This document shows, piece after piece, positions 1 through 45,634 of a stretch of 45,634 nucleotides of DNA; within the stretch, counting starts at the first letter, position 1, and each line of letters begins with the position of its first letter. A program made the position numbers and the translations under genes. Under the pieces are notes generated by a model, which saw only the letters and a program-made list of their open reading frames with translations, made no database searches and was not told the DNA's origin. Source of the DNA: an uncultured Jatrophihabitantaceae bacterium (GTDB lineage: Bacteria; Actinomycetota; Actinomycetes; Mycobacteriales; Jatrophihabitantaceae); assembly GCA_964657545.1 (NCBI GenBank), contig CAZZVT010000004.1:1-45634 (forward strand), given 5' to 3'.

Positions 1-2
1 GG

Positions 3-227
3 TGCGCGTTCCCCGGCTGCACCGCCCCACCAGGCTGGACCCAAGCCCACCACATTCGAGAGTGGCAGGACGACGGACCCACCACCGTCAGCAACGGCTG
101 CCTGCTGTGCGGGATGCACCACCGCGAGTTCGAACGCATGGGCTGGCGCCTGCGCCTGTCCGACGGCCGACCAGAGTGGACGCCGCCCCGGATCATCGAC
201 CCAGACCAACGACCCATCCGCGTCTGA
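3..227 (+). CDS. HNH endonuclease signature protein (DUF222/13E12-repeat family), 3' end only
   Basis: Not in the ORF track. Frame 3 reads CAFPGCTAPPGWTQAHHIREWQDDGPTTVSNGCLLCGMHHREFERMGWRL...PPRIIDPDQRPIRV*, the C-terminal CxxPGC...HH...W..GGxT..N..LLC..HH motif of actinobacterial DUF222-HNH proteins. Stop TGA at 225-227. Confidence 0.88.
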   Translation, partial: CAFPGCTAPPGWTQAHHIREWQDDGPTTVSNGCLLCGMHHREFERMGWRLRLSDGRPEWTPPRIIDPDQRPIRV

Positions 228-234
228 GAGCGCG

Positions 235-1083
235 TCAGCGCTGGGCACGCCACTGATCCGCGACGAGGTGTGCCCAGAGGTGATGCGTGGCGTAGCTGCG
301 GTAGGGGGCCCAGTCGGGGCGGCCGTCGGCCAGGTCGATGCCGAGGTCGACGGCGGCGCGTTTCACGACAAGGTCCGACGCCAGCAGCACGTCGCGGTCG
401 CCGGCGACCCGCATGGCGAGGTAATCGGCCGTCCACGGCCCGATGCCGGGTAGGGCAAGCAGGGTGGACCGCAGCGTAAGGAGATCCGGATCGTCGAGTT
501 GCAGCGAGCCGTCGGCCGTCGCGACGGCCAGAGCCTGCACCGATCGCCCACGGGCCCTCGGCATGGGCAGCGTCGTCGGATCCAGCGCAGACAGCGTCTC
601 GGGTGCCGGGAACAGCAGCCATCCCGGCTCGTCGTCGAATGCCGGGCGTCCGTGCTCAGCCACGATGCGGCCGAGGACCGTCCGGGCGCCGGCGAGCGAG
701 ATCTGCTGCCCGACCACGACGCGCACGGCCGTCTCGAAGCCGTCGATCGACCCCGGGGCGCAGAGTCCTGGCCGGCGGGCGACGAGGGGCGCCAGCGCGG
801 GGTCGGCGGCGAGCACGGAGTCGACGTCGGCCGGACGCGAGTCGAGATCCAACAGCGCGCGGAACCGCGCAGTGAGGTCGTGGGCGTCGCGAAGGTCTCC
901 GGCGAGAAGACGAATCCGGACGTCGCCGATCAAGGGTGTCACCTCGACCAGCGCCGGCCCGCGACGAGCGGACACGACCCGGGTGAACACGCCGCCGGCA
1001 TAGCGCTCGAGACCGGACACGGCGTGTGCGCCGAGGAAGTCGAGCGTCGCCTCGACGTCGACGTGCGGTGTGCGCCCGGTCAG
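235..1083 (-). CDS. alkA: DNA-3-methyladenine glycosylase II (AlkA_N + HhH-GPD), no Ada/AraC domains
   Basis: Motifs LDFLGAHAVSGLE, DGFETAVRVVVGQQISLAGA, LLALPGIGPWTADYLAMR, DVLLASDL, WAPYRSYA. Start uncertain: an in-frame CTG at 1083 overlaps the upstream TGA; the track's longer N-terminus lies inside the upstream gene. Confidence 0.85.
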   Translation of the reverse strand: MTGRTPHVDVEATLDFLGAHAVSGLERYAGGVFTRVVSARRGPALVEVTPLIGDVRIRLLAGDLRDAHDLTARFRALLDLDSRPADVDSVLAADPALAPLVARRPGLCAPGSIDGFETAVRVVVGQQISLAGARTVLGRIVAEHGRPAFDDEPGWLLFPAPETLSALDPTTLPMPRARGRSVQALAVATADGSLQLDDPDLLTLRSTLLALPGIGPWTADYLAMRVAGDRDVLLASDLVVKRAAVDLGIDLADGRPDWAPYRSYATHHLWAHLVADQWRAQR

Positions 1084-2849
1084 TCCGAGACCTCGTCGAG
1101 ACCGCGCGGGGTGTCGTGCAGGGGCTCGTCGATCGACGCTCCCACCTGTGCATGGAAGATCGGCTCGGCCGGCCCGTCGAAATCCCCGAGGACGTAGTGC
1201 CTCACGACCGGACGCTGCTCGCGGTAGCTGTCGGCCCCGAGCGCGTCGTCGATGATCTCGTCGAGGTTGGCGGCATCGGAGCGCAGCACCCACGCCGCGC
1301 GCGAGGTGGGGTAGCTCTCGTGGAACTGCTGCTCACCGAGGTCGTCGACGTCGGTGACGACCAGGGCCTTCTCCGAGCGCAGGAAGTCGGCCATGACGCT
1401 CGAGACGTCCGCGATCATGATCGTGCACAGGTTGAAGCAGTCGACGAGGCTGAGGTCGCCGTCGACCGACGACCAGACATGATCACCGCCGGCCCGCTCC
1501 ACCAGTTCCCGCATCTCGTGCACCGGGCGCAGCAGCCGCCGATCGGCGAGCCCGGTGGTCGGGTGCGGCCGGACGATGACGCGTACGTCGCCGCGCTCGA
1601 GCAACCGCCGCACGATCGCCACGCCGGACAGGCCGACCGACGTCTCGGTGGTGGTGCTGTTCCAGCCCTCCCACGTCGGCGCGTACAGCACGGTGGGGCG
1701 ACCCTCGGGGAGTGCACGCGACACGCCGTCGGCCTGCGGGCGGCCGACGATGCGGATCGCCGCGGGGTCGACGTGCACGCCGAACAGTTCGTAGCGATCG
1801 ACGGCGGCCTGCCCGGCCACGTAGAGCTGGTCGTAGGCGCGGGCGAACTTGTTGACGCTCGGCGCCTTGTCGCTCTCGCCGTGCAGCATCTGCACGTGAC
1901 GCAGGTGCGTGTGGCGCAGCATGTGCGTGTTCCGCATGCCGTTGTTGACGTAGAGCACCGCGCGGATGCTGTCGACCACGAGCGCGTCCAGCGTCACCAG
2001 CCGGGGCGAGGCGATCACCGGAACGCCCGGCACCAGAGCCGCGATCGGCGCGACGAGTGCGTTCTCGCGGGTCAGCACCACGAAACGTCGCGGCATGGCG
2101 ATGAGGTGCGGCAGCCATTGGCGCACCTGATAGACACCGGCCGCGCTCGCGCTGAAGTACAGGACGTACTCGGGCGCATAGTCGCTCAGCGCCGTCTGCA
2201 CGCGCCGGTGGAACCGCGAGTTGCTGTGCCGGGCGAGACTCAGCAGCAGGGTGGCGGACTCCAGCGCGAGGTCGAGAGCGGCCAGCACCGCCAGCGCGGT
2301 CACGATCCAGAACGCGAGGTCGACGTCGAGGCCGAGGACCGCAGCGCTCACGGCGATGGCGGTGACGATCTCGAGACGCTCGGTGGCGCTGGTGAGCCGC
2401 CCGCGCAGCGCGCCGGCGGGCCGGCTGACCGCGTCGAACAGCGAGAACCGGTCCTGCAGCTCCTGGGCCCCGGGCAGTGCGGCGATCAGCAGGCGCGCGG
2501 CGACCAGGCGTTCGGCCACGCGCGGCACCAACTCGACGGCCGCCATGAGCGCCACACCGAAGGCCGCGGTCGCGATCGTCAGCCGGCGGTCGAGATCGGC
2601 GGCGGCCACGACGAGCAGGCCCACCCGGATCGCCTGCGCGGCAGGCAGGTGCATGAGCAGCTCGGCGCGGATCCGGGTGACCAGCGGGCCCGCGGACCTG
2701 GGGCCTGCGACGATCGCCGTGCAGGCCAGCAGCACCACGAGGACGATCGGCGCGAACGCGCGGGGGGCGAACACCAGGACGGCGACGGCGGCGGCGAGCG
2801 GTACCACCGCAGCGAGCGCCAGCAGCCCCGGCAGGGACCGACGAGGCAC
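1080..2849 (-). CDS. CDP-glycerol/ribitol:polyol-phosphate phosphotransferase (TagF/TagB-like) with N-terminal membrane region
   Basis: C-terminal motifs HVQMLHGESDK, VGRPQAD, VLYAPTWEG, VRPHP, MIADVSSVMADFL; several hydrophobic helices in the first ~220 aa. GTG at 2849 lies just downstream of the SDR stop. Confidence 0.85.
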   Translation of the reverse strand: MPRRSLPGLLALAAVVPLAAAVAVLVFAPRAFAPIVLVVLLACTAIVAGPRSAGPLVTRIRAELLMHLPAAQAIRVGLLVVAAADLDRRLTIATAAFGVALMAAVELVPRVAERLVAARLLIAALPGAQELQDRFSLFDAVSRPAGALRGRLTSATERLEIVTAIAVSAAVLGLDVDLAFWIVTALAVLAALDLALESATLLLSLARHSNSRFHRRVQTALSDYAPEYVLYFSASAAGVYQVRQWLPHLIAMPRRFVVLTRENALVAPIAALVPGVPVIASPRLVTLDALVVDSIRAVLYVNNGMRNTHMLRHTHLRHVQMLHGESDKAPSVNKFARAYDQLYVAGQAAVDRYELFGVHVDPAAIRIVGRPQADGVSRALPEGRPTVLYAPTWEGWNSTTTETSVGLSGVAIVRRLLERGDVRVIVRPHPTTGLADRRLLRPVHEMRELVERAGGDHVWSSVDGDLSLVDCFNLCTIMIADVSSVMADFLRSEKALVVTDVDDLGEQQFHESYPTSRAAWVLRSDAANLDEIIDDALGADSYREQRPVVRHYVLGDFDGPAEPIFHAQVGASIDEPLHDTPRGLDEVSD

Positions 2850-2853
2850 GAGG

Positions 2854-3558
2854 TCAGTCGCCTCGCACCATGATCGGCTGCCCCTTGAGCACGTCACCCT
2901 GGGGTGAGACGAGGAACTGCACGATGCGGGCCACCGAGTTCGGGCCCATGATCGTGGCCGGGTCCTCGTCGGGCGCGAGCACGGCCCGCAGCTCGGTGGC
3001 GGTGCGTCCGGGGGCCACGCAGTGCACCCGGATGCCGTACGGCTTGAGCTCGTCGGCCATCGTCTGCGAGAAGTTGACCAGCGCCGCCTTGGCCGAGGCG
3101 TACGCGCTCCAGCCGGGCCGCGGCGAGAGGCCCGCGGTCGAGGCGATGTTGACGATGCTCGCGCGGTTGTTGCGCTTGAGCAGCGGCAGCGCATCGCGCG
3201 TCATGAGGAAGGTCGAGAGCATATTGGCCTCGTAGACCTCCATCCACGTGGCGGACGAGATCTCCTCCACCGCGGTCGCCGGGATGGCGTAGCCGGCGCA
3301 GTTGATCAACGTCTGCAGGTCGCCGTCGTCGGCGCGCACCCGCGCCATCAGCTCGCCGACCGCGTCCTCCTTGGTGACGTCCGCCGGGCACACCACGACC
3401 CGGGTGAACGGGTGAGCGGCGCGGATCTCGTCGCTGACACTCTCGAGCCGGTCCGCGGACCGCGCGACGAGATAGATCTTGGGGAACTCGCGGGCCAAGG
3501 TGAGGGCGATGGCCCGGCCGATGCCGCGCGAGGCGCCGGTGATGACGACGTTGTTCAT
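2854..3558 (-). CDS. SDR-family NAD(P)-dependent oxidoreductase, probable polyol-phosphate dehydrogenase
   Basis: TGASRGIG, NCAG, NIAS, YASAK and PG.TAT motifs. ATGA overlap with the cytidylyltransferase gene. Confidence 0.85.
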   Translation of the reverse strand: MNNVVITGASRGIGRAIALTLAREFPKIYLVARSADRLESVSDEIRAAHPFTRVVVCPADVTKEDAVGELMARVRADDGDLQTLINCAGYAIPATAVEEISSATWMEVYEANMLSTFLMTRDALPLLKRNNRASIVNIASTAGLSPRPGWSAYASAKAALVNFSQTMADELKPYGIRVHCVAPGRTATELRAVLAPDEDPATIMGPNSVARIVQFLVSPQGDVLKGQPIMVRGD

Positions 3559-4220
3559 CGCAGACCGTCACCGAAGATCAAGGCGTGCACGACGTAGGCG
3601 TCGACGGGATACGTCACCTTGAGGTTGTCCGCGGAGCCCTCGACGAAGTGCACGGTCCGACCGGTGCGGAACACCATCATGCTGTCCTCGGTGGCGTCCT
3701 GGCCCTTCTCGACCGCCTGCCGGTGCGCCTCGCGCAGCACCTCGGTGTCGAAGACCTGCGGCAGTTGTACGTTGCGCAGGGTGGAGCGGTCGATCTCGTC
3801 GCGCATGACTGTGTCACCCACTGCGACGGTGAACGGGACCTCCCACGTCGGTACGACCGCATCGCCGTCGACGGCCACCAAGCGGTCTATCAGCTCGTGC
3901 GTGATCATCGGACGTGCCGCCTCGTGCACCATGACCCGCGGCGTCGTGACGTGCTCAAGAGCGAGAGCAACGCTCTCGCGGCGGCTGCTGCCTCCGGCCA
4001 CGAGCAGGACGTTCGAGACGGCGAAGTCGTCGACCACCTTCTGGATACCGGTCAGCTGATCGGGCGGGCAGGTGATCACGATGAGTTCGACGTCGGGGTG
4101 GCTGCGGAGCCGCTCGAGCGAGAAGATGATCATCGGTCGTCCGCCGATGCGCATCAGTTGCTTGCCCTGACCGCCGCCCATACGCACGGATCGCCCCGCG
4201 GCGAGAAGGATCGTGTCCAT
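3555..4220 (-). CDS. IspD/TarI-family cytidylyltransferase (CDP-alditol synthesis)
   Basis: MDTILLAAGRSVRMGGGQGKQLM, GGSSRRESV, HEAARP, VQLPQVF, NLKVTYPVD. ATG at 4220. Confidence 0.9.
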   Translation of the reverse strand: MDTILLAAGRSVRMGGGQGKQLMRIGGRPMIIFSLERLRSHPDVELIVITCPPDQLTGIQKVVDDFAVSNVLLVAGGSSRRESVALALEHVTTPRVMVHEAARPMITHELIDRLVAVDGDAVVPTWEVPFTVAVGDTVMRDEIDRSTLRNVQLPQVFDTEVLREAHRQAVEKGQDATEDSMMVFRTGRTVHFVEGSADNLKVTYPVDAYVVHALIFGDGLR

Positions 4221-4259
4221 TCCGAGCACCCTACTGAAACGGCCGCTACCGTGTGGCCG
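4221..4259. promoter_or_regulatory. Back-to-back leaderless promoters (two TANNNT -10 boxes)
   Basis: Plus strand: TACCGT (4247-4252), 7 nt, GTG 4260. Minus strand: TAGGGT (4233-4228), 7 nt, ATG 4220. No Shine-Dalgarno for either gene. Confidence 0.7.
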
Positions 4260-5807
4260 GTGAAGGTGTCGGTGGTGGTCGCGGTCTACAACCCGGGCGC
4301 CAACATGGACGATCTCGTGCGTTCGGTGCTGGCCCAGTCGTTGCCCGGCGACGAGTACGAAGCGATCTTCGTCGACGACTCGTCGACCGACGGGACCGCC
4401 GAGCGTCTCGACGCCCTTGCCGAGCAACATCCGGTGATCTCGGTCATCCACAACAGCCCGAACTCCGGCTGGCCCGGGCGGCCCCGCAACCTCGGCCTGG
4501 ACGCCGCCCGCGGAACATACGTCTACTTCGTCGACAACGACGACTGGCTCGAGCCGGAGGCTCTCGAGCGCCTGTACGACTACGCCGAGGACAACGAATC
4601 GGACATCGTGTGGGGCCGGATCGTCGGCAACAACCGCCGCGTTCCGCGCGACGCCTTCCGGACGAACGTCCCGGACGCCAGGCTCGGCGAGCACCCGCTG
4701 CTGAGTCTGCTCACGCCGCACAAGCTGTTTCGCACCTCGTTCCTGCGCGCGCACGACATTCGTTTCCCCGAGGGCCGCCGCCGCCTCGAGGACCATGTCT
4801 TCGTGATGAAGGCGTACTTCGCGGCGAGCAAGATCTCGATCCTCGCGGACTACCCCTGCTACCACTGGGTGAGTCGCGGGACGAACGCCTCATTCCAGCG
4901 GCTCGATCCAGCCGGCTACTTCGGCAACGTCCGTGAGGTGCTCGACATCGTCGAGGCGAACACCGAGCCGGGGCCGTTTCGCGACCGCATGCTGGCGCAC
5001 TGGTACGGCGGCAAGTCGCTGGCCTGGCTCGAGGGCACGGCAATGACCCGGTACCCCGACGACTACCGCCGCGAGCTGTTCGACACCGTCCGGACTCTCG
5101 CGCACGACCGCTTCGCGCCCCAGGTCGACCGGTACCTCGTGCCCCGGCGTCGCCTTGCGTCGAACCTGCTGCGCGACGGGGACCTCGACGGCCTGCTGCA
5201 GTGGGCCGTCTGGTGCTCGGGCGTCCGGGTCGACGCCCGGGTCACCGGTATGTCGTGGCACGCCGATCGGCTGCGGGTGGGGCTGAGCGCGGCCCTGGTC
5301 GATTCGGCCGACCGCACGCTGGCGATCCGCCGCTCGGGCGAGCACGAGTACCTCGAGTTGCCGGCCGACCTCGGCATCGCCGACCTGGCGTCCCACGTTG
5401 TCGATGTCCCCGCAAGCGTGGGCCAGGCACGGGCTGCGGTCTTCCTGCGCGACCGCGCGAGCTGGATCGTCGAGTTCGGCAGTGCGCAGGACGTCCGCGG
5501 CCCCCGGTTCGGGCCGGACGGGCGGGCGGAGCTGCGAGCCACCCTCGATGCCGTCATCGATCCGGCGGCCGTCGGGGTGGGCGCCGTCCTCGACGTCGTC
5601 GTCCGCTTCGTCGCTGCGGGTTTCACGCCCGAGGCCAGGGTCCAGCTGCCCGACCCGGCGGTGGCGGCCGCTACGGCGCGCACCTTCGGCGACCGGCGCT
5701 TCGAGGGCTACGGCACGGAGGGCTACGGCAATCTGAGCTTTCGGTGGGTCAAGCCCACGCCGGCCCGCGGCTGGCGTCGGTATGCGCGCCGCCTACGGCC
5801 GTCATGA
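4260..5807 (+). CDS. GT2 glycosyltransferase (TarS-like, probable teichoic-acid glycosylation)
   Basis: [63 protein letters not shown]. The true start is about 4260; the track's 3585 start runs antisense through tarI. Confidence 0.88.
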   Translation: MKVSVVVAVYNPGANMDDLVRSVLAQSLPGDEYEAIFVDDSSTDGTAERLDALAEQHPVISVIHNSPNSGWPGRPRNLGLDAARGTYVYFVDNDDWLEPEALERLYDYAEDNESDIVWGRIVGNNRRVPRDAFRTNVPDARLGEHPLLSLLTPHKLFRTSFLRAHDIRFPEGRRRLEDHVFVMKAYFAASKISILADYPCYHWVSRGTNASFQRLDPAGYFGNVREVLDIVEANTEPGPFRDRMLAHWYGGKSLAWLEGTAMTRYPDDYRRELFDTVRTLAHDRFAPQVDRYLVPRRRLASNLLRDGDLDGLLQWAVWCSGVRVDARVTGMSWHADRLRVGLSAALVDSADRTLAIRRSGEHEYLELPADLGIADLASHVVDVPASVGQARAAVFLRDRASWIVEFGSAQDVRGPRFGPDGRAELRATLDAVIDPAAVGVGAVLDVVVRFVAAGFTPEARVQLPDPAVAAATARTFGDRRFEGYGTEGYGNLSFRWVKPTPARGWRRYARRLRPS

Positions 5808-7391
5808 CCCGAGCCTGCGCATCCGGCCCAGTCCGGCGCGGACGACTTTCTGCGCGAGGCCACCCGTCGAGGGACGAGCGGCCGGCGGGCGCACGGTCCT
5901 GCGGACGCTGAGGTTATCGGTGTCCTGCGTTGCGTAGGCGGACACGTCTGCGCCGTCGACGAACCGGTGGAGGGGGCCGGCTGCGCCGCCGAACGGCAGC
6001 CGTCGCTCCGACTCCCATCCGGCGACGCCCAGCCGTAGCCAGACGTCGCTGATCCGCGGCAGAGCATTGCCGAGGAACGCGGTTCTCGGGTCGATGGCGG
6101 CGCGCACCGTCGCGGCCAACCGGAGCCCGTCCTCGTGATCCACGACGGTCACCTGCCCCTGTGACGCCACGTCGGCCACGTCGCGTGTCGTCCGATCACG
6201 CAGCACGATGTTGATCTTCGCGTGGTCAACGGCGTCGGTGATGTCCAGCGTGTCCGGGGGAAGCTCGTCGGCCACCGGACCGGGCACCACCCGCAACACC
6301 CGACCCCCGTCGCGGCGCAACGGGACGGGGGAACCGCTGCGGTCGACGAGCACCGCGCTCGCGGTCAGCATCAGGACGTCTCCGGACCAGTGCAGGTCCG
6401 TGGTGGCGACCGAAGCGGTGGTCGCGACGTCGTGCTGCGCGAGCAGTCGCAGCAGATCCAGGCGGCCGACCCGCACGAGGTGTGCCCGCGCGCGGTCGCG
6501 TGAGGCCAGCGCATCGTCCATCGACGGCGCGAAGCGGGCCAGCGTGATCCGGCGGACCTCGTCGAACAGACGCTGCTGGTGCTCGGCCGAGGAGTCGACG
6601 AAGGTCGCGGAGCCGACCCGCCGCAGCATGTTCACGACGTACCACTGCCGGTAGAGCCGGTCGCGGAGCTCGCCGGGTTCGGTGTTCGCCGCGACGACGT
6701 CGAGCACACCGTCGAGGTCGCGGAAGTAGGAGCGCGGGTCGACCTGCTGCAGCGAGGCGTTGTTGTCGTCGCGGTGCACCCAGTGGTAGCAGACGTGATC
6801 GCTGTACGTGGACACGACGTCGGCCGCGAAGTAGGCCTTGGTGATCACCAGGTGGTCTTCGAGCCGGACCTTGCCCTCGGGGAAGCGGATGCCGTGCTCG
6901 ACCAGGAAGCTGCGCCGGAACAGCTTGTGCGGGGTCGGCGGGACCCATAGCGGGTCGGTGCCGATCTCGGCCCGCGGCTTCGTGCTGGCGAAGGCCTCCC
7001 ACCCCCAGCTGTGGCCGTGCCCCGTCTCCTTGGGCACGACGACGTCCGAACCGTGCTCGTCCGCGAAATCGACCAGGCGCTCGAGGGCGTCGGCAGGGAG
7101 CCAGTCGTCGTGGTCGGCGAAGAAGACATAGGTGCCTCGGGCGACGTCCACACCGAGGTTGCGGGGGCGCCCGGGCCAGCCGGAGTTCGGGGTGTTGTGC
7201 AGGACGGTGACGTTGGGCCGGCCGGCGGCGAAGGCCTGCAGCCGCTGACGCGAGCCGTCGGTGGAGTCGTCGTCGACGAAGACGACCTCCCACTCGTCGC
7301 GCGGCAGCGACTGCGCCAGCAGACTGTCGATCAACTGGTCGATGTGTGCGCCCGGGTTGAACACCGCGGTGATCACGCTGACTCTGATCAA
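5802..7391 (-). CDS. GT2 glycosyltransferase, paralog of 4260-5807
   Basis: [64 protein letters not shown] start with GAAGGGG upstream. Confidence 0.88.
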
Positions 7392-7440
7392 CTATTGCCC
7401 CTTCTCGCACGGATCGACATCGACGCCCGCGGGCAACCAT

Positions 7441-7453
7441 TACACTTCCGCGA
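7441..7453 (+). promoter_or_regulatory. Leaderless -10 box for the rml operon
   Basis: TACACT (7441-7446), 7 nt, GTG 7454. Confidence 0.65.
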
Positions 7454-8333
7454 GTGAAAGGCATCGTTCTGGCAGGGGGCAGCGGCACGCGCCTTCATCC
7501 GCTGACCCGCAGCGTCAGCAAGCAGCTGTTGCCTGTCTACGACAAGCCGATGATCTACTACCCGATCTCGGTGCTCATGCTGGCGGGCATCCGCGACATC
7601 CTGATCATCACCACGCCGCACGACCAGGAGCAATTCCAGCGACTGCTGGGCGACGGCAGCCAGTGGGGTATCTCGCTGTCGTACGCGGTGCAGCCGTCGC
7701 CCGACGGTCTGGCGCAGGCGTTCCTGATCGGTGAGCAACACCTCGCCGGCGAGCCCGCAGCACTGGTGCTCGGCGACAACATCTTCTACGGCAACGGCAT
7801 GGGCAGCCGCCTGGCCGACACGGTGCAGCGGGTGTCGAGCAACGGTGGCTGCGCGCTGTTCGGCTACCGGGTCCGCGATCCCGAGCGCTACGGCGTCGCC
7901 GTCGTCGACGCCGACGGCAAGGTCCTCGACATCGAGGAGAAACCCGACAAGCCGCGCTCGAACCTCGCCGTCACCGGCCTGTACTTCTACGACGCGCACG
8001 TCGTCGAGTACGCCCGCGGCCTGCGACCGAGCCCGCGCGGCGAACTCGAGATCACCGACCTGAACCGGGTCTACCTCGAGCGGGGGACGGCCGAGCTGAT
8101 CGACCTCGGTCGGGGTGCGGCCTGGCTCGACACCGGCACCCAGGACTCCCTGCTCGAGGCCGCGCAGTACGTGCAGGTGCTGCAGCACCGCCAGGGCATC
8201 ACCATCGCCTGCCTCGAGGAGGTCGCGATGCGCCGGGGGTTCATCACGGCCGCTCGGGCGCTCGAGATCGGCGAGGACATGGGCAAGTCCAACTACGCGC
8301 AGTACCTGCGACGCACGGCCCAGGAGTACATCG

Positions 8334-8344
<11 letters not shown>
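7454..8344 (+). CDS. rmlA: Glucose-1-phosphate thymidylyltransferase
   Basis: [61 protein letters not shown]. Confidence 0.97.
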
Positions 8345-9900
<1,556 letters not shown>

Positions 9901-9901
9901 C

Positions 9902-10753
9902 GTGCGCTGGCTGATCACGGGAGCCGGCGGCCAGCTGGCGACGCACGCGCTCGAGCAGCTGACCGCGTCCGGTGACGACGTCGTCGCGCTGTCCAGCGGC
10001 GCCCTCGACATCACCGACGCCGCCGCCGTGCGCGCCGCGGTCGCCGAGCACCGCCCCGACGTCCTGCTCAACGCCGCCGCCTACACCGCGGTCGACGCCG
10101 CCGAGGAGCACGAGGACATCGCCGAGCGGGTGAACGTCGTGGGCCCCCGGCTGCTGGCCGAGGCGCTGGCCGAGCTGGGCAACGGTCGGTTGCTGCACGT
10201 CTCGACCGACTACGTCTTCGACGGCACCGCCGGGCATCCCTACGAGCCCGACGATCCGACCGGTCCGCAGAGCGCCTACGGCCGCACCAAGCTCGCCGGC
10301 GAGCACGCTGTCCGCGCCGCCCTGCCCGACCGGTCGCACGTCGTGCGGACGGCCTGGATCTACGGCGGTCCGGGGGCCAACTTCGTCGACACCATGCTGA
10401 AGTTCGAGCGTGAACGCGACACCGTCGACGTCGTCGCCGACCAGATCGGCTGCCCCACCTACGTCGGCGACCTCGCCGCCGGGCTCATCGCGCTGGGTCG
10501 CTTGGACCTACCCGGCGGTACGTTGCACTTCGTCAACGGCGGGCAGGCGTCCTGGTTCGACCTCGCACGCGAGGTCTTCCGCCTGTCCGGTGCCGATCCC
10601 GAGCGGGTCCGCCCCACCGACAGCGCAGCGTTCGTCCGGCCCGCCAAGCGCCCGGCCTGGTCGGTGCTGTCGACCGCGGCGTGGGTCGCGGCGGGCCTGC
10701 CCGAACCGCGGCCCTGGCAGGACGCGCTGGCCGACAAGCTCTCGCGCGGCTGA
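9902..10753 (+). CDS. rmlD: dTDP-4-dehydrorhamnose reductase
   Basis: TGAGGQL, NAAAYTAVDAAE, HVSTDYVFDG, YGRTKLAGE, DQIGCPT. Confidence 0.96.
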   Translation: MRWLITGAGGQLATHALEQLTASGDDVVALSSGALDITDAAAVRAAVAEHRPDVLLNAAAYTAVDAAEEHEDIAERVNVVGPRLLAEALAELGNGRLLHVSTDYVFDGTAGHPYEPDDPTGPQSAYGRTKLAGEHAVRAALPDRSHVVRTAWIYGGPGANFVDTMLKFERERDTVDVVADQIGCPTYVGDLAAGLIALGRLDLPGGTLHFVNGGQASWFDLAREVFRLSGADPERVRPTDSAAFVRPAKRPAWSVLSTAAWVAAGLPEPRPWQDALADKLSRG

Positions 10754-10756
10754 GCC

Positions 10757-13570
<2,814 letters not shown>

Positions 13571-13659
13571 GTCCTTGATTCTGGCGTAGCCCGTTGTGCT
13601 GTGCGCGGGCACCGTGAGATCACGGCAGCTCACGCGAAAGCTCGGGTACCGTCCGGCGC
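13571..13659. promoter_or_regulatory. Divergent ppc/galE promoters, both apparently leaderless
   Basis: Plus strand: TACCGT (13647-13652), 7 nt, ATG 13660. Minus strand: CAGAAT (13583-13578), 7 nt, ATG 13570. Confidence 0.6.
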
Positions 13660-14631
13660 ATGCGGGTACTGGTCACCGGCGGCGCCGGCTACATCGGCAG
13701 TGTGGTCGCGGCCCGGCTGCTGGCCGAGGGCCATCAGGTCGTGGTCGTCGACGACCTGTCCACCGGGCACGCCGATGCCGTTCCCGCGGCCGCCGAGTTC
13801 CATCAGCTGTCGGTCGCCGCCCTCGACCCCGTGCTCGGTGACTGGGCGATCGATGCGGTGATCCACTTCGCCGCCAAGTCGCTCGTTGGGGAGTCGATGA
13901 GCGAGCCGGCGCTCTACTGGCGCAACAACGTCGTCGGCACGGTGGCCCTGCTCGACTCGATGCGCGCCCACGGGGTGCCGCGCATCGTGTTCTCCTCCTC
14001 CGCCGCGACGTACGGCCAGAGCGAGCAGCAGCCCATCCGCGAGGACGCACCGGCCCGCCCCGGCAACCCGTACGGTGCGTCGAAGCTGGCCGTCGACCTC
14101 GTTCTGGCCGACTACGCCCATGCCTACGGCCTGGCCGCGACGAGCCTGCGCTACTTCAACGTGGCCGGGGCGCTGCTCGCCGATGCCCCGAACGGCGTCT
14201 CCTACGGCGAACGGCACACTGTCGAGACGCACCTGATCCCCAACGCGCTGCGGGCCGCGGCCGGTCACGGTCCGGCGCTGTCGCTGTTCGGCACCGATTA
14301 CCCCACCCCCGACGGCACCTGCGTCCGCGACTACATCCACGTGGTCGATCTCGCCGAGGCGCACCTGCTGGCGCTACGGGCCGGAGTGTCGGGGCAGCAC
14401 CAGATCGTCAATCTGGGCAGCGGCGCGGGGTCGTCGGTGCGCGAGGTGCTGGCCGCAGTGGGCGCGGTCACCGGGCGTCAGGTTCCCGTGAACGAGGTTG
14501 CTCGGCGTGCCGGCGACCCCGCGGTGCTCGTCGCCTCCAACGCTCACGCAGCGTCGCTGCTGGGTTGGCGGCCGGCGCTCGATCTGCACTCGATGGTCGC
14601 CGATGCCTGGCGCTTCGAGCAGCACCGCTAA
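13660..14631 (+). CDS. galE: UDP-glucose 4-epimerase
   Basis: [63 protein letters not shown]. Confidence 0.96.
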
Positions 14632-14648
14632 CGACGCGATCGCGTCGT
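14631..14648. terminator. Perfect 18-bp palindrome at the galE stop, possible terminator hairpin
   Basis: ACGACGCGATCGCGTCGT. No U-tract follows. Confidence 0.4.
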
Positions 14649-15034
14649 GCGTATAGCGCCGTGCGCCGGCTCCCGGCGTAGTCGCCACGATCGTCTGCCC
14701 CGCTGAGCCGGGATCGAGAGGTCCTCGGCTGGTCGGGCGGTGGCGGAGCGCTCGAGGCGGAAAAGCAATTCGCCAAGGTCGTTTTGCCAATCGAAGTGCA
14801 TTATCGAATGGCGTGAGCCGGATGCAATAAGGTCATTACCCGCGGTAATGGCATGATCACAGCGGTCCACTACGCAGCGTGATAGCAAGATCCCGACGAT
14901 ACCGACATCGCGGGCATTCGGGTCGGCAAAGCGGACATAAACAGCAACGCCCGCGGGTCTTGTAATTCGCGGTGCCGGCGCGCGTTTTCCTGCCGGGCCC
15001 TACCCAACGTGTGTATCTCACGCTATACAGAACT

Positions 15035-15071
15035 CGAATCGTCGGTCGCTCGGGGGACGGCCGACGATTCG
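15035..15071 (+). promoter_or_regulatory. 14-bp stem hairpin with CTCGGGGGA loop upstream of the EPS locus
   Basis: CGAATCGTCGGTCG / CGGCCGACGATTCG. One pair is G-U only on the plus strand. Confidence 0.55.
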
Positions 15072-15300
15072 CTATTTCCTCGCTCCGTCCGCCCCGGATC
15101 CTGCCCTGCGACGAGCCCTGCCGCGCGACGACCACGCGCAGCGGCGCAGTTGCTTCAGCAGCACCCGATCTCGGGTAGCGGGCCTTGACCTAACACGGTA
15201 TACATGTCGAGTCATCTGCTCCGCCGAGCACTCACGGCGAGCGGAAGCACACGGGGGACGCATTTGGCGCGCGCTGCGCGTCGGTGCACAACGGGGGATC

Positions 15301-15819
15301 ATGTTCTGCGACGAGCAGTCAGGCTCGACGGTGCTGCCAGCCGCCGGTGTCGGCCGGCCGGCATCGCCGGTGCACGGGTCGCCGTCGCTGGTCGTCAGGG
15401 CCGCGCTCGATCGCGGCGTTGCGCTGCTGGCCCTGGTGCTGCTCGTGCCGTTGCTGCTGGCCATTGCCTTGGTCATCCGGTGCACCAGCCACGGCCCGGC
15501 ACTGGTGCGGCAGGCCCGCGTCGGTCTCGACGGCCGCACCTTCGCAATGCTGAAGTTCCGCAGCATGTACTACGGCACCGAGCGTCGCCTCGTCGAACTT
15601 CTCGCCGCCGACAAGTCGGCGGGCGGCCTGCTGTTCACGATGCGCGACGACCCGCGCGTCACGCCGATCGGGCGCGTGCTGCGCCGGTTCTCACTCGATG
15701 AGTTGCCGCAGCTGCTGAACGTGCTCACCGGCTCTATGTCGCTCCTCGGCCCCCGGCCGCAGCTGCGCAGTGACCTGTCGTGGGCGGACTCACTCGAACC
15801 TGACCAGCTGTGTTGTTGA
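15301..15819 (+). pseudogene. Priming phosphoglycosyltransferase (Bac_transf; PglC/WcaJ/CpsE C-domain type), C-terminally truncated
   Basis: Re-entrant helix RAALDRGVALLALVLLVPLLLAIA, then QARVG, KFRSM, DPRVTPIGRVLRRFSLDELPQLLNVLTGSMSLLGPRP and a stop about 20 aa later. I found no KPGxTGxxQ or D..Y segment in any frame downstream. Confidence 0.7.
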
Positions 15820-15954
15820 GAACTGTTCCGGCGGTTCCTCGCGCGGTGGGCGCGTACTGACCTCAACTAGACGAATAATAGGTAACGAGCGTGCGGCGCG
15901 GGGGCGTGCAGCACGCGACATGTAAATAGTTCGAGAATCGGGGGGGATTCGAGA

Positions 15955-17184
15955 ATGCGCATAGCACTGGTAGGTACACGAGGGGTTCCGGCACGGTACG
16001 GCGGCTTTGAGACCTGCGTCGAAGAGGTCGGACGTCGTCTCGTCAAGGCCGGGCACGAGGTTGTCGTCTACTGCCGCAAAGGTAATAGCGGCGACGGCAC
16101 TGCGGACGAGCTCTCGGAGTACGAGGGCATGGAGCTCGTGCACCTGCCTGCGGTCAGCAGGAAGTCGCTCGAGACGCTGAGCCACACGGCGCTGTCGGTC
16201 AAGCACCTGCGCAAGCACCCGGTGGATGTCGCGATCGTGTTCAACTCCGCGAACGCCCCTTTCGTCCCGTTCCTGCGCTCGCAGGGCATCCCGGTCGCGA
16301 CGCATGTCGACGGCCTGGAGTGGATGCGCAGCAAGTGGCAGGGCGTCGGCCGCCGCTACTACCGGATCGCCGAGTCGCTGGCCGTGCGCTGGTCCGACGC
16401 GTTGATCGCCGACGCGCAGGGGATCTCGGACTACTACCGCATGGAGTTCGACGCCGACACCGAGCTCATCGCCTACGGAGCGCCCATCGTCAGCGAGGAG
16501 AACACCGACCGGCTGGATCGCGTCGGCGTACTTCCCGGCCGGTTCCACCTGGCCGTTGCCCGCTTCGAACCCGAGAACCATGTCGACGTCATCGTCGACG
16601 GTTACCGCCGGAGTTCGGCGAACCTGCCGCTGGTGGTCGTCGGCTCTGCGCCCTACGCCGACGAGCACACCGCCCGCATCCACTCGCTGGCCGACGATCG
16701 GGTGATCTTCACCGGCGGAATCTGGGACCAGGAACTCCTTGATCAGCTGTACGCGAACTGCGCCACGTACCTGCACGGCCACTCGGTGGGCGGCACCAAC
16801 CCGTCGCTGCTGCGCGCCATCGGTGCCGGCGCGGCAACCATCGCCTACGACGTGAACTTCAACCGCGAGGTCGCCAGGCACACCGGGGTCTACTTCCGCA
16901 CGGCGGCCGACGTCGCCGCCCAACTCGAGTTCGCCGAGGAGTTCCCGCAGGCCACCGCGGCCCGCGGTGCCGAGGCCCGCGATCTCGCCTACCTCTACGA
17001 CTGGGACGACGTCGCCGGCAGTTACGAGGCCCTGTGCGAGTCGCTCGTGACGACCGGCGTTCGCCCGCGGCGTGGGGGCCGGCGTCGCCCGTCGGGTCGG
17101 CGCACGGGAATGACCTCCGCCCTGCCCACGTCGGTCTCCCCGGGTGCGGCGAGCTGCATTCATCCGGTGCGCACCAGCGTCTGA
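15955..17184 (+). CDS. GT4/DUF1972 glycosyltransferase (WchF/RgpA-like rhamnosyltransferase)
   Basis: MRIALVGTRGVPARYGGFETCVEE, HVDGLEWMRSKW, VARFEPENH, YLHGHSVGGTNPSLLRA. Confidence 0.9.
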   Translation: MRIALVGTRGVPARYGGFETCVEEVGRRLVKAGHEVVVYCRKGNSGDGTADELSEYEGMELVHLPAVSRKSLETLSHTALSVKHLRKHPVDVAIVFNSANAPFVPFLRSQGIPVATHVDGLEWMRSKWQGVGRRYYRIAESLAVRWSDALIADAQGISDYYRMEFDADTELIAYGAPIVSEENTDRLDRVGVLPGRFHLAVARFEPENHVDVIVDGYRRSSANLPLVVVGSAPYADEHTARIHSLADDRVIFTGGIWDQELLDQLYANCATYLHGHSVGGTNPSLLRAIGAGAATIAYDVNFNREVARHTGVYFRTAADVAAQLEFAEEFPQATAARGAEARDLAYLYDWDDVAGSYEALCESLVTTGVRPRRGGRRRPSGRRTGMTSALPTSVSPGAASCIHPVRTSV

Positions 17185-17223
17185 ACCGACGTCGTGCTTC
17201 CCTACGTTCGGACCTGAGGTCCC

Positions 17224-18351
17224 GTGCCATCCATTCTGGTCGTCCATCCCTCGGCAGAGCTCTACGGCTCGGACCGCCAGATGGCTGAGTCCGTGGCCGG
17301 TTTCGTCGAAGCCGGTTGGTCCTGCACCGTCTGCCTTCCGGAACACGGGGCGCTCGAACATCTGCTGCCCGGCGCCCGGGTCGAGATCGCCCCGTTCACG
17401 GTGCTGCGTAAGGCGTTGATCTCGCCGCGCGGGCTGGCCGGCCTCCTGGCGCGACTGCCTGGTGATCTCACCCGTGCGGTGCGGCTGATCCGGTCGCTGC
17501 GCCCGGACGTCGTGTATGTCAGCACGGTCACGATCCCCTGCTGGGTGCTCGCGGCACGTCTGGCCGGGGTCCGAACGGTCGTACACGTGCATGAGGCCGA
17601 GTCCGAGGCGCCCGTGGTTCATCGAGTTGCCCTGAATGGGCCGCTCCTGCTCGCAGGCACGGTGATCGCGAACAGCGCGGCCTCGCGCGACGTCGTAGTG
17701 GCCACGGTGGGGCGCCTCGCCGGTCGGACCGTGGTCGTCCCGAACGGCATCGCCGACCCTGGAGTGGCCGCGCATTCGGCGCCGGCGAACGGGCGGCTGG
17801 TGCTGGTGGCGAGGCTCTCGCCGCGCAAAGGGATCGACGTTGCCCTGGAGGCGGTGGCCCGGGTCCGCGCAAATGGTGTCCCGGTCACGCTTGAGGTCTG
17901 TGGCACGGCCTTCGCCGGATACGAGTGGTTCGAGCGCCAGGTGCGCTCTCGGGCGCAGCAACCGGATCTTGCCGGTGCCGTGACCTTCCGGGGGTACGTG
18001 AGCCCTACGGCCCCGTCGCTCGCAGCGGCAGACATCGTGCTTGTCCCGTCGCGCGTCGAGCCGTTCGGCAACACCGCGGTGGAGGGGTTGCTCGCGGCGC
18101 GCCCGGTCATCGCCTCCGACGTCCAAGGCTTGGCCGAGATCATCACCGACGGTGTGACCGGCCTGCTCGTCCCGCCCGGCGACGTGTCGGCGCTCGCCGA
18201 AGCAATTCTGCGACTCCGTCGGGATCCGGAGCTGGCAGACCGGGTGGCGCGAGCCGGACGCTCGGATGCGCAAGACCGGTTCTCGGTCTCGCGGTACCGG
18301 CGGGAGATCGTGGCGACGATCAGCGGGCCTGTCGAGGCGGCCGTCGCTTGA
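17224..18351 (+). CDS. GT4 glycosyltransferase
   Basis: HPSAELYGSDR, HVHEAE, VARLSPRKG, VPSRVEPFGNTAVEG. Confidence 0.9.
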   Translation: MPSILVVHPSAELYGSDRQMAESVAGFVEAGWSCTVCLPEHGALEHLLPGARVEIAPFTVLRKALISPRGLAGLLARLPGDLTRAVRLIRSLRPDVVYVSTVTIPCWVLAARLAGVRTVVHVHEAESEAPVVHRVALNGPLLLAGTVIANSAASRDVVVATVGRLAGRTVVVPNGIADPGVAAHSAPANGRLVLVARLSPRKGIDVALEAVARVRANGVPVTLEVCGTAFAGYEWFERQVRSRAQQPDLAGAVTFRGYVSPTAPSLAAADIVLVPSRVEPFGNTAVEGLLAARPVIASDVQGLAEIITDGVTGLLVPPGDVSALAEAILRLRRDPELADRVARAGRSDAQDRFSVSRYRREIVATISGPVEAAVA

Positions 18352-18442
18352 AACATTCCAACTCGCGTAAATACCGTGTGAGTGTTAGCGTTTGGCGGAC
18401 CGATCCGGGGGGACGGTCCGTGGGATCAACGGGGGATTGTCG

Positions 18443-19141
18443 ATGCGGCTGCACGCCGTGGTGCCCAGGCGGCACGACGTTCGTTGGGCGCGCTGCCTGC
18501 GGGCGGTGCCCATATACGCGATCGCGACGTTCACGATCCTCTGTGGCCTTTTAACCGCCTGCTCGGGCGGCTCCTCCGGTCATGCGGTGGCCTCGTCGCG
18601 GGGTGCGACCTCCGCACCGGCACCGGTCACGTCGGCTGCCTCGGTCGTTGCGTCCGCGACGGCCACGCCGAGCGCAGCGCCCACCACGCCTGTCGCGCCG
18701 CCGACAAGCGGCGGGATCCACAGCACGGTGGCGAGTCGAGCAGTAACGACCCAGGCCGCGGTCGCGCTCACCGCGACCGCGCACTTCTCCTCATCGGTCT
18801 CGGTGGCGTTGGGGTCGATCACGCCGGTTAATGGGAAAGCGCACCTGCCCGGTGAGGTGTCCGGCCCCGCCCTGTCGCTTCGCATCCGGGTGGCAAACCG
18901 ATCGGGCGCTGCGCTCGACCTGTCGAACGCAGCGGTAGCGGTCGTGGGTGCCGGTAACAAGCCGGAGGGGCAGCTCGCCTACAACGGCAGCTCCCGGTTC
19001 CCAGCATCGCTCGCCGCCGGCAAGACTGCGACCGGGGTCTACGTCTTTACGGTTCCGGTCGCGGACCGCTCTCATCTGCAGGTGTCCATCAGCTACACCG
19101 CTGGCGTGCCAGTCGTGTTCTTTGTCGGAAGTGTTCGGTGA
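18443..19141 (+). CDS. Putative lipoprotein with Ser/Thr/Pro linker and C-terminal Ig-like (DUF4352-like) domain
   Basis: Basic N-terminus, hydrophobic stretch and lipobox LLTA-C; S/T/A/P-rich linker; beta-rich end (IRVANRSGAALDL...SLAAGKTATGVYVFTVP). Possible extended -10 TGT-TAGCGT at 18383-18391. Confidence 0.7.
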   Translation: MRLHAVVPRRHDVRWARCLRAVPIYAIATFTILCGLLTACSGGSSGHAVASSRGATSAPAPVTSAASVVASATATPSAAPTTPVAPPTSGGIHSTVASRAVTTQAAVALTATAHFSSSVSVALGSITPVNGKAHLPGEVSGPALSLRIRVANRSGAALDLSNAAVAVVGAGNKPEGQLAYNGSSRFPASLAAGKTATGVYVFTVPVADRSHLQVSISYTAGVPVVFFVGSVR

Positions 19142-19155
19142 ATCGGGGGATTCAG

Positions 19156-22100
19156 ATGTCGGGGAACGAAGTTGCACGCGCCAAGCGCACACGCTGGTTG
19201 GGTTTGACCACGTCGGCATTGACGATCGTCGGTCTGGCTGTCGTTGGCGTCGGCACAGCCCTTCCGGCTTCTGCGGATACCCCTTCGACGGTGAGTCCGG
19301 TGGTCCAGCGTTCGGCGTCGAATGTCACTGCCGACGCACTGCCGACGGTGCAACTCGACAACGGTGTCGTGTGGTCGGAGACAACCGTCGGAAACACCGT
19401 CTATGCCGGTGGTCAGTTCTCCAACGTCCGGCCTGCGGGAGCGGCGGCTGGGACGAATCTGACGGCCCGTGGCAACCTCCTAGCCTTCGACATCACGACC
19501 GGCAACCTGGTGACCTCCTTCGCGCCCAACCTGAACGGCATGGTCAAGGTCGTGGCCGCTTCGCCCGACGGCAAGACGCTGTACGTCGGCGGTTCCTTCA
19601 CCACCGCTAACGGCGCGACCCGCAACAAGGTGGTCGCATACAACACCGTGACCGGCGCCGTGGTCGGCACCTTCGCGCCCTCGGTCAACCTCACCGTCAA
19701 TTCCATCGTCGCGACCGCCACCACCGTGTATCTGGGCGGTGACTTCACCCAGGTCAACGGTCAGAACCGTTCGCACCTGGCCGCGGTCAATGCCTCCGAC
19801 GGTTCTCTGACCGCCTGGGCCCCGACTGCCGACGCCACGGTCCAGACAATGGTGCTGTCGCCGGACGGAACCCGCCTCATCGTGGGCGGCGCATTCCAGA
19901 ATCTGAACGGCGCGCCTGCTTACGGGCTCGGTTCACTCGACCCGACGAGCGCGGTGCTCTATCCCTTTGCGGCCAACCAGGTCGTACGCGACGCGGGGGC
20001 CAACGCCCAGATCCTGAGCCTGACCACCGACGGCACCTACGTGTACAGCTCGGCCTACGTCTACGGCAGCAGCGGCAACTTCGAGGGAGTGCTGTCCGCG
20101 GATCCGGACACCGGCGCCATCCACTGGCTCGCCGACTGCCATGGCGACACCTACGCGACCTTCGGGGTCAACAACATCGTCTACGTCGTGAGCCACCAGC
20201 ACTTCTGCAGCAACATCGGCGGCTTCCCGGACACCAACCCGCGCAATATCTGGCACCGCACGACGGCGTTCACCCAGGCGGCGACCGGTACGGTCCAGCC
20301 GAACTCCGAGGGTGGGTACAGCGACTTCTCCGGCAATCCGAGCCCGTCGCTGATCGATTGGATGCCGGACCTCGCGGCCGGTACGTACACCCAGACCGAC
20401 CAGGCTGCCTGGGCAATGACCGGCAACAGCAAGTACCTCGTCGAAGGCGGCGAGTTCCCGTCGGTCAATGGCACGGCCCAGTACGGGCTGGTGCGGTTCG
20501 CCACCCCGGCCGTGACGACCGATCAGCAGGGCCCGATGCTCTACGGCTCGGCGATCACGCCCATCGTCATCGCCCGATCCTCGACCTCGGCCCGCATCAC
20601 GTGGCCGTCGAACTGGGACCGAGACGACCTGAACCTGACGTACACGATCCGCCGCTCGGACAAGGGCTCGACCCCGATCTACTCGGTCGTCGCGCCGTCG
20701 GAATCGTGGAACCTGCCGACCCAGGGCTTCACGGACACTGGTTTGACACCCGGAGCGACGTACAGCTACACCGTGAGGGCAACAGACCCGAGCAGCGGCA
20801 AGTATCAGGGCAGCGCCAGCGTCTCGGTGACTCTGCCGCTGACCGCGGCGACGGACAGCCAGTACACCAAGGACGTCCTCGGGGCGGGGGCGACCGACTA
20901 CTGGAAGCTCGACCAGGCCGCCGGGGCCACGTCGAACATCGACTACGCCGGCTACCACGACCTGACGCTCGGCTCCGGTGTGACCGGCGGCGGCGCCGGC
21001 GCGATCTCCGGCGACAGTGACACCGCGTCGTCCTTCGACGGCTCCGCGAGCGGTTTCGGAGCCTCCAACGGGTCGGTCCCCGGACCGAACACGTTCACCG
21101 AGGAGGCATGGTTCAAGACCACGTCAACTGCGGGCGGAAAGATCGTCGGTTTCGGTGACCAGAACACCGGCACCAGCTCGAACTACGACCGCCACGTCTA
21201 CATGGACACCGGCGGCCACATCAACTTCGGCGTTTACAACAACACCAGCTACGTGATCACCTCTCCCGGTGTCTACAACGACGGTGCGTACCACCAGGTG
21301 GTGGCCTCGTTGTCGGGTTCAGGGATGGCTTTGTACGTCGACGGCCGTCTCGTCGGGACGAACACGGGCACCACGGTCGGGCAGCCGTACAACGGCTACT
21401 GGCGCGTCGGTGGCGACTCCAGCTGGTCCGGTGCGAACTTCTTCACCGGCACCATTGACGAGGTCGCCATCTATCCGACGGCGTTGACTGCCGCCCAGAT
21501 ACGCCAGCAGTACGCCGATAGCGGCCGCGCCATCGCCGGCACGAGGGTGCCCTCGGACTCCTACGGCGCCGCGGTGTGGAATCTTTCGCCGAGCGCGTAC
21601 TACCGACTCGACGAGACGACCGGCAACACCGCGACCGACCTGTCCGGAAACAGCGCCAACGCGACGTACTCAGGAAACGTCACTCGCGCCGCCGCCAGCA
21701 CAGTCTCGGGGGGAGACACCGCGGCCGGGTTCGACGGGTCGTCGGCCACGGTCGGATCCAACGACCTCGTCGCCAGCCCACAGACGTATTCCGAGCAGGC
21801 CTGGTTCAAGACCACGTCGACCGCGGGCGGCAAGATCATCGGTTTCGGGAACAGCCAGAGCGGCAACAGCGGGAGCTACGACCGGCACGTGTACATGCTC
21901 GCCGACGGACAGCTCGTGTTCGGCACCTATACCGGTCAGCTGAATCTCGCAACCTCGCCGCACAGCTACAACGACGGAACCTGGCATTCGGTGACGGCAA
22001 CGCAGGGCGTTGACGGTATGACGCTCTACGTCGACGGCCAGGCCGTGGCCACCAACGCGCAGACGTCGGCCCAGTCCTACAACGGGTACTGGCGCATCGG

Positions 22101-23889
22101 TGGCGACAACCTCAACGGTTGGAACGCCGACAACGCTTACTTCTCCGGCTCCATCGACGAGGCCGCCTTCTGGAACACGACAGAGCTGACCGCGGCCCAG
22201 ATCCTGTCCGAATACAGCGCGTCGCCAGCGGCGGTCCGCGTCGGCCCGACCGCGGCGTTCGTCGCGACACCGACCAACCTGTCAGTGGCATTTGACGCCT
22301 CCGGATCCAGCGGACAGGCCGGTACCTCGATCATGGGCTACAGGTGGGACTTCGGTGACGGTACGAGCGGAACCGGTGTCTCGCCGTCGCACTCCTACGC
22401 GTCTGCAAGCTCGTACACCGTCACTCTGACCGTCACGGACAGCAATGCACAGACCGGAACGATCAGTCATTCGGTCACTACGACGGCACCGAACGTGGCG
22501 CCGAGCGCCGCGTTCACCGCGGTACCGACGAATCTGTCCGTTGCGTTCGACGGGTCCGCGTCCTCGGCCCAGACCGGGGCGACTATCACCAGTTACAGCT
22601 GGGACTTCGGTGACGGGTCTTTCGACACCGGTGCGAAGCCGGTGCACGTCTACGGTGCCGCCGGGACGTTCCAGGTGAGGCTGACCGTCACTGACAGCAA
22701 CGGCCTCACGTCTTCTGTGACCCACTCGGTGACAACGATCGCAGCGAACAAGGCGCCGGTGGCTGCATTCACGTCGTCGGTGACAAACCTGTCGGTCGCA
22801 TTCGATGCCTCCACCTCCAGCGACCCGGACGGCTCTGTGTCCAGCTATGCCTGGGACTTCGGTGACGGCACGTCGGGGACCGGCGTCAATCCGACCCACG
22901 TCTTCACCAAGGCCGGGTCGTACACGGTGGTGCTGACGGTCACCGACAACGCAGGTGCGACCACCTCGATCTCGCACGTCGTGACACCGAACGTGGCGGC
23001 CAACCAGCCGCCGGTCGCGGCCTTCGCCTCGGCAGTGTCGAACCTGTCGGTGACCTTCGACGGATCTGGCTCCTCGGATCCGGACGGCACAGTGGCCTCC
23101 TACGCCTGGACATTCGGCGACGGGACCACCGGTTCGGGCGCAACCCCCACCCACCAATACGCCGCGGCCGCGACCTACAACGTCACGCTCATGGTGACGG
23201 ACAATCAGGGTGCGACCAACTCGATCATCAAGGCGATCACGACGACCGCGGCAGCGGCCTCGATCGCTGCCGACGCCTTCGGCCGCACGGCGGCCGGTCA
23301 GTGGGGTACCGCCGATACCGGCGGAGCCTGGACGACCACGGGGTCGGCGTCCTTGTTCGCGGTGGACGGCAGCTCCGGCACCATGAATCTGTCCGTGCCC
23401 GGTACCGCGCTCGTCGCATCCCTGAATTCTGTCTCGACGGCGAACCTCAACGCGGTTGCCGACATCTCCGTCAACGCCACAGCGGTCGGTAACGGGGTGG
23501 CTTTGACGATGATCGGTCGGCAGGTCGGCAAGTCGAACTACGAGCTGAAGATTCGGCTGCTGCCGGGCGGGGTCGTACACCTGACCCTGTCCAAGGTGAT
23601 CAGCGGAACGGAGACGATCTTCAAGGAGGTCAACATCTCGGGCCTGACCTACAACGTCGGCGATGTGCTGCGCTTTCGGTTCCAGATCGTGGGAACCGGC
23701 ACTGCGACCCTGTCCGGGAAGGTGTGGAAGCTCGGCACGACGGAGCCCACGGCAGCCCAGATCACGCAGACCGACTCGACGGCAGCTCTGCAGAGCGCGG
23801 GCAGCTTCGCTCTGCAAGCCTTCCTCTCGGGTTCGTCGACCAACCCGATGATCGTCAAGTGGGACAATCTGCAGGTCACGAGCAGCTGA
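19156..23889 (+). CDS. Large secreted protein: beta-propeller, FN3, 2x LamG/ConA-like, 4x PKD, C-terminal beta-sandwich
   Basis: Signal peptide ending ALPASA; repeated YxGGxF blades; FN3 FTDTGLTPGATYSYTVRATD; two EAWFKTTSTAGGKIxGFG...IDEVA domains; four Y.WDFGDG PKD repeats. No sortase or TM anchor at the C-terminus. Confidence 0.9.
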   Translation: MSGNEVARAKRTRWLGLTTSALTIVGLAVVGVGTALPASADTPSTVSPVVQRSASNVTADALPTVQLDNGVVWSETTVGNTVYAGGQFSNVRPAGAAAGTNLTARGNLLAFDITTGNLVTSFAPNLNGMVKVVAASPDGKTLYVGGSFTTANGATRNKVVAYNTVTGAVVGTFAPSVNLTVNSIVATATTVYLGGDFTQVNGQNRSHLAAVNASDGSLTAWAPTADATVQTMVLSPDGTRLIVGGAFQNLNGAPAYGLGSLDPTSAVLYPFAANQVVRDAGANAQILSLTTDGTYVYSSAYVYGSSGNFEGVLSADPDTGAIHWLADCHGDTYATFGVNNIVYVVSHQHFCSNIGGFPDTNPRNIWHRTTAFTQAATGTVQPNSEGGYSDFSGNPSPSLIDWMPDLAAGTYTQTDQAAWAMTGNSKYLVEGGEFPSVNGTAQYGLVRFATPAVTTDQQGPMLYGSAITPIVIARSSTSARITWPSNWDRDDLNLTYTIRRSDKGSTPIYSVVAPSESWNLPTQGFTDTGLTPGATYSYTVRATDPSSGKYQGSASVSVTLPLTAATDSQYTKDVLGAGATDYWKLDQAAGATSNIDYAGYHDLTLGSGVTGGGAGAISGDSDTASSFDGSASGFGASNGSVPGPNTFTEEAWFKTTSTAGGKIVGFGDQNTGTSSNYDRHVYMDTGGHINFGVYNNTSYVITSPGVYNDGAYHQVVASLSGSGMALYVDGRLVGTNTGTTVGQPYNGYWRVGGDSSWSGANFFTGTIDEVAIYPTALTAAQIRQQYADSGRAIAGTRVPSDSYGAAVWNLSPSAYYRLDETTGNTATDLSGNSANATYSGNVTRAAASTVSGGDTAAGFDGSSATVGSNDLVASPQTYSEQAWFKTTSTAGGKIIGFGNSQSGNSGSYDRHVYMLADGQLVFGTYTGQLNLATSPHSYNDGTWHSVTATQGVDGMTLYVDGQAVATNAQTSAQSYNGYWRIGGDNLNGWNADNAYFSGSIDEAAFWNTTELTAAQILSEYSASPAAVRVGPTAAFVATPTNLSVAFDASGSSGQAGTSIMGYRWDFGDGTSGTGVSPSHSYASASSYTVTLTVTDSNAQTGTISHSVTTTAPNVAPSAAFTAVPTNLSVAFDGSASSAQTGATITSYSWDFGDGSFDTGAKPVHVYGAAGTFQVRLTVTDSNGLTSSVTHSVTTIAANKAPVAAFTSSVTNLSVAFDASTSSDPDGSVSSYAWDFGDGTSGTGVNPTHVFTKAGSYTVVLTVTDNAGATTSISHVVTPNVAANQPPVAAFASAVSNLSVTFDGSGSSDPDGTVASYAWTFGDGTTGSGATPTHQYAAAATYNVTLMVTDNQGATNSIIKAITTTAAAASIAADAFGRTAAGQWGTADTGGAWTTTGSASLFAVDGSSGTMNLSVPGTALVASLNSVSTANLNAVADISVNATAVGNGVALTMIGRQVGKSNYELKIRLLPGGVVHLTLSKVISGTETIFKEVNISGLTYNVGDVLRFRFQIVGTGTATLSGKVWKLGTTEPTAAQITQTDSTAALQSAGSFALQAFLSGSSTNPMIVKWDNLQVTSS
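20863..22215 (+). repeat. Tandem LamG-like domain duplication (~695-nt period)
   Basis: TGGTTCAAGACCACGTC(A/G)AC(T/C)GCGGGCGG(A/C)AAGATC starts at 21109 and 21802. Confidence 0.8.
22246..23245 (+). repeat. Four tandem PKD repeats (~255-nt period)
   Basis: Each unit reads PxAAF...NLSVxFDxSxS...YxWDFGDG...VxLTVTD. TGGGACTTCGGTGACGG recurs three times. Confidence 0.85.
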
Positions 23890-23926
23890 CAAATTCATCC
23901 ATCGTCGCCGTCAGGTCGGGAGGGAC

Positions 23927-24970
23927 ATGACGCCGGACATCGCTGTCGTCGACCCGGCGGTTGGCGACGCATCCGCGGCGGACGTCATGGGGATCGTCGT
24001 CGTCAACTTCGCCTCGACCGATCTCGTCGAGCGCAACCTCGGCTCGATCGAGCTCGATGGCGTACCGGTGCGGGTCGTGGTCGTCGACAACTGGTCCACG
24101 TCTCAGGAGCGCGAACGAGCACGCGCGGCCTGCTCTGCGCGGGGTTGGACCGTCGTCGAGCAGCCGGACAACCGAGGTTTCGGCGGCGGCGTGAACGCCG
24201 GTGTGAGGGTGGCCCGCGAACAGGGTTGCACCACCGTTCTCCTGCTGAACCCCGACGCCTCAGCCGGCGTCGAGGTCATTCTCGCGCTGCGCGAGCACTG
24301 CCTGCGTGATCATCTCTCGCTGGTGGCGCCGGTAATCGAGTCGTCGTCCGGGCGCGTCGTGTCCGGTGGGTCGCAGGTCCAGCTGTCCACCGGGCGGATC
24401 CGCGGGCTTGGCGACCAGGCGGTGGTCGTCGACGGTGCAGTGCGCCTGGACGGTGACGTCCCGGGGCGCCTGCACGGCCCGACGCAAGGCTGGCTGTCCG
24501 GCGCGTGCCTCGCGGCGCACCTTGACCTGCTCGACCTCGTCGGTGAGATGTACGAGCCATACTTCCTCTACTGGGAGGACGTCGATCTGAGCGCTCGGGT
24601 CGAGGCGGCCGGGGGATCGCTCGTGGTCCGGCACGACCTGCGAGCCGTGCACGACGAAGGCGGCACGCAGGTGATCCGCGGACGCGCCGCCCGCCCGAGC
24701 ACCTACTACTACTGGAACTGCCGCAACCGGTTGCTCTACGCCGCGCGCAATCTTCCCCGACGCACCCTGTTGCGCTGGATCCTGCACAGCCCGGGCGAGA
24801 GCTGGCAGATACTTCTGCGCGGCGGCAAGAAACAGTTGCTGCTCTCGCCACGGCCGCTCTGGGCGGCGGTCAGCGGCACGCTCGGCGGAGTGGCGGTTGC
24901 CGTGCGGGCCTCACGCGCGCGACGCGGCGACACCAGGACTTCCTCCCTCCTGCACCGGGAGGCGGCTTGA
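23927..24970 (+). CDS. GT2 glycosyltransferase (WbbL/rhamnosyltransferase-like)
   Basis: IVVVNF, VVVDNWS, NRGFGGGVN, LLLNPD, WLSGAC, YFLYWEDVDL. Confidence 0.88.
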   Translation: MTPDIAVVDPAVGDASAADVMGIVVVNFASTDLVERNLGSIELDGVPVRVVVVDNWSTSQERERARAACSARGWTVVEQPDNRGFGGGVNAGVRVAREQGCTTVLLLNPDASAGVEVILALREHCLRDHLSLVAPVIESSSGRVVSGGSQVQLSTGRIRGLGDQAVVVDGAVRLDGDVPGRLHGPTQGWLSGACLAAHLDLLDLVGEMYEPYFLYWEDVDLSARVEAAGGSLVVRHDLRAVHDEGGTQVIRGRAARPSTYYYWNCRNRLLYAARNLPRRTLLRWILHSPGESWQILLRGGKKQLLLSPRPLWAAVSGTLGGVAVAVRASRARRGDTRTSSLLHREAA

Positions 24971-25947
24971 CTGCCGAACCGGCGCCGACGGCCGTGACCG
25001 TTGCGGTCGTCACCTACCGCCGGCCTGACGACCTGGCTGAGCTCTTGCCCCTGCTGATCCGGCAAAGCGTTCGGGCACCTTCGGGCTACGACGTCTGTGT
25101 CCTCGTCGTCGACAACGACCCCGAGGGCAGCGCTGCAGCGGTCGTCGGTTCCCACGAGCACCCGGCTTTGCGCTGCGTACTCGAGCCGACGCCGGGGATC
25201 GCCGCTGCTCGGAACCGCGCCCTCGCCGAGGCGAGCCGCGCGGACCTGCTGGTGTTCATAGACGACGACGAGCGCCCGACCCCGCACTGGCTGGAGCACC
25301 TGCTCGTCACCATGACGCGTACCTCGGCGGTTGCCGTCACCGGGCCCGTCCGTACGATCTTCGACCGGGACACCGTCGATCCCTGGCTGCTCGAGGGTGG
25401 GTTCCTCGAACGTCGTCACCGCGCCGGCACGGTGACCGGGACGGTGCTGACCAACGCGGCCACGAACAATCTATTGCTCGACCTCGCCGCGCTGCGCCGC
25501 CTCGACCTGGGTTTCGACGTCGCTTTCGGATTGAGTGGCGGCGAGGACACGCTGTTCACGCGTTCGCTCGCCCGCCGTGGTGGCCACATCATCTGGTGCC
25601 GAGAAGCCGAGGTCACCGAGCGGATCGACCCCAGCCGGCTGACCCGGCAGTGGATGCTCACACGCGCGTTCAGTTATGGCAGCACCGATGCGCGGGTGGA
25701 CGTGGCACTGGCCGCCGGGAGCCCGATCACGCAGGCCGCCTCCCGCGTTCGGTCTGCCGCGGACGGCCTGGCCCGGATCGTCGTCGGGTCGTTACTGACC
25801 CTTTCGGGCGTCGCGTGCCGTTCGCTGGCGCGCCAGGCATACGGCCAACAGATGGCCTACCGCGGAGCCGGGCTGGTTCTCGGCTCGATGGGGGTCACCC
25901 ACGAGCGGTACCGTCGACCCATTCCGGTCGCGGCTGGTCGATCATGA
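24967..25947 (+). CDS. GT2 glycosyltransferase (ExoM-like)
   Basis: VAVVTYRRP, VVDND, PGIAAARNRAL, FIDDDE, ATNNLL, FGLSGGEDT. Confidence 0.88.
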   Translation: MTAEPAPTAVTVAVVTYRRPDDLAELLPLLIRQSVRAPSGYDVCVLVVDNDPEGSAAAVVGSHEHPALRCVLEPTPGIAAARNRALAEASRADLLVFIDDDERPTPHWLEHLLVTMTRTSAVAVTGPVRTIFDRDTVDPWLLEGGFLERRHRAGTVTGTVLTNAATNNLLLDLAALRRLDLGFDVAFGLSGGEDTLFTRSLARRGGHIIWCREAEVTERIDPSRLTRQWMLTRAFSYGSTDARVDVALAAGSPITQAASRVRSAADGLARIVVGSLLTLSGVACRSLARQAYGQQMAYRGAGLVLGSMGVTHERYRRPIPVAAGRS

Positions 25948-27536
25948 CCGGCGCGCAGCGTCAGGACGGTCGTGGTCGCGTCGGCGACCAACCTGTGTCG
26001 TCCGCTGCCCCGGCCGAGGGCATCGGCGCACCGGTGAACGTCGAGGTAGCCGCTTCGGACCCCGGTGCCGCGCTGGCCGAGGACACAGCCGGTCTCGGCG
26101 GCCGGGCCGCGCGAGGCGCGGCCATCACTCTGGTCGGCCAGGCCACCCGCATCCTGCTGCAGACCGTCACGGTGGTCGTCCTGGCCCGGCTGCTCAGTCC
26201 GCGTGACTACGGCCTGTTCGCGATCGTGTTGGTCATCGTCGGGGTGGGCGAGATCTTCCGTGACTTCGGGCTGTCGAATGCTGCCGTCCAGGCCAAGGTG
26301 CTCACCCGGGAACAGCGTGACAACCTCTTCTGGGTCAACACCGGCTTCGGCGTCGTACTCAGCGTGGTCGTCTTCGCCGCCGCCCCGCTGGCCGCCTGGG
26401 CCTTCCATCAGCCGGCGCTCGAGCCGATCACCCGGGCACTGGCCCTCACTTTCACCATCAACGGCGTGGCGACGCAATTTCGTGCGGATCTCAACCGCAG
26501 GATGCGTTTCGGTTATCTGTCCCTGTGCGACATCCTGGGGCAGCTCGGCAGCTTGATCATCGCGGTTACCTGCGCAGCCCTGGGCGCCGGCTACTGGTCT
26601 CTGGTGGCCCAGCAGCTCAGCCAGCTCGGCCTCGCCGCGATGATGATGGTGATTTTCGCCCGATGGGTGCCGCGGCTGCCGAGCCGGGACGGTGACATCC
26701 GCTCATTCGTCCTCCTCGGACGCCAGCTCGCGGCAACCCAACTGCTGTTCTACCTCAGCAACAACCTGGACACGATCACCGTCGGTGCTCGCTTCGGATC
26801 GGTGTCGCTGGGCATCTACAACCGCGGATTCTCGCTGCTCATGTCCCCGCTCAACAGCTTGCGTGCCCCGGCGACGACGGTGGCTCTGCCCGTGTTGTCC
26901 CGGCTCCAGGGCGACGTGGACCGAGCGGGTGATTACATCCGGCGGGGCCAATTGACTCTGGGTTACACGATCGTGGCCGGGCTGGCCGTCACAGCTGGCG
27001 CCTCGCACCCGATCGTTGCGTTACTCCTCGGTCACAAGTGGCGGGACGTCTCACCGGTCGTCAGCTTTCTCGCGATCGCCGGGGCCTGCTCGACGCTTGC
27101 CTACGTGGGCCTGTGGGTCTACCTCTCCCGAGGGCTCGGACGCGACCTGATGCACTGGACGCTGATCACGCTGGGCCTGCAGGCGGTATGCATTCTGGTC
27201 GGAAGCCGCTGGGGCGTTGATGGGGTCGCCGCGGGCTACGCGGCCGCCTCCGCCATCGAGTGGCCCCTGTCGTTGTACCGGCTCTCACGGCGCACACCGA
27301 TCCCGCTACGGATCATGCTGCTCGCTGCGACCCGAGTGACCTGCTGCGGAATGGCTGCGGGCGGCGTCTCCCGACTAGTGTCCTGGTTGACACTCGAGCA
27401 GGCGCCGATTCTAGGAGTCGCGCTGTCCGTTGCGAGCGGTTTTGCCGTCTATACCGTGCTCGGGGTGCTGTCCTCCCAGGTGCGCGAAGACCTGGTGACC
27501 GTCCGACTGTTCGCCACGCGCATGATCACGAAGTAG
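25944..27536 (+). CDS. wzx: Wzx (WzxC-like) flippase
   Basis: LARLLSPRDYGLFA, FRDFGLSNAAVQ, LGAGYWSLVAQQL, NNLDTITVG...LGIYNRGF; many TM helices. ATGA coupling at 25944. Confidence 0.92.
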   Translation: MTGAQRQDGRGRVGDQPVSSAAPAEGIGAPVNVEVAASDPGAALAEDTAGLGGRAARGAAITLVGQATRILLQTVTVVVLARLLSPRDYGLFAIVLVIVGVGEIFRDFGLSNAAVQAKVLTREQRDNLFWVNTGFGVVLSVVVFAAAPLAAWAFHQPALEPITRALALTFTINGVATQFRADLNRRMRFGYLSLCDILGQLGSLIIAVTCAALGAGYWSLVAQQLSQLGLAAMMMVIFARWVPRLPSRDGDIRSFVLLGRQLAATQLLFYLSNNLDTITVGARFGSVSLGIYNRGFSLLMSPLNSLRAPATTVALPVLSRLQGDVDRAGDYIRRGQLTLGYTIVAGLAVTAGASHPIVALLLGHKWRDVSPVVSFLAIAGACSTLAYVGLWVYLSRGLGRDLMHWTLITLGLQAVCILVGSRWGVDGVAAGYAAASAIEWPLSLYRLSRRTPIPLRIMLLAATRVTCCGMAAGGVSRLVSWLTLEQAPILGVALSVASGFAVYTVLGVLSSQVREDLVTVRLFATRMITK

Positions 27537-28770
27537 CCGGGACCTCGGCAACGGCGGCTTGGTACCACTCGTCAATGAGCGTCTCGAGGCGGCCGGCTGA
27601 CCACCGCTCGTGCTGGCGCCCCCCGATCCCGCCGACGCTGACGAGCTCGCTGGCCAGGGCGGCGATGACCGCCTTACGGGATTTTTTCGCGACCCTAACC
27701 GGGTAGCCGTTGACGTCGGCCAGAACCGGGGGACCACCGACGTCGAGGCAGATCACCGGCAAACCCATGGAGCTCGCCTCGCCGACGGCCCACGGCGCCG
27801 AGTCGTGCATCGAGGGAAACAGCATCGCGTCGACCTCGCCGTAGACCTCCAGGATGCGCGAGCGCGGCACGTGCCCGTGAAAGGTGACCCGGCCGGCAAG
27901 GCCGAGGTCGCGGACGAGCTTCTGCAGACGGGGCAGCTGCGGACCGGTGCCGTAGAGGTCGAGGGTCCAGTCATCCGCGGCGGCTTCGGCCATCGCCGCG
28001 ACGGCCAGGGCCGGACCCTTCCAGGCGACCAGGCGGCCGACGAACACTGCTTTGCGGCCGTCCCCGGCCCGTGTCGTGCGCAGAGGCAGCGCGGCGAAGG
28101 CGGAGTTCGGCTCGAGCACGACGCGTCGTGAACTGGCGAAACGTCGGGCGTCGTCGGTGTTCTGGGCGAGGACCAGGCGTGCCGCTCGCGCCATCGGGTC
28201 ACCCCAGATGCGCCGGGCGATGCGCGTGGCGCTGCTGCGCACCACCTCGCCGACGATCCCGCGCGGCCCGAGGCAGCCGGCGAGGCGCCATGGCTGGTAG
28301 CTCGCCCCGCCCACCGGACCCCAGACAAACGGGACGGTGCGGGCCAGCTGCCCAAGGCCGCAGTACTGCCAGTCCACGGCGAAGGTGACGTGGTGGACAA
28401 CGTCGAAACCCTGCCGGGCGTGCAGGTCCGCCGCCGTACGTCGCAATGCTCGCTGCCACAGTGCGTAGTACCAGTACACCGATCCAGGGCGCCGACGCAA
28501 AGCCATCGTGCGAGGCGAAAGATCGAGGTAGACGACGGTCAGGTGCCTCGCAATCTCGGGTTCCGCTGCCAGGGCTGCGGAGACCGCTGGTTCGAACCTG
28601 TGCCGAGTGACGACCCAGACGTCGTGGTGGACCGCCGCCGCCCGCGCGAAGGCCCAGCCGGCACCGGCCTCCGGCTCGTCCAGGCCGGGAGCGCAGGCGT
28701 AGGCACTGATCAGGACTCGCAACCGTCGCCCGCCCGCAGGGCCAGTCGCGCCCGTCGGTGGCTCGTTCAT
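27526..28770 (-). CDS. GT4 glycosyltransferase
   Basis: VLISAYACAP..EPEAGAGW, FDVVHHVTF, FVWGPVGG, FVGRLVAWKG, LFPSMHDS. Confidence 0.88.
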   Translation of the reverse strand: MNEPPTGATGPAGGRRLRVLISAYACAPGLDEPEAGAGWAFARAAAVHHDVWVVTRHRFEPAVSAALAAEPEIARHLTVVYLDLSPRTMALRRRPGSVYWYYALWQRALRRTAADLHARQGFDVVHHVTFAVDWQYCGLGQLARTVPFVWGPVGGASYQPWRLAGCLGPRGIVGEVVRSSATRIARRIWGDPMARAARLVLAQNTDDARRFASSRRVVLEPNSAFAALPLRTTRAGDGRKAVFVGRLVAWKGPALAVAAMAEAAADDWTLDLYGTGPQLPRLQKLVRDLGLAGRVTFHGHVPRSRILEVYGEVDAMLFPSMHDSAPWAVGEASSMGLPVICLDVGGPPVLADVNGYPVRVAKKSRKAVIAALASELVSVGGIGGRQHERWSAGRLETLIDEWYQAAVAEVPATS

Positions 28771-29729
28771 GCCGTGGTCTCATCTCGACTGCGGTCGTAT
28801 TCGACGAAGCCGTAGCCGAGGGCGCCGACCACGAGTCCGAGATTCGCAGTCGCAACGCAGGCCCCCCGCGCCCGGTGATGGATCGATCGACGCACTGTAC
28901 CCACCGCCAACTCGGCGAGTCCGAGCCCGCACCGGCCGAGCCCCTTGGCCATCAGGGCCGCACGAACCAGCGGGCGGCGGGCGCGCGCAGCCACGCCCAC
29001 CTCGACCCTTGCAAACGAGGTCCCGGCCCGGAATTCGCGTCGGAGCACCCAGTGTCGGGTGGCGCGGTCGGTCGGGATGTAGTCGATGACGGCCGCACCC
29101 TGGCACCAGATTATGCGGCCGGCTCCCGAGACCAGGCGACGAGCGAACTCTGTGTCCTCACCGCCGGTGAGGCCGAATGCCTCGTTGAAGGTCAGTCCGA
29201 GACGGTGCACGTCTTGGAGATCCAGCAGGAGGTTGTTCGAGGCGGCGGAGCGCAATGTCGCGCCGTCGGGGTGACGCCGGGTCTCGAACATTTGGCTCGC
29301 CGTGACCCAGTCGCTCGGGGGCGTGTCGAAGCGGGCGATGAGCGGCCCGGTGACGGAGCACGGGCGCTGGTCCTGCCAGCGCTGCACCAGGGCATTCAAC
29401 CAGCCGGGAGCAGGCTGCTCGTCGTCATCGATGAACACCAGCGCCTCGGCGTCCCGAGACTCGACGAGTGCCCGATTTCTGGCCGCGGCGATTCCCGGAT
29501 GCGGCTCGTGCACGTAGTCGACCGCCCCGGCGACCAGCCGGTCCGCGAACGTGTCGAGGGTGTCCCGGCCGCTCCCGGCCGGGTCGTTGTCGATGAGCAG
29601 GACCCGGGCAGGGGGGTCGAGGCCCCATGCTTGCCCGACGACGTGCGGCAAGAGCCGGGCGAGCTCGTGGGGTCGCCGATAGGTCAGAACGGCCACCACA
29701 ACCGGTGAGCTCGCCGGACGTGTCGACAT
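28767..29729 (-). CDS. GT2 glycosyltransferase (ExoM-like), paralog of 24967-25947
   Basis: VAVLTYRRP, LIDND, PGIAAARNRAL, FIDDDE, ASNNLL, FGLTGGEDT. Start is ATG 29729 or 29768. Confidence 0.87.
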   Translation of the reverse strand: MSTRPASSPVVVAVLTYRRPHELARLLPHVVGQAWGLDPPARVLLIDNDPAGSGRDTLDTFADRLVAGAVDYVHEPHPGIAAARNRALVESRDAEALVFIDDDEQPAPGWLNALVQRWQDQRPCSVTGPLIARFDTPPSDWVTASQMFETRRHPDGATLRSAASNNLLLDLQDVHRLGLTFNEAFGLTGGEDTEFARRLVSGAGRIIWCQGAAVIDYIPTDRATRHWVLRREFRAGTSFARVEVGVAARARRPLVRAALMAKGLGRCGLGLAELAVGTVRRSIHHRARGACVATANLGLVVGALGYGFVEYDRSRDETTA

Positions 29730-29837
29730 GCCTGGCGACCTACTCTCGGTGTTCGGCGGACGGCCCATGTTATTTTCCCAGACGTCCGCGTTGGCGCCCG
29801 GTCATGCAGGGCCACTCCAAGAGACGGTTGTGTGTCC

Positions 29838-30704
29838 ATGCTGGGTGTGCCTGTCCGGCGTTCCGTCGTCGCGTACAACGGCTACACGTCGGGCATCGGC
29901 AACCGGATCCGTGTCGTGCTCGGGTCGCTGAGCGTCGCCGAACTCGAGCACCGCGACCTCTACTACGTGTGGCCGACCGGTCAGCGGTTCGGACCTTCGT
30001 TCACCGATCTATGGGAGTTCCGCGAGGGTCGAACGGTGTCCAGGGCGACGTCACGCCTACTGGCCAGGCGCTGGCAGTACCTGGACGAGGACGTGCCCGC
30101 CTGGCTGACCGAGCGGAAGCGCCGCGAGCTCGTCTGGCAGATCCGCACCGGCAGCGAACTCGTCCTGCCGGTCGGTGCCCGACCGTGGGCCGACCGGTTC
30201 CGTGCCCTGACACCGGTCACCTCGATCGCGGACCGGATTCGGTCGGAATTCGAGGGACATCTGCGCGGGCGGCCCTACGTGGGTGTGATGGTTCGTGCGC
30301 ACGCGGTCTCGCACCGCAAGACGCTCGAGAGCTCACCGGTCGAATGGTTCGTCGAGCGGATGCAGCAGTTGCGGGCCGCGGATCCCGACCTCCGGTTCTT
30401 CCTCTCGTGCGACACCCCGGAAGTGCAGGAGCGCATCGCCAAGGAGATAGGGGGTTGCTACGGGCTGCGGGACAAGGGTGCCTACAACAGCACATCGGGT
30501 GTCCGGTCTGCGGTGTGCGATCTCTACCTTTTAGCAGGCGCCGGGCATCTGATCGGACCGCACTTCTCCAGCTTCGTCGAGCTCGCCCGGAAGCTGTCCG
30601 GGGGTCGCCTGGCCCTCGAGACTCCACTGCACCCCATCTCCGAGGTGGACGTCGCGGCGGCCGGTTTGGTGCGGGACCCGGTGCTTCCGCACGACCGCCG
30701 CTGA
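29838..30704 (+). CDS. Putative GT-B fucosyltransferase-fold protein (NodZ/GT23/GT11-like)
   Basis: SGIGNRI, YVGVMVR, FFLSCDT, DLYLLAGAGHLIGPHFSSF resemble the shared alpha-1,2/alpha-1,6/O-fucosyltransferase motifs. Confidence 0.6.
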   Translation: MLGVPVRRSVVAYNGYTSGIGNRIRVVLGSLSVAELEHRDLYYVWPTGQRFGPSFTDLWEFREGRTVSRATSRLLARRWQYLDEDVPAWLTERKRRELVWQIRTGSELVLPVGARPWADRFRALTPVTSIADRIRSEFEGHLRGRPYVGVMVRAHAVSHRKTLESSPVEWFVERMQQLRAADPDLRFFLSCDTPEVQERIAKEIGGCYGLRDKGAYNSTSGVRSAVCDLYLLAGAGHLIGPHFSSFVELARKLSGGRLALETPLHPISEVDVAAAGLVRDPVLPHDRR

Positions 30705-30747
30705 GGGCCGCGCTGCATTGGTTGTTCAGGTATCGTGAGGTCATCAG

Positions 30748-32061
30748 GTGCAGAGCCGCAGAGCCTCACCACGGGTGGAAGCCGCGGTCTCGACTATGAG
30801 CGCAGTTGTCGCTGATCCGCAGGTCCCCGATCTTTCACCGCCGACTTCCGACTGTGTGGACACCTTCGCCATTTTCCAGCAAGGTGCGGCGCTGCTTGCG
30901 GCATTCCTGGTGGGCTTCTCCGTCACGCTGCACGCAGGTGTGACCGCGGGACAGGTCGTCGCATTTCTGCTGATACCGCTGTGGGCGCCCGCACTCTCGC
31001 GCTTCGCCGGGGCACGGACCGTGCTGGCCTTGGGTGTCGTTACCGTTACGGCCGGCTACCTGTTGTCCGCCGACGCAGCGACCGAGGGCTTCCTGATCAG
31101 CGGGTCGAATGCTCTGCATGGGATCACCGACCTGCTCGGGGCGGTCGTGTGCATCGGCGTCCTGCTGTGGGGCAGGACGGTGGTGGGTCTGCCCTCCCTG
31201 GGCGCGGCGACAGGTTTCGGCATGATCGCCTATGCCGCGGTGAGTGGCACGAATGCGGACGGCAATGCGTGGAAATTCATCTGGGCTGTGCCGGTCAGCG
31301 TCTTCGTGTTGGGTCTGAGCACCCGCAGCGCTCGGATCGCGCCCGGCGTTGTGATGTTGCTGCTGCTGACGGTGGTGTCGGCCGTCGAATCCTGTCGTTC
31401 GTATTCGGCCGCACTGGTGCTGACTGCGGTGGTCCTGCTGTGGCGAGCGCGTGCAGGCCACCCCGGGTCCCGCCGGTCGTGGTGGGTGCTGACGGCCGGC
31501 TTCGTCGCTGCCCTGGCCGCAGGCCTTTATTATCTCGCGTCGTCGCTCCTGGTCTCAGGTTACCTCGGTGCTGCGTCGCAGGCGCGCACCATCGCGCAGT
31601 TGCAAACCAGCGGCTCGCTGCTCCTGGGGGGGAGGCCGGAGATCTCCGCCACCTGGGCCCTGATGAAGTACCGGCCCAGCGGGTACGGCATTGGGGTCAT
31701 CCCCGGTCCGCAGGATATTTTGATCGCCAAATCCGGAATGTCGAACATCGGCTACAACCCGGACAACGGCTACGTCGAGAAATACATGTTCGGCGGCCAC
31801 ATCGAATTGCATTCGGTCATTGGTGACATGTGGGCGTCGTACGGGATCATGGGAGTCGTATTCACAGCTGCGGTCGCTGTGCTGATGGTGAGGCACCTGT
31901 CGATCGGCATCTCGCGTCGTCAGGGCAATGCGTTGACGTTCTTCCTCGCGGTATGGATGTTATGGAATGTGGCTTTCAGTCCGCTTGCGTCGTCGATGTC
32001 GGTCCTGATCCTTGCGGTTGCTGCTCTATTGCCGGACAAACAGCGATCTGTGACCGCGTGA
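30748..32061 (+). CDS. wzy: Wzy polymerase / O-antigen-ligase-like membrane protein
   Basis: About 10-11 hydrophobic helices, a large loop near the C-terminus with GYGIG and IELHSVIGDMWASYGIMG (Wzy_C-type H...G..G motif). Start is 30748 or ATG 30796. Confidence 0.72.
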   Translation: MQSRRASPRVEAAVSTMSAVVADPQVPDLSPPTSDCVDTFAIFQQGAALLAAFLVGFSVTLHAGVTAGQVVAFLLIPLWAPALSRFAGARTVLALGVVTVTAGYLLSADAATEGFLISGSNALHGITDLLGAVVCIGVLLWGRTVVGLPSLGAATGFGMIAYAAVSGTNADGNAWKFIWAVPVSVFVLGLSTRSARIAPGVVMLLLLTVVSAVESCRSYSAALVLTAVVLLWRARAGHPGSRRSWWVLTAGFVAALAAGLYYLASSLLVSGYLGAASQARTIAQLQTSGSLLLGGRPEISATWALMKYRPSGYGIGVIPGPQDILIAKSGMSNIGYNPDNGYVEKYMFGGHIELHSVIGDMWASYGIMGVVFTAAVAVLMVRHLSIGISRRQGNALTFFLAVWMLWNVAFSPLASSMSVLILAVAALLPDKQRSVTA

Positions 32062-33146
32062 GCAAGATGCAGCACGCTGTGCGCTACCGCCCCGAACTTG
32101 GTTACCGTCCCGAACTCGACGGGTTACGTGCGATCGCCGTCGTGCTGGTCATCGTATTCCATGCGCTACAACCGCGCCGATTCTCCGGCTTCATCGGGGT
32201 CGATGTGTTCTTCGCCCTCAGCGGCTATCTGATCACGACAATCCTCTTGCGTGAGCTCGACGAGCGTCAGACGCTGCGATTGGGACGGTTCTACAGGCGC
32301 CGCTTCCTCCGGCTGTACCCGGCGTTGTTGTTCATGGTCGTGTGCTCGTTCACCTTCGCCACGGTGTTGAGCGGGTCATTCTCCTACCACGTCAAGAACG
32401 CCGTCATTGCCTGCACCTACACCGCGAACCTCTACATGACCTACGACCACAACTGGATCCAAGGCTTCGGCCACACGTGGTCTCTCGCCCTTGAGGAGCA
32501 GTACTACCTGCTGTGGCCCGTTGTCTTGCTGCTGTCGATCCGGCTGCACCTGTCCCGTCGCTGGATTGCCGTGCTCATCACCGCACTGGCAATCGTGACC
32601 ACGTACTTCAGCGTCGAGGACTTCAGATTCGGGACGATCTCCGAGCCGCTTCAGTCGACCAGCACCGGGCTCCTGCTCGGCAGCGCAGCCGCCTTGGTGC
32701 TCGACGATCGTTATCTGCGTCGCGCGTTCGCCGCTCCTGTCATCGGCCTGTTCGGGGCGGCCCTGGTGCTCGCGGAACTGGCGACCTTCTCGGTCACGTC
32801 GTCGATTGCGGCAGGCTGGTACGCGCCGGTCGCGGCGCTCGGGACCATCTGCGTGATCGCGTATCTGACGGTTGCCGAGCCCGGTCGGGTGCAGCACCTG
32901 CTCGCGGCGGCGCCGCTGGTGGGCATCGGTCGCATTTCCTACGGCATCTACCTGTGGCACTACCCGGTGCTGTTGGTGCTGGAACGCAAGACCTCGCTGT
33001 CGAGTGGGATGCTGCTCGTCATCGACCTGGTGTCGGCGGTGGCTGTGGCCGCGCTGTCCTATCGGTACGTCGAAACGCCATTCCTGCGTCTGAAGGACAA
33101 GCGGTCCAGGCCGACGATGACTGAATCGTCGGCCGCCGCATTGTGA
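32058..33146 (+). CDS. Acyltransferase-3 (OafA/YrhL-type O-acyltransferase)
   Basis: YRPELDGLRAIAV, GVDVFFALSGYLIT, FYRRRFLRLYP, HTWSLALEEQYY, GRISYGIYLWH, SYRYVE. Confidence 0.93.
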   Translation: MSKMQHAVRYRPELGYRPELDGLRAIAVVLVIVFHALQPRRFSGFIGVDVFFALSGYLITTILLRELDERQTLRLGRFYRRRFLRLYPALLFMVVCSFTFATVLSGSFSYHVKNAVIACTYTANLYMTYDHNWIQGFGHTWSLALEEQYYLLWPVVLLLSIRLHLSRRWIAVLITALAIVTTYFSVEDFRFGTISEPLQSTSTGLLLGSAAALVLDDRYLRRAFAAPVIGLFGAALVLAELATFSVTSSIAAGWYAPVAALGTICVIAYLTVAEPGRVQHLLAAAPLVGIGRISYGIYLWHYPVLLVLERKTSLSSGMLLVIDLVSAVAVAALSYRYVETPFLRLKDKRSRPTMTESSAAAL

Positions 33147-33286
33147 CCTGAGGAATGCAGCGCATTGGTACTTCCGGTCACGGCGCCGTTTAGCCAATGT
33201 GCCGTCGAGCGCCTAAGATCGAGATTCCGATGCTCGGCAATCGTGGTGAGGACGAAGCTGGCGTCCTTTTTCTTGGAGGCTGATCG

Positions 33287-34939
33287 ATGGACCTGCGTGG
33301 ATATCTGCGCGCGATCCGACTCAACTGGTGGATTGTCGTGGTGGTCGTCGTTCTCGGCACACTGGGCGGCGTGTTCGTTGTGCACCGGTCGACCCGCGTC
33401 TACGCGGGGCAAGTGACGTTCTTCGTTGCGTCGCCCGGATCGCCAACCTCTGCCTCGGTCTCAGGAGATCTGACGGCGGCGGAGGATCTCGCGGTCTCCT
33501 ACGCACGGCTGCTGTCCAGCGACCGGTTGGCCATGATGGTGGCGAACGCCGAGCCGTCGCTGCACCTGAACGCCGGGCAGGTCTCCGGGAAGATTTCAGG
33601 GACTGCCGAGCTCAACACGGTCCTGTTGAACGCAACGGTTCACGACACGTCGCGCGTACGTTTGAAGGTTCTCACTCGCGCGGTGGCTATCCAGTTCCCG
33701 CTGTTGGTTCATCAGCTCAACAGCGCATCGTCGCGCGTCACCCTCAACGTTACATCAGGACCGACGGTCGGATCTGCCCCGGTGTCGCCACGCTCCCGAT
33801 TGGATGTTGCCCTAGGCCTTCTCGTCGGGCTGGTCCTGGGCCTGGGACTCGCGGTCGGCCGCTTTTTGCTCGATACCTCGGTGCGCTCCACTGAGGTGCT
33901 GTCCGAGATCACCCGACGACCCAGCATCGGATCGGTACCCTACGACGCACAGGCCAAGCGAGCCCCACTGGTCAACGCCGGCCAGGAACATTCGACGCGG
34001 GCGGAGGCCTTTCGTCAGATTCGCACGAACCTCAAGTTCATCGACGCAGCCCGCCCGCTCGGTGCGTTCATCGTCTCCTCCTCGGTGCAGGGTGAGGGCA
34101 AATCCTCGACAGCGTCGAATCTTGCCCTCGTCTTCGCCGAATCGGGGCTGACGGTGATGCTCGTCGAAGCCGACATGCGGCGGCCGCGAACGTCCGACTA
34201 CCTCGGTCTCGAGCGCGCAGTAGGTCTGAGCAACGTGCTCGCCAACCAGGTCGAACTGGCCGATGTCACCCAGCAGTGGGGCGACTCGTCGCTTTCCTTC
34301 CTGCCGAGCGGCAGCCTGCCGCCCAACCCCTCAGAGCTGCTCGGTAGCCAGCGGATGTCGGATCTGCTGGTCCGGCTGCGCCGAGATTACGATCTGGTCA
34401 TCATCGACACGCCACCGCTGCTGCCCGTGACCGATGCTGCGGTGCTGGCCACCCAGGTGGATGGCGTGGTCTTGATCGCGCGGCACGGCAAGACCCGTCG
34501 GGCCCAGCTTCACGCTGCCGCTCAGACTTTGGAATCGGTGAACGCCCGACTCCTCGGAGTCGTGCTGAACATGACCCGTCGCGAACGCAACGCTCGCTAC
34601 GACTACGCCTCCTACGGTGACGAGGTGGAGGCCGTTCGGGAGTTGCCGGTCGGAGTCGCAGTGGCGCCCGCCACGGTGATCGCAGCGGGACACAGCGATG
34701 TGCCGCCGACCGCCTGGACCGGCACAGTCCCCTCGTCGGAGGCACGCCCGACCGTTCGTCCGCCCGAAGAGGTGCTCAGGCGCAAGCGGGAAGACGCCGC
34801 TCGTCGCCAGATGCACGACGCGGGTCCGTCCACCAAGCGTCGCCGTGCCAACAGGGCGCGTCGTGCGGCGGGTTCAGAAGGCGCCGACGACCGCCGTGCC
34901 GGGGCGGGCGGAGAGCATGGCGGCGACATCGCCGGCTAG
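33287..34939 (+). CDS. wzc: Polysaccharide co-polymerase/tyrosine autokinase (Wzz + BY-kinase fusion)
   Basis: Two TM helices, AEAFRQIRTNL, Walker A SSVQGEGKS, EADMRRP, PPNPSELL, IIDTPP, Tyr cluster YDYASY. GGAGG SD. Confidence 0.93.
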   Translation: MDLRGYLRAIRLNWWIVVVVVVLGTLGGVFVVHRSTRVYAGQVTFFVASPGSPTSASVSGDLTAAEDLAVSYARLLSSDRLAMMVANAEPSLHLNAGQVSGKISGTAELNTVLLNATVHDTSRVRLKVLTRAVAIQFPLLVHQLNSASSRVTLNVTSGPTVGSAPVSPRSRLDVALGLLVGLVLGLGLAVGRFLLDTSVRSTEVLSEITRRPSIGSVPYDAQAKRAPLVNAGQEHSTRAEAFRQIRTNLKFIDAARPLGAFIVSSSVQGEGKSSTASNLALVFAESGLTVMLVEADMRRPRTSDYLGLERAVGLSNVLANQVELADVTQQWGDSSLSFLPSGSLPPNPSELLGSQRMSDLLVRLRRDYDLVIIDTPPLLPVTDAAVLATQVDGVVLIARHGKTRRAQLHAAAQTLESVNARLLGVVLNMTRRERNARYDYASYGDEVEAVRELPVGVAVAPATVIAAGHSDVPPTAWTGTVPSSEARPTVRPPEEVLRRKREDAARRQMHDAGPSTKRRRANRARRAAGSEGADDRRAGAGGEHGGDIAG

Positions 34940-37366
34940 CGGCACCGCGATGTTTGTCCCGCTGGCAGAGTAGATGTTGGACGTCATCGCCGAGGACCCG
35001 CTCTGCAGGTTCGTCCAGCCGTGCCCGGTACCACGCGCGAAGGCGGTAGGTGATGTGTAGTAGGTGACCGTGTGGTGATTGGTTCCCCAGCCAACCATTA
35101 CGGTGCCGGCGGAGCTGGTCGGGGCGGCGAAGACATTGCCGGTGACCAGAAGATTCATGCTGTCGGCCGTCTGAGTCGTTCCCTTGTCCATCGCGTAGAA
35201 CTGGAAACCCCCGCCTAGACCCAGGTAGTTGTTCTCGACCGTGACGTTCTCGACGAGATAGGGAGCGCGAGCCGTCGGACCGCTGGAATCGGTGTGGCGG
35301 GCGTCTTGGCTCAGACCGATCTGCCAGACCGTGTTTGCAGTGACGGTGTTGTTGATGACCCGCACATTCCCTGTGTCGAGCGCCGTGTAGCCGTACTTCG
35401 ACCCGCTGATCACGTTGTCGGCGACTACGCCGCCGTTCGACAGCTCGGTCAGGATCCCGTAGCTCGCGCCGTTGTCGGTGACGAGGTTGTCGACGATCAC
35501 GAAATTGGTGACGCTCTGGTCGGTCCAGATGCCGGACGACTGGAAATTGTGCTGCACCACGTTGTTGCTGATGGTTATCCCGTCCAACCGCCCGACCTTG
35601 AGGGCGCTCGTGGCCGGGCCACCGACGAAACCCTCGGTGTCGTTGTAGGAGATCTCGCAGTTGGTGACCATCTCGCCGGCCCCGCTCTGGCCGTACACGT
35701 TCGTGCCGACTTGCATACCGGACATCCCGTTGCGGTCCGCGGTGACGTGGTTGATGACGTCGCCGGCCTGCGACGTGGACAGTCCGGTGGTTGCGTTCTC
35801 GGTGATAACCAGGTTCTCGAAGGTGCCGTGGCCGATGTTGCCGCCCTGATAGACAGTTCCCATCGCCGGGAGCGGGGTGGCGTAGTCGCGGACGCCGAAC
35901 CCGCGAAGGGTGACGTACCCGCCACCGATGACGAACGCCTGGCTGAGGTTGCTGGCCCTCATCGCATGGGTCGTCGGATCGGACCCGACGGTGATGGTGT
36001 GCGCGGAGTAGTCAACGGCGAACTGACCGGCTGCGGGGTTCGAGGCGACCTGACGCAGTTGCACGCCGTCACTGAAGACCTCGTCGGGATGAGCCGCCAT
36101 CGGGTAAGCAGGGTTGACGAAGCCGCCGGCATTCGAGCCCCGGGTGAAGCTCGCCGAGCTGTCGAACTGGTAGCTCCAGCCGCCGTGAACCCATCCTGAA
36201 CCGGTCTGCATCCACCCGGTGAGCGGGATTGATCCGTCGAACCACACCGCCTCATGGGGGTAGGCCTGGACGGTGATGTTGCTCAGCGACATGCCGATCG
36301 TCGCGGACTGGTTGTAGACGCCGCCGCGCAGCACGATCGTGCCGCCGTCGGCCACGTGGCTGATGGCGGCTCTGATCGTTGCAAACGGCCTCGACAGCGA
36401 ACCGTCACCGCTGGCATCGCTACCGGTGGTGCTGACGAACAGGGCACCCGTGGGGACCGGGTAGGCCGTCGACCCGATGGCCGCGGACCCGGCGTGGCCG
36501 CCCGTCGGGTTGCTGCTCGGTACCGGTGCGTTCGACGCGGACTTACCGAACGCCCGTGGCGAGGTAGACGTGTCCGCGACTCGCCCGTGCAAGGTCCAGG
36601 CGTCCAACGACTCCACGCGCGTCGTCAGCGCGCTCGCGCCGCGGTTTGTCTGGGTCAGGAGCCCGACCTGACCCGAGGACGTCAGGGCCGCCGATCTGGC
36701 GTCCGTTCGGGTGATCCAGGACGGCGTGTCATCGCCGCTACGCCACGCACGCAGCATGACTTTCGTCGCTGAGGTTCCCGCAACGGCGAACTGCAGAGTA
36801 ACGCGTTGACCCGGACGCACCCGTCCGAGCGACGGCGTGGTGAGCAGTGTCGTGCTGCGGCCCGATCGGACCCGGGTCACGAAGGCGCGGGCAGTGCCGC
36901 TCGAACTGACGGCCACCCGAGCGAGGTAGTAGGTGGAGCCGGAAGAACGTCGGAGCTCGACTCCGGTGCTGCCGCCAAACTTGCCATGACCGACGGACGG
37001 CAGGCTGACGACCAGGGACGCGACCGCGTCGCGTGCCGAGCGCGGCAGCACTTCTTCCACCGAGTGTCCGGCGCGGACGGAGTGGAATACGGCCGAGCCG
37101 CCGCTGACACTGGTGGCGCCCGCGGTGGAACGAAGGGCGTGAGCGGTGTGATCGACCCGCTGGACGTAACGGCCGCCCGTAGGGGCGTTGCCCAGTCCGA
37201 TACGGACCGTGCGGGCGTAGGTGTCGGAGAGCAGCGCAGTGCGGGTGTAGGCCGCGAGCGGATTCGTGTCGGCCCCGGCCGCGGCCGGCGCGATGGTGGC
37301 GACAGCGGCGACGATCGCCGCGACGCCGGCAACGCCGGCGCAGATGGTGCGCTGAGCTGGGAACAC
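34874..37366 (-). CDS. Secreted right-handed parallel beta-helix protein (DUF1565-type start) with N-terminal beta-sandwich domain
   Basis: Signal peptide ending AAAGA; FVSTTGSDASGDGSLSRPFATIRAAI...GTIVLRGGVY; Asn-ladder repeats (ISNNVVQHN, IVDNLVTDN, VINNTVTAN). GTG 37366 with GAGG upstream. Confidence 0.82.
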   Translation of the reverse strand: MFPAQRTICAGVAGVAAIVAAVATIAPAAAGADTNPLAAYTRTALLSDTYARTVRIGLGNAPTGGRYVQRVDHTAHALRSTAGATSVSGGSAVFHSVRAGHSVEEVLPRSARDAVASLVVSLPSVGHGKFGGSTGVELRRSSGSTYYLARVAVSSSGTARAFVTRVRSGRSTTLLTTPSLGRVRPGQRVTLQFAVAGTSATKVMLRAWRSGDDTPSWITRTDARSAALTSSGQVGLLTQTNRGASALTTRVESLDAWTLHGRVADTSTSPRAFGKSASNAPVPSSNPTGGHAGSAAIGSTAYPVPTGALFVSTTGSDASGDGSLSRPFATIRAAISHVADGGTIVLRGGVYNQSATIGMSLSNITVQAYPHEAVWFDGSIPLTGWMQTGSGWVHGGWSYQFDSSASFTRGSNAGGFVNPAYPMAAHPDEVFSDGVQLRQVASNPAAGQFAVDYSAHTITVGSDPTTHAMRASNLSQAFVIGGGYVTLRGFGVRDYATPLPAMGTVYQGGNIGHGTFENLVITENATTGLSTSQAGDVINHVTADRNGMSGMQVGTNVYGQSGAGEMVTNCEISYNDTEGFVGGPATSALKVGRLDGITISNNVVQHNFQSSGIWTDQSVTNFVIVDNLVTDNGASYGILTELSNGGVVADNVISGSKYGYTALDTGNVRVINNTVTANTVWQIGLSQDARHTDSSGPTARAPYLVENVTVENNYLGLGGGFQFYAMDKGTTQTADSMNLLVTGNVFAAPTSSAGTVMVGWGTNHHTVTYYTSPTAFARGTGHGWTNLQSGSSAMTSNIYSASGTNIAVPLAGDVAAMLSARPGTAVVGAF

Positions 37367-37619
37367 GGTGACCTCGGGGGAGCTTGGCGAGCCGGTCGGC
37401 GTGGCCGATTTCTCGGACACTCCCACCGGTCCCGACTGTTGACCAGGACCTGATCCCCCACGCACTACTCAGTCGTTGTTACCCCTTTCGGCCTGCATCT
37501 AACACAAAACTCACGCGAGCTTGGTCCGCTATGCGACGACGCTAAGAACGAAGGTCCCGCGTGCGACCGCGAAAGGACTGCGGAACCTCGCCGAAGTATC
37601 CGAGCCGCGGCCGCGACCC

Positions 37620-38189
37620 CTAATCGAGGTCATGGGCTGGGTTTGGCCGGGTTATTACCAGCACGCCGGACGCGAGCTCGGTGCAGCACCGGGTGAAGGC
37701 TCGCTGACGCCTGCCGATCGGGTCGGCGATGTCGTCCGCGCCGTGGGGCGCCGCGACGGTGTGCGATCGCATGCGCGCGACGGCGTCGATGAGGTCATCA
37801 GGTGTGTGTGCGTCGGCGTCGGATACATGCGCCCGCAGCCGTACGAACTCCCGGAACAGGAACGCCCGGGGCAGGGCGTTCGGGCGCACCGTGACGACGT
37901 GGCGCCGGTGCATCGAGGCGGCGACAAGGATCAGGTCGGCCGCGTCCACGAGATCCGGCGTGAGCTGTCGGGACCCTCGCCACCCGTCGATGCTGATGCC
38001 GCGGGCGCGCAGGGCCCGCGCGGCTCGCGGGTGGATGGGTTCGCCCGGACGGGCCCGCGTTCCTGCCGATGAAACTCTCCACGGCAGGCCCTGCTCAGCG
38101 ACCGCCTGAGCAAGCAGCAGCTCAGCCGTCGGGGACCGGCACTGGTTCGCGGTGCAGACAATGAGCACCGAGAACGTATCGTCGAGCAC
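37620..38189 (-). CDS. wzb: Low-molecular-weight protein-tyrosine phosphatase (Wzb-like)
   Basis: P-loop VCTANQCRSP, SSAGT, DIADP. Confidence 0.9.
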   Translation of the reverse strand: MLDDTFSVLIVCTANQCRSPTAELLLAQAVAEQGLPWRVSSAGTRARPGEPIHPRAARALRARGISIDGWRGSRQLTPDLVDAADLILVAASMHRRHVVTVRPNALPRAFLFREFVRLRAHVSDADAHTPDDLIDAVARMRSHTVAAPHGADDIADPIGRRQRAFTRCCTELASGVLVITRPNPAHDLD

Positions 38190-38269
38190 CGTTTCCCCCC
38201 GAACAGGTGATGTGGGTCTTCATAATCCCGGAGATCGGGAGGCCAGATGACGAGCGGGCCGGCGTTGGC

Positions 38270-39220
38270 TCACCGGCCCTCGGGAAGCAGGCTCTCCAGC
38301 CGACCCTGCAACCGGGCCTCGACCGCGGTTCGGTGGCGCTGGCGAACCACGGACGCCCAGTGCGCTGCAGCCTCCCGGTGTTCCCGCGGCACGCGCAGCG
38401 GTCCGACGGCTCCCGGCCGCAGGGCTGCGCTGACGGCTCGGAAGTACACCTCGTCTGCACCCGGAGGTAACCAGGCGGCGTCCTCCCAGTCGATGAGCCA
38501 GGTACCGGTGTGTGAGCGCCGCAGGTTCCACGGGATGAGGTCGCCGTGCGCTCCACGCCAATGCTCCGGCGTCCCGGCGGGGCGTGTCACGACCTGCTCG
38601 ACGATGTCGGTCACCTGAGCAGTGAGCGCGTCGGGTAGACGCCGTACAGGACGGTGCGGCCGGGCAGAGATCGTCTGGTAAGCGGCCCAGTGCCAGCCAG
38701 CTGCCGACCCCTGCCCCACGAGCGGAGGGACTGAAAAAGTGTCCGGTCGACCTGTGGCCGCCACGGTACTGACGGCGCTCTCGCGCACCAGGGACAGCTT
38801 GTCGGCTCGCACCCGGATGAGTACCGACCGCGCCCCGGCACACAGCATCACCGTCAGGCTGGCGCGGCTGTGCTGGAGGCGCTCGTAGATGGCAACGCCG
38901 TCGACCGGCATGCCGAACGTCTGGATCCAGTCGTTCCACAGCTCTGTCAGATCTTCGCGAGAGATCGGCGGCGTCCACCGCTCCCGGTCGCCGAAAACCA
39001 ACCTGCCACGCGACAGCTTGGCTGCGAGCCACAACCCGTGCTGCGCCACGAGCGGCAGAGGTTTGCACGCGGAGTACATGCACATACCGATGTCGGTGGC
39101 GCCGGGTCGGGCGGCCGGAACCAACACGTTGCGCCATCGCGGAGGAAAACGGACGTAGTCGTCGTCCAGCCATGACGGCGTGAGGGGAAGCCCGCCTACA
39201 GCTTTCACGGTCACCCCCAT
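38270..39220 (-). CDS. APH/choline-kinase-fold phosphotransferase
   Basis: Catalytic HGDLIPWNL and metal-binding LIDWE motifs. Start is ATG 39220 or GTG 39208. Confidence 0.75.
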   Translation of the reverse strand: MGVTVKAVGGLPLTPSWLDDDYVRFPPRWRNVLVPAARPGATDIGMCMYSACKPLPLVAQHGLWLAAKLSRGRLVFGDRERWTPPISREDLTELWNDWIQTFGMPVDGVAIYERLQHSRASLTVMLCAGARSVLIRVRADKLSLVRESAVSTVAATGRPDTFSVPPLVGQGSAAGWHWAAYQTISARPHRPVRRLPDALTAQVTDIVEQVVTRPAGTPEHWRGAHGDLIPWNLRRSHTGTWLIDWEDAAWLPPGADEVYFRAVSAALRPGAVGPLRVPREHREAAAHWASVVRQRHRTAVEARLQGRLESLLPEGR

Positions 39221-39290
39221 GGCCAGGTCGGAACTCTCGTCGCAACCCCTCGTGAGGGTATTGCCCTGCGTTCCGCCAACGCAGGCGGGG

Positions 39291-39306
39291 ACCCTAGACT
39301 GGGGTG
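39291..39306. promoter_or_regulatory. Overlapping divergent -10 boxes for the kinase and sulfotransferase genes
   Basis: ACCCTAGACT: plus TAGACT (39295-39300), 6 nt, ATG 39307; minus TAGGGT (39296-39291). Confidence 0.55.
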
Positions 39307-40218
39307 ATGGACGACGCCGGGGTGCGCCCACAGATCGGTCGCTCCAGGAACCCGGTCATCGGGGCGGGACGTCACCTGATCCGCAGCTACGGAGCAGCAA
39401 CCTCGGCATGGCGTCCGGATCCTGACTTTCTGGTGATCGGCGCCAAGCGGGGTGGCAGCACGTCGTTCTACTTCGATCTGCTGTCTCACGATCAGGTCTG
39501 TCCCCTATTCCCGCGTGCGGACCGGCTGCCGAAAGACGAAGCGACCAAAGGCGTCCATTACTTCGACGTCAACTTCGACCGCGGACCACGCTGGTACCGC
39601 TCGTACCTGCCGAGCAGCTATGCGCGAGCCAGGCTCGCCTCCAAGGTCGGGGCGCCCGTGGTCACCGGCGAGGCCTCGCCCTATTACCTGTTCCATCCGC
39701 TGGCTGCCCAACGCGCGGCCGCGTTGGTACCCGGTGCAAAGATCATCGCTGTGCTGCGTGATCCGGCCATGCGCAGCTATAGCCACTGGAAGGAACGCCG
39801 CAGGGGCGGGTACGAGGATTTGAGCTTCGTCGACGCGCTGGCGGCAGAGGCCGATCGGGTCAGGGATGCAGAACAGCGGCTGCGCCGCGATCCCGGCTTC
39901 TACAGCTACGCACACGAACACCAGTCGTATGTGCGTCAGAGCCAGTACGCCGACGGACTGGAGCCGTGGCTACTGCGCTTTCCCGGCCGCGTTCTGGTGG
40001 TGTCCAGCGAGGATTACTACCGCGACCGGCAGGCCGTGCTTGATCGTGCCGCCGATTTCCTCGGTCTGCGGAGCACGCCGCTGGATCTGGGCGGGGTCCG
40101 CAACGCCGCTCCGGGCGACGACCTCGACCCGTCGCTCCGTCGCAATCTCGCGGCGCAATTCGCTTCGTTCAACGAGCGGCTCGAACAACTGACCGGCGAG
40201 CGGTTCGCCTGGTCGTGA
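39307..40218 (+). CDS. PAPS-dependent sulfotransferase (heparan-sulfate-sulfotransferase-like)
   Basis: 5'-PSB loop PDFLVIGAKRGGSTS, KGVHYFD, GEASPYY, 3'-PB LRDPAMRSYSHW, SQYADGL. Confidence 0.9.
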   Translation: MDDAGVRPQIGRSRNPVIGAGRHLIRSYGAATSAWRPDPDFLVIGAKRGGSTSFYFDLLSHDQVCPLFPRADRLPKDEATKGVHYFDVNFDRGPRWYRSYLPSSYARARLASKVGAPVVTGEASPYYLFHPLAAQRAAALVPGAKIIAVLRDPAMRSYSHWKERRRGGYEDLSFVDALAAEADRVRDAEQRLRRDPGFYSYAHEHQSYVRQSQYADGLEPWLLRFPGRVLVVSSEDYYRDRQAVLDRAADFLGLRSTPLDLGGVRNAAPGDDLDPSLRRNLAAQFASFNERLEQLTGERFAWS

Positions 40219-40351
40219 GCTGCAGGGCTCGATCTCGAGTGATCGACGGCCGCGACCGACGGGTGGACTCCCCCAGAGCTGAGCCCCTCGGGGGCGACGC
40301 AATCGGGAGCGTTCGCCCGCCCACGTCAACCATCGCTCACGGTGGCCCCGG

Positions 40352-42169
40352 TCATCGGCCGGCCGTGCAACGGCGGTCGATGTCAGTGACCTCGGGCCGC
40401 ACCAGAGGCTGTTTCAGCACCGACAGCGGACCGCTCGGGCTCGGCTCGCGAACGACGACCGTGAGCGTGCGGCTCGTCCCGACCGGCAGCTCGACGTCCA
40501 CGGTCGTGGCCACGAGACCCTTCTCCGGCGCCGTGGACACCCCGACCGGTTTTCCGTCGACGGTCACCGACACGATGCCGGCGCCGGGGCTCGCGTAGTA
40601 GGTGACGAGCACCCGGTTGTCCCCGGGCCTGACGTTCGCCGGATGCTGGTCGTTGCGCAGGGTCACGTAGGTCGGCAACCCGGAACGCGGGGCGTTGTTG
40701 GTCAGGGTGAAGGTCGCGCGGGCGGTCGACCCTGCTGCGCAGCTCGTGGGCCGGTACGTCATCCTGCGGTCGAGGTAGTAGTCCAGCTTGTTACCGCCCG
40801 CGTTGACGACGGTGAAACCGGTGAACGCGGGCGACGGTTCGAGCACCGCCCCGTAGCCGGCCCCGACGATGCGCTTCTCGGTGGCGGTGTCCGCGCTCCA
40901 GATGGCGAAGCGGCGCTGTTCGGTTGCCGTCGCCAACGCGCTGACGAGTCGCAGCGGCGTGCGGCCACCCGCGCCGGTCAAGGTCTTGGCGGCCGCGGCG
41001 GCAATGCTTCGCAGGTAGGCGTTGCTGCGTGCATCGGAGGCGAACTCGGCATAGACCGTGCTCTGGGTCAGCGCGACCACGTTGCTCGCGCCGACCCGGG
41101 TGCCGTCGGCCAGTGTGGCCGGTCCGGTGACCTTGAGCAGGTAGCTCAACGTCGTGGGATCCAGGACGGCTACACCGTCGATGTGCTGTCCGGATTTCTG
41201 CTGCCACATCGCCGACCAGATCCGGGCGGCGTCGCGCAGGTCGGGACTGATGTCGGAGTTCGCGTACTCGTTCGCCGGGTCGTCCTGGCTGTAGCGCGCG
41301 TCGTACTCGGCGCCGAGGTCGAGCCCCGTATGCACCTTGTGGAACTCCGTGTCGCTTCCGAAGTGGGTGAAGCGAAACCGTCCGCGGTCGACGGTCAGGA
41401 TGGCGAAGGCCCCCGGCAGCCCACCGAGGCCGCGAGCCTCGGCCTCGTTCATGAAACCCACGAAGAACGTCTGCGGACGTGTCAGTCCGAGCAGCGGAGT
41501 CAGGGCGCCGGCGGCCCGATTGACGACGACGAGCCGCTGGTTGACGTCCTGCAGGCTGCGTAGCACCCGTGTCCGTGCACGGCTCACGACCGGCAACCAG
41601 CTTGCGTCGGAGCCCGCCACCGCTGCGGCCGCCCGACGAGAGGCGACGGTCGCTGCGTTCAGCGAGGTCGTCACCCGGCCCACCGTCGCCGTGGTGATGT
41701 TGTTCGTGTTGATGCTCTTGGTACCGCCGTCGGGTGTCTGGAGCAACGTCGCGGCAGCGTCGAGCAGCGCCGGTGCCTGCGCACTGACACGCTGAACCTG
41801 GCCGGTGAGCGCCCGGACCGTGCGTAGCGGCGAACCGGCCACCGGCAGATTGGCCACCGTCCACCACGCCGGGCCCGCGGTCAGCCGTCGTGCGGTGCGT
41901 GCCTCGCCGGCGATCTTGTCGGCCAGTGCGCGCGCGTGCGACAGATCACCCGCTGTGATGGCACGTTTGAGCGCCGGCACCTCGTGTTCGGCGGCATTGA
42001 GGCGCGAGCGCGCCAGTAACCCGGTGACGAGGATCCACACGAAGGTCAGCACGACCAGCCCGACGATCACGCCGAACAGGATCAGGTAGATCCGCTGGGC
42101 CCGGGTGCGTACATCAGCGCGTGGCCTCCGGCGTATGCGACCGAGAAATGTCAACGACTGCTGCTCCAC
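40352..42169 (-). CDS. DUF4012 domain-containing membrane-anchored protein
   Basis: N-terminal TM helix, helical stalk (PAWWTVANLPVAG), FMNEAEARGLGGLPG, NSDISPDL, IDGVAVLDPTTLSYLLKVTGP, NAGGNKLDYYL. Start is GTG 42169 or TTG 42154 (GGAG upstream). Confidence 0.85.
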   Translation of the reverse strand: MEQQSLTFLGRIRRRPRADVRTRAQRIYLILFGVIVGLVVLTFVWILVTGLLARSRLNAAEHEVPALKRAITAGDLSHARALADKIAGEARTARRLTAGPAWWTVANLPVAGSPLRTVRALTGQVQRVSAQAPALLDAAATLLQTPDGGTKSINTNNITTATVGRVTTSLNAATVASRRAAAAVAGSDASWLPVVSRARTRVLRSLQDVNQRLVVVNRAAGALTPLLGLTRPQTFFVGFMNEAEARGLGGLPGAFAILTVDRGRFRFTHFGSDTEFHKVHTGLDLGAEYDARYSQDDPANEYANSDISPDLRDAARIWSAMWQQKSGQHIDGVAVLDPTTLSYLLKVTGPATLADGTRVGASNVVALTQSTVYAEFASDARSNAYLRSIAAAAAKTLTGAGGRTPLRLVSALATATEQRRFAIWSADTATEKRIVGAGYGAVLEPSPAFTGFTVVNAGGNKLDYYLDRRMTYRPTSCAAGSTARATFTLTNNAPRSGLPTYVTLRNDQHPANVRPGDNRVLVTYYASPGAGIVSVTVDGKPVGVSTAPEKGLVATTVDVELPVGTSRTLTVVVREPSPSGPLSVLKQPLVRPEVTDIDRRCTAGR

Positions 42170-42176
42170 AACGACA

Positions 42177-42210
42177 GCAGCTCAGGCGGGTGATACCCCG
42201 CCTGAGCTGC
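42177..42210 (-). terminator. Perfect 14-bp GC-rich hairpin between the small anchor gene and DUF4012
   Basis: GCAGCTCAGGCGGG / CCCGCCTGAGCTGC with a 6-nt loop; only a weak U-tail (TGTCGTT) on the minus strand. Confidence 0.7.
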
Positions 42211-42223
42211 AGGCTTCGTCAGG

Positions 42224-42583
42224 TCAGCCGTGGCGGCGACGTCGGCCCAGGCCGAGGAAGATCGCCCCGCCACCGAGCAGAGCGAGCGCGATCGTGGTGG
42301 CCGCGACAGTCTGGAAGCCCGTGGACGACAGACCCTCGCTGCGGTTGTTGTTCGTTCCCGCGGCCGCGGACGACGACGAGGCTGAGTCCGAGGTGCTCGG
42401 TGCCCGCGACTCGCTCGTCGGCGCAATGCTGAACGATCCGGTCGGGTTGGTCGGCGGGTACGGATCCGCCGAGGCCGAGCTGATGTGTGCGCTCATCAGG
42501 AGCACTGCGATCAGTGCGACCGCGAACGCGAGCAGCGCCGTTGCGCGGCGCGAAATCGGCCGATGAATCGAATTTGTTGACAT
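42224..42583 (-). CDS. 119-aa Ser/Thr-rich secreted protein with sortase-type sorting signal (LSSTG-TM-RRRR)
   Basis: Signal peptide ending SSASA, mature N-terminus DPYPPT, GLSSTG, hydrophobic helix, GRRRRHG. Candidate -10 boxes TACGGT/TAACCT at 42625-42635. Confidence 0.8.
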   Translation of the reverse strand: MSTNSIHRPISRRATALLAFAVALIAVLLMSAHISSASADPYPPTNPTGSFSIAPTSESRAPSTSDSASSSSAAAGTNNNRSEGLSSTGFQTVAATTIALALLGGGAIFLGLGRRRRHG

Positions 42584-42671
42584 GGTGAAACAGCCCCCCG
42601 GTTGTCTTGATCTTTCGAGTTGTGAGGTTACCGTAATCTTCGCTGCTGCGCTATCGGGAACGATTGCGACG

Positions 42672-43394
42672 TCAGCCTGCGCGTCGCGTGAGGACCAGAA
42701 CCGCCAGCCCGCCGGCCAGCACGAGCAGTGCGGCGATGGTGGCAATCACCCACAGCGGCAGGCCGAGGGCCGACGCGGTGACCCGATCGGCGTTGTTCGG
42801 CGCGCTCGTCAACGGTGTCGACGGCGTCGTCGGCGTCGTCGGCCGGGTCGAAGTCGGCGCCGTTGAGCCTGTCGAGGGTGAGTCGGACGGTCTGGGCGCG
42901 GTCGTCGAGCTGGAACCCGACCCCGAAGAGCCCGCACCGCCGCCGGAAGATCCGTTCGACCCGCTTCCCGAGCCGCCTGCCGCCGAGCTGCTCGAGGGGC
43001 CGCCAGGCGGCGTGCTGCCGCTGTTCGGTGGCGGCACCGAGCACCTGCGGTTCGACGAACTGGCCGTCACCCAGGCCTCGTCGGTGCTCGGGAGATGGAC
43101 GGCGGCCTCGAAGGCGCCGTTGGAGTTCGTGGCGTACCTGCCCAGACCTCGAGCCTGCGGGTACAGCGTCACCGTGACCGCTTGGTTGATGTCGTATCCG
43201 CTGCCCACGAGGACGGGGTGCTGGGTGGAGGTGTTGATCCACGACAGCGAGCACGGTGAGGTGGGGGGGTAGGGCGCAGCTGCAGCCGAGGATGCGAGGG
43301 ACCCCGCCGACAGGCCCAGGAGCGCGGTCGACAAGATCACCCCGATCACTCGGGTGCTACGGCTTGAGAGCCGGCGACAAGCGCCAAGCAACAT
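42672..43394 (-). CDS. Secreted Ser/Gly/Thr/Pro-rich surface protein with small Ig-like domain and C-terminal TM-RR tail
   Basis: Signal peptide ending SSAAA, mature N-terminus APYPPT, beta-domain bracketed by two Cys, low-complexity linker, TM helix, TRRAG. No clear LxxTG. Confidence 0.78.
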   Translation of the reverse strand: MLLGACRRLSSRSTRVIGVILSTALLGLSAGSLASSAAAAPYPPTSPCSLSWINTSTQHPVLVGSGYDINQAVTVTLYPQARGLGRYATNSNGAFEAAVHLPSTDEAWVTASSSNRRCSVPPPNSGSTPPGGPSSSSAAGGSGSGSNGSSGGGAGSSGSGSSSTTAPRPSDSPSTGSTAPTSTRPTTPTTPSTPLTSAPNNADRVTASALGLPLWVIATIAALLVLAGGLAVLVLTRRAG

Positions 43395-43737
43395 CGCGAA
43401 TTCCCCCGATTTCGCGTTCCCCCACACCTGCGCCGGATGCGGCGCGGGTCAAAAGGACGTTAGCTGACGCGGCTTGTAAATGCGAGGTGAGTCGGTGCGA
43501 TTCGCGGTGATTCCTCCCATCGTGTCTGCCCGCGCAGGCAACGCTCGTCACCCTCGCAACCGGGGGGCATCGGCTGCGTAGGCTGGCGTCGTTCCGGTTT
43601 GTCGGCCGCGGCAGCCCCGCAAGCAGTCGGCGCGCACCCGCGCGTCGCCCGCGGGCGTCGGCCTCACGCAGTCGGCCCGGACACCCCGGGCCGCCTGGCG
43701 TCCCGGGCCTGTTCGCATGCGAGTGGAAGGCCCTCGA

Positions 43738-45634
43738 GTGACTCTGTCTGCACTGCTCGACGCGGCGGCCGACGATCCCGCGCTGCGTGCCGCCGCCACG
43801 TCGCTCGACGAGCCGCACCTGACGGTGAGCGGTCCGGCGGCGCTGCAGCCGTTGGTCATCGCGACCACGGCCCGGGCCGGTCGCTTCGTGCTGGCTGTGA
43901 CGAGTACCGCTCGCGAGGCCGAGGATCTGCTCGCCGCCCTCACCTGCCTGCTGCCACCCGACACGGTGGCGCTGTATCCGGGGTGGGAGACGCTGCCGCA
44001 CGAGCGACTGTCGCCGCGCGCCGACACCGTCGGGCAGCGGCTCGCGGTCCTGCGCCGTCTCGCGCACCCGTCCGCCGACGACGACCCGGCGACGGGACCG
44101 CTGTCGGTCGTCGTCGCGCCGGTGCGCTCGGTCCTGCAGCCGCAGGTACCGAACCTGGGCGAGCTCGAGCCGGTGATGCTCGCTCCCGGGGATTCGGGGC
44201 TGGAGCTCACCGAGATCGTCGAGCGTCTGGTCGGCGCGGGGTACGCGCGCAGCGAGCTGGTCGAGAAGCGCGGCGAATTCGCGGTCCGCGGCGGCATCCT
44301 CGACGTCTTCCCGCCCACCGAGGAACACCCGTTGCGTGTCGAGTTCTGGGGCGACGAGGTCGAGGAGATCCGCTACTTCAAGGTCGCCGACCAGCGCTCG
44401 CTGGAGGTCGCACCGCACGGGCTCTGGGCTCCGCCGTGTCGCGAACTGCTGCTGACCGCCGACGTCCGCGCGCGGGCCGCCGTCCTGCTCGCCGACCACC
44501 CCGAGCTCGGCGAGCTGCTCGACCCGATCAGCCGGGGCGAGGCCGTCGAGGGCATGGAGTCGCTGGCCCCGGTGCTGGTCGAGCGCCTCAGCCTCGTGCT
44601 CGACGAGTTGCCGCAGGGCGCGCACATCGTGCTGTGCGACCCGGAGCGGGTCCGTACCCGCTCGGCCGACCTCGTCCGGACGTCCTTCGAATTCCTCGAG
44701 GCGTCGTGGGCCGCGGCCGCAGGTGGTGGCAAGGCACCGGTCGACCTCGGCGCGGCCTCGCTGCGCCACCTCGAGGACGTCGAGCAGGCCGCCCGGGCAG
44801 CCGGCCTGCCCTGGTGGGGCGTCAGCGCGCTGACCACCGACGCGCAGCTGACCGACGGGCGCGGCACGGTGGCCAGCTCGCTCGTGCAGGCGCCCACCTA
44901 CCGCGGTGACACCGACGCGGCGATCACCGATGTTCGCGAGTGGTCCCGGGCCGGTTGGCGGGTGGCTCTCGTGTTCGACGGTCACGGGTCGGCGACCCGC
45001 GCCGTCGAACGGCTGTCCGCGGCCGAGGTCGGCGCCCGACTTACCGCTGACCCCGGTCTTCAGCCGGGCGTCGTCGACGTCACGACCGGCCGATTGCTCG
45101 GTGGTCTGGTGTCCGAGCAGCTTCGCCTGGCGCTGCTGTCCGAGGCCGACATCACCGGCCAGCGCGGCTCGTTGACGAAGGACACCAGCCGGCTGCCGTC
45201 GCGACGGCGCAACGCCATCGACCCGATCCAGCTCAAGTCCGGCGACTTCGTCGTGCATGAGCAGCACGGCGTCGGCAAGTACGTCGAGATGGTGCGGCGC
45301 ACCGTCAACGGTGGCGAGCGCGAGTACCTGATCATCGAGTACGCGGCGTCGAAGAAGGGCCAGCCGGGCGACCGGTTGTTCGTCCCCACCGACGCCCTCG
45401 ACCAGGTCACCAAGTACGTCGGCGGCGAGGCGCCGTCGCTGTCACGCCTGGGCGGTTCGGACTGGGCCAAGACCAAGGGCCGGGCCCGCAAGGCGGTCAA
45501 GGAGATCGCAGCCGAGCTGATCCGGCTCTACAGCGCCCGGATGGCGACGAAGGGCCACGCGTTCGCCCCCGACACCCCGTGGCAGCGCGAGCTCGAGGAC
45601 GCGTTCGCCTACGTCGAGACGCCCGACCAGCTCG
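43738..45634 (+). CDS. mfd: Transcription-repair coupling factor, 5' part (runs off the window)
   Basis: Absent from the track because there is no stop. GTG 43738 opens WETLPHERLSP, GEFAVRGGILDVFPP, RVEFWGDEVEEIR, GDFVVHEQHGVG, YVGGEAP.LSRLGGSDW, AFAYVETPDQL. Confidence 0.97.
   Translation, partial: MTLSALLDAAADDPALRAAATSLDEPHLTVSGPAALQPLVIATTARAGRFVLAVTSTAREAEDLLAALTCLLPPDTVALYPGWETLPHERLSPRADTVGQRLAVLRRLAHPSADDDPATGPLSVVVAPVRSVLQPQVPNLGELEPVMLAPGDSGLELTEIVERLVGAGYARSELVEKRGEFAVRGGILDVFPPTEEHPLRVEFWGDEVEEIRYFKVADQRSLEVAPHGLWAPPCRELLLTADVRARAAVLLADHPELGELLDPISRGEAVEGMESLAPVLVERLSLVLDELPQGAHIVLCDPERVRTRSADLVRTSFEFLEASWAAAAGGGKAPVDLGAASLRHLEDVEQAARAAGLPWWGVSALTTDAQLTDGRGTVASSLVQAPTYRGDTDAAITDVREWSRAGWRVALVFDGHGSATRAVERLSAAEVGARLTADPGLQPGVVDVTTGRLLGGLVSEQLRLALLSEADITGQRGSLTKDTSRLPSRRRNAIDPIQLKSGDFVVHEQHGVGKYVEMVRRTVNGGEREYLIIEYAASKKGQPGDRLFVPTDALDQVTKYVGGEAPSLSRLGGSDWAKTKGRARKAVKEIAAELIRLYSARMATKGHAFAPDTPWQRELEDAFAYVETPDQL

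What the first reader, a model, noticed from the sequence alone, without database searches (positions are those of the whole stretch)
40352..43394. Candidate glycopolymer-anchoring module: DUF4012 plus two PYPPT surface proteins
Seen: three co-oriented genes close the EPS locus. Two are small Ser/Thr-rich exported proteins whose predicted mature N-termini both begin xPYPPT (ASA|DPYPPT, AAA|APYPPT). One ends in an LSSTG-TM-RRRR sortase-type signal and has almost no folded domain. DUF4012 follows. I see no canonical LCP (LytR-CpsA-Psr) gene in the window. Known: Gram-positive Wzy polymers are normally attached to the envelope by LCP enzymes, and in Actinomyces oris LcpA glycosylates the sortase substrate GspA. 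Inference: the DUF4012 segment IDGVAVLDPTTLSYLLKVTGP resembles the LCP 'IDYYV.vnf.gf..lvDalGGV' element. DUF4012 may therefore be an LCP-like ligase that transfers the polymer onto a sortase-anchored peptide carrier recognised through PYPP. This would be a protein-tethered capsule, conceptually like PEP-CTERM systems.
Basis: partly seen in the sequence, partly recalled or inferred. Interest (0 to 1): 0.8.

Follow-up and report, generated by a model that had tools for sequence, protein, structure and literature searches.

The report
Tyrosine peptide stalk for capsule anchoring
A widespread membrane protein of unknown function in a surface-sugar gene cluster is predicted to fold like the enzymes that fasten sugar polymers to Gram-positive cell walls, and it sits beside tiny exported proteins whose one shared residue is a tyrosine near the tip, which likely serves as the hook on which the polymer is hung.

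Summary
The three genes are real and as described. An AlphaFold model of DUF4012 (pLDDT 96) matches LCP ligases first (ranks 1-10 of 48,161 chains, Z 9-12), with no sequence-level LCP match and only part of the LCP arginine set. A sortase-signal ORF lies within 1.2 kb of DUF4012 in 75 of 140 actinomycetotal loci. 56 of 69 such proteins carry Tyr in the first 12 mature residues, against 5 of 49 in genomes without DUF4012. PYPPT is not the signal (0 of 69); the Tyr is. Some carriers are about 20-residue stubs. Both DUF4012 genes of this genome have a carrier upstream. Best reading (0.5): DUF4012 transfers the lipid-linked polymer onto that Tyr and sortase ties the peptide to the wall. Against: 16 mycobacterial/rhodococcal loci have no carrier, 4 of 4 such genomes lack sortase, this copy has Ser at a conserved Arg, the local priming transferase is broken, and nothing is shown biochemically.

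The parts
40352..42169 (-). DUF4012 membrane protein (605 aa from GTG 42169; the database call is 600 aa, consistent with a TTG start at 42154). Arg-rich cytoplasmic tail, one TM helix, helical stalk, LCP-like domain, beta-sandwich.
41489..42094 (-). TM helix (res 26-50) running into an all-helical stalk (to res 227); only generic helical-bundle matches
40856..41485 (-). LCP-like domain (res about 229-438)
   Evidence: Foldseek ranks 1-9 are LCPs; VIA-align ranks 1-10 are LCPs, Z 9.0-12.2, rmsd 3.9-5.2 over 156-179 residues
41420..41449 (-). Motif N241-x-x-E244-x-R246-x-x-G249-G250 after strand 1 (E 111/115, R 113/115, G250 115/115); candidate metal/phosphate-binding loop (inferred)
41024..41026 (-). 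Ser382, where the family has Arg 91/115 or Gln 19/115 and the six closest database relatives checked have Arg; no variant in 4 runs
40775..40792 (-). Motif N460-K461-L-D463-Y-Y (K 112/115, D 104/115) at the start of the beta-sandwich; outside the part that aligns to LCPs
40355..40840 (-). C-terminal beta-sandwich domain (res about 444-605); best match 4g2a, Z 9.0, function not inferable
42224..42583 (-). 119-aa candidate carrier: signal peptide, DPYPPT, Ser/Thr linker, LSSTG, TM, RRRR; predicted wall-linked peptide of 49 aa
42458..42460 (-). Tyr42 of the 119-aa protein (mature +3), its only Tyr in the mature part; proposed acceptor
42317..42331 (-). LSSTG sorting motif
   Evidence: TIGR01167 13.5 bits, below its 15.9 cut-off
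42672..43394 (-). 240-aa second candidate carrier: signal peptide, APYPPT, Ig-like domain (res about 48-122), Gly/Ser/Thr/Pro linker, C-terminal TM with RR but no xxxTG motif, so predicted to stay membrane-anchored
43269..43271 (-). Tyr42 of the 240-aa protein (mature +3)

Best explanation
DUF4012 is predicted to fold like an LCP ligase and likely moves the finished surface polysaccharide from its lipid carrier onto the conserved tyrosine at the tip of the small exported protein encoded next to it, which a sortase would then tie to the cell wall. Shown by sequence: the three genes, the Tyr at +3, the sorting signal, the pairing across the phylum, and a class E sortase in the genome. Predicted: fold and membrane topology. 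Inferred: (1) the donor is the undecaprenyl-pyrophosphate-linked product of the neighbouring Wzx/Wzz-Wze pathway; (2) transfer is a phosphotransfer, as in LCPs, giving a Tyr-O-phosphate-glycan link, with E244, R246, R382, K461 and D463 as the active site; (3) the 119-aa protein is the wall-linked stalk and the 240-aa protein a membrane-tethered second acceptor. The phenol of Tyr is more acidic than a sugar 6-OH (textbook), which could explain why the general-base Arg of LCPs seems to be missing (speculative).
For: Fold: AF2 pLDDT 95.7, pTM 0.93. LCPs take Foldseek ranks 1-9 and VIA-align ranks 1-10 among 48,161 chains (Z 9.0-12.2); the best other rows match mainly the beta-sandwich (Z up to 9.0). 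An independent full-length model again ranks an LCP first (Z 11.4), among generic helical-bundle hits to the stalk. Pairing: sortase-signal ORF within 1.2 kb in 75 of 140 loci, 65 of 124 with both flanks held; 14 of 27 families in the phylum sample; 11 of 17 new loci from relatives. Tyr: 56 of 69 in the first 12 mature residues versus 5 of 49 for sortase-signal proteins of DUF4012-negative genomes and 49 of 309 for secreted-like ORFs of this genome; the rest of the mature carriers is 1.1% Tyr. In the hold-out, 8 of 11 have Tyr within 12 and 11 of 11 within 16 residues. Stub carriers of 78-89 aa leave room for no folded domain (L143, L108, L131). 7 of 20 non-adjacent sortase-signal proteins in DUF4012 genomes have the Tyr, 3 of them 26-35 kb from a DUF4012 without a neighbour. 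This genome's second copy is a cassette of priming transferase, Tyr carrier and DUF4012. A sortase gene lies within a few kb of DUF4012 and its carrier in six loci of five genomes. Precedent: A. oris LcpA phosphotransfers onto the adjacent gene's product GspA (PMC6381275); Tyr-linked glycans exist in S-layer proteins (PMC2943079).
Against: No biochemical test, and no model coordinates, so neither the lipid tunnel nor the 3D clustering of the conserved residues was checked. No sequence match to LCP: 0 of 115 hit PF03816, no PDB hit, hhalign probability 0.9%. Canonical LCPs from these genomes keep five Arg at 20-24 of 24 in the core motifs (six with R35); DUF4012 keeps one near-invariant Arg and one at 79%, and has no conserved Arg where SIPRD should lie (register inferred). 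The window's copy has Ser382 in place of that second Arg. 59 of 124 fully flanked loci have no sortase-signal neighbour within 1.2 kb. None of 16 mycobacterial/rhodococcal loci has a carrier, and 4 of 4 family-f2 genomes with DUF4012 lack a sortase, although their motifs are intact. The B. longum table lists cpsD-DUF4012-wzz without a carrier (PMC5412050). Seven neighbours have no Tyr near the tip on inspection (L053, L054, L101, L133, L153, L156, L160). The negative control is mostly one genus (g6). Carrier presence does not track core EPS markers in the fetched stretch (40 of 77 versus 22 of 43). The window's priming transferase is broken.
Confidence: 0.5

Rival explanations
1. DUF4012 is a pathway-specific LCP-like ligase that attaches the polymer to peptidoglycan or another wall glycan, as classical LCPs do. 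The Tyr peptide is only a non-covalent docking post or activator that holds the enzyme at the wall.
For: DUF4012 with intact motifs occurs without carrier or sortase in mycobacteria and rhodococci and without a listed carrier in B. longum. LCP attachment to MurNAc is the general rule (PMC7831098, PMC13721041 passages). An aromatic residue in a Pro-rich peptide is a common binding epitope (own knowledge).
Against: 51 of 51 DUF4012 genomes already have canonical LCPs. Strict Tyr (not Phe or Trp) at the free tip of otherwise disposable, sortase-anchored stubs fits a chemical acceptor better. The canonical Arg/Asp set is not kept.
Confidence: 0.2
2. The small protein is the carrier, but the polymer goes onto Ser/Thr residues of its linker; the Tyr is only the recognition element.
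For: The mature 119-aa protein is 41% Ser/Thr. The GspA attachment site is unknown and could be any O or N side chain (PMC6381275 Discussion). A few Tyr-less carriers exist.
Against: Linkers vary freely, and several are Gly, Asp/Glu or Asn-rich rather than Ser/Thr-rich (L051, L041, L069), whereas the Tyr is kept.
Confidence: 0.13
3. The Tyr is O-glycosylated by a Wzy_C/WaaL-type oligosaccharyltransferase, as in Paenibacillus S-layer proteins. DUF4012 has a side role, such as lipid-carrier recycling or chain release.
For: Tyr O-glycosylation by the predicted Wzy_C-domain enzyme WsfB is described (PMC2943079 passages). The window has an unassigned multi-TM protein at 30748-32061. An earlier scan note pairs a similar stub with a WaaL-like ligase (e1-4308484, not checked).
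Against: The carrier gene is tied to DUF4012, not to a Wzy_C gene; the C161 cassette has only priming transferase, carrier and DUF4012. 30748-32061 has no Pfam or NCBIfam hit.
Confidence: 0.09
4. DUF4012 is a non-catalytic LCP-fold scaffold or sensor (or this copy is decaying), and the small proteins are structural surface peptides co-expressed with the capsule.
For: Canonical catalytic residues are only partly kept; this copy has Ser382 and a broken priming transferase upstream.
Against: Near-invariant Glu, Arg, Lys and Asp across sequences of 19-55% identity; 7 of 8 strain differences in the DUF4012 gene are synonymous.
Confidence: 0.08

Closest known systems
Actinomyces oris LcpA-GspA-SrtA pathway (PMC6381275; abstract, passages and whole Discussion read)
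   Same: An LCP-fold membrane enzyme encoded next to a sortase substrate; proposed phosphotransfer of a lipid-linked glycan onto the protein before wall anchoring. LcpA (5v8c) is rank 3 in the fold search, Z 9.9.
   Different: LcpA has the canonical Arg set; DUF4012 shows no PF03816 match and adds a helical stalk and a beta-sandwich. The carriers here are stubs down to about 20 mature residues with one conserved Tyr, often in Wzx/Wzz-type loci; the GspA glycan and site are unknown. GspA itself was not compared.
LCP (LytR-CpsA-Psr, PF03816) glycopolymer-peptidoglycan ligases: Cps2A, TagT/U/V, S. aureus LcpA
   Same: N-terminal TM anchor, extracellular alpha-beta-alpha core of the same predicted topology, position in capsule loci.
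   Different: 6-15% identity, rmsd 4-5 A, a different conserved residue set (E244, R246, K461, D463, Y373), a proposed protein acceptor; coexists with canonical LCPs in 51 of 51 genomes.
Tyrosine O-glycosylation of S-layer proteins (P. alvei SpaA/WsfB; PMC2943079, passages read)
   Same: A long glycan hung on a Tyr of a surface protein in a Gram-positive bacterium.
   Different: Glycosidic link made by a predicted Wzy_C-domain transferase onto a large S-layer protein; here an LCP-fold enzyme, a tiny sortase-anchored peptide and, by inference, a phosphodiester.
PEP-CTERM/exosortase (PMC1569441; search listing only)
   Same: Low-complexity exported proteins with a C-terminal sorting signal, associated with EPS loci.
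   Different: Gram-negative system with exosortase and many substrates per genome (recalled); here LxxTG signals, a true sortase, and one or two carriers per DUF4012.

Membership tests
LCP ligases (PF03816) | N-terminal TM anchor with an extracellular core domain | tested here: met
   Hydrophobic helix at res 26-50 after an Arg-rich tail; feature from PMC7831098
LCP ligases (PF03816) | LCP alpha-beta-alpha fold | tested here: met
   On predicted models only: Z 12.2, rmsd 4.0, 175 aligned to 3pe5; ranks 1-10 all LCP
LCP ligases (PF03816) | Sequence match to PF03816 | tested here: not met
   0 of 115 members at E up to 1; hhalign probability 0.9%
LCP ligases (PF03816) | Conserved Arg cluster capping the tunnel (LcpA R128/R149/R266) and two metal-binding Asp | tested here: inconclusive
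   R246 113/115, R382 91/115 (Ser in this copy), E244 111/115; no conserved Arg at 270-274 (8/115 at 272). Register rests on topology and a weak profile alignment; no residue-level superposition was available.
LCP ligases (PF03816) | Hydrophobic polyprenyl tunnel | not testable with these tools
   Model coordinates are not returned
LCP ligases (PF03816) | Pyrophosphatase/phosphotransferase activity | not testable with these tools
   Needs an assay
LcpA-GspA-type protein glycosylation | Sortase-substrate gene adjacent to the ligase gene, and a sortase in the genome | tested here: met
   54-bp gap to the 119-aa gene; class E and class F sortases in G000; 75 of 140 loci
LcpA-GspA-type protein glycosylation | Ligase-dependent high-mass glycoform of the substrate | not testable with these tools
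   Needs an experiment
Sortase substrates (LPXTG/LAXTG) | 119-aa protein: signal peptide, xxxTG motif, TM, basic tail | tested here: met
   LSSTG-TM-RRRR; 36.7 bits with my own tail profile, which includes this sequence; TIGR01167 just under its cut-off
Sortase substrates (LPXTG/LAXTG) | 240-aa protein: xxxTG motif before the TM | tested here: not met
   No motif found; no NCBIfam hit
PEP-CTERM/exosortase | PEP motif before the C-terminal TM | tested here: not met
   The tails listed carry xxxTG or no motif; PEP definition recalled
PEP-CTERM/exosortase | Exosortase (EpsH) gene | not tested
   Not searched
WsfB-type Tyr O-glycosylation | Wzy_C-domain oligosaccharyltransferase in the locus | tested here: inconclusive
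   30748-32061 is multi-TM but has no Pfam (E up to 0.01) or NCBIfam (E up to 0.1) hit

The most novel reading that the evidence does not exclude
Across Actinomycetota, a hidden LCP-fold enzyme family (DUF4012, about 16,000 clusters at 50% identity) hangs Wzy-type capsules on dedicated peptide stalks through a phosphotyrosine-glycan bond, and sortase fixes the stalks to peptidoglycan: a protein-mediated route of capsule anchoring with a linkage not described in the papers searched.
Probability: 0.35. Interest if true: 0.9.

Novelty: new variant of a known kind. Interest (0 to 1): 0.72.

Why it matters
A 2026 review still says that monoderm capsules are attached to peptidoglycan by LCP enzymes (PMC13721041 passages), and a 2021 review calls A. 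oris LcpA a so far unique protein-glycosylating LCP (PMC7831098 passages), with site and glycan unknown. This finding gives a fold and a likely job to a very large unknown family (15,993 clusters at E up to 0.001; 142 of 401 actinomycetotal genomes; also present in Bifidobacterium and CPR bacteria by the papers). It names one residue, Tyr at the tip of a short peptide, as the testable acceptor. A ligase that joins a whole polysaccharide to a short peptide tag at one site would also be useful for making glycoconjugates.

Tried and rejected
PYPP/PYPPT as the signal: rejected (0 and 2 of 69). DUF4012 as a replacement for an absent LCP: rejected. Tyr as a general trait of signal-peptidase sites or sortase substrates: rejected (5 of 49; 49 of 309). 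The Ig-like domain as the essential part: rejected, since stubs lack it; in DUF4012-negative genomes it occurred in 27 of 28 matches within frames of 468 aa or more. Sequence searches against PDB found nothing relevant. Foldseek rows for Hsp70 and diphtheria toxin have rmsd 15-34 A and TM up to 0.21 and were treated as noise. The stalk matches only generic helical bundles. No motif difference stood out by eye between DUF4012s with, without, or with Tyr-less carriers. The ESM Atlas gave no answer. A metagenome locus scan with the alignment could not be run, so no locus outside Actinomycetota was examined. No sigma-70 promoter match and no convincing terminator. No RNA holder listed. One off-frame row (L118) spoiled alignment A3, which was not used further. 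Literature: 'DUF4012' 3 papers, none proposing a fold in the passages read; 'PF13196' 0; combined-term searches 0, 0, 1 and 2 papers (the last two seen as listings only). The library covers open-access papers only, and no supplements were read; Supplementary Data 1 of PMC6744442 may hold an annotation of the family.
Full report
Observation. The window is the whole of contig C4 of a 3.7-Mb, 87.5% complete genome; the closest named DUF4012 relatives are from Jatrophihabitans. The three ORFs are on the minus strand between a convergent sulfotransferase gene (ends 40218) and a divergent mfd gene (from about 43717), at the end of a glycan locus with Wzx, Wzz/Wze, LMW-PTP and GT2/GT4 genes. No Wzy was identified by HMM. 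Both small proteins have a signal peptide followed by xPYPPT (heuristic script). The 119-aa protein ends in LSSTG-TM-RRRR and would leave a 49-residue wall-linked peptide with a single Tyr. The 240-aa protein has an Ig-like domain and a TM tail without a sortase motif. Contigs of four runs from one study show no indels, and 11 of 14 coding differences are synonymous.

Fold of DUF4012. An alignment of 115 sequences (19-55% identity to residues 225-605) gave a model with pLDDT 95.7. Foldseek ranks 1-9 are LCP structures (E 3e-5 to 1e-4). An exhaustive comparison with 48,161 chains puts LCPs at ranks 1-10 and 12, led by 3pe5 (Z 12.2, rmsd 4.0, 175 residues) and including A. oris LcpA, TagU, Cps2A and S. 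aureus LcpA (Z 9.8-9.9), all over model residues about 5-215; the C-terminal part is a separate beta-sandwich (same picture). A second model from the TM helix onward (146 sequences, pLDDT 94.6) shows a helical stalk between membrane and core and again ranks 3pe5 first, with generic helical bundles interleaved.

Active site. DUF4012 keeps E244 (111/115), R246 (113), G250 (115), D337 (113), Y373 (110), R382 (91, Gln in 19), K461 (112) and D463 (104). The 24 canonical LCPs keep D33, D45, R66, D67, R161, R163, D168, R171 and Q175 in 24 of 24. By topology R246 and R382 could match two LCP arginines, but there is no conserved Arg where the SIPRD element should lie, and K461/D463 lie outside the LCP-aligned part. 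In LcpA, R149 and R266 are essential and R149 is proposed as the general base (PMC6381275, passages and Discussion). So DUF4012 works like an LCP by fold but is not filed as a member. This copy has Ser382 where six close relatives have Arg; four runs agree with the window there.

Pairing. I examined 80 loci from the genome collection and 60 regions that I picked from 51 genomes among the listed matches of a 401-genome phylum sample, in which 142 genomes hold DUF4012 (that tally includes seven unpublished genomes, none of which was used for neighbourhood counts). With a profile of 59 sorting-signal tails taken from these neighbours (circular for detection, blind to Tyr), 75 of 140 loci have a sortase-signal ORF within 1.2 kb, and 65 of the 124 with both flanks held. 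At family level it is 14 of 27. A looser scan found further Tyr-tipped neighbours without a scored tail (L041, L069, L098, L103, L112, L114, L150). Of 18 loci from relatives fetched afterwards, one was a duplicate; 11 of the other 17 have such a neighbour. This genome's second DUF4012 lies in a cassette of intact priming transferase, 182-aa carrier (YPAG...LSNTG) and DUF4012. A sortase gene lies within a few kb of DUF4012 and carrier in six loci. 77 of 120 long loci have a priming transferase, Wzz/Wze, LMW-PTP or Wzx hit.

The conserved element is a tyrosine. Of the 75 neighbours, 69 got a cleavage call; 56 have Tyr in the first 12 mature residues and 59 in the first 16, while the rest of the mature regions is 1.1% Tyr. 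PYPPT occurs in 0, PYPP in 2 and YPP in 19; the residue after Tyr is P 26, T 9, G 7, V 6. Control: from 143 sorting-signal matches in 20 DUF4012-negative genomes I held 62 loci (30 returned, 32 picked for short frames); 49 proteins got a cleavage call, of which 5 have Tyr in the first 12 and 10 in the first 16. Most come from one genus and kin are not independent, so the Fisher value (4e-15) overstates. In DUF4012-positive genomes, 7 of 20 non-adjacent sortase-signal proteins have the Tyr, three of them 26-35 kb from a DUF4012 with no neighbour. In the hold-out, 8 of 11 have it within 12 residues and all 11 within 16. The shortest carriers are 78-89 aa precursors, leaving about 20-30 residues between Tyr and the sortase motif. 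In this genome, a pattern scan for signal peptide plus YP[PAS] returned 9 ORFs; three look like exported proteins with the motif right after a cleavage site, and all three lie next to a DUF4012 gene (my reading of the rows).

Against universality. 59 of 124 fully flanked loci have no scored neighbour. None of 16 mycobacterial and rhodococcal loci (14 named, 2 assigned by likeness) has a carrier, and 4 of 4 family-f2 genomes plus G170 have no sortase, against 49 of 54 overall with one, yet their motifs are intact. The B. longum locus table lists cpsD, DUF4012 and wzz with no carrier (PMC5412050 passages). Seven neighbours lack the Tyr. All 51 DUF4012 genomes tested also have canonical LCPs. The window's priming transferase (15301-15819) covers only positions 3-113 of 179 of PF02397, while intact ones lie on C161 and C48, so this locus may depend on them or be decaying.

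Mechanism. Most likely (0.5): repeat units are built on undecaprenyl phosphate, flipped and polymerised; DUF4012 breaks the pyrophosphate and transfers phospho-polymer to the tip Tyr of the freshly exported carrier; class E sortase links the 119-aa carrier to peptidoglycan, while the 240-aa protein stays in the membrane. Gene content and pairing are shown, the fold is predicted, and donor, chemistry and acceptor are inferred. Rivals: classical ligation to the wall with the peptide as a docking post (0.2), Ser/Thr as the acceptor (0.13), a Wzy_C-type transferase as the true ligase (0.09), a non-catalytic role (0.08).

Novelty. The closest system is LcpA-GspA-SrtA. 'DUF4012' occurs in 3 papers of the library, which call it an auxiliary envelope protein or a hub gene in the passages read; the other searches found no paper on this module. 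Earlier unchecked notes of this scan on other genomes already report the LCP-like fold and the pairing with a small sortase substrate; my reading was recorded before I saw them, and my word searches found none naming the carrier Tyr. Verdict: a new variant of a known kind, with a sharp test.

Noticed in passing
window 15301-15819 (+): Priming glycosyltransferase looks broken: it jumps from GPRPQL to RSDLSW, matches only 3-113 of 179 PF02397 positions and stops early. Intact paralogs lie at G000 C161:3636-5135 and on C48.
   Followed up: partly
G000 C161:1047-5135 (L026, L354): Three-gene cassette of priming transferase, Tyr carrier and DUF4012 inserted between hspR and clpB in the dnaK heat-shock region (gene names from my reading of the translations). 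It is the cleanest minimal module for testing.
   Followed up: partly
window 41024-41026: Ser382 (AGC) is one base from Arg (CGC), the family residue; the same in four runs.
   Followed up: yes
L069:7420-7830 and 9785-10504: A Sporichthya DUF4012 is flanked by two Tyr-tipped Ig proteins, one with no membrane anchor at all, which would be a secreted acceptor.
   Followed up: no
L053:7195-7809, L054, L101 (Dactylosporangium); L133, L153, L156, L160: Sortase-signal neighbours of DUF4012 with no Tyr at the tip; G109 has a Tyr carrier on another contig (L239).
   Followed up: partly
L089, L091, L092 upstream of DUF4012: Mycobacterial loci have small secreted-looking proteins (about 140-180 aa, no sortase signal) just upstream of DUF4012; possible alternative partners.
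   Followed up: no
L071, L078, L079, L082, L084 upstream of DUF4012: Rhodococcal DUF4012 genes sit head to head with a very large (over 2,300 aa) NRPS-like gene (label from my reading of the translation).
   Followed up: no
window 19138-23889 (+): 1,583-aa surface protein with beta-propeller, fn3, two LamG and four PKD domains inside the glycan locus.
   Followed up: no
window 38270-40218: A sulfotransferase gene and a kinase-like ORF without a family hit lie next to the module, suggesting a sulfated or phosphorylated polymer.
   Followed up: no
window 1080-7391: A separate teichoic-acid-like cluster (TagF-type polymerase, IspD/TarI, TarS-type glycosyltransferases) at the left end of the contig.
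   Followed up: no
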